Shown here: one piece after another, positions 1 through 64,000 of the stretch | Numbering within the stretch: the first letter of the stretch is position 1 | How the letters are laid out: the number at the start of each line of letters is the position of its first letter | Virus record (IMG/VR): IMGVR_UViG_3300037234_000551 | Coordinates: 8,603 to 72,602 of that record | Source of the DNA: a virus | Length of the DNA stretch: 64,000 nt | Direction: 5' to 3' (one strand) | Program-made: the position numbers and the translations under genes | The notes under the pieces: model-generated | The model's input: the letters and a program-made list of their open reading frames with translations, nothing else | Databases searched by the model: none | Told to the model about the DNA's origin: nothing

Positions 1-249
1 AGTTGATTTGGCAACAGGAGTACAACAAAGGGGATAAGTAGGTGGTAAAAAGAAAAACTACAAAATTTGGGTATGACGTACCGAAGTTTGATCCGAAGAA
101 ACCTATTCTTGAGACCGTTATTGGTGGTGGGAGAATTGCTAAATGTTGTCCCACCTTAGGTCCTAGACGATGCCCGTATATAAGGTCGACCAAGACGGGT
201 ATAATGAAGTGTTCCCAATACACTGAACCCTTGAAAAAATGGCAACGGA

Positions 250-531
250 ATGGGTATTGTTATATGTATGATACCTATAATTGGGAGGAGGATAATATTG
301 ATTAAATTCACTTCAACAGGCAAGAACACTACTTTGATAGGACTTGGCATTTCGGAGGAGAATGTCAGAAGACTCAAAGCAGCTCAACCCATTTTGATCA
401 AGGGTAGCGAGTTAGGTTTTGACTGGTTGGAGATTCTGATTTTCTATGGTAAGGACGAAGAGGAGTTGAAAAAAACAGTTAAGGCTACCTTAGCAGTTGA
501 TAAACTTATCAGCAAAGCGTCGGAGGAGTGA
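250..531 (+). CDS. hypothetical protein
   Basis: ORF in + strand gene run; true start probably downstream of the GGAGG near 284. Confidence 0.5.
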   Translation: MGIVICMIPIIGRRIILIKFTSTGKNTTLIGLGISEENVRRLKAAQPILIKGSELGFDWLEILIFYGKDEEELKKTVKATLAVDKLISKASEE

Positions 532-534
532 AAG

Positions 535-1017
535 ATGTGGAAAAAGGAAACTCAACATCAAGAGGAGACAGAAAATCCAAAGATAACCTTAGAAGTTGAT
601 GCTCAACTAGCCTTCGCTCCTCACTTGAAAGAGTTGAAAAAGCAGACCCTTCGTTTTACTCTCCAAGATACAGCCGTAACTATAACTGAGACCTCAAAAG
701 ATGGTACTGAAAGAAAAATTGGAGAGATTGTTGGTTCTATGGGCGGAACAATTGAGATAAGAGATGAGATATTAGAGGAGACGTGGGTCATTCGTCCATT
801 AGATTTGTGGAAAGCATTTGCCAAAGTGAGGGAGCCTTTAAAAGGGAAAACACAACCATGTCCATATTGTAAGAGGCCAATTCCTGACAGTGGTGTGTTT
901 GGACTACCAACTTACACAGACGTCCCTGAGAATCATGCAAAGGACTGTCCTATAAGAGAGATAATGGAAGTCAGACTAGCTGATCTAGAGAGGGGGACAC
1001 ATGAAAGCGAAGTGTGA
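535..1017 (+). CDS. hypothetical protein with C-terminal CPYC...H...C zinc-binding motif
   Basis: GGAGG RBS upstream; CPYC and HAKDC motifs. Confidence 0.6.
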   Translation: MWKKETQHQEETENPKITLEVDAQLAFAPHLKELKKQTLRFTLQDTAVTITETSKDGTERKIGEIVGSMGGTIEIRDEILEETWVIRPLDLWKAFAKVREPLKGKTQPCPYCKRPIPDSGVFGLPTYTDVPENHAKDCPIREIMEVRLADLERGTHESEV

Positions 1018-1204
1018 TAGATGTGGTAAAGATAATGGTGGCATATCTATTATGTCATACTTTAATACAGATGAGATATGTATGGAGTGTGATGAAAAGG
1101 AAAGAGAACACCCAAAATTCAGAGAGGCCCTTGAAGCAGATCAAAAGGCTGTTAGGGCAGGGAATTTCAACTTCCCTGGTATAGGAAAACCAGCTGACTT
1201 ATAG
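1001..1204 (+). CDS. small zinc-finger protein (CDRC...CMEC)
   Basis: two CxxC pairs; GAGGGGG RBS. Confidence 0.6.
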   Translation: MKAKCDRCGKDNGGISIMSYFNTDEICMECDEKEREHPKFREALEADQKAVRAGNFNFPGIGKPADL

Positions 1205-1225
1205 GAGTTACAAAGGAGTAGAAGA

Positions 1226-1432
1226 ATGCCAGATTCTACGTATGTTTTAGGCTCAAGTCGTTCAGAGACAGCAGTGGTGAGAGATTATATAACGATGCAA
1301 GGAGGACGAGTTAGTCTGCTTTTGTACTTAGTAGAAGTTGACTCACCAATTAAGATCCTTTTTCACGAAATAGTCCCTATTGGTCAGATTGATCAAGTAA
1401 CAGATAATACCCTTAAAGATTTGGAGTTATAA
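1226..1432 (+). CDS. hypothetical protein
   Basis: AAGGAG RBS; flanked by an imperfect direct repeat. Confidence 0.5.
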   Translation: MPDSTYVLGSSRSETAVVRDYITMQGGRVSLLLYLVEVDSPIKILFHEIVPIGQIDQVTDNTLKDLEL

Positions 1433-1489
1433 TTTTACTGGTATTGGCAAACCAGCTGACTTATAGATGAGAGGAGTGAAGAAAATATT

Positions 1490-1930
1490 ATGCAAAAGAT
1501 AATTGTGGGCACCATATTGTTTCTAGCTATGGTATTTCCGAGAGTAGCTTTAACTAGTCCAGTTGTTAAGATGTTCCAGCCTTTGGGTTGACTGTGTTGT
1601 TCTAAGTGGGTGGGACACCTACAAGATAATGGATTTGAGGTCATTAAGACTTACAAGAGTGAACAAGAGATGAGGACTCTTAAACGAGAAAGCATGGTGC
1701 CAGAAGAATTAGAGTCCTGTCATACGTCTTTGGTAGACGGATATATCATTGAGGGTCATGTACCTGGAAGTGCTATTGCAACACTTCTAAAGGAGAGACC
1801 AGAAATAGTTGGTCTTGCGGTGCCAAAGATGGCCCTTGGTCCGCCCGGGATGGAAGGCACTAAACCTCTATCATACAGTATCTGGGCCTTTACAGATTAT
1901 GGCAGGATATGGGTATATCAGAAAAAGTGA
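1490..1930 (+). CDS. DUF411/CopG-like exported metal-binding protein with in-frame TGA (probable selenocysteine)
   Basis: ATG 1490 gives a signal-peptide-like MQKIIVGTILFLAMVF; TGA 1589-1591 sits at the first Cys of the family C-x-C-C-x-x-W-x-x-H-L motif; downstream SCHT, IEGHVP and GLAVP.M..G.PGME motifs are intact. Confidence 0.75.
1592..1632 (+). promoter_or_regulatory. candidate bacterial SECIS hairpin
   Basis: GTGGGTG-GGA-CACCTAC stem-loop with a G-first apical loop about 21 nt after the TGA, plus a weak lower stem. Confidence 0.5.
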
Positions 1931-1946
1931 AAGGAGGATAAGGAGG

Positions 1947-2717
1947 ATGAGAAGATTATTTTCGATAATATTGGTGTTTGTGTGTTTGTTGTTGATTCCA
2001 TTTGCAGCTAATGCTAAAGATAAACCAATGGATGAGTTTCAGCCCACGCCAGCTTCCTATATCTGGTATGATGCCAGGACCTACGCAGACGATTCTTTAT
2101 CGAGGAGGGTAGGTGGATGGCACTTTGTTGTAGAATGGGCAGGAGATCTTCCTACTTTTGATGATGCGCAAGCTATAGTTGATAAAATCAAGAAAATTGA
2201 GTTCGTCAATAATACAACAGGTCTTGAACTAGTTTTTCTTCCTGAGACATTGCAAAGATATATCTGGAGGGGAAGTCATAGCGTTGGTGCCTACTTATGG
2301 CTGGGCCACGAATGGATTGCTCAGGGTGAATGGACAGCAACCGTATTCGCAAAGGGTGGAAATTATAGTAAGGATTTCTCCCTTACTAAAGATGAGATCC
2401 TTGTACCCAAACCTCCATTTATTCAGATTATAGATACAGAAGCAGTCACAGGTGGTACACTAATTACATATAAGGCCCCACTCACTGACTGGGAAGGTCC
2501 CATAAGAGTCATGCTTAGAATTATGACAGACGGGAATGATGATGGTTTCCGTGATGAATGTATAGATCAAATTAATCTTGCTGGTCCTTCAGATCAACTC
2601 CAAACCGTGGTAGTACCTTATTCTGGAAGTGAAGTGGAAGGAAGAATGGAGTATAGGTATACTATAGGTACGGTTATTGGTGTAAGCCGAACAGTTATGT
2701 ATTTTGATTTTCCATAA
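1947..2717 (+). CDS. hypothetical exported protein
   Basis: AGGAGG RBS; signal peptide MRRLFSIILVFVCLLLIPFAANA. Confidence 0.65.
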   Translation: MRRLFSIILVFVCLLLIPFAANAKDKPMDEFQPTPASYIWYDARTYADDSLSRRVGGWHFVVEWAGDLPTFDDAQAIVDKIKKIEFVNNTTGLELVFLPETLQRYIWRGSHSVGAYLWLGHEWIAQGEWTATVFAKGGNYSKDFSLTKDEILVPKPPFIQIIDTEAVTGGTLITYKAPLTDWEGPIRVMLRIMTDGNDDGFRDECIDQINLAGPSDQLQTVVVPYSGSEVEGRMEYRYTIGTVIGVSRTVMYFDFP

Positions 2718-2788
2718 GAGTTTTGAAAGGGGCATTTAAGTTTGAAATTTATGGGTATTAAAAATAAAAAATAGAAGGAGGTGGTAAA

Positions 2789-3040
2789 GTGAAAAAGTTA
2801 ATGGCATTTTTGGTGGTGTTGTCCTTGACTGTTGTCGTGACTTACTGGGACGGAAAGGAGATACGAACAACTACAGCAGATAAGATGTACACTGGTCAAG
2901 TTGGTATATCACTTTCTGACATTGGTAACCCAGCTGATCGAAATCCGAGGATAAGACCAAAGACTATACTTCCCTATCGTCATATTATTAGAATAGACAT
3001 CGTTGATGATGGGAAAATCGTACCCTGGTATCGCAGATAA
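2789..3040 (+). CDS. hypothetical membrane/exported protein
   Basis: GGAGGT RBS; hydrophobic N-terminus. Confidence 0.55.
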   Translation: MKKLMAFLVVLSLTVVVTYWDGKEIRTTTADKMYTGQVGISLSDIGNPADRNPRIRPKTILPYRHIIRIDIVDDGKIVPWYRR

Positions 3041-3282
3041 TGGAATATGATCCATGTGTTGGTTGCGGTTTTTGTTGTCTTGAAGCACCTTGTATTGCTG
3101 CTAGTTATTATAACTGGATTGAAAATGGTCGTTGTAGTAAACTCAAGTGGGATGAAGAGGCTAATCGGTACTGGTGCTTACAGGCAAAGGAAAACAAACC
3201 CTTTGCAATAATGATATACGTCGGAGAAGGGTGTTCGTCAAATTTGAACACTTGGCGAAAAAATGTAAAGGATAGGGGATGA
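3040..3282 (+). CDS. Cys-rich protein (YkgJ-like CxxCxxCC cluster)
   Basis: CVGCGFCC motif and further Cys residues. Confidence 0.55.
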   Translation: MEYDPCVGCGFCCLEAPCIAASYYNWIENGRCSKLKWDEEANRYWCLQAKENKPFAIMIYVGEGCSSNLNTWRKNVKDRG

Positions 3283-3295
3283 GGGAGGAGGATTT

Positions 3296-3970
3296 ATGAA
3301 AAAGTTATCTGATGTGAATTTTACGAGAGTCTTGGTAGTTTTACTGGCAGCATTTGCTGTCATTGCATGGTCGTGGGGTTTTTCGGATAATACTGTTGTG
3401 CAGAAACAGACTTATTCGTCTGAGTCATCTGGTAGTGCTACATCCGAGTGCAATTGTTGTGGTGCCGCTGATGGGGGCAACTTGAATGTTTGTGATGGGG
3501 ATGGTCAGAGATTAGGATTTCTGGTCTCCCATGAAGCAAACGGTAACTGGACTGAGGTCTATGTTCCAGAGGTCAATGCAATAATCAAAGTGAGTTGCTC
3601 ATTTAGTCAGGAGAACTATGTTCCTGATAATGAGAGAATCTACTTTGATGATGAAAACTGCGAAGGTAATGCATATGTGGCAACTGGACTGTTCACTCAA
3701 AACTTTAATGATATTAATGTTCTGATTCTGAATGTGGATGGAGATGCTGAGAGATTTTTCAGAGTCTCTGATCCAACTCCTTGTAGTACCACATTTGCTG
3801 CATCACTGGAACCTAATGGGAGTCCCAATCTTCAGTCGGAACTTAATAACTCGGGCAATTGTGTTGCTACAAATGGTGTACCGAGTAAGGTATTTCCTGT
3901 GGATGAAGTGACAGACGATATGCCATTCAATTGGCCACCGGTTTGTCCATGGAGATATTCAGCAAACTAG
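3296..3970 (+). CDS. hypothetical membrane-anchored Cys-rich protein
   Basis: GGAGGAGG RBS; N-terminal TM segment. Confidence 0.6.
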   Translation: MKKLSDVNFTRVLVVLLAAFAVIAWSWGFSDNTVVQKQTYSSESSGSATSECNCCGAADGGNLNVCDGDGQRLGFLVSHEANGNWTEVYVPEVNAIIKVSCSFSQENYVPDNERIYFDDENCEGNAYVATGLFTQNFNDINVLILNVDGDAERFFRVSDPTPCSTTFAASLEPNGSPNLQSELNNSGNCVATNGVPSKVFPVDEVTDDMPFNWPPVCPWRYSAN

Positions 3971-3985
3971 TTTGTAGAGGGGAGG

Positions 3986-4204
3986 GTGAAATTATTTATG
4001 CAGAAGCCTTTGGATTTCCGAGTAGCTCATGCGCAGAAGATTTGTCAATTAGCTGCCCAGTTTGGTACAACAAGAGCAGCTGAAATTTTGAAAATTGACC
4101 GGTCAGAAGTTTATCGAGCAATAGGGCAAAATCCGGATCTTGCTTATGAAGCAGGATTCAAGTTCCCTAGAAGGAGAAACAAAAAGGCTAGAAAGCATGT
4201 TTAA
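3986..4204 (+). CDS. small HTH protein
   Basis: TTRAAEILKIDRSEVYR HTH-like pattern. Confidence 0.55.
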   Translation: MKLFMQKPLDFRVAHAQKICQLAAQFGTTRAAEILKIDRSEVYRAIGQNPDLAYEAGFKFPRRRNKKARKHV

Positions 4205-4296
4205 CGATAGGCGGCAGTCGAGTTTGGCGGGATGCAACCAAATTGGATGCAACCAAGACTCGATTGCTGCCTTATTTTTTTCCGAGGGAGGTAATA

Positions 4297-4707
4297 ATGA
4301 GGGGCAGAAAAGCAAAACTTAATAGGAATAAAACAATTTTAGAACTTAGACTTCAGTCAGGTTGGTCTTTGAATCAGATTGGTGATAAGTATAATTTATC
4401 TAAACAACGAGTTAGTCAAATTTGTCAAATGTGGGCACCCCGTTTTGGTCTTGAAGAGGAGTTAGAGCAACACATAACTGAAGAGAAATTACAAATGTTA
4501 CTTAGAAAGTTGGATAGAGAGCAAAAGGAAGAAACCAAGAAGATGATGAATCAAGTCGAGAAAGATCAGCGTTATATGAATGTGCTCTATTTGATAAAGG
4601 TTGAGGGGAAAACACATCGGGAAACTGCTAAGTTGACCCGTTTACATAGAAATACCATTAACCGTATTAGTAATCACGAATGGGATAATTACAAACACTA
4701 TTTTTGA
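4297..4707 (+). CDS. double HTH (sigma region 4-like) DNA-binding protein
   Basis: SLNQIGDKYNLSKQRVSQI and THRETAKLTRLHRNTINRI; GGAGGT RBS. Confidence 0.65.
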   Translation: MRGRKAKLNRNKTILELRLQSGWSLNQIGDKYNLSKQRVSQICQMWAPRFGLEEELEQHITEEKLQMLLRKLDREQKEETKKMMNQVEKDQRYMNVLYLIKVEGKTHRETAKLTRLHRNTINRISNHEWDNYKHYF

Positions 4708-4729
4708 CTATTAGAGGGAGGAGGCAACA

Positions 4730-4972
4730 ATGGAATATGATGAAGAAGCCTTGGCGGGGATTAACATCGACGAACCTGTAATGTTTGTGTCTCATTCTAA
4801 GTTAGAACGGTCGGGTGATTCACTCTATAGGTCGGAGTGTCCCGTATGTCTTAAAGGCGTTTTTCTTATGAGACGTAACGAGAAGACTCTTCATCTAGAA
4901 GAGCATGACAACTGCATACTTTGTGGGCAGAGGGTGTTTTATGATGACCTGGAGGATGGGGTCTTAGTATGA
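4730..4972 (+). CDS. small zinc-ribbon protein
   Basis: CPVC and CILC pairs. Confidence 0.55.
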   Translation: MEYDEEALAGINIDEPVMFVSHSKLERSGDSLYRSECPVCLKGVFLMRRNEKTLHLEEHDNCILCGQRVFYDDLEDGVLV

Positions 4973-4982
4973 AGTAGGGAGG

Positions 4983-6581
4983 ATGTTAATGAGGCATATC
5001 AATAAGATTGCCAGCAGGTTGAGGCTGCTCTCATGTGTGAAACTTGTTAATTGTTGTAGCCTAATAGTAGATACGCCCGGTCTCCCTACTCATTTTGAAG
5101 GCTATGAAGTCAAGCCTGAGTTAATCGACGGTTCAAAATTAAGGTTTATAGGTCCAGACCTTCATGATAAATGGAAGATCTATATTCTTAAGGGAGATGA
5201 GTGGGTACGCTATATGAGACCAATTTCAAGCGGTATGTTAGAGGGTTTTATTAAAAATCATTATGAGAAAATTCATACAAAAGTAAAGGAGGAAGTTATG
5301 GTTGGTAAGAATCTTGCTGCATCAGTTACAAAGTATAATATGCTCATGCTCCAAATTACAGCTATGAGTCCGAGGAGTATATTTACTATTGTTGACCTTG
5401 TGGAAGCTCTAGAGAAAGTTGGAGCCAAGATAGATGAGCACACTATTTACAATTATTTGGAACCTCTGATTCAGGCAGGTTATGGTCTACGAAAGATGAG
5501 ACCTGTGGGAAAAAAACGCTCCTATTATCAGGTTACTACAACTATTCCTATAGGTATAAGTACTTCACAGGCTAGAGATGAGGCGAAAAAACTTATTAAG
5601 TTGAGGGGAGGAAAAATTATAACTGAGGTTGTTAATTACACACCTGTTCGTAAGGTATTGTTTGATGACTCAAAAGCAGAAGATGCGATAAAGTATTACT
5701 CGTCCCTACCAACTAGAAAGAGCTGGAGCAGTGTAAGAAAGAAAGCGGTAGGGAGGAAGGGACTGAGTCTATTTGATTCTATGTATTACACTCTACTAGG
5801 ATTGGATAAAGGATGTATATTTGTTCTTGAGGATTTGAGGAGTCTTTTGGCGGGTCAGCAAGTGCATATAAATAAACCTGCTCAAAGACAATATATGGAT
5901 ATCTTATTTAGAGCAAATTGTGGTATTGATAAAAGGAAAACTAGTCATGTGCTTGGTCGGATTTTTTACTTGATCTCCGATGAACTCCCTCCAAAAACTG
6001 ATGATTTAACATTATCATTTTTTAAAGAACTTGGAAAAGGTGCCCGTAGGAAGATTGAGTATGTTGATTATCCAATTCGCGTTGAAATGAAATTTAAAGA
6101 TGATCAGTTGAAGGCGATCTGGGAATCTATTTGTGATTCTAAGGTGCCTGGAGATGATAAGTTGGAGGAGTCCATATCCCGACTTGAGGAAGAAGAGTTG
6201 GATAGTTCCTTCTTAGATCGTCAGGATACAGACGAAGATTTGGGAAGACAAACCTTTACATTTCTGACAAGGCAGATGCAAAGGATTGAACAACTCCAAG
6301 CTAGAGTTGAAGAGTTGGAGAATGCGCCAGATCTCAGACTTGAACTTGAGTCAAGAGAATCTGAAATAAAGAAACTTAATGAAACAATTACTGATCGGTT
6401 TGTTCGAATTACTGATCTGGAAAAAGAAGTGAGGCAAGTTAGGGGAGAGAGTACTAAGAAGTCCGTTCGAATTGCTGAATTGGAGTCGTACTTGAAGAAG
6501 GCTAAAAAAGATTCCGACACGATGACAATTGCAGAGAGAATGAAAGCATTGAAAGAAAAGGTGCGAGGAGAGAGGTTGTAA
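4983..6581 (+). CDS. hypothetical protein: two internally repeated wHTH-like domains plus coiled coil
   Basis: long ORF; heptad-rich C-terminus; resembles 22627..23547; an alternative start at 5298 follows AAGGAGG. Confidence 0.65.
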   Translation: MLMRHINKIASRLRLLSCVKLVNCCSLIVDTPGLPTHFEGYEVKPELIDGSKLRFIGPDLHDKWKIYILKGDEWVRYMRPISSGMLEGFIKNHYEKIHTKVKEEVMVGKNLAASVTKYNMLMLQITAMSPRSIFTIVDLVEALEKVGAKIDEHTIYNYLEPLIQAGYGLRKMRPVGKKRSYYQVTTTIPIGISTSQARDEAKKLIKLRGGKIITEVVNYTPVRKVLFDDSKAEDAIKYYSSLPTRKSWSSVRKKAVGRKGLSLFDSMYYTLLGLDKGCIFVLEDLRSLLAGQQVHINKPAQRQYMDILFRANCGIDKRKTSHVLGRIFYLISDELPPKTDDLTLSFFKELGKGARRKIEYVDYPIRVEMKFKDDQLKAIWESICDSKVPGDDKLEESISRLEEEELDSSFLDRQDTDEDLGRQTFTFLTRQMQRIEQLQARVEELENAPDLRLELESRESEIKKLNETITDRFVRITDLEKEVRQVRGESTKKSVRIAELESYLKKAKKDSDTMTIAERMKALKEKVRGERL

Positions 6582-6605
6582 CTGAATTAATTAGAGTAAA
6601 GTAAG

Positions 6606-6644
6606 GAGTAGCCGTCAGGAGGCCCGGACACTACTCTTTTTTTT
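6606..6644 (+). terminator. intrinsic terminator
   Basis: GAGTAG...CTACTC stem followed by T8. Confidence 0.65.
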
Positions 6645-6719
6645 GTTTCTTTAAGAACAAATTAAAAATGTTACTATAGTAAATTCTTGAACAAATACCA
6701 GGTTATCCGGGAGATAAAA

Positions 6720-7406
6720 ATGGGTTATCCGCAACATCCAGAAACAATTACTATTAAAAATAAGTTCTACCCGAAAGGTTTACGGGAGATAGATACATAT
6801 AAATATTATCAAAAGATGAAGAGTAAACTTTTGAAGGAAGTTGCCGGAAGAGACCTGATGTTTTACATTGCCACCGATGTTGATAAACTTACTATCAGAC
6901 GATCAGGAAAAGGGACTGAATACATACGTTTAACTAATGCAAATTGGGATGATGAGATTCACGGTCGAGTTGTTAGCATTCACTCAGCAATGAAGAAGAC
7001 TGACAATATTGCCATTGTTGATATTGATACTGATAATTTTGGTAAGGCAAAGAAGGCGGTCGCTGACTGTTATAAAGTTCTCTTAAAGAGAGTTCCGATT
7101 GTTGATAGAGTTCAAGTCAGATTCACAGGTAAGGCTAGTTTTCATTTGTTTTGTAAGTTGAATAGGACAATGAATGTTGACTCAATTCGACTTCTATTGA
7201 AGAAAGTTCTTTCAACTTCTCCAGAGTTGAGAAATTATGCTGTTGAGTTTAAGAGAACCCCGGGTCAAGTAAATCTTGATCTTGCACCAAATAAATTTCG
7301 TGGCAATTTTATTACATTACATTCATTGTCGACTTGGGGATTGAAATGTATAGAAGTTAAACTAAATAAGGTATCGTCTTTTACGCCAAATATGGCGAAA
7401 ATTTAA
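6720..7406 (+). CDS. stand-alone LigD-type primase-polymerase (AEP superfamily)
   Basis: HPE...FYP...ID.Y.YY N-terminus; VDID (motif I), FTGKASFH (motif II), VNLD...N..G...HS (motif III). Confidence 0.7.
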   Translation: MGYPQHPETITIKNKFYPKGLREIDTYKYYQKMKSKLLKEVAGRDLMFYIATDVDKLTIRRSGKGTEYIRLTNANWDDEIHGRVVSIHSAMKKTDNIAIVDIDTDNFGKAKKAVADCYKVLLKRVPIVDRVQVRFTGKASFHLFCKLNRTMNVDSIRLLLKKVLSTSPELRNYAVEFKRTPGQVNLDLAPNKFRGNFITLHSLSTWGLKCIEVKLNKVSSFTPNMAKI

Positions 7407-7552
7407 TGAATGATTTCAACAACTTGAAAATTCATTGTAATTATACAGAACGGCAGTGGATGAATTTTTAAATCTAATAATTTCAATATGTTAGAGTGAA
7501 GATTTCAACAACTTTTTTGTTTTCGAGAAACAATTGAATAAGGAGCAACTGA

Positions 7553-8032
7553 ATGAAGGAAATTTTAGTTTTCACAGACGACATATCTAAGTACGGGGTC
7601 TATCGAAGTTACCTCGAAACTGGAGTGTCGAGTACGAGTTTAAGGGCTACTCTAGATGAAGTTTTTCATCATATTGCAAAGAAGCCAGTTAATGTTGTGA
7701 TTGTAGATACTGAAGCACCCTGTGTCCGGAAGAAAGATGTAAAGTTTCTTAGGACTCTAGTTGAAAAAGATATTGAAGTTTTTCTTATGGTTGATGAAAT
7801 TACTGATGAATGTCTGATTGCTTGTAACAAGCATGATCGTGTTACTGTTGTAAAGAAACCATTTGATGCAGACATTCTTGTTGCTAAATTAGGTATAGGT
7901 ATGGACTTAGATGCTGCAGAGAAAGATATTGATCAAGAGGCGGTCTGTAGTTTTGATAGTCCATTTTATGATGCAGAAGAAGAACAAGATACCCAATGTT
8001 TGGAGGGAAATGACGATGAAGCATACGGATAA
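7553..8032 (+). CDS. response-regulator receiver-like domain protein
   Basis: ILVFTDD, VVIVD..P and KKPFD pattern of CheY-like folds; acidic tail. Confidence 0.55.
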   Translation: MKEILVFTDDISKYGVYRSYLETGVSSTSLRATLDEVFHHIAKKPVNVVIVDTEAPCVRKKDVKFLRTLVEKDIEVFLMVDEITDECLIACNKHDRVTVVKKPFDADILVAKLGIGMDLDAAEKDIDQEAVCSFDSPFYDAEEEQDTQCLEGNDDEAYG

Positions 8033-8465
8033 AGACATGATTATTCTTGAGGAGTTAATTAGACGGGCCTATGAGCATGTGAGGCCATTCAGTTATCATA
8101 AAGACTTAGAGTGGTTAAGTGATCCGGAACTCCGAGCGGGTCTTTTTGAGAAATTTCCCAAGTGTTATCTAAGTCTTTCAATCAATAGGAAAGACGTTCC
8201 GTTTTTCCCAATCTGTAATCGGATTGGGTTCGTCGATCCTAGGATTGTAATGTTTTCAATGAAACTTGCAAATAAGTTAGCTACTCTTGGAGATCCTAGG
8301 GTTGATGTAACCAACTTGCAGGGTGTGACAAAGAGGCTAGAGTTTTTGCATAGGAAGTACTCTAAAGAGGTTCCAAAACCAGAAGACATGGCTGTCAAGA
8401 AGGCCATGATAACCAGAATGCTGAGTAAAATTAAGAAATATTTGGCCGCTCAAAAGGGTGAGTAA
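8010..8465 (+). CDS. hypothetical protein coupled to RNAP beta'
   Basis: stop overlaps the ATG of the next gene. Confidence 0.6.
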   Translation: MTMKHTDKDMIILEELIRRAYEHVRPFSYHKDLEWLSDPELRAGLFEKFPKCYLSLSINRKDVPFFPICNRIGFVDPRIVMFSMKLANKLATLGDPRVDVTNLQGVTKRLEFLHRKYSKEVPKPEDMAVKKAMITRMLSKIKKYLAAQKGE

Positions 8466-11400
8466 TGATTAGACTCCTTGACGTTGATAAGTTTGTCAAA
8501 AGTTTGACTCCGGTAACTTCGACTGACTATTGGCTTAGGACGGGAGAATTTCATCCAGAAGGTCTTTTCTCTGAGTCAATTTTTGGACCAGTTGGTTCTA
8601 GAGATAGGAGAACAAAATACTCGTATGTGAATCTCCATACTACTACAATTCATCCTTCTGCATATACGATTCTAGCTCAGCTAGATAAGAAAGTCGAAAA
8701 GTTCTTATCTACGGAAGAGCAATTTGTTCTGGATACTAATGGTCGGTTGAAAATTGAAGATGGAGGAGTGACCGGCATAAAGGCCTTTATTGAGCTATTT
8801 CCTGATATAAAGTTTCGTGCTGACACAAGTCAAAGAAAGAAATTTGTTAAAGTACTTAATGATGCGTATAAAAAGAAAACTCTTTTCATTGATAAACTTC
8901 CAATCATCCCTCCAGATTTTCGTTCTGCTTTTCAAGACGATGCCGGCAATTGGGTAGTTGATGAAATGAATGATATTTATCTGGCGATCATACGTCGTTC
9001 ATTTCAAGTTCAGAGTTCGGCAAAAACTGGTCCTCTGTTTGATCTGTTGAATTGGGGATTACAATCATCAGTCATTGACCATGATAAGTATATTAGATCA
9101 AAGATAGCTAAAAAGAATGGAATTATTCGTCAACAGTTAGCTGGAAAGAGAGTTGATTTTTCTGGTCGTGCAGTGATCACACCAGGACCTAGTTTAAAGG
9201 TTAATGAAATTGGCCTTCCATTTAGAATGGCAGTTAGTTTGTTTGAACCTTTCATTATTCATCATTTGTTATATTCTGGAAAGGTTGATAGAGATGCTCT
9301 CGAGATAGGAGTCAAGGCATTTACTGAATTAGAGTTATCTGTTGATAGTGTTCAAAGAGTATTGAAGTCGATTAGGGATGGGGATGAAATGCCTAAATCT
9401 CTTTATGATTTGTTTGCTGAAGCAGCTGAAGTTGTTATGATTGATAGAGTTGTCCTTTCAAAACGAGATCCAGTATTGCATCCAGAATCTATTCGAGCTT
9501 TTAATCCGAAGTTAGTTCATGGAGATACAATTCAAATAAATACTATGCAAGTGGGTGGATTTAATGCCGACTTTGATGGTGATACAATGGCGGTATATCA
9601 CCCACTTACAAATGAATCTCAAAATGAAGCAAAAGAAAAAATGATGAGAGCTCAGTCAGGTGAGTCCTCAAGGGCAGTAACTTTTGAACTTGGTAAAGAG
9701 ATGTATGTAGGACTATATACTATTACTAAAGATGTAAAGAGAACATCATCTCCTATTGCTGTGAGCGAGGAAGATTTAGAAAAGGCAACTGATCCTTATA
9801 TTCCAGTTACATATAGACGTCGAAGAACTACAATGGGTAAAGCTATTTTTAATAGTTGTTTTCCTCAAGACTTTGATTATATTAATAAATTGGCTTCAAA
9901 GAAAGTCATTAATGTTATTGTAGATGAATTGTTTAAGAAGTATGAAGATGACGTTGTAAGAGAGAGCGTTTCAAGAATGGAACGCGTTGGTTTTAAATTT
10001 GCAACAATTATGGCCCCCAATGTTTCATTAGATCAAATTGAACTTCCAGATGAAATATATCAATTAAAGAAGGATCTAGATAAAGCATCTACTGAAGAAG
10101 CAGATACAATTCTTCGAAAAATGGAGCAGATTTTAAAGAAGCATTTAGAAGGTAAGGGTATATATGATTTAGTTGAATCTGGTGCTGCAAGAGGTTGGGG
10201 GGGTCCAATGCAGATACTGGTAGCAAAGGGAATTGTATCCGATCCCACCGGAAGAATACTAGATCCGATTAAAGGTTCATTTTCCGAGGGTCTGAATAAT
10301 ACAGAGTTTTTCAATCAGTCATATGGGTCAAGAAGAGGTATAATTGATCGAGTCCATAATACTGCCGAGACGGGTTATTTCTCAAGGCAGTTAGCATATG
10401 TTTTAGATTCTGTTGAACTTGATAGGACAGTAAGAGATTGTCGGACCGACCGGACTATGGAGTTAAAACTTGATAAAGATTTAATGAGTCGTATGTTTGG
10501 AAGAAATCTTATTGAGAAAGGTAAAGTAGTACCATTTAATGCAGCTGATTATAAAAGCGGAGATATGGTCAATGTCAGAACTCCTATTTATTGTTTAACT
10601 CCAAAAGTTTGTTTTACTTGTTATGGTCGTTTGGTTGAAAGACATAAAAGTCCATATATAGGAATGGTTGCTTCACAAATAATTGGAGAACGTGGAACTC
10701 AGTTAATAATGAGAACATTTCACACTGGTGGAGCTGTTGAAATTAAACGGAAGGAAATGTTGAAAGATATTGTCAGTAATGAACCATCACTTACTCAATC
10801 AAATATTAAGAAATACTTGGAACAACAAGAGAGTTATTTAGTTGCCAAGGAGGATTGTATTGTAACTATTGATTTATCAAATTACGATATGAATAATAAT
10901 ATAAGAATTGCGGATGGGGTAGTATGGGTTAAGAGTCTTTTATGTCAGATAGATTATAAGGATATTCAATTTAGTATTGCTCTAGATTATCCTGTTGAAC
11001 TTCAAGCAAGAAATGTAGAGAAAGTTGGAAAGGAATTTATCAAATTATACTTCTCTAAAAATACTTATGTTCTTGAAGTAACTCTTGAGGCAGTAGAAAT
11101 TGAGAAGCAGGTCAATTATGTTACAAGATTGTTAGCAGGTCGAGAGATTTATAAAGATGTAAGTCATTTATTTAGAAAATTATTTGCTGTTTATAAAGAG
11201 ATGTCTGGTATGGATATTGTCCATCTTGAAGTTCTTATATCAAATGTACTAAGAGATAGATCCGATACAAGCACTCCTGCACGATTGGGTAAGACTTGGG
11301 ATCCAATAATGATAAACTTTAAAGAGATTGTTTTTACTACAGGTTTTGTCCACTCTGTTGCTTTTGAAGATATAAGGAAAGCTGTTTGGACTGGTTTAAC

Positions 11401-11467
11401 AGCTGATCGAACATTCGAACCTAGTATTCTTGAAAAGGTTGTAACTGGAAAACTTGTGAAAGGTTAA
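8465..11467 (+). CDS. rpoC: multi-subunit RNA polymerase beta'-like subunit (set 1)
   Basis: GLFSESIFGP, GKRVDFSGRAVI, catalytic NADFDGD, TAETGYFSRQL, TQLIMRTFHTGG. Confidence 0.95.
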   Translation: MIRLLDVDKFVKSLTPVTSTDYWLRTGEFHPEGLFSESIFGPVGSRDRRTKYSYVNLHTTTIHPSAYTILAQLDKKVEKFLSTEEQFVLDTNGRLKIEDGGVTGIKAFIELFPDIKFRADTSQRKKFVKVLNDAYKKKTLFIDKLPIIPPDFRSAFQDDAGNWVVDEMNDIYLAIIRRSFQVQSSAKTGPLFDLLNWGLQSSVIDHDKYIRSKIAKKNGIIRQQLAGKRVDFSGRAVITPGPSLKVNEIGLPFRMAVSLFEPFIIHHLLYSGKVDRDALEIGVKAFTELELSVDSVQRVLKSIRDGDEMPKSLYDLFAEAAEVVMIDRVVLSKRDPVLHPESIRAFNPKLVHGDTIQINTMQVGGFNADFDGDTMAVYHPLTNESQNEAKEKMMRAQSGESSRAVTFELGKEMYVGLYTITKDVKRTSSPIAVSEEDLEKATDPYIPVTYRRRRTTMGKAIFNSCFPQDFDYINKLASKKVINVIVDELFKKYEDDVVRESVSRMERVGFKFATIMAPNVSLDQIELPDEIYQLKKDLDKASTEEADTILRKMEQILKKHLEGKGIYDLVESGAARGWGGPMQILVAKGIVSDPTGRILDPIKGSFSEGLNNTEFFNQSYGSRRGIIDRVHNTAETGYFSRQLAYVLDSVELDRTVRDCRTDRTMELKLDKDLMSRMFGRNLIEKGKVVPFNAADYKSGDMVNVRTPIYCLTPKVCFTCYGRLVERHKSPYIGMVASQIIGERGTQLIMRTFHTGGAVEIKRKEMLKDIVSNEPSLTQSNIKKYLEQQESYLVAKEDCIVTIDLSNYDMNNNIRIADGVVWVKSLLCQIDYKDIQFSIALDYPVELQARNVEKVGKEFIKLYFSKNTYVLEVTLEAVEIEKQVNYVTRLLAGREIYKDVSHLFRKLFAVYKEMSGMDIVHLEVLISNVLRDRSDTSTPARLGKTWDPIMINFKEIVFTTGFVHSVAFEDIRKAVWTGLTADRTFEPSILEKVVTGKLVKG

Positions 11468-11470
11468 GAG

Positions 11471-11809
11471 ATGGAATTAAGAAAACACCATTTCGTTAAG
11501 AAGGATTGGGGTAGTGAATTGTGGTTTGAAAACAATGAATCATACTGTGGAAAACTTTTGACAATTGAAAAAGGAAAATGGTCCTCAAAGGGAAAAAGAC
11601 ATTATCATCCAGTAAAAGATGAAACCTTTTTTATTTTAAATGGAACTATTTTATTAGAAGTTGAGGGTGAAGCATTTGTATTGGGAGTTGGTCAATCTCA
11701 TCGTATACTTCCAGGACAGATGCATAGATTTAAAGGTGTTACTGACTGTCAATTTATTGAGGTATCTACACCTCACAAAGATGAAGATTCAATAAGGGTG
11801 GAGAATTAG
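11471..11809 (+). CDS. cupin-domain protein
   Basis: KDWGSELW...HYHPVKDETFFILNG...PGQMHRF. Confidence 0.8.
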   Translation: MELRKHHFVKKDWGSELWFENNESYCGKLLTIEKGKWSSKGKRHYHPVKDETFFILNGTILLEVEGEAFVLGVGQSHRILPGQMHRFKGVTDCQFIEVSTPHKDEDSIRVEN

Positions 11810-14800
11810 ATGGCTATTTTTAAACTCGACAAAATGCGACCTTATACTCAAATTGCAACCGGTCTCCGATTCCCTCTTAAAAAGAAATTTATGCTTATGT
11901 ACTTTAGTGAGAATTCGAACTTTCTTGACGATTATCCAAAGTTGGGAATCAGACGAGTTGATGTTCGATATGCACTTGTTCCGGTTACAAAAATTCCTAG
12001 AACTAGACTGACCTCAGAAGTTAGAAAAGCATATAAGTCTTTGGGAATAATGTCGTATTCAACAAATATGAAATTTCCAGAGAATAGAAATATATACTAT
12101 GATCTATCACAATATTTAGTTGCAATTGATGAGGCATATAAACCAAAGAATTATAGACAAAGAGCTGGGTTTCTCATAAAGAATATTTTGTTTAAGTCTA
12201 TTAATAGTCTTTCTCCTGAATATCAAAAAGTTTTTATGTATACTGTAGATGCAACTAAACCGATGAATCAGTTTCGTGATCGTAAAATATTTCCAATCCT
12301 TCAGATGATAAAGGCTGAAGGGGTGACATTTGATCATCTACTGTTTGGAACGATTGATGAGTCGAGTACGAAGTATCGTCTTTTAGTACAGAATAAAGAG
12401 TTTAACTATCAAAAGATGCTTACTTATATTAGGAAAGTTAAACCGATAGATATGGAGAGGGAGGAGCAGGAAAACATAAATACAGCAACAGATGTTGTTA
12501 TGGCGAAAGTTTCCAAAGAGTTATCTCCTAAGAGTCAAACTAAAGTAAGAGATGCAGTCAAGACATTTTTTAATAGAGATAAAAAGGCTGCTGAAAAAGT
12601 TGTATCTAAAGAGATTAAAAAGGATGAGATGGAGCAGGTTGCTACTGCATCAATTTTATTTGATGTGAGTGGAGATTTGGATAAGTCCAAGAGGATTGCA
12701 AAATCAATTCCAAGAGAGAAAAGAATTGTTGCATTAAAGGCAGTAGATAAAGCATTTATTGATGAATTACTTAAACCTCAGCCAACAGTTAGCACCACCG
12801 AAGATATTGTCGTTCAGACTTCTAATGTTCCAAAAATGGTTGATAATAAATCTCCTGAGCATCTTTTTCAGAAAAGACAGGTGGACTTTACGACTAATTT
12901 GAAGAAAGACATGACGAATGTTTTCAGAACTCTTGAGAAGAAAGAAGTACCTATCAAGATTAAGTCTATAACGATAACTGATAAAGCAACTCGAAGGGGA
13001 GAATTAGATAAATCAGATATTAGTATTATAACTGTGGTACTTATTGATAATTTTGGGAATACTCATACAGTTGAAATGGAAATGCCGAAGATTGATCCTG
13101 CTTCTGGAACATTTAGAATTCATGGTAGAAGAAAATGTTTGATTAATCAAATGATTCAGAATCCCATTACTTTTCCAAAGGCACACGAGTCTAAATTTGA
13201 AAGTATTTATTCTCTGTTTCGTATATATAGTAAGAGAGGCAGGAAGAAGAGTTATCTTGAAATATTTATGACTTATCGACTTCCGTTTCTTGTAGTGTTA
13301 TCTTTTGCTTTTGGTTTTAAAGAAACTATGAAATTGTATGGTGTCAAATATAATGTTGGCGAGACAAAGGTTATTAAGAAGACGGACTTTGGTGTGCGAG
13401 TTAATGAGACTCAGGCAGTATTTTTTGAGGGTGCTAATACTGAACTCAAAGAGGAATTGTGTCAATCTCTAATTCAAGCGAAACCTCATCTATATAATGT
13501 TGAGGCACCATTTCCTGATAAGCAATATTGGAATAATTTAATTATTGCGATGACTGGTCGTATAGCTTCGACATTTTTGATTACCTCTAATGTGGAGAAT
13601 ATTGTTGATCCAATTGCAAGACAAGTGCTTATGAATAAACAACTCCCGACTGATCTTCATATGATTATGAAGTATATGGCTATAGGAGTTATAGAGGGTC
13701 GTCTTGAAGATAGAAATGACTTATCTCACCAACGAATAAGAGCATCAGAGGTCCTTGCACACTTTGCTTTGAAACAAGTGCTTGCTGCATATACTGAATA
13801 TAAAGAGCAAGTTCTTGCCGGCAATACAAAAGCTGTTCTTAGGATTGTTCCACGTAAATTGTTGAGCGACTTTATAAATTCTCAAATAGTTGTTGATATG
13901 GAATATGTCAATCCAATTGAAGAGATGGCAGTTATGACTAGGACCACTCCAATTGGTCGAAACATTGGTGGTATTCCAGATAAGAGAGCAATGCAGGGAG
14001 CTGCTCTTAATGTACATAAATCGTACTTTGGTAATGTTGATCCGTTGGATACGCCAGAGAGTGATAGTATTGGTATCACTCAGCATCTAACGGTTAATGC
14101 TCTCATCACTTCGGCTAGAGGTTTATTTCAGACTAAAGCTGCTACCAATACTGAACACTCGGGTATGTTATCTGTTTCAAGTGCTATGATTCCATTCATT
14201 GAAAATAATGATGGGGTTAGGATTATGATGGCGGCTAATCAATCTAGGCAAGCGGTGCCATTGAAGAACCCAGAAGCTCCTGATGTTCAGTCTGGTTATG
14301 AGTCTATTCTACCTAATGTTTTATCAGATGTTTATGTAAAGAGGTCTCCTTGTGCAGGAAAGGTTAAATCAGTCACAGAAGATAGAATGGTAATTACTTG
14401 TAGTGCTGGAAGGGCACAAGGGATTGATCTTAGTCCGGTTCATCTTAGATCTGGAACTAGCAAGGATACTCTTAGTGTATTTAAACCCACTGTGAAAGCA
14501 GGCAAGACTGTCAGAAAGAATCAAATTGTTGCTGAGGGAAGTGCACTCGCTGGTGGAACTATGGCCTTGGGTCGAAGTCTCTTAACAGCAATGATGCCAT
14601 ATAAAGGTTATAACTTTGAAGATGCAATAGTTATAAGTGATACTTTGGTGTCTGGAGATAAACTAACTTCGCTTCATGGATTGACTGAGGATGCTTTGAT
14701 TTCAAAGGATGATAGACTAATTAGTATTATTGATGTTGGAGCGAACACAAAGAAGGGGGAGCCTCTACTTCGGAGAACAATTGGCGAGATTGAAGAATTA

Positions 14801-15901
14801 CTAGGTTATGAAGAAGATGAAGGTGAGACTATAGCTGGTGGGGAATATACTCTCAAAAGCCCAGGCGGAAAGGTCGTTGAAATTGAAGTATTTTCAAATG
14901 TTGGAGAAGCAAAATTTCCTACATTGAAAAGTTTAGTTGCAAGAACTAGAAAAAAGTATGGGGTAGCAGCGAAGGAGAAGTTCACTGTAAGAGGAGAAAC
15001 AATTAAGGGAGTTTTAGTAAGGTTCAAAATTGAACAAGAACTTCAAATTGGTCAGGGGGATAAACTCTGTAATCGTTTTGGTGGTAAGGGAATTGTATCT
15101 CTTATTGAACCAGAGAGTGAGATGCCCCGAACTCCTTGGGGAGAAAGAGTTGAAATTATTCTGAATCCTTTGGGGATACTTGGTCGAATGAATATGGGGC
15201 AGTTATATGAATTATATTGTGGTTTAGTATCTAGGGAGTTAGCGAAGAGATTCCTTGAGATAAAGAAACAAGATCAAGTAGCTGCTTTGATGAAACGAGT
15301 TACAAATAAGTTGGATACATCAAAGAATAAAGAATACTCTAATGCTCTAGCTAACGGTATTAAAAGGTTGTCTCCTGCTAAGTTTAAGCAGATGTTACAA
15401 CAGATAAGTCAGAAGAAGGCTGTTCCTCTTATCATCCCTCCGTTCAAGGCACCTAGTCATAGAGAAATTCAAGCTGTTCTTAAGATGTTGAATTTGAAAC
15501 CTGGATATAAATTATTTATACCAGAATATAATACTAAGACTAAATCAGATGTTCCTGTTGGTTATATGTATATTTATAAACTTGAACATATTGGAGATTT
15601 GAAAATTCATAGTCGAAGTACTGGTCCTGTGAAACCAAAGACTCTTCAACCAACTGCAGGTAAGAGAAGAGGTGGTGGCCAGAGAATGGGAGAAGCAGAA
15701 ACATATTCTCTTATCTCATATAATTGTCCAGCTCTCCTTGCTGAAATGATGGGTCCTCTAAGTGATGATCATGTTACAAAGAATGAAATTGTTTCTGAAA
15801 TTGTTCAGACTGGTGGTGCTGGATATAGAGAACCAAAGATAAATCCAGCTGGAGAAGTTCTTGAAAGTTACTTTACTGCTATGATGCTTTCTGGGAGATA
15901 G
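11810..15901 (+). CDS. rpoB: multi-subunit RNA polymerase beta-like subunit (set 1) with long N-terminal extension
   Basis: DPLDTPES, MAANQSRQAVPL, GYNFEDAIVIS, GDKLCNRFGGKG, GGQRMGEAE. Confidence 0.95.
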   Translation: MAIFKLDKMRPYTQIATGLRFPLKKKFMLMYFSENSNFLDDYPKLGIRRVDVRYALVPVTKIPRTRLTSEVRKAYKSLGIMSYSTNMKFPENRNIYYDLSQYLVAIDEAYKPKNYRQRAGFLIKNILFKSINSLSPEYQKVFMYTVDATKPMNQFRDRKIFPILQMIKAEGVTFDHLLFGTIDESSTKYRLLVQNKEFNYQKMLTYIRKVKPIDMEREEQENINTATDVVMAKVSKELSPKSQTKVRDAVKTFFNRDKKAAEKVVSKEIKKDEMEQVATASILFDVSGDLDKSKRIAKSIPREKRIVALKAVDKAFIDELLKPQPTVSTTEDIVVQTSNVPKMVDNKSPEHLFQKRQVDFTTNLKKDMTNVFRTLEKKEVPIKIKSITITDKATRRGELDKSDISIITVVLIDNFGNTHTVEMEMPKIDPASGTFRIHGRRKCLINQMIQNPITFPKAHESKFESIYSLFRIYSKRGRKKSYLEIFMTYRLPFLVVLSFAFGFKETMKLYGVKYNVGETKVIKKTDFGVRVNETQAVFFEGANTELKEELCQSLIQAKPHLYNVEAPFPDKQYWNNLIIAMTGRIASTFLITSNVENIVDPIARQVLMNKQLPTDLHMIMKYMAIGVIEGRLEDRNDLSHQRIRASEVLAHFALKQVLAAYTEYKEQVLAGNTKAVLRIVPRKLLSDFINSQIVVDMEYVNPIEEMAVMTRTTPIGRNIGGIPDKRAMQGAALNVHKSYFGNVDPLDTPESDSIGITQHLTVNALITSARGLFQTKAATNTEHSGMLSVSSAMIPFIENNDGVRIMMAANQSRQAVPLKNPEAPDVQSGYESILPNVLSDVYVKRSPCAGKVKSVTEDRMVITCSAGRAQGIDLSPVHLRSGTSKDTLSVFKPTVKAGKTVRKNQIVAEGSALAGGTMALGRSLLTAMMPYKGYNFEDAIVISDTLVSGDKLTSLHGLTEDALISKDDRLISIIDVGANTKKGEPLLRRTIGEIEELLGYEEDEGETIAGGEYTLKSPGGKVVEIEVFSNVGEAKFPTLKSLVARTRKKYGVAAKEKFTVRGETIKGVLVRFKIEQELQIGQGDKLCNRFGGKGIVSLIEPESEMPRTPWGERVEIILNPLGILGRMNMGQLYELYCGLVSRELAKRFLEIKKQDQVAALMKRVTNKLDTSKNKEYSNALANGIKRLSPAKFKQMLQQISQKKAVPLIIPPFKAPSHREIQAVLKMLNLKPGYKLFIPEYNTKTKSDVPVGYMYIYKLEHIGDLKIHSRSTGPVKPKTLQPTAGKRRGGGQRMGEAETYSLISYNCPALLAEMMGPLSDDHVTKNEIVSEIVQTGGAGYREPKINPAGEVLESYFTAMMLSGR

Positions 15902-15903
15902 TA

Positions 15904-16509
15904 ATGGCACATGATGCTAATCTTCAAATACTCACAGCATATGTTGATCCTGAACCTGAGGTCGATTCGGATATAACTCAATATGATTATACTGCGGATA
16001 ATATACTTAGGTATGATCTTCTAGAATTTTATGATGCCATTGGTAAGGAGGAATTCAAAGAAGTTTATCGAAATTTCATAACGGATATTAGACTTCGATC
16101 CTTTGATGCCCAGCAGGCTCTCTGTGAGAAGATTATAAAGAGAGTATTGGAGATATATGATTTTGAGTTTCCTGAACGAGTTGAATTAGAAAATCAATAT
16201 CATTTTGATGAGGTTTATAAGTTAGTTAAGTTTACAGAATTTGATAATATTGACTTTATTGGAGATGTTTGGAAGTATTTGAAGGTGGATCCAAGAGGAG
16301 TTAATGTTGAACAGTACTGCTATGATAAGGGTACTGAAATTGTTGAAGCTATTACAAATCAGATTGAAACTTATGACTCTGAGCAGTTATTTGCTATATT
16401 TCTTAGAACATATATAAAAGACAAACTGATCAAGTGGTTTATCGAAGCTAGTGAAAAGAACAAGTCGTTAATTTCATTGAGAATGATTGAAGGAGAGATT
16501 AATGGATAA
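15904..16509 (+). CDS. hypothetical acidic protein downstream of RNAP beta
   Basis: 201-aa ORF starting 3 nt after the beta stop. Confidence 0.6.
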   Translation: MAHDANLQILTAYVDPEPEVDSDITQYDYTADNILRYDLLEFYDAIGKEEFKEVYRNFITDIRLRSFDAQQALCEKIIKRVLEIYDFEFPERVELENQYHFDEVYKLVKFTEFDNIDFIGDVWKYLKVDPRGVNVEQYCYDKGTEIVEAITNQIETYDSEQLFAIFLRTYIKDKLIKWFIEASEKNKSLISLRMIEGEING

Positions 16510-16753
16510 GATCAGTGTTATAAAAGGTACGGTTGTTATCGAGTGTGCGAGAACAGATTTGATTGGAGTCGATCAAACTCCAGATGGAGTTGTGTTTACA
16601 CTAAAGGGCGGACTACTCCTCCATGTGACTGACACCGATATGCCAATTCATACGAAAGACATAATGAAGAACGCTGGGGATAGTTTTCAAAAGGGTCATC
16701 TTAAGTTCAATCTTGAAAGTTATAATACTCCAACGTCTCTCGACCTCCTGTAA
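16502..16753 (+). CDS. hypothetical protein
   Basis: AAGGAG RBS before ATG 16502. Confidence 0.55.
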   Translation: MDKISVIKGTVVIECARTDLIGVDQTPDGVVFTLKGGLLLHVTDTDMPIHTKDIMKNAGDSFQKGHLKFNLESYNTPTSLDLL

Positions 16754-17093
16754 TTTTTTTGGCAATAGACTACCTTCTATATATATTAATTTGTAGAAGG
16801 GTAGTGATTGTTGACTTTTTACATTAGGTGTATTTCACAATAATATACCCCCTTTCATAGAAGACAATTTTCTGGTTGGCATTCGCTACCCTTTTTTAAT
16901 TGTTTAACCGAGCATGTAAGACACTTGGGAGGGCTGCATTTGCGGTTCGTTGAGTTTACTCACTTGGGGTGAGTTTATTCACTTGGGTGCATTGCTCACA
17001 AATAGAAATCAAATAAAACTCAAGTAAAACCCAACTGAAGTTTTCTTGAGTATAGGAAATTTCCGTTGGCAGAAAGGAGGATGCAAGGGGAGG

Positions 17094-17318
17094 ATGAAAG
17101 GTAAAGACTTTTTAGTACCTGGTGACTATGTTGAGAAAGTGTGTAAACTGGGCAAGGGAGAGGAAACCTGTAGGTACCTGATAGTTGGTAGTGGTGGGTT
17201 TGAGTGTGGAAAAGATAGTGGATTTCAAGAAAAGATCGACAAAAATTTTGAGCAGGGAATTATGGTAGCTACAGGTGATAACTGCACAGGAATCACAAAT
17301 GTTACAGGAGCTGCATGA
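17094..17318 (+). CDS. small Cys-containing hypothetical protein
   Basis: GGGAGG RBS before ATG. Confidence 0.5.
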   Translation: MKGKDFLVPGDYVEKVCKLGKGEETCRYLIVGSGGFECGKDSGFQEKIDKNFEQGIMVATGDNCTGITNVTGAA

Positions 17319-17847
17319 TGTGGCCATTTGAATGTGGTATTGTCAGACACAAATTTAGACCAAGGTTCTCTTACAGTTTTCCGGAGAAATTGGAGTTGGC
17401 TACGTTAACAGATCTAATTGTAAAGTTAGGAGGTCAGAGAGAAGCAAATGGTATGCCCCTTATGGCAGGGGAAGTTGGAGTAGTTGTTAAGTCTTTTCTA
17501 AACCGAAACTACATCTATGACATCTGTGAGAAATGTGGAGAAATAAGAGATGAAAGGAGTGAGAACACTTAAGATCGCAGATTTATGTTTTTCTCCTAGT
17601 GCGCACAGTCAAATTACCGTAAGGCAGAATGATGTTAACTATGTACATACCAAACTCCTGATTTGGAGCTTTTACTTTGTGGTGGGCGTATGGATAAGTT
17701 AATCCGCAGGGTAAAAAATCGAATTATTGACAAGATTAACAAAAGTGAGGATCTAAAGAAAGTCCTCCAAACTGCCCGTTTGTGGAGAGTTAGAGTTCCG
17801 AAACAGTTAAAGAAAGATATTGAAGAAAAGTAGATTAGCATGGCTAC

Positions 17848-17953
17848 GTCGATCGCTCGACTGCTAGCATCGCTGATTTACTCACTTACCCGATAATAAT
17901 AATAAGGGATAAATAGTGAGTAGATTAGCGATGCTAGCAGTCGAGTGATCGAC
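17848..17953. repeat. long inverted repeat (39-bp arms)
   Basis: GTCGATCGCTCGACTGCTAGCATCGCTGATTTACTCACT ... AGTGAGTAGATTAGCGATGCTAGCAGTCGAGTGATCGAC; the three mismatches are all G-U compatible. Confidence 0.9.
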
Positions 17954-18000
17954 AACTCGGGGTTAACTCTTTTTGTTTTTGGATAAGGAGTCGTGACGGT

Positions 18001-18576
18001 ATGTTTAAAACCATGTCTGCCGAGAAGTTTGTTGAGCGACTAAATGTTGATGTCTACCCGATTACCGTCGTCAAGTTTCTGTTGAATAAGAGGAAAATAC
18101 TGTATTACTTCTCGAAAGCTGCAGATAAAAATTTCGAGATTCGAGGAATTAAATATCAGGTTGATAACTCGATTTGCGAACCATGCAATTCGAAAGATGA
18201 CGGAGTCCTTTGTAGACAACATACTTCGATTCAACGAGTAATAGATTCTGAGAGGGTCGCATTTGACGTTGATACGAACTGTTATTTCTTTAAGAATGAG
18301 ATCTTCAGAAGGGTCGGTGAAAGAGTAGTAATAGTCTATTGCCCTCACCCTAAGTTGATTGCAGGAGATATAACAGACGAGAAGGTTAGAAAAGTTAATC
18401 CAGTTACTATCGAAGACGAAGCAATGGAAATACCCGAATTTAAAGAGATTAATAAGTTCATCTCTAGCGATCTTCTAGACCAGCATGTAAAATGTTGGTT
18501 CAATGATGAATTCTCAATTATTACAGTTCCGGAGGATAGAAATTCATCGAATTGGTGTTTGATTTCAAACAAATAG
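18001..18576 (+). CDS. hypothetical protein
   Basis: AAGGAG RBS; CxxC...CxxH motif. Confidence 0.6.
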   Translation: MFKTMSAEKFVERLNVDVYPITVVKFLLNKRKILYYFSKAADKNFEIRGIKYQVDNSICEPCNSKDDGVLCRQHTSIQRVIDSERVAFDVDTNCYFFKNEIFRRVGERVVIVYCPHPKLIAGDITDEKVRKVNPVTIEDEAMEIPEFKEINKFISSDLLDQHVKCWFNDEFSIITVPEDRNSSNWCLISNK

Positions 18577-18589
18577 GAGGATTACTAAG

Positions 18590-19528
18590 ATGAGCGGTAT
18601 CGAAGAATATGAAGGTTTAGCAGAAGCTGGCTATGAATCAAGACAACCAGTTAGTCCGGAGGACGAGTTCTACCACTCTATTTATGTCGCAGGTCAGTCG
18701 AGAAAAAATCAAAGTGGTGTTCAAGAGGAAGCAGGAAAGTTACAGGTTAGAGGTGTTGAGTATAACCTTGGAAAGGCCTACATGATTATAACTCATGTTA
18801 AGGCACTTCTTGCAAAGATAGATAGAGATCCCTCAGGTCGTGAAAGTGTCAAGTGTTTCTCGTATCAGCAAGGAGATCCGCCTTGGTATGGAACGTCTGG
18901 AGTCAAGTGTGGTATAAACTCAGCAGAACGAGCAGCTGCTGATTTCTGTAATCCCTGTCGAGCACAACTAGTTGTTGGTGGTATATATTGTGATGCCCAA
19001 GGCAATCCAGTAGTGGACAAGGAAAAGAAGCCGACATTTGTCTTTATTCGTGGTAAAGGGATGAAGTACTCTAGAGTTGCGGATTATATAAACAATCTGC
19101 AAAGCGATGACTTCGAACCTATATTTACTCCAGTTACCGATGAGTCGAAAAGATTCGAGAAGATTCATGTTAATAACAAGAGATTTGTTACGGAAATTGG
19201 AGTTGCAACCGAGGAGTCCAATTGGGGTCCAAGGCAAGTATTTGATTTAAGTCGAGGAGTCCAGCTGTCAAATGAGACAGTTATGAATGTACTTCGTATA
19301 ACAAAGAAAACTCTTGATAAGTTTAATGAAAAGTTTGACTGGTCAAGGGGTAAACAGGTGAGTGGTTACGCTGAAACGGCAGCTGTCCCACCAGAACAGC
19401 AGATTCCTGAAGTCACGCCTCCACCTGAGGCGGCGGAACAACCAGCTGCACAATCTACTGAACAACCTGTACAACCTACACAAACTGAACCAGCAAAACA
19501 ATTTACTTTTGACGATATTGATTTTTAA
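18590..19528 (+). CDS. putative single-stranded DNA-binding protein
   Basis: P/Q/E-rich linker and acidic-aromatic C-terminal tip FTFDDIDF typical of SSBs; fold not verified. Confidence 0.45.
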   Translation: MSGIEEYEGLAEAGYESRQPVSPEDEFYHSIYVAGQSRKNQSGVQEEAGKLQVRGVEYNLGKAYMIITHVKALLAKIDRDPSGRESVKCFSYQQGDPPWYGTSGVKCGINSAERAAADFCNPCRAQLVVGGIYCDAQGNPVVDKEKKPTFVFIRGKGMKYSRVADYINNLQSDDFEPIFTPVTDESKRFEKIHVNNKRFVTEIGVATEESNWGPRQVFDLSRGVQLSNETVMNVLRITKKTLDKFNEKFDWSRGKQVSGYAETAAVPPEQQIPEVTPPPEAAEQPAAQSTEQPVQPTQTEPAKQFTFDDIDF

Positions 19529-19597
19529 TTAAACTTGGTATTTTGGAACATTGAGACAATTACAAATGCCTATAGTACATCTCGAAGGGAGTATAGG

Positions 19598-20812
19598 ATG
19601 AGCGAAGGTCAGGAGGCACAAAAGTATTTTGAAAGGTTGAATATCGCGGTTCTGAGTATCAATCGAATCAAGGAACTGGTTAAAACTCACATTCTAAATG
19701 TCATGGCCTGTTGGGACCAAGGAAAGGATGTTTTAAAGCAGGCCTTTCACATACTTGGCCCGGCGGGCGTTGGGAAGACTGAAATCTGTTTGCAGATTAG
19801 CGATGAATTAACCAAGGAGACTGGAAAGCAGTTTGACCAAATTAAAATCCAGTGTCCCGTGCTTTCGAGAGATGATTTTTTGATTCCATTTCCGGTGACA
19901 AGGGATGGGGAGCAGAGGTTCAAAATGTTGTACTCTGATTTTATTCCTACTGATCCGGATAGTTTTGGAATCTATATAATTGATGAGTTCTCAAGGGGTG
20001 ATCACAATTTACAGCAACTTCTCTGGCAAGTACAGAATGAGAACAAAATCCATCTGTTTCCTTTCCCAAAAGGATGGTTTGTTATTTCTCTGGATAATCC
20101 AGATGATGCTGAATATAGTGTTGATCAACTTGAGGATGCTGCAGGATTAAGGAGGATGTTACACTTATATGTTGAAGTATCTCCACAAGATTTTCTAAAC
20201 CATGCAATTGCGAATGGTTTTCACTCTTTAACAGTTGAGTTTATTCAGTCACATCCTGACTACCTTTATGATTTTGACGCACAGAAAAGAGGTAGCGTCT
20301 ATGCGAACCCTGCGAGTTATGAGAGGGTATCAAACCTTCTATGGGGTTATGAAGCAAGGGGTGGAATATCTGCTAGCCACAATGAACTTGACTATCTAAT
20401 CTCTGGTTTGTTGAATGTGAATATGACTCGTTTATTCATGGAGTTTGCTAGAGAAAGAAAGGATATCAATCCGAGGGATGTCTTTAGTGATTATCCTAAA
20501 GTCAGGAAACAGGTGAGACAATATGTGAAAGAGCAAAATAATGCCAAACTTGGAGAACTGATGGTGGCGTTTACCACATTTGTTTCAACTTCAAGACCTG
20601 ACTATACAGTTAAAGAGCAAAGAAACATTGTTGCTTTTCTGACAGACATCCCGATAGATACTGCTGCTCTTTTCGTATCTCAGGTTGACAATTTTAGTAG
20701 GACGTCTGATGAGTTTCGTTATATAACAAAACTCCATACTGATCTGATGAAGTTGTCTGAGAGATATAGAAAAGACTTTTATGAACCAATTGTTACAGTC
20801 GGAAAGGGCTAA
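19598..20812 (+). CDS. MoxR-like AAA+ ATPase
   Basis: Walker A GPAGVGKT, Walker B IIDE, NPASYE motif; adjacent vWA gene. Confidence 0.85.
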   Translation: MSEGQEAQKYFERLNIAVLSINRIKELVKTHILNVMACWDQGKDVLKQAFHILGPAGVGKTEICLQISDELTKETGKQFDQIKIQCPVLSRDDFLIPFPVTRDGEQRFKMLYSDFIPTDPDSFGIYIIDEFSRGDHNLQQLLWQVQNENKIHLFPFPKGWFVISLDNPDDAEYSVDQLEDAAGLRRMLHLYVEVSPQDFLNHAIANGFHSLTVEFIQSHPDYLYDFDAQKRGSVYANPASYERVSNLLWGYEARGGISASHNELDYLISGLLNVNMTRLFMEFARERKDINPRDVFSDYPKVRKQVRQYVKEQNNAKLGELMVAFTTFVSTSRPDYTVKEQRNIVAFLTDIPIDTAALFVSQVDNFSRTSDEFRYITKLHTDLMKLSERYRKDFYEPIVTVGKG

Positions 20813-20814
20813 AT

Positions 20815-22164
20815 ATGACCCCAGATGAGAGATTAAAACAACTGGTCGCTAAGATGGTCTTGGGGAACTCATATTGGGGTTACTTGTTCTCGAGGCTAGC
20901 GAGAAGGTCGACTAAGGGCCTCCCATCTATTATGGGTGTTGCTCCAGAACACGATGGGATGATCGCACTATATTACCAACCAGAATTAGTGGATGTAGCA
21001 AGTGATGATGTTCTCATGCTCGTTTTGGAGCATGAAGGGATGCACGTACTTAATAAGCATATTCCAAGGTTGATAAGAATGTTAGCGAATGAGTTGAATG
21101 AAAAACGCAAACCAATGAAAAGTCAAATTTGGAATATTGCTGCCGACTGTTGTGTTAATACACAAATGAGTATGCCCAAAGAAGTGATGGTAGGCGACAC
21201 GAAAGTTTATCCTCAATTTCCTGATGATCATAAATTGCCACCGGACAAGATCACTGAACACTATTTTAACTTGTTGATGAAAAGAGTTAAGGAGATTCAG
21301 TGTCCTCAATGTGGGGCATCTGGGGAAGGTCTTGGTCAGTCCGAGAAAGGTGAGGGTGGTCAGCAGGAACCGGAACAAGTGACTTGTCCTAATTGTGCCG
21401 GTGGAGGTGAGATGCAACTAGATGATCACACTCCCTGGACAAAAAATTTGGAAGGAGTTACTGACCTTAGTTCCCTCTCAAGAAAAATAGACACCAATGT
21501 TGGAAATGTCATTAGAGAGGCAGTTAAGAATTTTAACAAAAGGAGAGGTACTCTTCCATCTCATGTTCAGGATTTAATCGAAGAGGCTCTTAGACCTCCA
21601 AAGGCACCATATTACGAGATTATCAGGAGACTTGTTCGAGGATCTCGTTTGTCTAAATTTCGGAGATCTCCTACAAGAATTAACAGAAAGAGGGCGTACC
21701 TGTTTACCCTTTCAGATGATGGTAGTCCAGTATTTTCACCATTTCCCGGAAAGAAGAGAGACTACTCCTTCTATATCTCTTTGATAATTGACACATCAGG
21801 TAGTATGTCAGTAGATGAAATTCTTGATGCTCTGTCTGCTTGTGGAAGTATTATGGAAAAGGATCGTCACACAAGAGTTGTGGTTCTTGAGTGTGATGCA
21901 ATACTTCAGAAAGAGTATGAAGTAAAGAAACTTCGTGACATACAGTTTAAAGTAAAAGGTAGAGGGGGTACAGCAATGGCTCCAGCTCTCAAACGAGCAA
22001 GGGAGTTGGGAACAGATGTTACTCTTGGTTTCACAGATGGATATACAGAGGATATAAATGCTCTACCACGGAAAATGTTACCAAAGAAACTCATTTGGTG
22101 TGTACCAGAAGCGAGAGGCAACATTGATTTACTGAATCGAACTGGTTACATTGTGAGGATCTAA
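20815..22164 (+). CDS. metallopeptidase-vWA domain protein (DUF2201-like)
   Basis: HEGMH (HExxH), NIAAD, MIDAS DTSGSM, GRGGT, FTDG. Confidence 0.85.
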   Translation: MTPDERLKQLVAKMVLGNSYWGYLFSRLARRSTKGLPSIMGVAPEHDGMIALYYQPELVDVASDDVLMLVLEHEGMHVLNKHIPRLIRMLANELNEKRKPMKSQIWNIAADCCVNTQMSMPKEVMVGDTKVYPQFPDDHKLPPDKITEHYFNLLMKRVKEIQCPQCGASGEGLGQSEKGEGGQQEPEQVTCPNCAGGGEMQLDDHTPWTKNLEGVTDLSSLSRKIDTNVGNVIREAVKNFNKRRGTLPSHVQDLIEEALRPPKAPYYEIIRRLVRGSRLSKFRRSPTRINRKRAYLFTLSDDGSPVFSPFPGKKRDYSFYISLIIDTSGSMSVDEILDALSACGSIMEKDRHTRVVVLECDAILQKEYEVKKLRDIQFKVKGRGGTAMAPALKRARELGTDVTLGFTDGYTEDINALPRKMLPKKLIWCVPEARGNIDLLNRTGYIVRI

Positions 22165-22165
22165 C

Positions 22166-22564
22166 ATGGACAAAAAAGGTTTTAAAGTAGCAAAAGGAGT
22201 GATGTTAGTTGGTGAGTGGGATCATGCGGTTATGTATCGAGTTGCGTGTGATTGCAAAGACCCTGAGCACGATGTCACGATTGACATGGAATTTGACAAA
22301 AGACTCGGTATGATATTTCTACAGCTTCATAAGGACGTTGAGTATTGTCATTATGATATTGATGCTTCAGCATCCGAGAAGCTTAGAAATTATTGGAGAA
22401 CTATAAAGGCGGCCTTTAGGTTAGTCTTTACAGGATATCTCAAAACTAGCACAGAGTTTCTGTTACAAGATTTGGATCATATAGACTCCTTCATTGCAGC
22501 ACTTATGAGAGGGAGAACATTTTGTGCTGAGAAACTTGAGGAATTTAAGAAGCAACAAGAGTAA
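22166..22564 (+). CDS. hypothetical protein
   Basis: ORF in operon. Confidence 0.55.
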   Translation: MDKKGFKVAKGVMLVGEWDHAVMYRVACDCKDPEHDVTIDMEFDKRLGMIFLQLHKDVEYCHYDIDASASEKLRNYWRTIKAAFRLVFTGYLKTSTEFLLQDLDHIDSFIAALMRGRTFCAEKLEEFKKQQE

Positions 22565-22602
22565 AAAAAAGACCTGGGTAGCTGAGCTACCCGGGTCCTT
22601 TT
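22563..22602. terminator. bidirectional intrinsic terminator
   Basis: A8-GACCTGGGTAGC-TGA-GCTACCCGGGTC-CTTTT. Confidence 0.7.
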
Positions 22603-22626
22603 ATGAATTTTGAAGGAGATTTACAA

Positions 22627-23547
22627 ATGAAAAAAAGTGAACTTTTTCCGGTTTTGATAGGTTACGTTTCCGATCTCCCTCCAAACACAATTTTGGATAT
22701 AGAAGTTTTACACCGACTCCTTGCGGATAAACGTAGTCTTAACGTAAGGGTGTCTACTCTTAAACAGTATCTTACTCTTTTGGCGAACGCGGGATTTTCA
22801 GTTAAGAAGAAAAAAATTACTAGACAAAAACCAGTATACTTTGTGGTTGGAGAAGGCAACAACTGGCCTTTCAAACTCTCTTTTTCAGAAGTGAAGGAGT
22901 TATCAATAAAGAAAGGATCAGCAAATGTTGAACTAGTTGCCTCAAGGGAAGATCTTGGTAAACCCCTAATATCTATGTATAAGAAAACTGAATTTGATAA
23001 ACCAGACTCTGTACTTGAGGTCAAAGAAGAGAAGGAATCTCCTGAATGGCACGATATAGATTTTGAGCAGTTGACAGATGAGAATCTCAAAGAAATTCTT
23101 GTTTCGACTAAGATTAGTGAAAAGTCAATTGGAAGAATTCTTTGGCAGGTTCTAGCTGATACTTTTTCTAAAATTAACGAGATGATTTTTGCGCTTGCGA
23201 ACTATGAGAAAGAGCTTTCAAGGATAAGAAAGTATAAGGCTGATTTAGAAAGACAGAAGTTAGCACTTGAGGGTGAGCGAACAAATTTAGAGAATCAAGT
23301 TGAGAATATGGAGCGAACATTATCTGCGTGTGAAAGCAGAATCAAAGATTTAGAAGAATTGAACACTCAAATAGGAAGTAATTTTCTTAAAGAAGAAGAG
23401 AACACCAAGAAGCTGGAGATCGAAGTTTCTCAGTTGCAAAGAGATAAAGAAATTCTGGACAAGAAACTTAGGACAGCATTAGGTAAGCCACAAAAATTTG
23501 CAACAATTGGGGAGTTTATGCAAGCTAAGGAAGCTAAGGGAGGTTAG
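22627..23547 (+). CDS. wHTH-like plus coiled-coil protein (probable paralog of 4983..6581)
   Basis: shared YL..L..AG...K domain and TI.E.M.A.E tail. Confidence 0.6.
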   Translation: MKKSELFPVLIGYVSDLPPNTILDIEVLHRLLADKRSLNVRVSTLKQYLTLLANAGFSVKKKKITRQKPVYFVVGEGNNWPFKLSFSEVKELSIKKGSANVELVASREDLGKPLISMYKKTEFDKPDSVLEVKEEKESPEWHDIDFEQLTDENLKEILVSTKISEKSIGRILWQVLADTFSKINEMIFALANYEKELSRIRKYKADLERQKLALEGERTNLENQVENMERTLSACESRIKDLEELNTQIGSNFLKEEENTKKLEIEVSQLQRDKEILDKKLRTALGKPQKFATIGEFMQAKEAKGG

Positions 23548-25356
23548 ATGGCAAAAAAGTATACCTCATCTGAAGTTAAGGTCCTCGATGAAGTCACCCA
23601 TATACGCTTGAATCCTGGTATGTATATTGGGGAGACGGCAACCCCTGTCCATTTAATTGAGGAAGCATTAGACAATAGCCTTGATGAATGCTTGGCAGGG
23701 TTTGCCAGCGTCGTGGCAATAAATCTAGATACTAAAAATCATATCTATCAAGTGATAGACAATGGTAGAGGAATTCCGATTAGCAAGGATATTCCTAGAC
23801 TAATTTCAAGTAAACTTTTCTCTGGTGCAAAATTCCAGGGAATAAAAACAGCATACGATATTTGCAGCGGACGTCATGGTGTTGGTCTGGTTGCAATAAA
23901 TGCTCTCAGTGATTTATACAAAATTGAGATATATAGAAATAGTAAGAGAGCATTGTTTGAGTTTGAAAATGCTAAGTTTCGAAGAAAAGAAATCAAGAAG
24001 TTTAGTGATCAGAAACCTTTTTCCACAATGATTCAATTCAGACCAGATAAGACGATATTTGAAAACTTGGTTCCAGACATCCAAAGAATCAGAAATCGTC
24101 TACTAATTGCTTCAGTCGAGTTACCAAAGTGTACATTTGCTTTGAGTGTAGACGGAAATCGTGAAGTTATTAAATTAGACATGCAAGAATACTTTATGAA
24201 CTATTGTCTAAAGGATTCTGATAAAGAGATCTCACCAATCATTGATATTAATCCTGATTTGAGACCAGAGAATTTCAAAGTTAAATTTTGTTTTTCTAGA
24301 AATGGAACAACAACACCAAAAGTTCATACATCTGTCAATCTCCTTCCTGTAGAAGGAGGAGGAAGTCACATAAATGTATTCTATGATATTCTGAAGGATA
24401 TGTTTATGTCGAGGGCGAAGAAATTTGGACTGAAATTTCAACCAAACGATTGTCTTTGTGGATTGAGAGCATACTTGAGTCTGTCTCTGAAGAATCCTGA
24501 GTTCTCAGGTCAAATAAAATATCGACTTACGAATACTAAGAATGATTTATTGAAATTGACGAATCCTCTTAAGCAGAAAATTGAGCAACATTTTGATAAG
24601 AACCAGAATTTGCTTGAGCTCCTGCTTGAGCAGTTTGAATTATATAGGAAGAAACTAGATTCAAAAAGATTGAGGACTTTTACAAATGGAAAAAGAGCGT
24701 CTACGAAATTTACTAAACTCCGTGATTGCACCGATTCTAAAGGTGAATTATTTATCGTGGAAGGAGATTCGGCTGGTGGGTCTTTTATCAGCTGTCGTGA
24801 TCCTCGTAGGCATGCTATCTTTCCTTTACGAGGGAAAATCCCTTCTATCGTTGGGGCTAAAGATATACTTAAGAACAAAGAGGTAGGAGAATTAATTCAA
24901 GCATTAGGAACAGGAGTTGGACCTCACTTTGATATTAGTGGTCTGAAATATGAAAAGGTCATTTGTGCCACAGATGCGGATGAAGATGGGGGACATATTT
25001 TCTGTCTTCTAACAATTATCCTTGCCAACTTGGTTCCAGATGTGATAAAAAATGGACACTACTATCTAGTCCAAACTCCACTGTATGCAATAACTGAAGG
25101 TAAACAATTTATCCCATTATGGACTGAAAAGCAAGTTGCGAAAGCAAGAGAAAAGAAAAAGAAGATTTCTCGTTTTAAAGGTCTTGGAGAATTGAATCCA
25201 GACCAGCTAAAAGTGTGTGCAATTAATGAAAAGACGAGGAAGTTAATTCCTATTAAATTTTCAGATAATTTAGGTAAAATAATGAAGTTATTTAGTGATG
25301 TTAATACAAAGAGGAAATTACTGAACATGGAGGAAAAACATGACAAAGAAAGATGA
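23548..25356 (+). CDS. gyrB: type IIA DNA topoisomerase, ATPase/TOPRIM subunit (GyrB/ParE-like)
   Basis: HIRLNPGMYIG, EALDNSLDE, DNGRGIP, VEGDSAGG, PLRGK, TDADEDGGHI, RFKGLGE. Confidence 0.93.
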   Translation: MAKKYTSSEVKVLDEVTHIRLNPGMYIGETATPVHLIEEALDNSLDECLAGFASVVAINLDTKNHIYQVIDNGRGIPISKDIPRLISSKLFSGAKFQGIKTAYDICSGRHGVGLVAINALSDLYKIEIYRNSKRALFEFENAKFRRKEIKKFSDQKPFSTMIQFRPDKTIFENLVPDIQRIRNRLLIASVELPKCTFALSVDGNREVIKLDMQEYFMNYCLKDSDKEISPIIDINPDLRPENFKVKFCFSRNGTTTPKVHTSVNLLPVEGGGSHINVFYDILKDMFMSRAKKFGLKFQPNDCLCGLRAYLSLSLKNPEFSGQIKYRLTNTKNDLLKLTNPLKQKIEQHFDKNQNLLELLLEQFELYRKKLDSKRLRTFTNGKRASTKFTKLRDCTDSKGELFIVEGDSAGGSFISCRDPRRHAIFPLRGKIPSIVGAKDILKNKEVGELIQALGTGVGPHFDISGLKYEKVICATDADEDGGHIFCLLTIILANLVPDVIKNGHYYLVQTPLYAITEGKQFIPLWTEKQVAKAREKKKKISRFKGLGELNPDQLKVCAINEKTRKLIPIKFSDNLGKIMKLFSDVNTKRKLLNMEEKHDKER

Positions 25357-25732
25357 GAGAGTTGATGTAAATAAAGAGATTGAGGTTCATGGAGTTCTAC
25401 CTGAAGATGATAGTCATATATTTATGGTGCATACGCATGGCATGGAAAAGTATGAACTTCCAAATCTTTTAGTTGAAGCTAGTGAGATCTTTACATATGT
25501 AGCAACTTCCCTTTTAAACTCCATGTGTGATTGGTTGATAAATGATGTTAAAAAAGCTAACCTTGATAATGCCAAAAGCGATCCTGTTGTATTGCGCGGG
25601 TTGCCAAATATGGAGTTTATAGAAACAGTATATGATGGAGAAAAAGTATGGAAACTGACTCCAACTGAAAAAGTAGAGTGTGCCTGTTGTAATATTTCTG
25701 ACGGTAAACCAGAAGGGGTAACCACACATTAG
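25340..25732 (+). CDS. hypothetical protein (DUF4262-like) between topoisomerase subunits
   Basis: HTHGMEKYELPNL motif. Confidence 0.5.
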   Translation: MTKKDERVDVNKEIEVHGVLPEDDSHIFMVHTHGMEKYELPNLLVEASEIFTYVATSLLNSMCDWLINDVKKANLDNAKSDPVVLRGLPNMEFIETVYDGEKVWKLTPTEKVECACCNISDGKPEGVTTH

Positions 25733-25740
25733 GGGTTAAG

Positions 25741-27066
25741 ATGGACAAGAATGTTCCAGACTTATATAGATCATATGGTCAATATGTGAACGCATTTCGA
25801 GCGTTCCCTTTAGACTTAGATGGGTTAAAACCTGTTGAGAGAAGAGTACTTTTATCAGCATATCAAATTGCAAGCGAAAGATTTGTCAAGAGCGCTAGAG
25901 TCGATGGTCATTGTCTCGGTCACTACCATCCTCACGGGACTTCCTATGGGACGATTGTTCAACTTGTTAGGCAGGGTTTCTTGAATGGGCAGGGTAGTTT
26001 TGGGGCCAATATAGGGGTTGAACCAACCCCTCCTGCTGCCATGAGATACACTGGTTGTAGATTATCAAAAACTACCAAGAACCTTGCCTTCAAGTTGATC
26101 AAGTATGTTCCTTGGCAATTAGGAGAATTGGACGAGAAAGAACCATTATTTCTTCCAACAATGTTCCCTCTCTGTTTACTTGGAGAAGAGTATACTCAAG
26201 GTATAGGTTTTGGTTATAAAACATTCATTCCGTGTTTTAGAATTGAAGATCTATATAAGAGGTTATTATTTCTTCTTGGTCAGAGGAAGACAAAACCAAT
26301 TATTAAACCAATATCAGATTGTGCAATTGTTTCTTCAGACAAAGAAATTGAGAGTCTATTATTAACTGGTAAGGCTTCTATTTCTGTTAAAGGAGTTAGC
26401 ATAGCACATCCAAAGGATCATTCAGTTATTTTAAGGTCGTGGCCTCCAGGTAGAAAGTTTGAGTCTCTACTCAATAGGTTTGCAGAGGAGAGGGAGAATA
26501 ATGATATTGGTTTTCAAGATCTCTCAACAGAAGAAACATATATTGTATTCAAAGTTTTGAAGCAGAGAAATAAAGATGCGATATACAATAAGTTTGTGAA
26601 AAAGTTAGACAAAGTGCTTACAGGCAATATCCCGTTTGAAATGATTGTTGTTGATTCTAATAGACAAGTTAGAGTAGCATCAGTTGATGAGTTGTTACTA
26701 GGTAGCCATAAGATGTTTCTTAATTCAAATGTAGCAATGTTGGAGTCTGAGATATCTCGCTATCAAAACATAAGGAAGGAGTATTTAGTACTTCAAGCTA
26801 TTAGACCGATTCTGTCTGAGCATCTGAAAGAAGAAATAAAGGATGTTAAACTGGTAATTGACGATATTTGCAAAAGGACTGATTTGAGCAAGAAAATGGT
26901 TACTAGTCTTTTTGCAAAGTATAGAATTAATAAACTTCTGAGTCTATCCATTGATATAGATGAGATAAATCAGGAGGTTACGAACTTGAAAGCAAATTTA
27001 GGTAATGCCTTTCAATTTTCATTAGATCAGTATGCGGAGGTCATGAATGGCAAACAAAAAAAATAA
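25741..27066 (+). CDS. gyrA: type IIA DNA topoisomerase, breakage-reunion subunit (GyrA/ParC-like, no C-terminal pinwheel)
   Basis: DGLKPVERRVL, KSARV, YHPHG, catalytic AAMRYT; only 441 aa. Confidence 0.92.
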   Translation: MDKNVPDLYRSYGQYVNAFRAFPLDLDGLKPVERRVLLSAYQIASERFVKSARVDGHCLGHYHPHGTSYGTIVQLVRQGFLNGQGSFGANIGVEPTPPAAMRYTGCRLSKTTKNLAFKLIKYVPWQLGELDEKEPLFLPTMFPLCLLGEEYTQGIGFGYKTFIPCFRIEDLYKRLLFLLGQRKTKPIIKPISDCAIVSSDKEIESLLLTGKASISVKGVSIAHPKDHSVILRSWPPGRKFESLLNRFAEERENNDIGFQDLSTEETYIVFKVLKQRNKDAIYNKFVKKLDKVLTGNIPFEMIVVDSNRQVRVASVDELLLGSHKMFLNSNVAMLESEISRYQNIRKEYLVLQAIRPILSEHLKEEIKDVKLVIDDICKRTDLSKKMVTSLFAKYRINKLLSLSIDIDEINQEVTNLKANLGNAFQFSLDQYAEVMNGKQKK

Positions 27067-27517
27067 ATTATCTAGATTGGTAGAAGCATTACCAGATCTC
27101 CTTCGTAGAGCAGAAGAACACAATGAAGATTGCCTCAATTGTAATGGTCGGGGCATAAGTTACAGAAAAATTGATATCTATGCTCCATGTTACAATTGCA
27201 GATCATCTGGAAGAGTTCCATTCGTGGACAATATTATTCCAAAGAACAATCCGCCTGACTTCGATGTGATGAGAGATATTGCTGAACGAAATGTCCATAT
27301 ACTTACTAGATTTATTAGAGAAGAATACGCTAAAATTGGAGTTGAGGTGGATATAAGGCTCAATTTTCCAAACCCAAATCGTGGTAGTATAGCAAGACAT
27401 TGGGAGGAAAGAAATTTAGATAGGCCACCCTTTGGGGATATATATCCAGCGGATGGCAATCTTGAAGAGAAAATTATGCTTGAACCGCTAAGGGAGGAGA
27501 AGAAATGTACTCTGTAA
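27047..27517 (+). CDS. protein with DnaJ-like CxxCxGxG zinc finger
   Basis: CLNCNGRG ... CYNCRSSG. Confidence 0.55.
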   Translation: MANKKNKLSRLVEALPDLLRRAEEHNEDCLNCNGRGISYRKIDIYAPCYNCRSSGRVPFVDNIIPKNNPPDFDVMRDIAERNVHILTRFIREEYAKIGVEVDIRLNFPNPNRGSIARHWEERNLDRPPFGDIYPADGNLEEKIMLEPLREEKKCTL

Positions 27518-27924
27518 CTAAAACCTTCAGAGTTTCATGTGGTCATCGTTTGAGCAAACATCCAGGTCTCTGTAAGAATTTTCACGGTCACAATTTGAAA
27601 ATTGAAGTTACTGTTTCAAGCAGAACTCTTGATGAAAACGGAATGGTAATTGACTTTTCAAGTTTGAAGAAAGAGATTGAGGGAATTGTTACTGACTGGG
27701 ATCATGCGTTATTTCTTAATGTAAATGATATAGAGTGGGCTGAATTTATGAAACAGAAGGAGATGAAGGTAGTTATAGTTCCTGGAGAACCTACTGCTGA
27801 GAGAATGTGCTCTGAGTTATTTATTACATTGAGAGAGAAGATGAGAAGTCTAGAGAGACCTGTACACATAAAGAGAGTTAGGATTTGGGAAAACGATGAT
27901 TCAATGGCAGAGTATGAATCGTAA
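27505..27924 (+). CDS. queD: 6-carboxy-5,6,7,8-tetrahydropterin synthase
   Basis: GHRL..H.G.C.NFHGHN, GMVIDF..LK, WDHA, EPTAE. Confidence 0.9.
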   Translation: MYSVTKTFRVSCGHRLSKHPGLCKNFHGHNLKIEVTVSSRTLDENGMVIDFSSLKKEIEGIVTDWDHALFLNVNDIEWAEFMKQKEMKVVIVPGEPTAERMCSELFITLREKMRSLERPVHIKRVRIWENDDSMAEYES

Positions 27925-29333
27925 TGTATACTTTAAAAAAGAGAGCAGGCATTGCAATACCAAGAACCTATGAGAATGATGCGTTTTATGTGAAAATGAG
28001 AGCTTCCTTAACAAGAAGGTCACTAGACTATCATCAAGAATCAATATTTGTAGTTCACAGGTTCTTCTTGGAGTCTGAGAAGTTTTTGACAGTTCCTAGG
28101 TTCTTCCCGATACATGAGTACATTTCAGACTGTCATATTGAAGACCACAGTCATGTGGGTGAGGATATTAAGATAGATCATAACATAAAGTTTCGAGATG
28201 AGTTACAAGAAAATATGGTTAATCACATGCTTAGTTGTAATAATGCAACAATTCAAGCACCACCTGGATCTGGAAAGACTGTAGTTGCGCTGTATGTGAT
28301 TGCTATTAAGAAAAAGAAAACACTGATTCTAGTTCACAGAGACACTCTTGTTGATCAGTGGGCAGAACGTGCGCTAGAGCATACAAATATAAATAAAAAT
28401 GATATAGTAAGATTAACGTCGTCTAATTTCATTCACGCTCTCAAGAAACCCCTAATAATTACGACTGATCAGACGATGGTATCAATATTAAAGAGAAATA
28501 GATATAACTTTCTAGTAGCATTGAATCAAGCAAACATTGGAATGTTTATTGCGGATGAGGTACATACTTCTGTTGGAGCTCCAAGATTTTCAGAGTGCTC
28601 CATGCACATGCCGGCTAGGTTGACTTATGGTCTAAGTGCGACTCCATATAGATATGACGGCAATGGAGATATTATCAATTACCACTTGGGCGAAACATTC
28701 ACACCTGAGGGTGAAGCATCTGTTATGGATGCAAAGGTTACAGTTGTTCTGTTTGATTCTGGAATGCTGAACAGAAGTTATAGATATATTTACTGGGGTG
28801 ATAAGTTTCAAAGATCTAGATATTTGAGTCAATTAAAGAAATCAGAAGTTTTCATGTCTTTATGCAAGGGTCTCTTGACAAAATTTTCTGCTAATGGTAG
28901 GGAAGTTATATTCGTCTCTGAAAGAATTAAAATGATTGAGGAACTCTTCAAATGGTTGAAAGTTCCTAGCAAATCAATGTTTATTAGAAATGCAACAAAT
29001 GAGGAGTTGAAATTTCAAGTGACATTTGCAACTCCTGGTAAAGTAAGAGATGGAGTTGATATTCCTAAAAAAGACTGTTTGATTATGACAAGTCCAATAA
29101 GAAACATTGAGCAAATATGTGGACGAGTTGTAAGGGAAGCAGATAATAAAAGTAGACCTGTAGTTGTAGACATGATTGATGTAGGAGTTTCAGAGATACG
29201 AGAAACATATTATGGTCGATTGAGGTTTTATCGGGATAAGCAGTGGGAAGTAGACTACCTTATTGCATACTCCGATGGGCGAATAAATGAAATAGATGAA
29301 CAAGTGGCAATCGAAATAATCCGGGGTGAGTGA
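27924..29333 (+). CDS. superfamily 2 DExH helicase (UvsW/XPB-like)
   Basis: APPGSGKT, DEVH, GLSATP, DGVDIP, QICGRVVR. Confidence 0.88.
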   Translation: MYTLKKRAGIAIPRTYENDAFYVKMRASLTRRSLDYHQESIFVVHRFFLESEKFLTVPRFFPIHEYISDCHIEDHSHVGEDIKIDHNIKFRDELQENMVNHMLSCNNATIQAPPGSGKTVVALYVIAIKKKKTLILVHRDTLVDQWAERALEHTNINKNDIVRLTSSNFIHALKKPLIITTDQTMVSILKRNRYNFLVALNQANIGMFIADEVHTSVGAPRFSECSMHMPARLTYGLSATPYRYDGNGDIINYHLGETFTPEGEASVMDAKVTVVLFDSGMLNRSYRYIYWGDKFQRSRYLSQLKKSEVFMSLCKGLLTKFSANGREVIFVSERIKMIEELFKWLKVPSKSMFIRNATNEELKFQVTFATPGKVRDGVDIPKKDCLIMTSPIRNIEQICGRVVREADNKSRPVVVDMIDVGVSEIRETYYGRLRFYRDKQWEVDYLIAYSDGRINEIDEQVAIEIIRGE

Positions 29334-29566
29334 TGAAACTATCAGTTGAAGAATATATAGATTATAGTCATTTATGTATACTAGAGACTCTTTTAGAAAA
29401 GAGTGTTGAGTTTCAACGACTAAACTTACCTTCAAGAGATGTGTTATTAGGAGAAGTGAAGGGTGAATTAAGGAGGTTCGATAAGTTGGACCGTGATAGG
29501 AGAATAGCCGCTACAAGGTCTGGAGAGAGTATGGCGCATAGGATCTATGGAACCTGGAGATGAATT

Positions 29567-30589
29567 ATGAAATTCGCATTGTCAGCAGATTGGCATTTTG
29601 CTGGTTATACTCAAGATAAGTTGATTGGTGGTCTACCTGAAAGATTGACGGTCTTGAAGGGTTGTATTGAGTCAATGCTAACACATTGTAAGGAGCATGG
29701 GATTGATAGGGTTATTGTTGCTGGAGATATCCTTCATGGAAAATCAATTATTTATGCTCTTGCTCAATCAGTTTTGATAGACCTTTTCAATGCTTATTCG
29801 GATATAGAGTTCTTTCTGTTAGACGGTAATCATGACCTATCCGGAAAGGGTGAGGATGCAGTATCGGCACTAAGAGGTCTGGTTGCGTGTGATAATGTTA
29901 TACTTATCGTAAAAGATTATTGGGAACATGATGGTGTTGCTTTTGTTCCCTACTCTTATAATATGGTAGATATTATTAAGCAGAACTCTTGTAAGTTTCT
30001 TATTTCCCATTTTGGATTGAATGAAGCTATATTAAATTCTGGAGTTAGTATAGTTTCGAAGATGGGTCTTAGAGACCTCGTTGGGAAATATGAATATGCT
30101 CTTCTTGGTCATTATCATTTGCCACAGGAGATGATCGCTAATGAAATTAAAGTATACTATGCAGGGTCTCCAATTCAATTAGATTGGGGTGAGAAGCACG
30201 AGGAGAAAAGATTTCTGATTGTTGATACAGAAACTGAAACAATTGAATCTGTGCCAACCGTTGGTTATAAGCAGTATCACGAGTTTAAGATAACAAATGA
30301 AAATCGAGATGAGATAATAGACAAGGCAAAGAAATTTCAAGCAATAGGTCATGAGGTTAGAATATTTCGTGATGATTTGGGAGTTGATATTGAACATATT
30401 GCTGAAGAATTTCTCATCATTGACAAGGCCGAAAAAGATATTACTGATAGAGGCATTGAGTCTAGCATGTCTCTAGATGAAAAGTTTTCGAAGTACTTAG
30501 ATATAAAAGGAGTTAAACCGGAAGATCAACCAAAGTATTTAGAGGTTGGTCTCCAGATTGTCGAAAGGGCAGCAAAGGAAACACAATGA
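29567..30589 (+). CDS. sbcD: SbcD/Mre11-like nuclease
   Basis: ADWH, AGD, GNHD, SHFG, GHYH, YAGSP phosphoesterase motifs. Confidence 0.88.
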   Translation: MKFALSADWHFAGYTQDKLIGGLPERLTVLKGCIESMLTHCKEHGIDRVIVAGDILHGKSIIYALAQSVLIDLFNAYSDIEFFLLDGNHDLSGKGEDAVSALRGLVACDNVILIVKDYWEHDGVAFVPYSYNMVDIIKQNSCKFLISHFGLNEAILNSGVSIVSKMGLRDLVGKYEYALLGHYHLPQEMIANEIKVYYAGSPIQLDWGEKHEEKRFLIVDTETETIESVPTVGYKQYHEFKITNENRDEIIDKAKKFQAIGHEVRIFRDDLGVDIEHIAEEFLIIDKAEKDITDRGIESSMSLDEKFSKYLDIKGVKPEDQPKYLEVGLQIVERAAKETQ

Positions 30590-30882
30590 CAAAAAAGAAG
30601 AAGGCAAACCTGTACAACCCAGCTAATGTTACAATAAAAGATCTCTTGGATTTAATGGTGACTCTTGCTGGTGGTCCTGTAGATGAGGAACTCACACTTA
30701 AGGAACAGGATGCAATGACTGCGGTTGCTGGAATGCTGATAAGATCTGGCTATCAAGTAACGAGATATTCTATCTTATCATATTTTGATTCTGATGACTT
30801 TGATGGAATCGAGCAACACGCACAGGTATGGATAGAAAGATTATTTGGTTCAGTGCTATGGGTGGATGATGAGAAAAGTTAA
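30586..30882 (+). CDS. hypothetical protein
   Basis: ORF in operon. Confidence 0.5.
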   Translation: MTKKKKANLYNPANVTIKDLLDLMVTLAGGPVDEELTLKEQDAMTAVAGMLIRSGYQVTRYSILSYFDSDDFDGIEQHAQVWIERLFGSVLWVDDEKS

Positions 30883-30893
30883 ATGGAGAAATT

Positions 30894-31106
30894 ATGGATG
30901 ATAAACTTTATGATTTTCTGCTCAAATTACCAAGGGCAAACCTCATTCATTTGATGTGGTCCGCTTTGGACGAAATGCAACATTACAATGGTCAACCAAG
31001 AACCGCAGCGATTGTAAAGGCGCTGGATGCAAAAGAATTAAAAGACGGATGGAAATTGCCCACGCTCAAAAAAGTAAGGGAATCCACAGACAACATTGGT
31101 CTTTAA
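30894..31106 (+). CDS. hypothetical protein
   Basis: GGAG RBS. Confidence 0.5.
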   Translation: MDDKLYDFLLKLPRANLIHLMWSALDEMQHYNGQPRTAAIVKALDAKELKDGWKLPTLKKVRESTDNIGL

Positions 31107-31124
31107 GGAGCATTATGGTGGATA

Positions 31125-33335
31125 ATGAGAAAAGTTAAATTCAAAAAGGCAGGAGCTGAGAACTTTTGTTGTTACATTGAACCAGTTGAGATCGAATTTA
31201 AAGGAGGTCAACTCGTTCTTATAAGCGGTCCTAACGGAGTTGGTAAGTCGACTCTATTCGATATAATTCCATTTACATTCTATGGAGTTACAACGAAGAA
31301 TTCGAGAGCAGATGATGTAGTAAATACAACCGTTGGTAAGAATTGTAAGACATGGGTTGAGTTCGATGTTGATAATATTGAATTCTTAGCTGAGCGTTAT
31401 CATAAGTTTACCAAAGTCGGAAGTACCGTTATCTTGAAAGAGAAGAGAAATGGGAAATTCGTTGACATTGGAAAAGGTCATAGGGAGGTCAAACCGATAA
31501 TTGAGCGTCTCATTACTCCTGAGAAACTCTTTATGAATACCCTACTGTTTGGCCAAAAGGTTAAGAATTTCTTTACTGACCTAACTGACTCTCAGCAAAA
31601 GGAAATATTTAGGAAGATATTAACGTTAGATGATTATGTCACATATTCAAAGGTATCTACTGAGATCCTTAGTGAAGTTGAGAAAATCATACTTTCAATT
31701 GAAGGTGATATAAAAACTCAAGAGATTTTAATTGAGGAAACAAAATCTCTGATCGCTCATTTCGAACTTGAGAAAAGAAAGTTCTATGATCAAAAGCAAG
31801 TTGAACTTGAATTTCAAAATACTCGTTACAGGAAAAGACAAGAAGATGTAAATACTCTAGAGGTCTCTATCAAGGAGTATATGGACTTAGACCTTGAGTC
31901 AGAAATGAGTAAGAACTCTGAGCAAATCAATCAGACATATTCAAAGTTGTCTTCAATTGCTTCAGATATAGAAGCTAACATTAATGAAGTAAAGTCAAAG
32001 GCAGCATTGAAACTTTCAGAAATGAATACCGTTGCTGACGATACGAAGCGGAAGGCACATGAGAAACTTGCAGATGCTATTTACAAAGTTGACAAAATAC
32101 TTAATGAAGAAGATAAAGAATTGCTGTTAAGTATTAATGAGATAGAAAATCAGAAATCCCAGATGAGACTGAAATCAGTTACTAATGGTGACAGAATTCA
32201 TGTAATGCTTGAACAGACTAAAGAGTTTAGTAATGCCATATTGGACGGACAGGTGTCAGTATGTCCAACTTGCAAGCAAGAAATTGATGAACCAACTGTC
32301 ACAATTCTTAATGAGCACCTGGATGAAATAAATACAAAAATTGAACAGCTTCGGCAAGAGAATTCCGAAATAGATAAAGAAGTTCTTAAACTACAGGGAG
32401 AAGTTGAAAAACAACACATTGAACTCGCAGAGATAAAGGCAAAGGCAAGCAGGGAAGCAAAGACTCATCGAGATGCCCACGCAGAGATAATTGAAGGAAT
32501 TGATAAGAAACTTGGTGAACTTACAGAGCAAATAAATGAGTTAACAATCCAGGCAATTGATGGTATTCGAGAGGAGTCTGAAAAGAAAAGAAAGTTTTTA
32601 GACCTGGAGTTGGAGAATTTGAGGAATAAGGCGGCTGGTCTTCAAGCTAAACTTGATCACCGCATAACCCTTGAGAAAGATCTTGCGGGTCTGGAGTCCG
32701 AGCTAAAATCAATTGAAGAAATGATTAAGTCAATCGAAGAAAAGGAGTATGACGAGATTCACCTAAGAGAAGCAATTCAAAAAGAGGAAGTGCTTATTGG
32801 AGCAGTTGTAACTCTCAAGAAAGACTTGGAGATTGAGAAGAAGGAAATAAAAGTCCTTGAGTTTTGGAAAGGAGCTTTCTCATCTGCTGGTATTCCAAGT
32901 ATGTTAATTGATGAATCAATTCCCTTTATGAATAGGAGGATATCATATTACTTGGAGAGAATTGCAGGTGGAAGATATATTGTGTCATTCGATACGTTGA
33001 AAGCTACAAAAGCTGGAGAGATGAGAGACAAAATTTCAGTGAATGTTCTTGACACCAAGACCAAGGCAAACTCACGAGTACAATTTTCAGGAGGTCAGAC
33101 AAGACTTGTAGACATCGCCACCATTTTAACCCTTGGCGATCTACAAAATCTCATCCATGATATGCAGTTTAACATCATATTATTTGACGAGATATTTGAT
33201 GCACTCGACGATGAAAATATATCGTATGTATCAAAGTTGCTTCGTTCACTTATAAATGAAGATAAGAGTATATTTATTATTAGTCATAGACATATTGATC
33301 AAATTGATGCAGATGAAAATTTGAGATTTCTGTAG
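31125..33335 (+). CDS. sbcC: SbcC/Rad50-like ABC ATPase
   Basis: GPNGVGKS, long coiled coil with CPTC zinc hook, FSGGQ signature, LFDE, ISH. Confidence 0.92.
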   Translation: MRKVKFKKAGAENFCCYIEPVEIEFKGGQLVLISGPNGVGKSTLFDIIPFTFYGVTTKNSRADDVVNTTVGKNCKTWVEFDVDNIEFLAERYHKFTKVGSTVILKEKRNGKFVDIGKGHREVKPIIERLITPEKLFMNTLLFGQKVKNFFTDLTDSQQKEIFRKILTLDDYVTYSKVSTEILSEVEKIILSIEGDIKTQEILIEETKSLIAHFELEKRKFYDQKQVELEFQNTRYRKRQEDVNTLEVSIKEYMDLDLESEMSKNSEQINQTYSKLSSIASDIEANINEVKSKAALKLSEMNTVADDTKRKAHEKLADAIYKVDKILNEEDKELLLSINEIENQKSQMRLKSVTNGDRIHVMLEQTKEFSNAILDGQVSVCPTCKQEIDEPTVTILNEHLDEINTKIEQLRQENSEIDKEVLKLQGEVEKQHIELAEIKAKASREAKTHRDAHAEIIEGIDKKLGELTEQINELTIQAIDGIREESEKKRKFLDLELENLRNKAAGLQAKLDHRITLEKDLAGLESELKSIEEMIKSIEEKEYDEIHLREAIQKEEVLIGAVVTLKKDLEIEKKEIKVLEFWKGAFSSAGIPSMLIDESIPFMNRRISYYLERIAGGRYIVSFDTLKATKAGEMRDKISVNVLDTKTKANSRVQFSGGQTRLVDIATILTLGDLQNLIHDMQFNIILFDEIFDALDDENISYVSKLLRSLINEDKSIFIISHRHIDQIDADENLRFL

Positions 33336-33424
33336 AAAGGGGGGTTTATGCCGACATGTCCATTCTGTGGTTATCGAGTTAGAAAGGGTTTAGGAAATAA
33401 GAGAAAGGTGAGAGGTACAAATAC

Positions 33425-33721
33425 ATGGGCACACAAGAGGAAAAGATGTCCAAAAAAACCAAAAGTGTACGTCGATGGACCGAGATACCCAATTCAGAGA
33501 TCAAGTATCACACCGTGATAGTATCTGATGGCCATGTCCATAGCCTACATTTAAATGGGAGATTGAAAGGGATATCTCCTACCCCGTCAAAGGTTGTAAC
33601 AGTTATGGGTAATATAGGTCCTTGTGAGGGTTGTATAGTACGACCGAACTGTGCAGAAATGTGTGATGCAAAGGAGACTGCCTTAGTCTATGACATGATG
33701 ACCAGGAGGGAAAGGACTTAA
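33425..33721 (+). CDS. small PCxxC(L/I)x4Cx3C-family protein
   Basis: PCEGCIVRPNCAEMC; start uncertain. Confidence 0.5.
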   Translation: MGTQEEKMSKKTKSVRRWTEIPNSEIKYHTVIVSDGHVHSLHLNGRLKGISPTPSKVVTVMGNIGPCEGCIVRPNCAEMCDAKETALVYDMMTRRERT

Positions 33722-33924
33722 TGATAGAAGTCAAGTCGTGTATTCTAACTATTGGCAGAATATCAATGTACACTTCTAAGACAGTAGCTGAAACTAAGGG
33801 TTATAAGTCGAGATATCTAAAAAGGAGTAAAGAACCTATCGTAAATAATCCCTGTGATAGTTGCCTGATTATTTCCACTTGTACTGTCTGGTGTGATGAG
33901 AAGAAAGAGTATCTTTGGGAGTGA
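33721..33924 (+). CDS. small PCxxCLx4Cx3C-family protein
   Basis: PCDSCLIISTCTVWC. Confidence 0.55.
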   Translation: MIEVKSCILTIGRISMYTSKTVAETKGYKSRYLKRSKEPIVNNPCDSCLIISTCTVWCDEKKEYLWE

Positions 33925-33926
33925 AG

Positions 33927-34991
33927 ATGGATAAAATTCAAATTGTAAGTTGGCTCTTGACAAGGAGGTGTAATCTCTCCTGTGATTACTGCAGGATTGC
34001 GAGAGATTACAAAGCTAGACCGAAGAACGACTATCCATCTTTGGGTCATTACCTTAAGATGGAAATGTCAACGGGTTATGTGCTTGAATGTCTGGGCCGA
34101 CTTCATGCACATAATCCAAATTGCTTTCACATTTTGTATGGCGGCGAACCCTTACTAAGAAAGGATCTACCAGAGATTGTAAACTATTGTAATGACAATG
34201 ATATTAACTACACTATCATAACTAACAACAGCGATGAAGTTCAGCCAATGTTAGAAAATTTGATAGAGAAAACTGATTATATTACTGGACTGACATCCTC
34301 AATTGATCCAATCATCTTCTCAGCGGAGGAGGAATCGGACCGGGTCAAAAAGAGCATCAAGGGTCTTGAACGGCTAAGAAAGTATCGAGAGTGTATAAAA
34401 GATCTCGTTGCTGAGATAACCGTTGATAGCAAAACAGTTGGTCATTTATATCAACTTGTTTATGAGCTAACTCAACTGGGCATAAGCAGCGACATCACAG
34501 TCATTGACATCGCAAAGAGTCCATACTATGACTTTGCTCATATTACGGACTCGGATCTGCTAGTGCAGAAAGACAGTGTACTTCTAGATGCTTTCGGTCG
34601 AATCCTTGACAACAAACTAGATGTTCATATGGCCTCGGTCCTCCTCCCTGCGATAGTAAGTATACTTCCGGCAGAGTTGGATTGTGAAATTGAAAAGGAC
34701 GTGCACAACTTAACAATTGATGCAGATGGATCAGTTAGACTATGCCTTAGGATCAGGGGTAAGTCAACTCCGTCAATAAAAGCAATCAATTATATAAGTG
34801 AGGACGGACGTCTTAATCCTGTGTTGAAGAAGATGCTTGCAAAGGATAAGAAAAATTTCTGTCGGAAGTGTAACTGGACTTGTATGATTATGTCCAAATT
34901 GTTGTCGAAGAATCCAAATCTCTTTGATGACTTAATCCATAAGGAAAGGAGGGCAGATGGTAAAAAGGGCGTCTCCAAAATCAATGCATGA
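33927..34991 (+). CDS. radical SAM enzyme with SPASM/twitch-like C-terminus
   Basis: CNLSCDYC, GGEPLLR, IDADGSVRLC...CRKCNWTC. Confidence 0.88.
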   Translation: MDKIQIVSWLLTRRCNLSCDYCRIARDYKARPKNDYPSLGHYLKMEMSTGYVLECLGRLHAHNPNCFHILYGGEPLLRKDLPEIVNYCNDNDINYTIITNNSDEVQPMLENLIEKTDYITGLTSSIDPIIFSAEEESDRVKKSIKGLERLRKYRECIKDLVAEITVDSKTVGHLYQLVYELTQLGISSDITVIDIAKSPYYDFAHITDSDLLVQKDSVLLDAFGRILDNKLDVHMASVLLPAIVSILPAELDCEIEKDVHNLTIDADGSVRLCLRIRGKSTPSIKAINYISEDGRLNPVLKKMLAKDKKNFCRKCNWTCMIMSKLLSKNPNLFDDLIHKERRADGKKGVSKINA

Positions 34992-35397
34992 ACGTGGTTT
35001 GGAGACTAAAGAAGGTTTGTTTAAGAAGTATGGATTGACCGGAAAATTTGATAGAAATACCATTGTAGATTATGTTTGCAGAACTGGCCTGAGACCTAGT
35101 TCCAGAGGAAGAATTAACACAATTATCAAATATCTAATTTACCAGAAACACATAAGGCCTGCAGACAATGGGAAGTTTACTGTTTGGTATAGAGATAAGG
35201 GAGAAAAACCTGCACCAGATGTAGAAGTTACAACTGTGGTGAAAGAGTGGAGTGTTCCAACAGAGGTGTTCCTTGAGAAAATTTATCCTCATCTAAAAGG
35301 CTCTAAACTTAATGTGAGTCTTGAGAGTACTCCACTAAATATTAGCTTCCTTGCAGAGTTGCAACAACTTCTTGGGAAGTATTTTGGAGGTACCTGA
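34957..35397 (+). CDS. hypothetical basic protein
   Basis: AGGAGG RBS. Confidence 0.55.
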   Translation: MVKRASPKSMHERGLETKEGLFKKYGLTGKFDRNTIVDYVCRTGLRPSSRGRINTIIKYLIYQKHIRPADNGKFTVWYRDKGEKPAPDVEVTTVVKEWSVPTEVFLEKIYPHLKGSKLNVSLESTPLNISFLAELQQLLGKYFGGT

Positions 35398-35703
35398 ATG
35401 GCGGATGATGTAATCAAGAGCGCAGTTGAGTTTCTTGAGAGAATCAAGGCTGAAGATGAGGTCACCATAAAGTTCAGAAAAAAGAACAATGAGGAAAGAA
35501 TAATGAGGTGCACTCTCAACTTTGGTAAAATTCCGAAAGAAAAGCATCCAAAGGATGTGAACCTTGCAAAGATCCTCAAACTAATAGATAAGCACAAGAT
35601 TATTCATGTGTATGATCTTGATAAGAATGATTGGAGAAGTGTCCCTTTTGACAGGACTGAGTGGCTTAGGACTGCTGAGAAACAATATGCGGTAAGAAAG
35701 TAG
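35398..35703 (+). CDS. phage SH3-fold/WYL_2 (DUF2693)-like protein
   Basis: VTIKFRKKNNEERIMRCTL...VYDLDKNDWRSV. Confidence 0.7.
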   Translation: MADDVIKSAVEFLERIKAEDEVTIKFRKKNNEERIMRCTLNFGKIPKEKHPKDVNLAKILKLIDKHKIIHVYDLDKNDWRSVPFDRTEWLRTAEKQYAVRK

Positions 35704-35710
35704 AGGGATA

Positions 35711-36073
35711 ATGAGGATCCAGAAGAACTTCGTAATGGGTACGTTGGAGGTTGCACCTGAGGAAGGGAGGCTATGGTTAAAGACCCAAAGTTGTGATTTG
35801 AGAGTAAGCAAACTTTCATTCAAGAATGTTGAAGAATCATTTTCGATGATAGATATACAGGGCGGTCAAGCTGTTATGGTGCCTGAAGCTGAAGAATATG
35901 ATGAGACAATGTTAAACTTTGTTGGTAGTATCTACAGTTGTGTTCAGGCAGAGTCAGTAAATAGGGAGATGAGAGGCCAAGATAAACAAGAATTCCTGGA
36001 CCACGTTCTTAAAGCTGTACAGAGTTGTGTGTCCACTTTTGAAAAAGGAAAGGGAAATGTCTATCCTAAATGA
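35711..36073 (+). CDS. hypothetical protein
   Basis: ORF in operon. Confidence 0.5.
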   Translation: MRIQKNFVMGTLEVAPEEGRLWLKTQSCDLRVSKLSFKNVEESFSMIDIQGGQAVMVPEAEEYDETMLNFVGSIYSCVQAESVNREMRGQDKQEFLDHVLKAVQSCVSTFEKGKGNVYPK

Positions 36074-36422
36074 ACTTTTGGCGAAGGTTGCATCAGCTGA
36101 ATTGGATGAGCAAGTCAAGCAGCTATGTGATGTGATTTTTGAAGAAGAAAAAGATAATATAAAACATATGGATGGTTTACCCACAGGCCCAAACATCTTT
36201 CTCTGTCTAGAAGTACCAGGTAGAAAACAAGGAGAAGTTGCCTTTGTTGCTCTTGAGAGAGAAGCGAAGGAACAGTATATAACAAGTATTTGGGTGAAAG
36301 GACCACCTTCCTCGGTGGACAAACCAGCTAGGAGAATTAAAGCAACCGAACTAAAGGAGGTAAAGGCTGAAAAAATTCTTCTACACTTTGCAGAAACTTA
36401 TAAACATATGAAGGGAGATTAG
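36057..36422 (+). CDS. hypothetical protein
   Basis: ORF in operon. Confidence 0.5.
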   Translation: MSILNELLAKVASAELDEQVKQLCDVIFEEEKDNIKHMDGLPTGPNIFLCLEVPGRKQGEVAFVALEREAKEQYITSIWVKGPPSSVDKPARRIKATELKEVKAEKILLHFAETYKHMKGD

Positions 36423-36425
36423 GGT

Positions 36426-36863
36426 ATGGTATCCGAGAACTTGAGACGAGAAAATCTGGAAGGCAAAACAATTGTTGATTTAAACCAACTTTGCCGTGAC
36501 TACGATGTCAAAGGAGTTATCGGCCGTCCGAAGGGAGACATGGTTAATTACATGGTAGCCTTCAATGAGGGTCGTCCGGTTGAAGAGGTTATGACCGAGC
36601 AGGGTCAGGTACAACCACCGACTCCACCTCCAGATTCTGGAACTCCTGGAAGTGAACCTGAGGCAGCTGGCGGATCGCCCGAGGGTTGGCAGAATCTCAG
36701 TGAGGTTACTGAGGAGGGTGAGGAAGTTGGAGAAGCAACTCCAGAGACACCTCCAGAGGCACCCACACCAGAGACTCAAGCTGAGGCTGTACAGCCAGAG
36801 ACAAGTGAGCCTGCTGAGGAGGAGTCGACTGAACCTGAGACCGTTCAGTCTCAATCTGTCTAG
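36426..36863 (+). CDS. Rho-N/HeH-like domain protein with acidic P/E-rich tail
   Basis: LEGKTIVDLNQLCRDYDVKG...K.DMVNYM. Confidence 0.55.
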   Translation: MVSENLRRENLEGKTIVDLNQLCRDYDVKGVIGRPKGDMVNYMVAFNEGRPVEEVMTEQGQVQPPTPPPDSGTPGSEPEAAGGSPEGWQNLSEVTEEGEEVGEATPETPPEAPTPETQAEAVQPETSEPAEEESTEPETVQSQSV

Positions 36864-36880
36864 TCTCTGAGGAGTAGGCG

Positions 36881-39385
36881 ATGAAGCGTGAAAGAAGTGA
36901 GATAATCATAAGTGAAAAGTTTTCCAGTCTTTGTTTATCTGATTATGAAGTTGGTAAAGAAGATGAATCAACTCCTAAGATAAGACAAAGAATGTTAAAT
37001 ACAACCGACTTAGTTAACCGTTTAATGACTAGAGTGGCTAATCGCCGGCCAGATGAAATTCTTCCTCAGAATTGTCGATTCATTCAACCTATAAGCACTG
37101 GAGGGAGGGTCGTAGTTATTGAAGACCCTCCCTGCTCCAGAACAATTCGGTTGGACATGGATTTGGAGCACAATATTGAGAAGTTGAGGAAGACTGGAAA
37201 ATTGAAACACTATGGTTATACTCAGAAATTGCTGAAGATGTATCGAGGACCTAGACCCTATAAACTTATACTAGGTTTTCCATATATTGTTTACATAATG
37301 AGTCTTACCACACACTATGAGCTAAATGGCCTTAAGATTTTCTATCGACTGCACCCGATAACTAGTCCATCAGACTATCTGTTTACTCCAAACTTGTTGA
37401 ATATTGATGGTAGTTATAATGTGTGCTTGGGAGAAGGTTCAGCTTATGGTAATAGCACTCCAGAAACCTGTACTAGAGCTCTCAATAGATTTTGGAACAA
37501 TAGTTTTAATACAGATTATCTTCATGCATATAAAAGCTATGAAGATGTTGGAGAAGTGTCCGATTTTCTAACCTGGCAATATTACACACATCGAGATCCG
37601 ATGTTTGTGTTTAATGTGAAATGGAAAGCTCATAAAAGAACCCTTAAAGAGGAAATCAGTAGGATATCAGGTCATAGAAGACTGAAACCAAAAAGTTACA
37701 ATTTCTATAACCTTACTGAATTATTTACCGAACCCGTTATGACAGACGAGAGGAAAGTTTTTCTTGATCCATGTGAAAGTGTAATATTGGGTAATGAAGT
37801 ACTTTCTATAGGTGATAAGATTGACATTGATGGTGAAGTATATTGGGTTAGCGGATTTAAAGGTATGATTGGCTATCCTGCACAAGCGGTTATGCTTATA
37901 GATGATAATAATGAGTTGTCTGAAAAGCTGTTGACTGAGAAGTTGAGGGATGACTTAGCCAAGAAGTTGGTTAAAGTAAACATCATAAAGTCTCTCGAAT
38001 TAAAGAATGGAGTTACCATAAAACCTGGAGATGTTGTTGAGTTGAGTCAACCATTTAAAAGTTACCGTAAGGTAAATGAAATTAGAATTGCTCTAGATGA
38101 AAGCACTGAGGTTAAACTTGGAACAGACTATTACTTTGCCGATGCTCTAGAATTAAAGATATTTGATCAGAAGGTAAGACTGTATGACATGGAGATGGAG
38201 ATCGGTCGTGAGTATAATTTGATACATCGACAGATTGATATTCTTGTCTATATGGGACACTCTGTCGAACTTAAGGGAATTGATGTTACTAATGAAGGCA
38301 TGTTGCACGTACACTTCAAAAATGATGAGTCTGGCTATGAAGTGAATGAATCCTACGAGACTCTTGAAACTAAGTATAAGTTAGTGGAAGAGGACACTTC
38401 TGTCCATTATCCTGTCTTTCGAATTGGACCTAAGATATTTACATCTAGTAACGGAGAGCATAGGATGATGAAGGGTACTGGCATTATTTATACTGGTCTC
38501 AATCATGAGTCGTCCCTAAGGTTTGGCTACAATAAAGATCTTGCTCTGGAGCACCTTTTGTCAAATGGAGAGTTCAATCTTCCAAGTTATGATGTTGACC
38601 TAAACTTTAGGGTTGGGGATAAAGTGATTTTTGTAGATTGGGAGAACAGCCCTGAGGATATTACTGTAATAAGGGAGATAATAGGCATAAGTCGTGATGA
38701 GAACGATATTCTCAAAATAACCGCACAAAGCAATGAAGGCGACATAAGGACTATGGATTATGCTGACCTATCTCGTGCTAGAGTGCATATTGGAAAGATT
38801 AGAAAAATTGTAGAAGAGTATAACGGTCTAAGAGCGGGAACAAAGTTAAAGGCCAATGTTACGGGAATTAGTAAATTTCCCAAGAAAGATGTAAATCAAA
38901 TCATTGGTTTTATAACTGATACTGGAACTGATGTTCCTCTTATGTTGTGTTCGAATCGTTGTACCCTTTGGGCACATGAGGATTATCTTTCCAAATTCTC
39001 ATTTCTATCTCCATCCTCTCGGTTGTGGAGTCGAGTGCAAGTTGCATCACCACCAATTAGGTTTGCGTTACAAGTTGGAGATTTTAATTTATATTCATAT
39101 TCTTCCAGATGGGCTCCATACATGATGTTCAAAGATCCCCATGGAGGGACAAGAAGATTTCCAACTACCCATATGTGCAAGTACATAACAAGTGGATCTA
39201 TATATCCAGATGAGAGAATCACAAAGTGGGGTTTACTACAACCTCGTTTTACCCAACGACAAGTTGATAGGTTTGAACTTAAGTACGTTTTTCCTAATAT
39301 GCACGGTGGTTACATAGAGGTTCCGGATAGAGCTGGTTTGAGAATGCAGGCAGATTGGAGGTGTGCATGTTCAACGTCTTCGTAG
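36881..39385 (+). CDS. prokaryotic E2 (family D-like) domain fused to a long C-terminal region
   Basis: FPYIVY...LFTPNLLNIDGSYNVCLG...FWNNSFNTD; context next to JAB, ThiF and Ubl genes. Confidence 0.65.
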   Translation: MKRERSEIIISEKFSSLCLSDYEVGKEDESTPKIRQRMLNTTDLVNRLMTRVANRRPDEILPQNCRFIQPISTGGRVVVIEDPPCSRTIRLDMDLEHNIEKLRKTGKLKHYGYTQKLLKMYRGPRPYKLILGFPYIVYIMSLTTHYELNGLKIFYRLHPITSPSDYLFTPNLLNIDGSYNVCLGEGSAYGNSTPETCTRALNRFWNNSFNTDYLHAYKSYEDVGEVSDFLTWQYYTHRDPMFVFNVKWKAHKRTLKEEISRISGHRRLKPKSYNFYNLTELFTEPVMTDERKVFLDPCESVILGNEVLSIGDKIDIDGEVYWVSGFKGMIGYPAQAVMLIDDNNELSEKLLTEKLRDDLAKKLVKVNIIKSLELKNGVTIKPGDVVELSQPFKSYRKVNEIRIALDESTEVKLGTDYYFADALELKIFDQKVRLYDMEMEIGREYNLIHRQIDILVYMGHSVELKGIDVTNEGMLHVHFKNDESGYEVNESYETLETKYKLVEEDTSVHYPVFRIGPKIFTSSNGEHRMMKGTGIIYTGLNHESSLRFGYNKDLALEHLLSNGEFNLPSYDVDLNFRVGDKVIFVDWENSPEDITVIREIIGISRDENDILKITAQSNEGDIRTMDYADLSRARVHIGKIRKIVEEYNGLRAGTKLKANVTGISKFPKKDVNQIIGFITDTGTDVPLMLCSNRCTLWAHEDYLSKFSFLSPSSRLWSRVQVASPPIRFALQVGDFNLYSYSSRWAPYMMFKDPHGGTRRFPTTHMCKYITSGSIYPDERITKWGLLQPRFTQRQVDRFELKYVFPNMHGGYIEVPDRAGLRMQADWRCACSTSS

Positions 39386-40368
39386 CTGACGGAAATCAAG
39401 AAGTACCTGACGACGATGTCTTTTATGTAGTCGCAGGGAACGGCATTTTCATTAGAAAGAAATTGGGAATCTTGGATGCGCTAGTTCCGGCAACTAAAAT
39501 ACCTCATTTGAATCATGTGGTTTCGTATGCAACGCTAGACTTGCCAAGAATCCCAAAAAATGATTTTGCCGAAATTGTTAGTTTCTTTAGAGAAGTTTAC
39601 GAGGAACATAAGGCTGAAGCAGTTGCTTTACTTCACTTCAATGAAGATAAAAAACATTATAAGATTCAAATACCTTTTCAAGAAGTTACTGGAGGTTCTG
39701 TTGACTATGAAAGAACTTTACCTTGGCAAGAACAGGGGTACATTCTTATGTGTACTATTCATAGTCATGCTGGATTTGGAGCTTTTCACTCCACTACAGA
39801 TCACACAGATGAGAAGCACTTTGATGGTTTACACATAACTGTTGGAGATCTCAGCAAAGACCTTCACACTATTTCAACATCAGTTGTGGTAAATGGTAAG
39901 CGCTTTATAACTGATACCCACGAGTATGTTGAAGGAGTAGAGGATATTGAGTACACTAACTATACTCAACATATGTTTCGCCCTACTTTCAAAATGGTAA
40001 AGGGGGTGAAAGTTTACGAGAAAGAAGTTAAGAAGCAGAAAGGTTTTCATGTTGAGAGTGTTCCCTTTGAGCGTACGTGGATGGACTTTGTTGAAAGAAA
40101 ATCTCCTACAGTTTATTATGTGGGATTACCACACGCTCAGCGAGGTAGGGTTCAATCCCCTGTCGATCCCAGCGAAATGCCCCACGGATCCTGGCTCCCA
40201 CATTGGTACAGACGTCACGGAATCGTCATTAACCCCGACGAGTACGACCCTTTTGACGGTCTTGAACCGGATGAAGGTGGTGGTGGATTCTATACTGGGC
40301 AAGAAGTGTTCCACCAACAAGAACTCCCCCTAATTCCTGAAGATAAAGAGGAGTCTGGCGATGATTAA
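39367..40368 (+). CDS. JAB/JAMM metalloprotease (deubiquitinase-like)
   Basis: EAVALL...TIHSHAGFGAFHSTTDHTDE (E...HxH...SxxD). Confidence 0.85.
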   Translation: MFNVFVADGNQEVPDDDVFYVVAGNGIFIRKKLGILDALVPATKIPHLNHVVSYATLDLPRIPKNDFAEIVSFFREVYEEHKAEAVALLHFNEDKKHYKIQIPFQEVTGGSVDYERTLPWQEQGYILMCTIHSHAGFGAFHSTTDHTDEKHFDGLHITVGDLSKDLHTISTSVVVNGKRFITDTHEYVEGVEDIEYTNYTQHMFRPTFKMVKGVKVYEKEVKKQKGFHVESVPFERTWMDFVERKSPTVYYVGLPHAQRGRVQSPVDPSEMPHGSWLPHWYRRHGIVINPDEYDPFDGLEPDEGGGGFYTGQEVFHQQELPLIPEDKEESGDD

Positions 40369-41065
40369 CCCCCCTTCTGAGTTATCCATCAAAGTCATAG
40401 GTATAGGTGGAGTCGGTACAATCCTGGCAGATAAACTTTCCAGATTCCTGAATTATGGTAATGGAGTTGATACCAGGATTACTTTTGTAGATGGAGATAC
40501 CTTTGAACCAAAGAACAGAGATAGGCAAGAATTTGCAATCGCTGGAGGCAAGAAGTCATTAGTAAAGGCCTCCGAGTTTCAAGAGAAGTATCACGAATTA
40601 AATTACAGTGCATTTGATGAATATGTTAATCCCCGTAATGTAGGTACGTTTATCAAATCGGGAGACATAGTCTTCGTATGCGTAGATAATCATAAGACGA
40701 GAAAAATAATCTCAGATTTTACCAAAACACTCAGTGACATTGTTGTAATATCAGGAGGGAATGAGTTCACTGATGGCAATGTTCAAATCTTTGTCAGAAG
40801 GGAGGGTAGAAGTTTAACCCCGTCATTGAGTGATTACCACCCGGAAATTGAACATCCAAAGGACAGGACACCGGGTGAAATGACTTGCGAGGAATTAGCA
40901 CAATCAGAACCCCAGTTATTCTTCACAAACCTTGGAGTTGCAACGTTTATGTGCTTTGCATTCTACAATACTGTTGTGAAGAATAACCCCAGTTACTCTG
41001 AAGTATACTTCGATGTCCTATCAATGAAAGCAGATTCGAAATCCAGAAAACCCTTAGATTCTTAA
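40361..41065 (+). CDS. ThiF/E1-like ubiquitin-activating enzyme
   Basis: VIGIGGVG, VDGD.FEPKN.DRQ, CVDNHKTR, candidate catalytic TCEE. Confidence 0.88.
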   Translation: MINPPSELSIKVIGIGGVGTILADKLSRFLNYGNGVDTRITFVDGDTFEPKNRDRQEFAIAGGKKSLVKASEFQEKYHELNYSAFDEYVNPRNVGTFIKSGDIVFVCVDNHKTRKIISDFTKTLSDIVVISGGNEFTDGNVQIFVRREGRSLTPSLSDYHPEIEHPKDRTPGEMTCEELAQSEPQLFFTNLGVATFMCFAFYNTVVKNNPSYSEVYFDVLSMKADSKSRKPLDS

Positions 41066-41077
41066 AGGAGATCGGAA

Positions 41078-41566
41078 ATGGCAAGAGGATTCACAAGAGA
41101 GCAACTGGATGAAAAGACGGTTAAGGAACTTCGTGGTGTAGCCAAGAATTTGGGTTGTGTTGGATATTCCAAGAAACCCAAGGCTACTGTTATCGAGCTC
41201 ATCATAGAGAAACAGGGTGGTCCGGTAACGGCTGCTCCTTCGACTGCGAAAGCGAAGGCTGCTCCTGCAAAGAAAGATGATAAACTCTCTCAGGCCGAGT
41301 TCAGCTTGCAGAGTGTCCTTACCAAACCAAGTGCGAAGTTTGGTGACAAGACAACTACAACTATCCGAGTGTCTTGTGGGGCTGCTGCAGGTGACTTCAG
41401 TGTATGCGGCAAGACAGTTGGTGCCGTGTCTGAGTTTCTTCGGGAAGTCTTGAACATTGACCGAATGGCCCAAGGTGTTGTCAATGGAAAGACTGTTGAC
41501 GGCAGCTATTTGCTGAAAGATGGGGACAATCTAGAGTTCCTAAAGGCAGCAGGCCGGAAGGGATAG
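41078..41566 (+). CDS. ubiquitin-like (beta-grasp) protein with N-terminal Rho-N/HeH domain
   Basis: N-term LDEKTVKELRGVAKNLG...YSK.PK..VIELI; C-term VVNGKTVD.SY.LKDGDNLEF.KAAGRKG ending in Gly. Confidence 0.8.
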   Translation: MARGFTREQLDEKTVKELRGVAKNLGCVGYSKKPKATVIELIIEKQGGPVTAAPSTAKAKAAPAKKDDKLSQAEFSLQSVLTKPSAKFGDKTTTTIRVSCGAAAGDFSVCGKTVGAVSEFLREVLNIDRMAQGVVNGKTVDGSYLLKDGDNLEFLKAAGRKG

Positions 41567-41589
41567 AGTCAGAAGAAATAGAAAGTTGT

Positions 41590-41638
41590 CTCCATTGTGG
41601 TGGTGTGGGTTATAGACTCCACACCACTGCATGGGGGG
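41590..41638 (+). terminator. strong hairpin after the Ubl gene
   Basis: GTGGTGGTGTGG...CCACACCACTGC; no U-tract. Confidence 0.4.
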
Positions 41639-41695
41639 CCAAGTATGAAAGATACTGTGTTTGCGTAGAACTTCTGGCCGAATGGAGAAAAGTTA

Positions 41696-42109
41696 GTGAA
41701 TCTAGAACTTATTAAGAAATACGATGATTATTACCTTGTTAGAAATGAACAAGGCGAGGAAATTAAGTTGTACATTCTTAAACAAGAAGAGCTCGACGAA
41801 ATCAGGCGTAAAGGCAACCTTAAAGTTGCCGAGGGTCTAGATTCTAAGATGTTGATGCGCCTTTCATCAATGTTGGAAACCATTGATAAGGCAGAAATTC
41901 TCATTGAGCATTATGAGGGGGCAGCAACACGACTAGTCGAGCACTTGAAGATGTGCTATGATGAAGTTGGACGACCAAATCTATTTCACCATCCTATAAA
42001 GAATCTTGACCCGGAACAATATGGTCGTGCTCAGACGTTTCGTAAAGAAACTAGAAATTTAATAGAAACAGTTCATGAGGTAATTGAACTTAAACGTGAG
42101 TCAAAATAG
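41696..42109 (+). CDS. hypothetical protein
   Basis: ORF; GGAG RBS. Confidence 0.5.
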   Translation: MNLELIKKYDDYYLVRNEQGEEIKLYILKQEELDEIRRKGNLKVAEGLDSKMLMRLSSMLETIDKAEILIEHYEGAATRLVEHLKMCYDEVGRPNLFHHPIKNLDPEQYGRAQTFRKETRNLIETVHEVIELKRESK

Positions 42110-42180
42110 CGGTGACCGGGATCATTTATTGATCTCGGTCACTATTCTCTAATTGAAGAACAAACAATAAAGGATCGAGC

Positions 42181-43050
42181 GTGAAACAAAGAATCGCAAT
42201 CCTTGGAGTCGGATCTTTAGGTGGCTATCTAGCGGAAAGTTTAGCTAGTACTGATAGTCTAAAAGAATTAATTTTGATTGACAATGACATTGTACAAGAG
42301 AAAAATACTAGAAATTCGATTTACACAAAAAGAGACGTTGGAGATTTAAAAGTAAATGCCATGTATAATCTCTTGAAGTCTCTCAATGAAGATATTATAA
42401 TAGCAATATCCAGAGAGAAATTTATAGAAGGAGAAACCGAACTTCCCACCTGTGACTTAGTCATAGATTGTAGAGACTATGTCTATGATCGAGGCGATGT
42501 AATAGATGTTCGAGCATCTATTTCTGGCCGATACCTTATTATCGACTGTCGAAAAAATGTAACATATCCTTTTAATTACGACGGCAGATATAACCTACCT
42601 TTAAAGAAAACTGATCTTAAGAATGCTGCACTACAGCTTGCTATCCTAATTGATAGTAATAGTATTATTAATCAGTGGGTAGCTGAGCAGGAAATATATG
42701 AGCTAAGTTTAGATCATCACGCAAGAGAGATTAGAAGAGATATTCAAGATAGAAGAAAAGACACAGATTTAGTTTATGAACCTGACGTAGATGATGCTAG
42801 ACTACTAAAACTAGAACAGAGTTTTCGGCCAATTATGGAGGTAAATCAAAAGAAGGATGTTAAAGTTTGCTTGGGTGAGAAGGAGAGGCATGTTGGTTGT
42901 AAGATTGTTCCTAGAGGCCAATTGAACACCCCTCAGGCTGTAGTCTCCAGTTTAAAATCGGTAATGAATCTCTATCCGTTTGAAAGGAGTTTCATAATTC
43001 GAGTTGAGGGAGATCATATTCAGTTATTATTTGTTACGGGCGGTGCGTGA
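42181..43050 (+). CDS. second ThiF/E1-like protein with MoaD/ThiS-like C-terminus
   Basis: ILGVGSLGG, LIDND.V.EKN.RN, DLVIDC.D; ends EGDHIQLLFVTGGA. Confidence 0.75.
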   Translation: MKQRIAILGVGSLGGYLAESLASTDSLKELILIDNDIVQEKNTRNSIYTKRDVGDLKVNAMYNLLKSLNEDIIIAISREKFIEGETELPTCDLVIDCRDYVYDRGDVIDVRASISGRYLIIDCRKNVTYPFNYDGRYNLPLKKTDLKNAALQLAILIDSNSIINQWVAEQEIYELSLDHHAREIRRDIQDRRKDTDLVYEPDVDDARLLKLEQSFRPIMEVNQKKDVKVCLGEKERHVGCKIVPRGQLNTPQAVVSSLKSVMNLYPFERSFIIRVEGDHIQLLFVTGGA

Positions 43051-43373
43051 TGAGAATATTAAATTTCAATACGCGCCTTTTCCCCCTAAGATTTTTTTAT
43101 AAAGGAGACACGTTTCCCATTTCTAAGATAAATAAAGAGTATATGATAACTAACTATAAAATATATCTTGTAGATGGTCGTATTGACAAGGTAATTATTG
43201 ACTCTAAGCATCCGAATGCTCATCCTGATACAGGGGAGTTCTGCTTAGATGAGCAAATCAAGAAACAAGAGTATAATAATAATCTAAGAAAATTTATTGA
43301 AATGGTAATGTGTAATTTTTATCTTGACGACTGCTACTTCAAACCATGGCTAGACTTCAGTTGGGAGGAGTAA
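43047..43373 (+). CDS. minimal E2/UBC-like protein
   Basis: HPNAHPDTGEFCL matches the E2 HPN...G..CL active-site pattern; follows an E1-like gene. Confidence 0.55.
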   Translation: MMRILNFNTRLFPLRFFYKGDTFPISKINKEYMITNYKIYLVDGRIDKVIIDSKHPNAHPDTGEFCLDEQIKKQEYNNNLRKFIEMVMCNFYLDDCYFKPWLDFSWEE

Positions 43374-43374
43374 T

Positions 43375-46080
43375 ATGCCAAGTCTTCTTGACATTAACGA
43401 GTTTTCTAAGGAGTTAAAAGAAGTTACCTCAATAAAGATGATGGCGAAAAAGAAGTTCCATCCAAAAGGACTGTTCTCTGAGCAGATCTTCGGCCCAGTT
43501 AGGAATTTTACTTGTCAGTGTGGTACGTATTATGGAATTTCTGGTGCTGGTGGAACTTGTGCTGTATGTGAGGTTGATATTGTTAATAGTGATGAGAGGA
43601 GAAGGAAGTTTGCTAGAATAATCCTTCCTTTTCCGGTTGTGAATCCAATTTTCTATGAATTGGTAGCTGATATTGGAGGTTCAAAAATAAAAGGCCTTCT
43701 AGATAGTTTAATGAGAAATGAACAAAGTATTTTATATGTGATTGACGATGAATATGGAGTCGCTACTGATGATTCAGCGATTCCATCTGGTGCAGAGAAA
43801 TTTGAGAAAGTTGTAGCAATTGACAAACTTGTAAGGGACCTTTCCCATATGTTTGTTGAGGATGGTATTCTTGAGTGGAAAGTGATTAGAGATAACTTGG
43901 ACAAACTGTTTATACACAATGTCCTTGTATTGCCCCCTGACCTTAGACCGGCTGCGAAAAATATTGAAAGAAACAACCAAGTGGTTGATCAAATAAATAG
44001 ATATTACATTCAGATACTTACGAAGAAAGAAATTATGAGAGACACAATAGTTGACATACATAGGGATAAGAAGCTTTTCTATAGCTACTTTACCCAAATT
44101 CAGAAAGATGTGAATGAGTTGTACTCACACATTATTTCTAAATTAGCAAAGAAGGAAGGTCTGATTAGGGGAAATATCTTAGGTAAGAGAATTGATTTTT
44201 CTGGTCGAGCTGTGATAATTCCTGACCCTGTATTGAAATTAGATGAATGTGTTTTACCTTACCTGATGTTTCTCGAACTGTTCAAATTACAGATATCTAA
44301 GAAACTCATAGAGATTGGTAGATTTAAATTACTGAATGATTCTATTGACTTTGTTGATGATTGTATAGAAATGAGATCTCCAGTGCTCTATCGAGTTTGT
44401 GAAGAAATTGCTGAGGATGAAGTCTGTTTACTGAATAGACAACCTTCATTACACCGATTGAGTATGGTTGGTTTTAACATCAAAATATCTCTAGATAATG
44501 TTATTAAGATCCATCCATTAGCATGCCCTGGTTTCAACGCTGATTTTGATGGAGATCAAATGGCAGTCTACATTCCAATTTCTGAAGAATCAAAGAATGA
44601 GGTGAGAGAAAAATTTCTCATAACGAAAAATTTGAGTAATCCAGCGAATGAGAGTTTAGCAACAATTCCAAGTCAAGACATAATTCTTGGAGTATTTGCC
44701 CTAACAAATGATAGTTTTTCTGAATTATCAAATAAAGTTGAGTTCAAGGGAGAACAAGTTAACGAAGGAGTAAAGATATTTAATGAATGTTTACCAGAGG
44801 ACTATCCTCTGATTAATGAGGCAGTTAGAAAGAGAAAGTTGATGATTATACTCAATGATATTAAAAATAGATATGATGTGGAAGTTGTTCAGGAAGTTCT
44901 AGATAAGATAAAATTTATTGGTTTTAAGTACTCAACCTTATTTGGGGCGACCATGTCTCTTGACTCATTTGATGGAGATTTGTCCAAGATAAAAGATGAG
45001 ATATACTCGGGTCAAAGTATAAGAAATCAGATTGAAATGATCTCTAGTGAAAAAACCACAAAGGCGCTTCGAGACAGTTTTAAGTATTCATACATGGTTG
45101 AGTCTGGAGCAAGAGGAAGTTGGGATCAGGTTGGGCAGATAATATTGACCCGAGGTTTTATCTCCAATTTCAAAGGTCAAATTCTTCAGACACCAATTAA
45201 ACATAGTCTTTTAGAAGGTTTGACTCATGAAGAGTTTTTCAACTCCACATATGGTTGCAGAAAAGGACTCTTGGATGTTGCACTCAATACTGGTGCGTCT
45301 GGTTATTTGTCAAGGAAGTTAATCTTTGCTTGTGCAAATCTTCAGATTGGAGACCACGAAGATTGTGGAACAACTGATCTTCTTGAAGTCCATGTGAAGA
45401 ATGATAGAAAGGCAAGAATGCTGATTAATAGGCACTACAATGATAATGGAAATCTAGATAAGATAACTAGTGAGAATCATTTATCTTTTGTCGATAAAGT
45501 AATTAATATTAGAAGTCCAATATTTTGCAAAACTTCAAAAGTATGTAGAACATGCTACGGAGACTTGTATAAAGTTTTGGATAGTAGGTTTGTTGGAGTT
45601 ATTGCTGCACAAAGTCTAGGAGAGTGTAATACCCAACTCGTCTTAAGGACTTTTCATACATCTGGAGTTGCCCATGTGAAAGAGGGAGAACAAGCAGATG
45701 ATGAAGCAGTAAGACAGATGGATATTATTGGTGACCTTGCAACAGCATCTAAATTGCTACATAAGTTTGATAAGAAGAATCACACAAGTATTGTCTCTGA
45801 TCTCTTTGATGTCTACAACACAAATCGAAGCATCCATCATGTTCATTTTGAATGTGTGGTTTCTCAATTAATGTGGAAAGGCACAAGAAAGTGGAGACTG
45901 TTAGAAGGACGAGAAAAGTTAAGCCCAGAATATCACTCAGTACAGAAAGTACCAAGTTATGAGAGTTGGTTACTAGGTTTAGCATTTTCAAGACCAAAGC
46001 AACATATCTTAAAAGGAATTTTGCAACCAGGAAGATACTACGGAGTTATGGACAAGATTCTATGCGGAAAGGAGTTATAG
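43375..46080 (+). CDS. rpoC: multi-subunit RNA polymerase beta'-like subunit (set 2)
   Basis: GLFSEQIFGP, CQCG...CAVC zinc site, LGKRIDFSGRAVI, LNRQPSLHR, NADFDGD, RTFHTSG. Confidence 0.95.
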   Translation: MPSLLDINEFSKELKEVTSIKMMAKKKFHPKGLFSEQIFGPVRNFTCQCGTYYGISGAGGTCAVCEVDIVNSDERRRKFARIILPFPVVNPIFYELVADIGGSKIKGLLDSLMRNEQSILYVIDDEYGVATDDSAIPSGAEKFEKVVAIDKLVRDLSHMFVEDGILEWKVIRDNLDKLFIHNVLVLPPDLRPAAKNIERNNQVVDQINRYYIQILTKKEIMRDTIVDIHRDKKLFYSYFTQIQKDVNELYSHIISKLAKKEGLIRGNILGKRIDFSGRAVIIPDPVLKLDECVLPYLMFLELFKLQISKKLIEIGRFKLLNDSIDFVDDCIEMRSPVLYRVCEEIAEDEVCLLNRQPSLHRLSMVGFNIKISLDNVIKIHPLACPGFNADFDGDQMAVYIPISEESKNEVREKFLITKNLSNPANESLATIPSQDIILGVFALTNDSFSELSNKVEFKGEQVNEGVKIFNECLPEDYPLINEAVRKRKLMIILNDIKNRYDVEVVQEVLDKIKFIGFKYSTLFGATMSLDSFDGDLSKIKDEIYSGQSIRNQIEMISSEKTTKALRDSFKYSYMVESGARGSWDQVGQIILTRGFISNFKGQILQTPIKHSLLEGLTHEEFFNSTYGCRKGLLDVALNTGASGYLSRKLIFACANLQIGDHEDCGTTDLLEVHVKNDRKARMLINRHYNDNGNLDKITSENHLSFVDKVINIRSPIFCKTSKVCRTCYGDLYKVLDSRFVGVIAAQSLGECNTQLVLRTFHTSGVAHVKEGEQADDEAVRQMDIIGDLATASKLLHKFDKKNHTSIVSDLFDVYNTNRSIHHVHFECVVSQLMWKGTRKWRLLEGREKLSPEYHSVQKVPSYESWLLGLAFSRPKQHILKGILQPGRYYGVMDKILCGKEL

Positions 46081-46331
46081 TGAAAGTAGAAGGACTTCTA
46101 CATTCATTTGATGTGTCTTGTCAAACGAGACAATTTACTAGGAGGAGGTTATTGAGATTTATAAGATTGAATGCTCATTTACTAAAAGACCATCAATTTT
46201 ATGGATGGATAATGAAAAAAGTTGATAGGAACTATATGACTGATATTACAGATAGTGATGTGATAAATTTTGTAACATGGATTGCAAAAAAGACGGGAGG
46301 ACAAGTTGAACATACTCAATCCGTACTTTAA
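46080..46331 (+). CDS. hypothetical protein between RNAP subunits
   Basis: GTG overlapping the beta' stop; AAGGAG RBS. Confidence 0.5.
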   Translation: MKVEGLLHSFDVSCQTRQFTRRRLLRFIRLNAHLLKDHQFYGWIMKKVDRNYMTDITDSDVINFVTWIAKKTGGQVEHTQSVL

Positions 46332-49305
46332 AGTTAATGAGGAGAACAATATTTTTTCAATTCGAAAAAATGAACTCTCCTCCTTAACTGAGAAGGTAAG
46401 GGAAATTCTGAAACCTGCTGAGGAACTAGGATTTGAAGTAACTGATTTTTGTATCAAAGAATCAAAGTTTACCTCAGGAGAGTTGTTCAAAACCCTAAAG
46501 CAGAACTTGGTTATTAAGTTACAAAAAGGGAACTCTGAGATTGATCTGAGTATGGCAATACCAAAACTCATTGATCATAATTACATAATGATAAAAGGTA
46601 GGAAAAAGATTCCACAATTCCAACTTTTTGATATTCCCATTGTTACAAGAGGAAAATCAATTAAGTTAAGAACGAATGTTGCTTCAATAATGGTCTTTGA
46701 GGAAAGGCAACAACCACATATAAAATTGAGTATTCTTGGTAAGAAAGTCTCATTTGCTTTAATTATGTTTGCTTACTATGGATTAGAAGAAATGAATACA
46801 CGATTTGGTCTGTCTAATATGACAGTAAGTGGAAATACTGCACTTGATAAGCTAATGCTAGACTTGAAAGTCTACTATGATAACTCAAGAGATTGGACAC
46901 AAGATGATTTTATGAATGAGATTGGGAGACATTACTCTCAATACAATGTGAAGTCAAAGGGAGAAGATCTTATATATGCCCTTGATTTAATTCTTAAAAC
47001 TGATGTAATGTCAGCTGAATACTTTGCGACTGGATCTATATTAGAAGAATTATATGAGGCCATTGCTGGTAAAGAATATGATGATACCGACTTTAGAAAT
47101 AAGAGAGTTAGATGTGCAGAATATATGATTTTATCAAAGGTTTCAAAGGCTGTCTTTGATTTATGTATGTCTAATAGGACAACTCGTCAACCGAAGTTTA
47201 ATATAAACTCATCTCAGATTCTCTCTGAGTGTAATGTGTCTGATATTGTTCAATTCGATTTTGCGATTAACCCAATTGAAGAATTGACCAGGTTATCAAG
47301 AGTAAGTCTGATTGGACCTGGAGGTTTTAATCGTGAGAATGTTCCTGAGCATTTGAGAGACATTTGTCCTAGTATGTTTGGGAGAATATGTCCAGTTGAT
47401 ACGCCAGATAGAGATAACTGTGGAGTTATTCAGAACTTGCTTCCAAATGTGAAATTAGATAGCAATTTGAGATTTTCTGAGGAGGTTCTGGATAAACAAG
47501 TTATTTCTATTCCTGTTTCTATGGTTCCATTTCTTGAGCATAATGATCAGACGAGATTGCAGATGTCTGCATCTCAGATGAGACAGTCAATAATGCTGAG
47601 GAGTTTTGATAAACCCATAATTCAATCTGGTTGTGAAGGTCTATACACTGACTTCACTCAATTTGTTAAGAGAGCAAAAAAGAGCGGAGAAGTCGTACAT
47701 CAGGATGGTAAATTCTTAGTTGTTAAATATGATGATAATGAAACTGATGTTTTTGATATTGCGTATCGAAAGATATATGTTGAGAATATGGATATTATGA
47801 AAGTTTATGTTAAGGTTGGGGACAAGTTTGGAGCTGGAGAAATTCTAGCTGAAAGCGGTTTTGTCACTGACGGAGAAATAAACTTTGGAAGAAATCTGTT
47901 AACCGCTGTCATGACATACTATGGTCATAATTATGAAGATGGAATAGTTATATCTGACCGATTAGTTAAAGAGCGAATTTTTACTTCTATACACTATCGA
48001 GATTTATCATTTACGGTTCCACCAAATAAAGTTCTTTTGAGTCTAGCTAATAGTGATTATAAACCATTACCTGATATAATGGAAGATATAGATCCTGGTC
48101 AACCATATGCGACAATGAAAGAAGTAACATCTGGTTTAGACTTTTACTCCGTTTTTGAAGAACAAATGCCTCTTACAACCAGAAAGAAGGTTCGGATAAC
48201 TGATATAAGTATATATGCAAATGTGTGGAATAAGGAGATACCTGAGTATAGAGATTGGATTGAAAAGAAGCTAGAAGATCAAAAACAGAAGGAAAGTGAA
48301 TTTCAAAAGGTCATATTTGACCATCTTCCAACTGTAGAAGCAAAACAGTTTATTCGAGATCGAAATTTGAGTAAATTCTCTCACATTGGTCGATACAAAG
48401 TTAAGGGCGAACCAGTTAATGGAGTTCGTATTGAGATGTTTGGTGTCTATCTTAGACCAATACAGGCGGGAGATAAAATTGCAAACAGACATGGTAATAA
48501 GGGAGTTATCTCTAGGATAGTTCCACATGAGAAAATGCCTCAACTTCCGGATGGAAGGAATGTTGATATTTGTATAAATCCTCTAGGGATAATTTCGAGA
48601 ATGAACATTGGTCAGTTATTTGAGTTACACTTAGCAATGTCTTTTGTGGACTTAAAAGCAAAACTAATTGAAATGATTGATAAGGAGGAAAGTCAGAAAG
48701 ACATTAAGAAAGCGTTGCTTCATTATATTAAGACTGCGGATAATACTGAAGACAAATGGTATTATAAGCAGTTTAAAGAGCAACTTCCCAAAACAATTGA
48801 TAAAGGGTTTATTGATAAGTTGTCATTGATTCAACCTCCATTTGAGTCTGTTTCATTGGAGATGGTCAAAGAAGCAATGGGGAGAACAGGAACTCAATTT
48901 GAGTATGGTATTTATGATCCTATCTCGAAAGAAAATCTTCTAAATAAAATTGCTGTTGGTTATATCTATTTCTTTAAGATGGTTCATATAGCTGAGACAA
49001 GACTTGCAGCAAGGGGGATTGGATCATATGCAAAGAAAACCCTTCAACCGTTAGGAGGTAGAAAACACAGGGGCGGTCAGAGATGTGGAGAAATGGAAAC
49101 TGCGTGTCTAATTGCACATGATGGACCAGTTAATTTGGCTGAATTTCTGACAACAAAATCGGATTGTATAGACTTGAAAAATAGATATATCAACGAGACG
49201 ATTGAGTCAGAGTTCATCAAACCAAAAGAAGATGAAGATGATGTTTCTGAGTCGGTTAAATTGTTAGATGCATACTTTAATGTGATTGGAGTTTCGAAAG
49301 AATGA
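46306..49305 (+). CDS. rpoB: multi-subunit RNA polymerase beta-like subunit (set 2)
   Basis: GPGG, GRICPVDTPD, MSASQMRQS, GHNYEDGIVIS, GDKIANRHGNKG, GGQRCGEME; TTG start after GGGAGG. Confidence 0.95.
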   Translation: MNILNPYFKVNEENNIFSIRKNELSSLTEKVREILKPAEELGFEVTDFCIKESKFTSGELFKTLKQNLVIKLQKGNSEIDLSMAIPKLIDHNYIMIKGRKKIPQFQLFDIPIVTRGKSIKLRTNVASIMVFEERQQPHIKLSILGKKVSFALIMFAYYGLEEMNTRFGLSNMTVSGNTALDKLMLDLKVYYDNSRDWTQDDFMNEIGRHYSQYNVKSKGEDLIYALDLILKTDVMSAEYFATGSILEELYEAIAGKEYDDTDFRNKRVRCAEYMILSKVSKAVFDLCMSNRTTRQPKFNINSSQILSECNVSDIVQFDFAINPIEELTRLSRVSLIGPGGFNRENVPEHLRDICPSMFGRICPVDTPDRDNCGVIQNLLPNVKLDSNLRFSEEVLDKQVISIPVSMVPFLEHNDQTRLQMSASQMRQSIMLRSFDKPIIQSGCEGLYTDFTQFVKRAKKSGEVVHQDGKFLVVKYDDNETDVFDIAYRKIYVENMDIMKVYVKVGDKFGAGEILAESGFVTDGEINFGRNLLTAVMTYYGHNYEDGIVISDRLVKERIFTSIHYRDLSFTVPPNKVLLSLANSDYKPLPDIMEDIDPGQPYATMKEVTSGLDFYSVFEEQMPLTTRKKVRITDISIYANVWNKEIPEYRDWIEKKLEDQKQKESEFQKVIFDHLPTVEAKQFIRDRNLSKFSHIGRYKVKGEPVNGVRIEMFGVYLRPIQAGDKIANRHGNKGVISRIVPHEKMPQLPDGRNVDICINPLGIISRMNIGQLFELHLAMSFVDLKAKLIEMIDKEESQKDIKKALLHYIKTADNTEDKWYYKQFKEQLPKTIDKGFIDKLSLIQPPFESVSLEMVKEAMGRTGTQFEYGIYDPISKENLLNKIAVGYIYFFKMVHIAETRLAARGIGSYAKKTLQPLGGRKHRGGQRCGEMETACLIAHDGPVNLAEFLTTKSDCIDLKNRYINETIESEFIKPKEDEDDVSESVKLLDAYFNVIGVSKE

Positions 49306-49604
49306 AACACAGAAAAACTGGTTTAGAAATTGCTACTAATCTAGAGGAAGCGTGGGAAAAATTTCCCTATGATTATAAATGTTATGTACTAAGGATCTGT
49401 CCTGAGTGCGGTGAGTTGTTGCGGGTTTTTCAAGAGCCACACAATGCTATGTCCTGTGGTAAGTGTGGTTTCTATGCTGGAATTGAAATAACTGAACATA
49501 ACAGAGAACATTTTACAATAGGTAGAGCGCCAGGTCTAGGTACGACCGGAAGGAGACCTAAGAAAGTAATGCCTTTGAAAAGCACAAGTTTCGGAAAGGT
49601 GTAA
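49302..49604 (+). CDS. zinc-ribbon protein
   Basis: CPECG...CGKCG. Confidence 0.55.
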   Translation: MKHRKTGLEIATNLEEAWEKFPYDYKCYVLRICPECGELLRVFQEPHNAMSCGKCGFYAGIEITEHNREHFTIGRAPGLGTTGRRPKKVMPLKSTSFGKV

Positions 49605-49782
49605 TATGTCAACCTTAGATAAAGGTTCAATAACAATTTCTAAAAAGGGAGTTGATCAAGTTAGAAAAGTTTTAGAAGAAGTTATCGAATTTGAAGAGTG
49701 CTTTGCACATGAGGTAGGAGAATCTAACTGTCTCCATTGTAATGCAGACTTAGCACACAGTTACTTAAAGGAGGATGAGTGA

Positions 49783-50070
49783 ATGGCGAAAGTTTACAAT
49801 TACTATGAAATGAAGTTACGAAGATTCTCCAAGGAGATGGTAGAGATTGTTGATAAAATAGTGAAGATAGAAAAGAAGTGGACTTTGGGTGCAACAACTG
49901 TTGAAGAAGCACGTACAGATTTACTAATGGTAGGGGAGTTGATTAAGACTTTGACAGACAAAGCACTAGAGTTGAATGTAATTGGTGATAAGTATGATCT
50001 TGTCAAGTTCAGACTCGATAACTCAAGAGCAAAGATAAGGAAAGCACTTAGAGGAGATTGGGGTGAGTGA
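49783..50070 (+). CDS. hypothetical protein
   Basis: GGAGG RBS. Confidence 0.55.
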   Translation: MAKVYNYYEMKLRRFSKEMVEIVDKIVKIEKKWTLGATTVEEARTDLLMVGELIKTLTDKALELNVIGDKYDLVKFRLDNSRAKIRKALRGDWGE

Positions 50071-50161
50071 CGGAATCTTAAAATAGTGGCAGACGTACGT
50101 GGCAAATCAGGTGTCACGTAGCCGTAAAAGGCTATTGCGGGTTCGACTCCCGCCTCACCCC
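50060..50161 (+). tRNA. atypical tRNA-like RNA (long variable arm; central UCA in anticodon-position loop)
   Basis: GGGGTGAG/CTCACCCC acceptor, GCGGG-TTCGACT-CCCGC T-arm, TAGCC-GTAAAA-GGCTA variable arm, enlarged D-loop, extended anticodon stem; no encoded CCA. Confidence 0.6.
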
Positions 50162-50187
50162 TCACTTTTTAATCTGAGGTATCTGAA

Positions 50188-50595
50188 ATGGCAAAAATCT
50201 ACATCTATTCAAGGAGGCAAATACAGAGGTTACTCCCTTCAAGTAAATCAATTTTAATCTCCATAACCGATCCAGGTCGAGATTATCCGAAAGTTACCGG
50301 TGGTTGGAGATCCCTCCAATTAAGATTCCATGACATTGATGAAGTAAGGGAAAAGGGTGATGTAATAATTAATGATTGGCATGCAGTGAATATACTTAAG
50401 TATCTCGATATGACTCAACCTGAAGAAATCGCGATTAACTGTGAAGCGGGAATTAGTCGAAGTGCAGGCGTTGCGGTCGCACTAGAGGAAATTCTAAATG
50501 GGAACAACAAAGCGTACAAAAAGTATCCAAACCATAATCGAAGGGTTGCTTCAACGATACTTCGGGTATGGCACGAAAGATTTAGTGGGAATTAA
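50188..50595 (+). CDS. protein-tyrosine/dual-specificity phosphatase-like protein
   Basis: NCEAGISRS (CX5R), F.DID, PN..V. Confidence 0.8.
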   Translation: MAKIYIYSRRQIQRLLPSSKSILISITDPGRDYPKVTGGWRSLQLRFHDIDEVREKGDVIINDWHAVNILKYLDMTQPEEIAINCEAGISRSAGVAVALEEILNGNNKAYKKYPNHNRRVASTILRVWHERFSGN

Positions 50596-50775
50596 TTTAG
50601 ACGAAGATTCTGAAGATCCATGTCTTGAATGCCTTTTAGTTTCATCTTGTCATACTCAGTGTGGTCAGAAGGCAGCACACAAAATGTTAGACTATCTAAA
50701 TAGTCCTGGTATAAATCCGAATAGTTGCGTTATTGGTTACACACAAAATAAGAAGACGAAGGAGTTGAGAATAAT

Positions 50776-51033
50776 ATGAAATTAGATTGTTTTTATCATT
50801 GTAGATTTTGTCAGGCCAATTTTCCTGATGTAATTGAAACTGATGAACCGCTTGAAAATATATTAACGTACCTATTTCGTTACAACTTCATGTATAAAGC
50901 CCATGAGTGTGAGAAAGGTCCTAGTAATATTGCTAAAAAAATGAAAGGGGTAATTGGAGTTGCTGACCTAACTGGACTTAGATTAGCCGAGGAAGAAGAT
51001 GCCGAATCCATTCATTCCGATAACAAAGGCTGA
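50776..51033 (+). CDS. small Cys-rich protein
   Basis: CRFC...HEC. Confidence 0.5.
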   Translation: MKLDCFYHCRFCQANFPDVIETDEPLENILTYLFRYNFMYKAHECEKGPSNIAKKMKGVIGVADLTGLRLAEEEDAESIHSDNKG

Positions 51034-51580
51034 GGATAAGTGGAACTCAAAGGCCTACTCACATAGAGCTGTTAATATGTTTATCTGCCCTCTCTGTGGT
51101 TGGGATTTAAAAATAACTGGTATACAGCAGGCTAGTGATTTTGTTCCTATTGGCGATAAAAAGATTAGATGGGCACACTACACTCTAAGATGTGGTATGT
51201 CAAATAATTGTAAATTTGAAATTAAAACCTACTTTAGAAAGTGGAAACAGAGTTATACTTCTCGTCCCATGCCAATGACGAAACTTCAGAGGCATAAAAT
51301 ACATAAAAAGATAAGGAAAAATGTTGATGCCAAATGGGAAAGTATGAATTACTATAACAAGTGTTTCTCAATGGATGTTTGTCCTGAGTGTGGAGAGAAA
51401 CTTGTAATGGCCTTAACTACTGCTGGGACTGGTTTTAGTTATATACCACAACTTAGAGTTGAATGTTCACACAACCTAATAAAAGTTGGTGAAAAAAACC
51501 ATTGTAGTTTTTTAACAACTGCAATTATTAGTTTGGAGGTTGGAGGTCTTATGTACGCAAGGTTGGCACCCAATATATAG
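50999..51580 (+). CDS. tandem zinc-ribbon protein
   Basis: ICPLCG and VCPECG repeats. Confidence 0.55.
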   Translation: MPNPFIPITKAEDKWNSKAYSHRAVNMFICPLCGWDLKITGIQQASDFVPIGDKKIRWAHYTLRCGMSNNCKFEIKTYFRKWKQSYTSRPMPMTKLQRHKIHKKIRKNVDAKWESMNYYNKCFSMDVCPECGEKLVMALTTAGTGFSYIPQLRVECSHNLIKVGEKNHCSFLTTAIISLEVGGLMYARLAPNI

Positions 51581-51581
51581 T

Positions 51582-51659
51582 ACGCACGTAGCTCAGTCTG
51601 GTTAGAGCATCGGGCTCCAAATCCGAGTGCCGGGGGTTCAAATCCCTCCGTGCGTGCCA
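51582..51659 (+). tRNA. tRNA-Trp(CCA)
   Basis: cloverleaf ACGCACG/CGTGCGT, anticodon loop CT-CCA-AA, encoded CCA. Confidence 0.92.
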
Positions 51660-51670
51660 TATGATTCTAT

Positions 51671-51744
51671 TGCCGGGTCGTCTAACGGTAGGACATAAGT
51701 CTTTGGAACTTATCATCGGGGTTCGAATCCCTGCCCGGCAGCCA
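51671..51744 (+). tRNA. tRNA-Gln(UUG)
   Basis: TGCCGGG/CCCGGCA, loop CT-TTG-GA, encoded CCA. Confidence 0.92.
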
Positions 51745-51819
51745 CACTGTGTGGCCAAGTGGTTAAGGCAACGGATTGCAAATCCGTGATCCCCGGTTCG
51801 AATCCGGGCACAGTGTCCA
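51745..51819 (+). tRNA. tRNA-Cys(GCA)
   Basis: CACTGTG/CACAGTG, loop TT-GCA-AA, U73, encoded CCA. Confidence 0.92.
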
Positions 51820-51996
51820 AAGGATCTAAAATGAAGTTGCTATTACTAATATTAAAGAGGAAAGTAAAATGGAGTTTTTGTTCTGGATGCCTAATAAAAA
51901 GATGGAAGTTCAAGAGATGGTACGGAAATGAGGAAGAGTGTCGACTCGTTTGTCAATGTCCATTCTGTGGAACCCTTAGCTATACATAGGTGAGAG

Positions 51997-52251
51997 ATGT
52001 TATGTCCTTGTGATGAATGTTTGATTTCAACAATGTGTTCAGAGGAATGCCTTGATTTATATAGATTTATAAACAAGGCAGCAAATGGACTTATGTGCTT
52101 AAAACAAGGGGAGTATATAGAAACATTACCTAATAAATTAAGACAAAGAATTGAAGATTTTAGTTATCTAGACTTTCACTATATGATACGAAAATATTCT
52201 GATTGTACTGAAGTTAGCATAGAGAGGAAAAATAAGGAGAGGGTAATATGA
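51997..52251 (+). CDS. small PCxxCLx4Cx3C-family protein
   Basis: PCDECLISTMCSEEC. Confidence 0.65.
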   Translation: MLCPCDECLISTMCSEECLDLYRFINKAANGLMCLKQGEYIETLPNKLRQRIEDFSYLDFHYMIRKYSDCTEVSIERKNKERVI

Positions 52252-52544
52252 TTTATCCTTGCAAAGATTGTCTAGTTGATCCAATGTGTTCTGATAAGTG
52301 TATTGATTATCTTGCATTTGTCAATAGCTCAGCAGATAACCTAGGTGAAATGAGTGCTGACGAAATTGCATATATAATAACGGAAGTTCCACTTGAGATA
52401 AGAAGGAAGATTCAAAAATTTGTTAGTGAGGGAGTTCGTTACGCTGAGGATGTCCAGAGGAATTTTTATAGAGGAATTGAGATACACGGTTTTCGAACAG
52501 AGGAATCAAGCGAATGCTCAACTACCCTTGTAGGAATTGCTTAG
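52248..52544 (+). CDS. small PCxxCLx4Cx3C-family protein
   Basis: PCKDCLVDPMCSDKC. Confidence 0.65.
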   Translation: MIYPCKDCLVDPMCSDKCIDYLAFVNSSADNLGEMSADEIAYIITEVPLEIRRKIQKFVSEGVRYAEDVQRNFYRGIEIHGFRTEESSECSTTLVGIA

Positions 52545-52768
52545 TAGTCATTACATGCTCAGAGGAGTGTGATGATCTTCGTAGTTTTTTAGAAAACACT
52601 GCTGATATATATTACTTATTTACACAAGACGAACTCATCTCATACAGAGAGTTGCCGAATTCTGTAAGAAGTAGAATTTTTGATATGGCCTTTGTTGATG
52701 GTAGGGCCAGTAAACAATTATACCGAAAAAGAAGGGAGGAGCTTTATGGAGAATGTGCTACTGCTTAA
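52514..52768 (+). CDS. small PCxxCLx4Cx3C-family protein
   Basis: PCRNCLVVITCSEEC. Confidence 0.65.
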   Translation: MLNYPCRNCLVVITCSEECDDLRSFLENTADIYYLFTQDELISYRELPNSVRSRIFDMAFVDGRASKQLYRKRREELYGECATA

Positions 52769-53267
52769 TGCTGACTACACTTACTTGTGTTCGGTTCGTT
52801 GGCAAAGGGCGGTATGCCTTATGATTCAGAACAAAGTTGAAGTTTTGAAGCATGGTGACCGTCAAGTTGCTAACGTTGGGCGGACCGTCGTGATCACTCT
52901 TCCTTTGATCCTACGGCTACTGAGAATGGTCCGCTCAATTTACAAGAACAAAGTCCCATTTAGACCAAAGAATGTGATAATCCGGGACAACTGGACTTGT
53001 CAGTACTGCGGTAGCACGGATAAAGGAAATTTAACAATAGATCATCTAATTCCAAAGTCACGCAACGGAAAACATAATTTTGAAAACTGTGTGGCTTCTT
53101 GTAAAGATTGCAATAACAAGAAAGGCAATAGGACTCCAAGAGAAGCAAATATGTTTATCAAGAGGCAACCCTATCAGCCTACCATTTCTGAATTTCTCAT
53201 GCTGAGAATGAAAGAATACGGAATCCATGATCTATTGAAGGAGATATGGTGTGACTGCTCAAAGTGA
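52746..53267 (+). CDS. HNH endonuclease (McrA/HNH_5-like)
   Basis: VLLLNADY, RDNWTCQYCG, TIDHLIPKSRNG...NCVASC..CNNKKG.RTP. Confidence 0.88.
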   Translation: MENVLLLNADYTYLCSVRWQRAVCLMIQNKVEVLKHGDRQVANVGRTVVITLPLILRLLRMVRSIYKNKVPFRPKNVIIRDNWTCQYCGSTDKGNLTIDHLIPKSRNGKHNFENCVASCKDCNNKKGNRTPREANMFIKRQPYQPTISEFLMLRMKEYGIHDLLKEIWCDCSK

Positions 53268-53404
53268 ATGGAAAGCGATGCATGAACTAAGTTGGTTAGG
53301 TAGAATGTGGAGAAAGGTACAACTTTACTTCACAGGTCATTGGACGCTCTGTGATGAATGTAGGCGATTTAGTCCTCAACTGTATTGTCCATGGTGTTAA
53401 ACGT

Positions 53405-53596
53405 CTTGGTGGCGATGTGGCGGCAACACATCTGCGTCTCAAAGACCTCAGACGCAACAGTCCTAAGTAGGTTAAAACTGAAAGGGCGGTTACCTCAAAC
53501 AACAGGGTAACGACAAATTAGTAGATCCCCTGCTCGGGAAGAGTGAGGCACTACTAGAAATGGTTTACCGTGTCGGCGAAAATCCGGCCCACCAAG
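53405..53596 (+). ncRNA. candidate structured ncRNA
   Basis: closing stem CTTGGTGG/CCACCAAG enclosing about five hairpins. Confidence 0.5.
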
Positions 53597-53892
53597 TTAA
53601 ATATCTTGGCCGAGCGTGACCCAGCACGTCCGGGAGCTCTGACTGGACTATATTCAACTCCCGGGTCAATTTTAAGGAGAGGAAAAGTGAAGAAGGAGAA
53701 ATTTATGGACTGCCTGTCGACTGCCTTTGGATATGGAATTCAGCAACGAAGCAGTAGAAATGAGAGTGTTGCCACTATCATAGCTTGGTGTGGTTATGCT
53801 AAGCTACCGAAGCCTCATACAAAAGCAATTTATGAAGCTTATAAGGCAGGACGTTGTGAGAAAAGTGCAAGAGTGGGCAAAATGGAGGACTT

Positions 53893-54330
53893 ATGAGTAA
53901 GCTGAGAGAGAGAGAGGATGTTATGAGTATTGAGAGATGGAGAGAATTAGCCGAAAGGGGAACATCTGGGGATATGGTTTATGGTATTCTCAGAGATTGG
54001 AAAGAAGAAGTTAAACAATTACAACAGTGGGTAGATGATCTTCAGTCTGAGATGTACATTAACTGTGTGTATTGTGGTCATCGCTATGGTCCACAGGATG
54101 AAGTGCCTGCTACTATGGCAGAAGCACTGAAAGAACATATTGAAATATGTGAAAAACATCCAATGATGAAGATAAGGATTGACAACGCTGAACTAGCAAG
54201 TAAGTTACTTCATAGGGAGAAGGAAGTAGAACCTCTAAGAGAGAATGTAAGAGGACTCTTTGAGATTATTGAGCTACTTAAAGAGCAGATAAAGGAGCTC
54301 CAAGATGGCAAAACTAATGATAGTAGTTGA
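53893..54330 (+). CDS. hypothetical protein with CVYC...H...C zinc finger and coiled coil
   Basis: GGAGG RBS; motifs. Confidence 0.6.
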   Translation: MSKLREREDVMSIERWRELAERGTSGDMVYGILRDWKEEVKQLQQWVDDLQSEMYINCVYCGHRYGPQDEVPATMAEALKEHIEICEKHPMMKIRIDNAELASKLLHREKEVEPLRENVRGLFEIIELLKEQIKELQDGKTNDSS

Positions 54331-54528
54331 TGTACCTGAAGTCTCATATAATAAACTACGAAGAGCAATGTTAGAACATCGAGATATTGGTGGAGTTTCT
54401 TTTGAAAAGAAAGGTACTGTTACTATTAGTAGTTATATAATAGAAGAGGCTCGACAGAAAGATATTCCGGCCTATGATCCATCAACACTTTATGAGTTTG
54501 GAATAATAGGAGTGAGACCTTAGTTAGA

Positions 54529-54608
54529 GTGTCGGTGGCCCGAATTGGTAAAGGGCGCAGGGTTGTGGCCCCTGTTGAGCGTGGGTTCGATTCCCACCCG
54601 ACACCCCA
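54529..54608 (+). tRNA. tRNA-His(GUG)
   Basis: GTGTCGG/CCGACAC, loop TT-GTG-GC, C73, encoded CCA; position -1 is A. Confidence 0.88.
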
Positions 54609-54621
54609 TGAAAGGATATCA

Positions 54622-54900
54622 ATGCATGAACTACAAGATTGTGTGAAATATTTGCGTAAGAGCATTCATAATGCTCATATGATTAAAGTTATACCTATTG
54701 TTGTGGTACTGGATGCCGATGGAGAATTGATACATAATCACATGGAGCATCCAGAACCAATTACTAGACCTCAACTTATAAAAATTTTGGCCAACTTACA
54801 TGAACAAGTTGCTAAAGATTATAATAATCTAAAAAAGACAGCAGCAGATCCAAAGGAAGCAGAAAGAATTCTACATTGTTTAAGTGGACCAATCCCATAG
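54622..54900 (+). CDS. hypothetical protein whose 3' end overlaps the first array unit
   Basis: AAGGA RBS, ATG 54622. Confidence 0.55.
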   Translation: MHELQDCVKYLRKSIHNAHMIKVIPIVVVLDADGELIHNHMEHPEPITRPQLIKILANLHEQVAKDYNNLKKTAADPKEAERILHCLSGPIP

Positions 54901-56264
54901 AGCAACCCAAACACAACGAGTGAACCAGCCCATGAGAGCAATCCAAACACAGAGAGTGAACCAGTTTGAGTTAGTAAACCAATGACGAAGAGTGAACCTT
55001 CTACCATCAGAAAACCATACGATGAGAGTGAACCAAGTGAAGAGGAGAAATCCATTGGGACAGAGTGAACCAACAGTCCATAGAAACCTAGATAGTAAAG
55101 TGAACCAATGCTATCCAGTTAACCTGAGCGGAGGAAGTGAACCAGAAGTCCGCAGTAACCAACGAACATGAGTGAACCACGAACACGAAATAAACCAGCC
55201 GAGATTAGTGAACCAGAGTATGTCAGAATCCAACAAAAGAAAGTGAACCAGTCTGTATAAGATAACCTATAGAAACTAGTGAACCAGTATGGTAAAGAAA
55301 TCCTTTGCGGTCAAGTGAACCATGGAGCCCGAGTAACCCGGTGATCATGTAGTGAACCACGGGATGCCAGTAAACCACTCCTTTTCAGTGAACCTGTACC
55401 ATTAATGAAACCATCCATGGCAAGTGCACCAGAAACGAATTAGAACCCCATATACATAAAGTGAACCATCAATTGAAAATAAATCCGAACACTCTTAGTG
55501 AACCAACTCGGTGTAGTAACCCCGATGGCCAAAGTGAACCCAAGACGGTGCAGCAATCCAGACGGTCAGAGTGAACCAGAGGTGCAAAAAAATCAACTAT
55601 GCAAAGTGAACCCAGCTCGATTAGAAACCCAATTGAGGTAAGTGAACCACAAGCTGCAAGCAACCCTCCGGAATGTAGTGAACCGATGTAGTATAGCAAA
55701 CCAAAGTAGTATAAGTGAACCATTCGATGAAAGTAACCCATTGTAAAACAGTGAACCATGCCACAACAGAAATCCAACCCAGAAAAGTGAACCATTTAAT
55801 GAAGAGAAAAACCAATCAAGGTAAGTGAACCACCGTGATTTAGAAAACCTGTGGATCCAAAGTGAACCTTTATGAACAAGAAAACCAATGTTGTTTAGTG
55901 AACCAACAGTGTCCAGTAATCCACCGAAGAAGAGTGAACCATCATGTTTTAGACAACCACTACGACTAAGTGAACCAACAGGGAGCAATAATTCAGCGAC
56001 CCGAAGTGAACCAAATCATTACAGAAAATCAAGAGGCATAAGTGAACCATAAGAAACAAGACAACCGGTCATAGGGAGTGAACCACCATGATTCAGAATA
56101 CCTGGAATCCAGAGTGAACCACAGTATGTCAGAAAACCACCAAGACTGAGTGAACCATCTCTGTAGAGAAATCCAATGAACACCAGTGAACCAGCGAATC
56201 CGAGAAATCCAGAGGATGATAGTGAACCATGTAGAACAAGAAACCCTTGAAAACCTAGTGAAGG
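54883..56264 (+). repeat. TIGR-like dual-repeat, dual-spacer array (38 units, ~36 nt)
   Basis: unit = AGTGAACC-N~10-AGHAAHCC-N~10; 39 edge repeats counted from 54883 to 56257, spacing 35-38 nt (mostly 36); spacers variable. Confidence 0.88.
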
Positions 56265-56271
56265 GGAGCCA

Positions 56272-56481
56272 ATGGCAACGATTATACAAATTGAAAAAGA
56301 AAGATTTGATGAGTTATTTCAACACACATTAGATGTATTGGGCCTAGATAGGTTTAAACATGGACGAAGTAAGACAAGTGGAAGAGACGATGCTGTATTT
56401 GAGAATTCTCCTGTTGGAGAAATGCATCGAATGTTTCACTATGAAGTGTGTAAATTAAAAGGTAAACTTGAAAAGGCCTAG
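56272..56481 (+). CDS. hypothetical protein
   Basis: RBS GGGGAG overlaps the degenerate last array repeat. Confidence 0.55.
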   Translation: MATIIQIEKERFDELFQHTLDVLGLDRFKHGRSKTSGRDDAVFENSPVGEMHRMFHYEVCKLKGKLEKA

Positions 56482-56492
56482 GAGGATGTTAT

Positions 56493-56984
56493 ATGAAAAT
56501 AGATTATAAGGTGAAGTGTAATTGTGGTAATAATTTAATTATCACAGATGCAACGATTAATCATGCGAAGGGAGAAATATCATTTTTCGTTCACGATCAT
56601 GAATGTGAAAATCCCTTTATAAAAGTTCTTGAGTCAGGGAAACAAGTAAAAATGACAGTTGAGAAGTGTCAATGTCCCACTGGACAACACGAAGCACGTG
56701 GACGGTCTATTGACGTACCTGTTATTGAGGACACCCTAACTCTTAAAGCAGTTAGAGTAATTCATTGTACACACTGCAAAATCAACTATGTCAGGGACGA
56801 TTATCTAGAGCAACTTGAACGACGGTTTACCCGGGCGGGTATACCTACAAACAAAACTTTTCTGTGGGGAATGATTTCTAAGGGTTTGGACTATTGGGAA
56901 AAGAAATTTGGCACTAAATACGAAACTAAGGAGGAGGGCGGACATGGCGGAGCAGCAGGAGAAGAAGGAGATGATGATAATTGA
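56493..56984 (+). CDS. Cys-rich double zinc-ribbon hypothetical protein
   Basis: CNCG...HEC and CQC...CTHC. Confidence 0.55.
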   Translation: MKIDYKVKCNCGNNLIITDATINHAKGEISFFVHDHECENPFIKVLESGKQVKMTVEKCQCPTGQHEARGRSIDVPVIEDTLTLKAVRVIHCTHCKINYVRDDYLEQLERRFTRAGIPTNKTFLWGMISKGLDYWEKKFGTKYETKEEGGHGGAAGEEGDDDN

Positions 56985-57495
56985 GGGCATGAAGAGGTTG
57001 CGAGTCATCAAAAAGAGAATGGCGCACAATATTGAAAGCGTCAACAAGTACGCTGCCATTGTCTCAAATGAGCGACCTATGTTTGGCTCTGAGGATGAAC
57101 AGAAGAAGGAAGTCAAACAGATAATTCAATCTAACCTTGATTTGCTCAATGAGTATCTCAAGTTAAAAAAGCGAATTGAAAGAACAAATTTACAAACTGT
57201 GGTCGAGATTGGTGGAGTGGACTATACAATTAGCGACCTGCTGATTCTCAAGAGAGAGTTGGTTCAACTCGTTGTACAGACTTATGATGCCTTGAATACC
57301 AGCCAAGCACAGATGAAACTCAATGCTATGTCAAGGCAGCATCATGTCGCTGGTCAGCAGGGTGAAAGTTTACGAATCGACCATATGTTTGATGAAAAGG
57401 AGAAGAACAAAGAGTTGAGGAAATGGCAAGATCTCTATGATAATATTGATAGTCGTCTAGAGGTCATAAATGCTACAACCACATTAATGGATTAA
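56944..57495 (+). CDS. DIP1984/DUF6847-like helical coiled-coil protein
   Basis: KRIERTN..TVV.I.G...TISDLL..K and IDSRLEVINATTTL resemble the family consensus as recalled. Confidence 0.6.
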   Translation: MAEQQEKKEMMIIEGMKRLRVIKKRMAHNIESVNKYAAIVSNERPMFGSEDEQKKEVKQIIQSNLDLLNEYLKLKKRIERTNLQTVVEIGGVDYTISDLLILKRELVQLVVQTYDALNTSQAQMKLNAMSRQHHVAGQQGESLRIDHMFDEKEKNKELRKWQDLYDNIDSRLEVINATTTLMD

Positions 57496-57789
57496 AAGGA
57501 GTTTGGGCTTCGGTGGCGTAATCTAGGTAGTATGAGAGCGTACGTCTAAAACGTCATTTAGACAACAGCATATAAGCTGAGACTATTCCTGTCAAGACTC
57601 AAGACTTAGTCTACCGTCCTATTAAGGAGTAGACTTTCATGACTAACTCAGCGTCCCACTGAGGGTAAACCTTGGGATCTTCAAGACTCAAGATAACAAG
57701 ACTAAAGAGTATGAAAAATCCGGATTAAACAGTGCTGCCTCCTCTCAGGCAGACCAGCACTACCGGCTGCTATAGGGAGCCCTCCTTTT
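57494..57789 (+). ncRNA. candidate structured ncRNA with CAAGAC repeats
   Basis: ends pair (AAAAGGAG..GGGCTTC / GGAGCC-CTCCTTTT); internal hairpins; two tandem TCAAGAC clusters. Confidence 0.55.
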
Positions 57790-57843
57790 ATTTCAAATTT
57801 TAGAATTTAGAATACTCAACAAAATCAAGGACTTAGGAGTCAA

Positions 57844-58113
57844 ATGCCTACCTACAAAATTGCCTGTACATGGCAAGTCTATGGCGAGTTAGATATTGAT
57901 GCACCTACCTTAGATAAAGCAATTGAAATAGCCGAAGATGGAGATACCTCCCTGCCAGTTGAATCAGATTATGTAGATAGTTCGTTTGAAGTTGACATTC
58001 AAATGACTGAAGAATTGAATAATTTGCACATATTAGAAATATGGCAGGAAGAAGAGAGAATGAGAAAGGAGAAAGAGAATGAGCGAACCGAGTCCATTTC
58101 AACTAATGATTGA
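57844..58113 (+). CDS. hypothetical acidic protein
   Basis: AGGAG RBS. Confidence 0.55.
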   Translation: MPTYKIACTWQVYGELDIDAPTLDKAIEIAEDGDTSLPVESDYVDSSFEVDIQMTEELNNLHILEIWQEEERMRKEKENERTESISTND

Positions 58114-58249
58114 TCCAGAAAAATATGGATTTACTCAGTGCGGTCATTGTAATGGTTATGGAAGTTCTTTGAAAGAGGATTCTGATAGATGTACTCAATG
58201 TGAGGGTCTCGGATTAGTACCAATGAAGAAGGGAGAAAAAAGTGGCTAA
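58079..58249 (+). CDS. small DnaJ-type zinc-finger protein (56 aa, absent from ORF track)
   Basis: CGHCNGYG...CTQCEGLG; AAGGAG RBS. Confidence 0.55.
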   Translation: MSEPSPFQLMIDPEKYGFTQCGHCNGYGSSLKEDSDRCTQCEGLGLVPMKKGEKSG

Positions 58250-59012
58250 AGAATTCGTGGGATTTCCAGATTGGGGATTTATTCAAGATATATACAGAGA
58301 ACCTCCTGGAGATCAAAATTATAACACCTTGAAGCTAAAGAGATGCACTGAGCAGCTTTATAAGTGGTATGATCAATTTCCTGAGTGTTCAACGTGTGCT
58401 CTTGATCAACAAGATCCAATTCCTGATTGCTATAAAGAATGTAGATATAAGAAAAAACCAGTTGGGGTAAAAGGAGGACCTATACAAATAATTGAAACTA
58501 GAAGAAGGTTTCCGCCAGGTTATGATACTCCTTATGGAACTATACTGATTCCTAGGGGTATGCTTTACTTTAACTATGAAAATGATCTCCCATTTTGGTT
58601 CAGATGTGGAAACGGTAATGGTTTTCACTTCCATCACAAAAATGGAATATCTTACGATGATCGTGCTGAAAATCGTTGTATAACGGATATCCATGGGCTA
58701 ATCCATGGTTCACAAAGAACCATTAAAGCAGGCACAAACTTTTCTAATCTGCTCTTCGAAAATGAAAAGATTGATGAAAGCGAGAGGGAAAGATTAGTTG
58801 GCTATTTTGATAAACTTATGTCTAGATTTCAGGATCAACAAGATAGCCCACGACTCTGGATTTTTATCCATGATATGAAAGCTGCAGTTGGTGCTTATGA
58901 AGTATATGGTGAAATTCCTAGCGTGTTAGTTGATGCTATCCTTTCTCACATGCCAGAAAGTGTAGTTGCTAATTTGACGAAGAGAGGAGTGGATCTCAAA
59001 TATGGATTGTAA
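58242..59012 (+). CDS. HNH-motif-containing protein
   Basis: FHHKNGISYDDRAEN...H...H. Confidence 0.55.
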   Translation: MAKEFVGFPDWGFIQDIYREPPGDQNYNTLKLKRCTEQLYKWYDQFPECSTCALDQQDPIPDCYKECRYKKKPVGVKGGPIQIIETRRRFPPGYDTPYGTILIPRGMLYFNYENDLPFWFRCGNGNGFHFHHKNGISYDDRAENRCITDIHGLIHGSQRTIKAGTNFSNLLFENEKIDESERERLVGYFDKLMSRFQDQQDSPRLWIFIHDMKAAVGAYEVYGEIPSVLVDAILSHMPESVVANLTKRGVDLKYGL

Positions 59013-59853
59013 ACTAAACCTACCAGACATTCAATGTACAGAACCAGCGATTAAGATACCAATTTATCAAGTGGGAGTCGAGAACGTTGAAGTTCCCTTT
59101 ATGCTTGAATCAAAATTTGGAGGTTTTCAAGACATGGTTGCAAAAGTGTCAATGAGAACCAACTTAGAGGATAATACCAGAGGGATATCAATGTCTCGAC
59201 TCCTCATTACATTGAAACCATATTTAAGAAAACCTCTTAAGCATTTTCTAATTAATGAAATTCTTATGAGTTTGAAAGATAATATTGGATCAACTTCTAG
59301 TTTTATAAAGTTCGAATTTAAACTTCCGGTGTTGAGAAAGTCTCCAGTATCGGATAATGAATTTCCTATTTATTATAACTGTAAATTTGAAGGGCAACTT
59401 GACAATGGAGAGTTTAGATTTTTTCAAGGTATTCGAGTTCAATATTCATCTTACTGCCCTTGTTCAGCAGAACTATGTGAAGACCTAAGTGGTAAAGGTT
59501 CGTCTGGTTATCCGCATGCTCAGAGATCATTTGCTGACTTACTAATTGAGACAATAGAGCCAAATTATGTTTGGCTAGAAGATATAATCGAAACAGTTGA
59601 GATGGCTGTTCATACATTACCCTACCCAGTTATTAAAAGAGTAGATGAACAGGAGATTGCTCGAATTGCTGCAGACAATCCAATGTTTGTTGAAGACGCA
59701 ATTCGAGCAATCTCTCAACAATTAAATAAGAGAGAAGATATTTATGATTGGATTGTGAAGTGTATACACGAAGAATCAATTCATACATCCGAAGCAATTG
59801 CGATGAACTATAAAGGAGTTGAAAATGGGTTTGATGGAAGATACTTTCTCTGA
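59002..59853 (+). CDS. folE2: GTP cyclohydrolase IB
   Basis: LPDIQ, RGISMSRL, SYCPCSAE, PHAQRS, KRVDE, NPMFVEDAIR, HEESIH. Confidence 0.92.
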   Translation: MDCKLNLPDIQCTEPAIKIPIYQVGVENVEVPFMLESKFGGFQDMVAKVSMRTNLEDNTRGISMSRLLITLKPYLRKPLKHFLINEILMSLKDNIGSTSSFIKFEFKLPVLRKSPVSDNEFPIYYNCKFEGQLDNGEFRFFQGIRVQYSSYCPCSAELCEDLSGKGSSGYPHAQRSFADLLIETIEPNYVWLEDIIETVEMAVHTLPYPVIKRVDEQEIARIAADNPMFVEDAIRAISQQLNKREDIYDWIVKCIHEESIHTSEAIAMNYKGVENGFDGRYFL

Positions 59854-60220
59854 GTTCCCACAACTAAGGCCTAGATTTGAAGATATGGAAGGCAAACTCC
59901 CAGAAGAACTTAATGTCAGACAATTGTTTGTAAACATCCTCAGTGTATATGGAATGACAGATGCTATTGAGTTTGTCGATGTATTTCTAATAGCTAAGGA
60001 TGGGCGAATTAGTATTATTAAAAATAATAAAGGAAGAATAGAGGATGATGTTCATCCAATTGATTTGGTTTCTCTGTTTGTTGGATTGTTAAAGGAGAAT
60101 ATTGGTTGTGGGATTGAAGTATTCGATGATATGATTGAGACCGAGTTATCAGAGTTTGTCGTTGAACTTATGAAAAGATATTACATAAAACCTATACGAA
60201 AGGGTCCACATGGGAAATAA
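59834..60220 (+). CDS. hypothetical protein
   Basis: ORF in operon. Confidence 0.5.
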   Translation: MEDTFSEFPQLRPRFEDMEGKLPEELNVRQLFVNILSVYGMTDAIEFVDVFLIAKDGRISIIKNNKGRIEDDVHPIDLVSLFVGLLKENIGCGIEVFDDMIETELSEFVVELMKRYYIKPIRKGPHGK

Positions 60221-60638
60221 GAAGATCTTTGACATGGGAAGAGATTTACATAAAGTGCAATCTATACTAGATGATCATAAATTGTTAACTCACGAGAAGG
60301 CTAGTCTGCCTGATGGAGAAGACCTGTTTGGTTTCGACAGGATGCCAGGTACTAAACCGAGATGGCTATACTTGGCAGATTTGGTTGTTTCAATAATAAG
60401 TCCAAATAGTGATACTGACAAAGGTGTCTATATTATAAAGAGTAGATATGGTACACACGGTCAAGCAACTATGGGTCAAGTTATTGATATAGCTGTACAA
60501 TTACTAAAGGTTGAGTTTGATTTGAACATTGGTTTCTTCGAAGACGTTGTTGCAAAAGAATTACGTGAAGCAATCGCAGATGTCCTTCATCGTCACAAGG
60601 TACTTCCCAAAAAAGATTGGAACAAAATTATGAGATAG
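60210..60638 (+). CDS. hypothetical protein
   Basis: ORF in operon. Confidence 0.5.
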   Translation: MGNKKIFDMGRDLHKVQSILDDHKLLTHEKASLPDGEDLFGFDRMPGTKPRWLYLADLVVSIISPNSDTDKGVYIIKSRYGTHGQATMGQVIDIAVQLLKVEFDLNIGFFEDVVAKELREAIADVLHRHKVLPKKDWNKIMR

Positions 60639-60681
60639 TAAGATTTACATTACAAAACTCTTAGTTCAAGAGGGGCTGGTA

Positions 60682-60900
60682 ATGACCTACATTTGCGTTA
60701 AGTGCGGCAAGAGGTGGGTTAAAGACGGAGAGTCTGACGAAGTATCCGGTGGATTGTGTTATAGGTGTATTACTGAATATGTTAGAGAAAGACAAAAGAA
60801 CCAAGGTTTCCACGACTGTTTTGCACGGAACATTGAAGAGTGCAGTAAAGAGTGTAGATACTCTGAATGCTGTAACAGTATTCTTTTGAATAATAAATAG
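60682..60900 (+). CDS. small Cys-rich protein
   Basis: CVKC, CYRC, CF...C...C....C. Confidence 0.55.
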   Translation: MTYICVKCGKRWVKDGESDEVSGGLCYRCITEYVRERQKNQGFHDCFARNIEECSKECRYSECCNSILLNNK

Positions 60901-60901
60901 T

Positions 60902-60979
60902 CGGATAGTGGCGCAGTCTGGTTAGCGCACCTGCTTTGGGAGCAGGGGGCCGGAGGTTCGAATCCTCTCTATCCGACCA
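60902..60979 (+). tRNA. tRNA-Pro(UGG)
   Basis: CGGATAG/CTATCCG, loop TT-TGG-GA, encoded CCA. Confidence 0.93.
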
Positions 60980-60998
60980 TTTGAATTGAGGAGAGACT

Positions 60999-61388
60999 AT
61001 GAATACTGAAGAAGTAATGAGTCTTTATGAGAAAGAGAGAAACTATCAACGAGATGCATTTGGAGATTATCAGAATAATCCGAGTCTTAACCTTGCAAGT
61101 TTCTTGGAATTTCTAGACGACTATGTAAAGAGAGCGAAACAGGAGTACGTTGTTAAGTGGACTCCCCTTCTCCCGCCTTGGTTGAAAACCTGTAAAGAAC
61201 AGCAATTACAGAATAGTGCTCCGGTGAAAACTTATGAACACTTGGTGAAAATAATGACTCTCGCAGGTGCGGCATTAGAAGCATATGCCGAAATAGATTT
61301 GAACAAATGGAGAGAAGAAGGAGTAAAATCGAAATGGATGAAGGAGAACGAAATGTTGAGCAGACCGACGCTCTCGGAAGACCTATGA
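60999..61388 (+). CDS. hypothetical protein (all-alpha, possibly MazG-like)
   Basis: ER.YQ...FG and LVKI..LAGAALE pattern. Confidence 0.5.
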   Translation: MNTEEVMSLYEKERNYQRDAFGDYQNNPSLNLASFLEFLDDYVKRAKQEYVVKWTPLLPPWLKTCKEQQLQNSAPVKTYEHLVKIMTLAGAALEAYAEIDLNKWREEGVKSKWMKENEMLSRPTLSEDL

Positions 61389-61524
61389 GAGAAGAGGAAA
61401 AAACTTCGTTACCTCAAGTCGGCATAAAATTTTATGTTGAAGGAGTCGAATATAAAGTTACATATGTGAACGAGGGTAAGAGAAGATTTAGTGCTACTCC
61501 TACCCAGTAGTCGAAAGGAGTCAA

Positions 61525-62277
61525 ATGATGGGCGAAGAAAGAGGAGACCTGACCAGTATGTTAGAGAGCTTCGAAGGTGAAAAGACGGAAGAAGAACCCT
61601 CTCTAGATTTGGACAGACAACCTACTCAACCACAAGTAACTCAACCACGTACAACTCCTTCCCAAAGTGATCAATTTGCAATTGGAACTGTGTGTCTTTA
61701 TGATTGGTTTGAAGCAAACCAAAGAAATCTCCCTGGTATTACTCATACAAAAGTCTCTATTAAAGATGTAAATCCAAAAAAGTTTTTGATCTACAAATTT
61801 CCTGTTCTTGATAGCGAGACGGGCGAGTGGGATATTGATATGAGGAAGGACGCCCATGTATATCAGGTTTTGGATATGCCTGGTTATGCGATGATGGCCC
61901 TCACTAATGGATTTGTAATTCTCTATCGCTATGAGGACAAATTTCTAAAAGCATACTGGACTAGAACAGGTTTGATCATTGTCTTTTGTATTGAAGTTGA
62001 GGGAACAATATTAATTCCTTATGCTCGGGTGAAGTTGAAAAAGAGGGGAAAGGGGATTAATATACCTGGGGTTGACTCGACTAGTGTAATTCAAAAGTTG
62101 GCTCGATCTGCAGATATTGAGGCAGTGATGTTGCTTTATCCACAGTTTGAAAAGTTCAGGGAAGGAATAAATACAAATCAAGATGTCCTGGTATGGTTTA
62201 CACAGAGACAGTTGGAGATGCGGGACACTACTCATCTACTGCAAATTGATAATGTCCTGATAAGCATCTTCGCTTAG
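61525..62277 (+). CDS. hypothetical protein
   Basis: AAGGAG RBS; 250 aa. Confidence 0.6.
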   Translation: MMGEERGDLTSMLESFEGEKTEEEPSLDLDRQPTQPQVTQPRTTPSQSDQFAIGTVCLYDWFEANQRNLPGITHTKVSIKDVNPKKFLIYKFPVLDSETGEWDIDMRKDAHVYQVLDMPGYAMMALTNGFVILYRYEDKFLKAYWTRTGLIIVFCIEVEGTILIPYARVKLKKRGKGINIPGVDSTSVIQKLARSADIEAVMLLYPQFEKFREGINTNQDVLVWFTQRQLEMRDTTHLLQIDNVLISIFA

Positions 62278-62289
62278 GGAGGATTTGTT

Positions 62290-62457
62290 ATGGAGAAGGT
62301 CAATCTTAATGAATTTGCAAGAGAAGTCACTTTGATAGAAGGGAAGAAAGAATCAGTGAACATAGGACAGGTGAAAGAGGTTCTAAGTATTACTCTCAGA
62401 AAGTTGGCAGCACTTCCACAAGAACAGTTAGATGAATTGCTGTCACGTTACAAGTAG
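62290..62457 (+). CDS. small 55-aa protein (HU N-terminal helix-like; absent from ORF track)
   Basis: GGAGG RBS; MEKVNLNEFAREVTLIEGKKESVNIGQVKEVL. Confidence 0.5.
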   Translation: MEKVNLNEFAREVTLIEGKKESVNIGQVKEVLSITLRKLAALPQEQLDELLSRYK

Positions 62458-62516
62458 GCTACGGCCGTGTTGACCGACGCGACACGTTAAAATTGTATCG
62501 TCGTTGTTCTTTGACA

Positions 62517-62664
62517 AGCTAAGTGGGACATTCAGATCCGCTTTTATGGGTAGCTTGAGGTTCGTTCTTCTTGAATATGGGTGAAGGGCGTGTATATGCC
62601 TATTTTCTGAGCGGATCTGTTTTGTGTCATAGATGTAAAACTGCATGAATGTTTTCACTTAGCT
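62517..62664 (+). ncRNA. candidate structured ncRNA
   Basis: nested stems AGCTAAGTGGGACATTCA/TGAATGTTTTCACTTAGCT and CAGATCCGCT/AGCGGATCTG. Confidence 0.5.
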
Positions 62665-62677
62665 AAGTTTGATGCGG

Positions 62678-62722
62678 TGGGGTACCCCTGGTGGGAACGT
62701 AAACAGGGGTACCCCATTTTTT
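62678..62722 (+). terminator. intrinsic terminator
   Basis: TGGGGTACCCCTG...CAGGGGTACCCCA followed by T6. Confidence 0.7.
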
Positions 62723-62739
62723 TAGTTAGGAGGATAAAG

Positions 62740-63048
62740 ATGAGTGGAGTTGATCGTGTAGGTAACTGGGATAAGTTTGCAAAAGTGGTGCATGATTATA
62801 TTGATTCATTTACAACCGGCAAATATGGGTCCGGTCAAACTGTTGATTTGATGCATTTTACTCCTCCCCATATCTCCATTTGGAATGTGCTCAAATATGC
62901 AATTCGTATATGGAATGGGAAACCAAAGCGTCATGACCTTTTGAAAATTGCTCACTACATTGAAATGGCATGGACATATTCGGAGGGAGATGTAAATAAG
63001 TGTGTCTGTCCAGATCATGTAAGGAAAGAGTTTGAGGAGAAGTTATAA
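62740..63048 (+). CDS. DUF3310-like phage protein
   Basis: NVLKYAIR...DLLKIAHY; AGGAGG RBS. Confidence 0.55.
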   Translation: MSGVDRVGNWDKFAKVVHDYIDSFTTGKYGSGQTVDLMHFTPPHISIWNVLKYAIRIWNGKPKRHDLLKIAHYIEMAWTYSEGDVNKCVCPDHVRKEFEEKL

Positions 63049-63049
63049 T

Positions 63050-63238
63050 ATGAATGATACAAAAGGTTTAAGACTTAGAATGATAAAGGATGGTCCTTGT
63101 GGGGAGTGTTTAATCAAAGTAGCTTGCGATGAGATGTGTGATGATGCATGGGACTTTCACCTTGGAGAGCTAGCCAAATGTATAGACCCAACAGCAAAAA
63201 AGAAGAAACATATATTCCGCCTTGCAGAGATTGTTTAA
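63050..63238 (+). CDS. small PCxxCLx4Cx3C-family protein
   Basis: PCGECLIKVACDEMC. Confidence 0.6.
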   Translation: MNDTKGLRLRMIKDGPCGECLIKVACDEMCDDAWDFHLGELAKCIDPTAKKKKHIFRLAEIV

Positions 63239-63348
63239 TATGTGGAATATGTTCCGAACTGTGTCCAGAGGCAGAGAAGATGTTAGATAATGATATGCAA
63301 CCAATACTAGAGGAGATGGAAAAGGCAATGAGGGAAGAATATGGATGA
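63148..63348 (+). CDS. small PCxxCLx4Cx3C-family protein
   Basis: PCRDCLICGICSELC; start uncertain. Confidence 0.55.
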   Translation: MGLSPWRASQMYRPNSKKEETYIPPCRDCLICGICSELCPEAEKMLDNDMQPILEEMEKAMREEYG

Positions 63349-63559
63349 TCCGTGTGAGAAATGTTTAATTGCTACAAATTGTAGTAATGCCTGCACTGAG
63401 ATAATGGAGTATTACAATTACCTATCAAAGAAAACTAGAGCAAATCTTGAGGCGATCCCCGGTATAACCGAGGAAGATCTTGAAGAATTTGAAGCATTGG
63501 AGAGGAGAGGTAAGGCTCTTGTAAAGTGGTGGAGAATAACGGAGGGAGTACGTGACTGA
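63341..63559 (+). CDS. small PCxxCLx4Cx3C-family protein
   Basis: PCEKCLIATNCSNAC. Confidence 0.6.
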   Translation: MDDPCEKCLIATNCSNACTEIMEYYNYLSKKTRANLEAIPGITEEDLEEFEALERRGKALVKWWRITEGVRD

Positions 63560-64000
63560 TTATTTTTATGCAGACCCCCATTTTGGTAATGAGATGGTTG
63601 TAGAATACTGCAAACGACCTTGGCGGAATGCTGCTCATATGGATAGTGGTCTAATTAAGATTTACAACTCAGTAATTACTGATAGTGATACAGTTTACAT
63701 AGTTGGAGATCTTACACTAAAAACCGCACAACATAGGGGTTATATTCAAGGAATCGTTGACAAGTTGAATGGAAGGAAAATTCTTGTTCTTGGCAACCAT
63801 GATGATCTTAAACCATTCGTTTATGAGAAGTTGGGTTTTCACTCTGTCCATACTCAATTGGATTACAAATGTGGAGACTTTGAGGCTACTCTCGTACATG
63901 ATCCAAAGAGGGCAAAAGAGAATAGAAGTAGGTTGTATCTTTGTGGTCATGCACACGATGACTATTTAACCACAAAAAATATATTAAATGTAGGAGTCGA
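63552..64000 (+). CDS. calcineurin-like metallophosphoesterase (runs off window end)
   Basis: ADPHFG, VYIVGDL, LNGRKILVLGNHD, LCGHAH. Confidence 0.8.
   Translation, partial: MTDYFYADPHFGNEMVVEYCKRPWRNAAHMDSGLIKIYNSVITDSDTVYIVGDLTLKTAQHRGYIQGIVDKLNGRKILVLGNHDDLKPFVYEKLGFHSVHTQLDYKCGDFEATLVHDPKRAKENRSRLYLCGHAHDDYLTTKNILNVGV

Follow-up and report, generated by a model that had tools for sequence, protein, structure and literature searches.

The array and its genomic setting

The stretch of DNA analysed here (hereafter the window) comprises the last 64 kb of a viral contig of 72,602 bp with a completeness rating of 23%, and it carries on its + strand, at 54883..56264, a long dual-repeat array surrounded by genes that all lie on the same strand. 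Immediately 5' of the array locus we found a tRNA-His gene (54529..54608, +), the only match in an Rfam search of the locus, followed by an ORF of 92 aa (54622..54900, +) for which no family match was obtained and which shows 55% identity to the ORF located 5' of the syntenic array in the related loci L074/L065. The 3' end of this ORF overlaps the first unit of the array (54883..54918, +), which covers its final codons and stop. On the other side, the next ORF begins 8 nt after the array and encodes 69 aa (56272..56481, +), with an RBS-like GGGGAG overlapping the terminal degenerate edge repeat. Next comes a conserved ORF of 163 aa (56493..56984, +) with a weak zinc-ribbon/YokU-like match, which constitutes the 3' boundary of the syntenic array in L037, L008, L074 and L065. 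A blastn search of 53500-57600 against 50,697 phage records returned zero matches.

Regarding expression signals, 16 promoter-like sites were found against 11.8 expected, i.e., no enrichment, and no convincing promoter was found 5' of the array; such a sigma-70 scan says little, because the phage encodes its own RNA polymerases. Between the array and the ORF at 56272 there is no terminator-like site on the + strand, and read-through transcription together with the neighbouring genes would be the simplest inference from this arrangement. An RNA-labelled sequencing run contained two contigs, over 55063-55202 and 55550-55722, which may give a weak hint of array transcription (DNA carry-over being possible, and strand, ends and processing not being visible in contigs). 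The sequencing-run data consist of contigs throughout, and gaps in their cover carry no meaning; the DNA runs X1-X3 contain 99% of the window.

Repeats and spacers

The array consists of 38 units followed by a degenerate terminal partial edge repeat (AGTGAAGG, 56257-56264, +), and each unit is ordered as edge repeat AGTGAACCA, 9-nt spacer A, loop repeat AGnAAnCCA and 9-nt spacer B. Most units are 36 nt long (25/38), the others measuring 37 nt (8/38), 35 nt (4/38) and 38 nt (1/38). The edge repeats that start a unit are exact copies of AGTGAACC in 36 of 38 cases, the exceptions being unit 1 (AGTGGACC) and unit 16 (AGTGCACC), and the loop repeat keeps its 5' AG in 33 and its 3' CC in 35 of the 38 units. 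An A stands directly 3' of the edge repeat in 32/38 units and directly 3' of the loop repeat in 26/38, and the edge repeat reads AG...CCA in nearly all units of the window. A sequence logo of the 25 regular 36-nt units is conserved at positions 1-9 (AGTGAACCA) and 19-27 (AG-a-AA-a-CC-A) and carries almost zero information at positions 10-18 and 28-36; the unit is therefore a 9/9/9/9 arrangement of two different 9-nt repeats and two 9-nt spacers. A first-pass annotation, made from the letters of the window, had counted 38 units starting at 54883 with a period of mostly 36 nt (35-38) and degenerate first and last repeats, and all of this was borne out by our unit count and by the two terminal repeats (AGTGGACC and AGTGAAGG), which are degenerate and not clearly truncated. 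Its variable parts of about 10 nt are indeed variable, but according to the logo each is better divided into the A of CCA and a spacer of 9 nt.

Across the 64 kb, AGTGAACC occurs 37 times on the + strand, 36 of these within the array, and not once on the - strand, where the base composition leads one to expect 0.83 copies per strand, so that a chance origin of the clustering is excluded. Tandem Repeats Finder reported just two short stretches of the array, because the variable spacers lower the overall similarity. A 144-nt piece of the array has a folding energy of -16.2 kcal/mol compared to -22.7 +/- 4.2 for shuffled sequences and is thus less stable than these, which suits unstructured dual-repeat guides over stem-loop guides. 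CRISPR arrays combine a single repeat of about 25-36 nt with spacers of similar size and with cas genes. A CRISPR array was rejected for this locus, where the repeats are of two kinds and 9 nt long, the spacers measure 9 nt, and Cas families are absent among 55 ORFs.

A Tas-associated repeat family

In dual-repeat TIGR arrays, by definition, an edge repeat alternates with a loop repeat (8-12 nt each), the spacers measure 9 nt and the tigRNAs 36 nt; each repeat has a box C 'CCA' at its 3' end and at its 5' end a box D, which co-varies between the two (PMC12045711). In sequence terms the window array shows just these elements, with alternating repeats, the same spacer length and recognisable boxes C and D. 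The published arrays have truncated edge repeats at both ends, typically followed by a rho-independent terminator, and in the TasR arrays described there box D is 'UG' (PMC12045711). The AG found at this place in the window had been regarded as a possible variant of the TG box, an idea that the SpTIGR array of Salicola phage CGphi29, which served for the biochemical and structural work on TasH, makes unnecessary: inspecting its sequence 3' of tasH, we found the repeats AGCGAGCCA and AGACAACCA, both of the form AG...CCA, so that the AG boundary is an already validated state.

We scanned viral contigs for three copies of AGTGAACC spaced 26-30 nt apart, which yielded 118 stretches, kept as 116 loci. 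The largest ORF cluster in these loci comprises 56 ORFs (36 distinct) of 235-451 aa that adjoin the arrays. Its members match PF02371 and phrog_4285, the latter being annotated as 'transposase'. For one member the match to PDB TasH spans the Nop domain (E 7.8e-17), and the TasR structure chain 9mty is matched as well. An HMM of the cluster matches in 64 of the 116 loci, at 0-2449 nt from the array, several of these loci overlapping on one contig so that not all are independent; among the 52 loci lacking such a match, 38 have less than 8 kb of sequence on at least one side. The Tas proteins that accompany AGTGAACC arrays share only 22-35% identity with each other, and besides Tas no other ORF cluster recurs beside these arrays in unrelated loci. 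Considering the Tas HMM matches beside 64/116 loci, the repeat family of the window is, by homology, a Tas-associated family. Together, the logo, this Tas-linked repeat family and the likeness to SpTIGR support the earlier assignment to a TIGR-type dual-repeat/dual-spacer array. The scan also caught L047, L061 and L075, which were rejected as TIGR arrays, being coding repeats with a 12-nt period; L030 and L060 have no 36-nt chain of at least 4 units, and L055 and L071 have short chains of 3-4 units.

No effector gene on the contig

We searched the 72.6-kb contig for Tas with Pfam Nop (PF01798), Transposase_20 (PF02371), phrog_4285 and a custom Tas HMM built from 36 distinct Tas sequences, and obtained no match (best E 1.3); a Pfam scan of 55 ORFs likewise returned neither Nop nor Cas families. 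Accordingly, no tas adjoins the array: none lies within the up to 55 kb upstream or the 7.7 kb downstream that the window covers, nor elsewhere on the contig. The first-pass annotation had seen no Nop/Tas or Cas ORF in the 64 kb and had proposed a search with Nop/Tas/IS110-related HMMs; the searches uphold the absence and extend it to the entire 72.6-kb contig. The ORF at 52680-53267 was considered as a TasH and rejected, since it is a stand-alone phage HNH endonuclease (phrog_16726, E 3e-31) with just 44 residues past the HNH motif, and inspection of its frame overlap with the ORF at 52514-52768 revealed no Nop-like sequence.

Syntenic arrays and a distant tas gene in related phages

Arrays syntenic with that of the window occur in L037 (44 units), L008 (15 units), L074 (27 units) and L065 (27 units), where they sit between homologous flanking genes whose proteins are about 65-98% identical. 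Within about 10 kb of these four arrays the cluster HMM detected no Tas, and no tas was found anywhere in the fragments L037 and L008. L065 is carried by a complete relative (G002) of 277,131 bp with terminal repeats and a completeness rating of 100%. This genome contains exactly one tas match, at 218,138-219,298, and array units at just two sites. The units at 219.3-220.8 kb adjoin tas on its upstream side, and those at 75.5-76.5 kb form the syntenic array; tas and both arrays share one strand. In this complete relative, therefore, a second array of the same repeat type adjoins tas, and the syntenic array lies about 142 kb away from it. A 224-kb relative (G001) shows the same layout, with an intact tas and the syntenic array.

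The window contig corresponds collinearly to the interval 68.7-135.3 kb in the complete relative, and the expected position of tas would therefore lie outside the contig, about 83 kb past its 5' end. On a further contig (L139), 52 units precede a tas gene whose product shares 83% identity with the Tas of the complete relative, a divergence similar to what other proteins show when the window lineage is compared with this relative. A split layout is found elsewhere as well, with about 65 kb between the array of L063 (at least 40 units) and the Tas in L057, and about 50 kb between L053 and the Tas in L028, in both cases with Tas and repeat variants distinct from those of the window lineage. For the arrays L026 and L062, no Tas was found within 10 kb on either side.

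Because the contig represents 23% of a genome and the single tas of the complete relative lies at 218 kb, the effector gene most likely lies in another part of the genome, and no new partner protein would be needed. What had appeared as a missing effector is most likely explained by an incomplete contig combined with a split-locus layout as in the relatives, not by a new effector. Of the three options considered in the first-pass annotation (elsewhere, highly diverged or a new partner), the first is favoured by the 23% contig and the collinear relative with its distant tas, and the last is disfavoured by the co-occurrence of the neighbouring genes with an ordinary tas. The assignment of an effector acting in trans is drawn from these relatives, no tas being seen for the window phage itself, and it is to be read as a prediction for the window phage.

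The Tas protein of the relatives

The Tas of the relatives is a protein of 387 aa that matches just PF02371 and phrog_4285. Its predicted fold has a mean pLDDT of 80.5, and the top 10 PDB matches are all TasH/TasR chains, followed by IS621 recombinase and Nop5. The predicted structure is helical over the first 150 residues and has a small sheet inserted at residues 196-238. No HNH or RuvC domain was detected with Pfam or with PHROGs, and the protein can therefore be called TasA-like, apparently without a recognisable nuclease domain. According to a 2026 preprint, TasA and dead TasR are RNA-guided repressors (bioRxiv 10.64898/2026.09.09.750476). SpTasH is described as processing its pre-tigRNA by itself via Y289 and H296 (PMC13421893). 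The consensus of the Tas family studied here reads P-Y-x4-L-G-H-x-H, of which the 387-aa protein keeps the Y, has an I at the position of H296 of SpTasH and an H two residues further on. Given this I, autonomous processing is uncertain, so that self-processing by the 387-aa Tas appears plausible, not assured. A peptide of this Tas had no match among the rows listed of Table S1 in PMC12045711.

Guide sharing, turnover and conservation

Both spacers of unit 8 of the window array (55136..55170, +) recur without change in the syntenic arrays of L037 and L008 and, in the more distant relatives G001/G002, in unit 28 of the array next to tas (L046). In L139, the array beside tas has near-copies of units 7 and 27, with 1 and 2 differences, respectively, in 20 positions, and a counterpart of unit 31 with 4 mismatches occurs in the proximal array of the 224/277-kb relatives. 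The guides conserved across phages are those of units 7, 8, 10, 13, 24, 27 and 31. Some guides are thus found in the distal array of one phage and in the proximal array of another, and these common guides argue that both arrays would feed the same effector, with units either moving between the arrays or being kept for the same targets.

Among the 38 units of the window, collinear counterparts were found for 14 in L037, 8 in L008 and 5 in L074; the unmatched units are scattered along the entire array, and the shared ones include the first that is recognisable as well as the last. The genes flanking the array differ between the window and L037 at 9.3% of all sites and at 149/803 = 18.6% of the four-fold sites (nine genes), compared to differences at 1/112 edge, 11/109 loop and 20/282 spacer positions in the 14 common units. 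Simulating spacer change at the four-fold-site rate with the same ascertainment, 48.5 differences were expected against the 20 seen, and 0 of 200,000 runs gave 20 or fewer. Compared to four-fold sites, conservation of the retained spacers is higher by a factor of about 2.6. The retained guides therefore look constrained, as far as this comparison goes, while whole units come and go; four-fold sites are a mere proxy of neutrality, and recent recombination of units could equally yield identical spacers.

Turnover is also visible within the population, as a contig from DNA run X6 represents a variant of the window array in which four stretches are skipped or replaced and the tRNA-His gene is absent. 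Within the array itself, unit 1 resembles unit 2 (2/9 mismatches in spacer B), and 3 pairs of A spacers have 2 or fewer mismatches compared to 0.85 in column shuffles, a number reached in 19/500 shuffles; for similar B-B and A-B pairs no enrichment over the shuffles was observed. The likeness of units 1 and 2 and the spacer A pairs give a weak hint that duplication contributes to array growth.

Search for targets

Guides of the window (n=38) and of the complete relative (n=66) were scanned in the configurations rc(A)+B, B+rc(A), A+B and B+A, counting matches with up to 1 mismatch, and neither the contig nor the complete relative contained any. The other viral loci, 1.1 Mb in total, yielded a single 1-mismatch match (unit 29, in L045), where shuffled pairings led one to expect 0.15; this match is a lead only. 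The bipartite target check proposed in the first-pass annotation, run on the contig, the complete relative and the 1.1 Mb of viral loci, gave match numbers no different from those of shuffled pairings. With no match of up to 1 mismatch in either phage, self-regulation of the phage genome via perfect 18-bp sites is unlikely; DNA of the host or of a competitor is the remaining candidate for a target.

Discussion

Taken together, we regard the region as very probably a tas-distal TIGR array of a jumbo phage whose effector is encoded elsewhere in the genome. This reading draws on the array architecture, the homology to tas-adjacent arrays, the synteny, the distant tas of the relatives, the guide sharing and the spacer conservation; transcription, processing, the tas of this particular phage and the outcome of binding are predictions made from it. 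The array would be part of a + strand transcript that also includes the surrounding + strand genes, and this transcript would be bound by a dimer of a Nop-fold Tas protein encoded elsewhere in the genome and cut inside the edge repeats, giving about 38 guide RNAs of 36 nt. Each guide would pair with its two 9-nt spacers to opposite strands of an 18-bp DNA site, and the targets would lie outside the phage genome. Since the Tas of the relatives is TasA-like, without a recognisable nuclease domain, the outcome would more likely be RNA-guided DNA binding or repression than cleavage.

Several other explanations have to be weighed. The array might be a decaying and functionless remnant in a lineage that has lost tas, as the absence of tas from the 72.6 kb examined, and likewise from the fragments L037 and L008, could suggest. 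We consider this improbable, because the edge repeats are exact in 36/38 units, the retained spacers are better conserved than four-fold sites (about 2.6 times), the syntenic array coexists with an intact tas in both G001 and G002, the L139 Tas has diverged from that of G002 (83% identity) much like other proteins between the window lineage and this relative, and the contig covers just 23% of its genome. Phages are known to carry orphan CRISPR mini-arrays that use host Cas proteins, and by analogy Tas could be supplied in trans by another element, i.e., a co-infecting phage, a prophage or the host. The contig without tas would agree with this, and a foreign Tas might accept the guides, as AGTGAACC is common to arrays whose Tas proteins are just 22-35% identical; yet the complete relative encodes a tas of its own and has arrays of this repeat type, so that a tas of the phage itself is the simpler source, and the data give no pointer to a second element, so that such a supply is very unlikely.

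An even slighter chance is given to a new, non-Nop effector that is encoded by a neighbouring gene and loads the array. The neighbours at 54622, 56272, 56493 and 58242 have no Pfam or PHROG match of useful score, which would speak for this reading, but the same neighbours flank the syntenic array in phages with a standard tas, no ORF cluster besides Tas recurs beside AGTGAACC arrays in unrelated loci, and the repeats bear the box C/box D anchors that are read by the Nop domain. That the region is no guide-RNA array at all, and instead a decayed coding region for a 12-aa repeat or a set of phased protein-binding DNA sites (iteron- or centromere-like), is hardly credible: a period of 36 is a multiple of 3, open stretches on the - strand reach up to 140 codons, and the pattern scan did catch true 12-nt-period coding repeats (L047, L061 and L075), but units of 35, 37 and 38 nt break the frames, all frames are interrupted by stop codons (24-53 per + frame and 7-16 per - frame), the variable parts carry near-zero information, the repeat family is tied to Tas genes, and relatives differ by gain and loss of whole units.

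Returning to the tas-distal array with an effector encoded elsewhere, it represents a known kind of system, the dual-repeat TIGR, in an undescribed split-locus arrangement. Tas-distal arrays are mentioned neither in PMC12045711, nor in the accessible part of the preprint 10.64898/2026.09.09.750476, nor in a full-text literature search, a scope that leaves aside TIGRSafari and the preprint supplements. TIGR-Tas was first described in 2025, and the published surveys (PMC12045711; 10.64898/2026.09.09.750476) state that spacer gain and natural targets are unknown. Our data illustrate that large phages can keep long arrays (38-44 units) far from tas, and the sharing of guides between distal and proximal arrays as well as the scattered whole-unit differences combined with conserved spacers bear on both the annotation and the evolution of arrays. 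We lean, with some reservation, towards a split multi-locus TIGR system of a jumbo-phage lineage, in which a single tas would serve two or more arrays lying over 100 kb from one another, guides would be traded between the arrays, whole units would be gained and lost internally, and the retained guides would be under purifying selection. If this is true, tas-distal arrays form a guide reservoir missed by tas-centred catalogues and could explain some of the 'arrayless' Tas branches, and the syntenic arrays of close relatives constitute the first natural data set on the growth of TIGR arrays.

Comparison with known systems

Among the published systems, TIGR-TasA (e.g., FpTIGR of Flavonifractor plautii; PMC12045711) fits with its 9-nt spacers, 36-nt units and nuclease-less Nop-only effector the 387-aa Tas of the relatives. 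The SpTIGR-TasH system of Salicola phage CGphi29 (NC_020844; PDB 9w03, 9w04 and 21kl; PMC12045711, PMC13421893) is, like the window array, a phage-encoded dual-repeat system with 36-nt units, and the repeats are of the AG...CCA form in all cases (edge AGCGAGCCA versus AGTGAACCA, loop AGACAACCA versus AGnAAnCCA). However, the SpTIGR array is located directly downstream of tasH and ends with a hairpin and a T-run, whereas the window array has neither a nearby tas nor a terminator; the variable part of SpTIGR was published as 16 nt compared to 18 nt in the window, and its effector is a TasH, whereas no HNH domain was detected in the Tas of the window's relatives. Published TIGR arrays most often have 5-15 units, compared to 38 in the window array, the syntenic counterpart of which lies about 142 kb from tas, and the published array searches extended to 5 kb or less from tas (PMC12045711) or to 10 kb or less (10.64898/2026.09.09.750476).

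A cultured phage offers a further comparison, as the 'transposase' ORF034 of the 231-kb Ralstonia jumbo phage phiRSL1 is 30.7% identical to the Tas of the relatives over 90% of its length and is followed on its 3' side by an unannotated stretch of about 1.4 kb in which degenerate AGTGAnCC / AGnCAnCC repeats recur roughly every 36 nt. This array adjoins its gene, and its repeats are more degenerate than those of the window. Orphan CRISPR arrays, finally, resemble the window array in that guides are kept apart from the effector genes on the same replicon and are served in trans, and in that close relatives differ by gain and loss of whole units. They are unrelated in repeat and guide architecture and in protein family, and the unit differences of the window array are distributed along the whole array, not at one leader end.

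Probable TIGR loci and one guide match in other viruses

The record of the cultured jumbo phage phiRSL1 of Ralstonia (NC_010811.2) makes no mention of a TIGR-Tas locus, yet the phage seems to have one, because ORF034 (13180-14217), annotated there as a 'transposase', is a homologue of Tas, the Nop-fold effector of TIGR systems, with 30.7% identity to the 387-aa Tas type of the window's relatives, and is followed by an unannotated, degenerate 1.4-kb array of ~36-nt dual-repeat units (14217-15643). Further 36-nt dual-repeat arrays were identified at four other viral loci (L063, L053, L026 and L062), with loop repeats that vary among these lineages, e.g., GCGAGCCA in L026. No Tas was found in the examined flanks of these four arrays; for two of them, the contig does bear a Tas, at a distance of ~50-65 kb (array L063 with Tas in L057, 83.5-kb contig; array L053 with Tas in L028, 112.7-kb contig).

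Among all guides of the window's array, a single near-perfect tandem match was obtained, against a chance expectation of 0.15. Here the reverse complement of spacer A of unit 29 is followed by spacer B, with one mismatch, at positions 15475-15492 of L045, another viral contig, which bears its own Tas and array.

Genomic context of the array

A stand-alone HNH endonuclease (window 52680-53267; phrog_16726), located 1.6 kb upstream of the array, is kept in all four syntenic relatives with 84-92% identity; it does not represent TasH, the HNH-bearing form of Tas. The window also encodes five tRNAs (Trp, Gln, Cys, His and Pro; 51582-51819, 54529-54608 and 60902-60979), and a population variant in sequencing run X6 lacks an 87-nt stretch containing tRNA-His.

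RNA polymerase genes occur at two places in the window, in each case as a beta'-like and a beta-like gene that are both large and unsplit (8465-15901, 1000 and 1363 aa; 43375-49305, 901 and 1007 aa), which fits the expectation for a jumbo phage with its own virion and non-virion polymerases. A QueD-like 6-pyruvoyl-tetrahydropterin synthase (27505-27924), a radical SAM protein (33915-34991) and the type I GTP cyclohydrolase FolE2 (59002-59853) together suggest a putative 7-deazaguanine (queuosine-precursor) pathway, possibly serving DNA modification. Furthermore, a prokaryotic JAB-domain protein adjoining two ThiF (E1-like) proteins (39355-41065 and 42181-43050) suggests a putative phage ubiquitin-like conjugation or deconjugation module. 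Finally, an AAA-like ATPase gene followed by one for a DUF2201 metallopeptidase/VWA protein (19535-22164), a pair that is also kept in the complete 277-kb relative, resembles gene pairs of the MoxR-VWA type.
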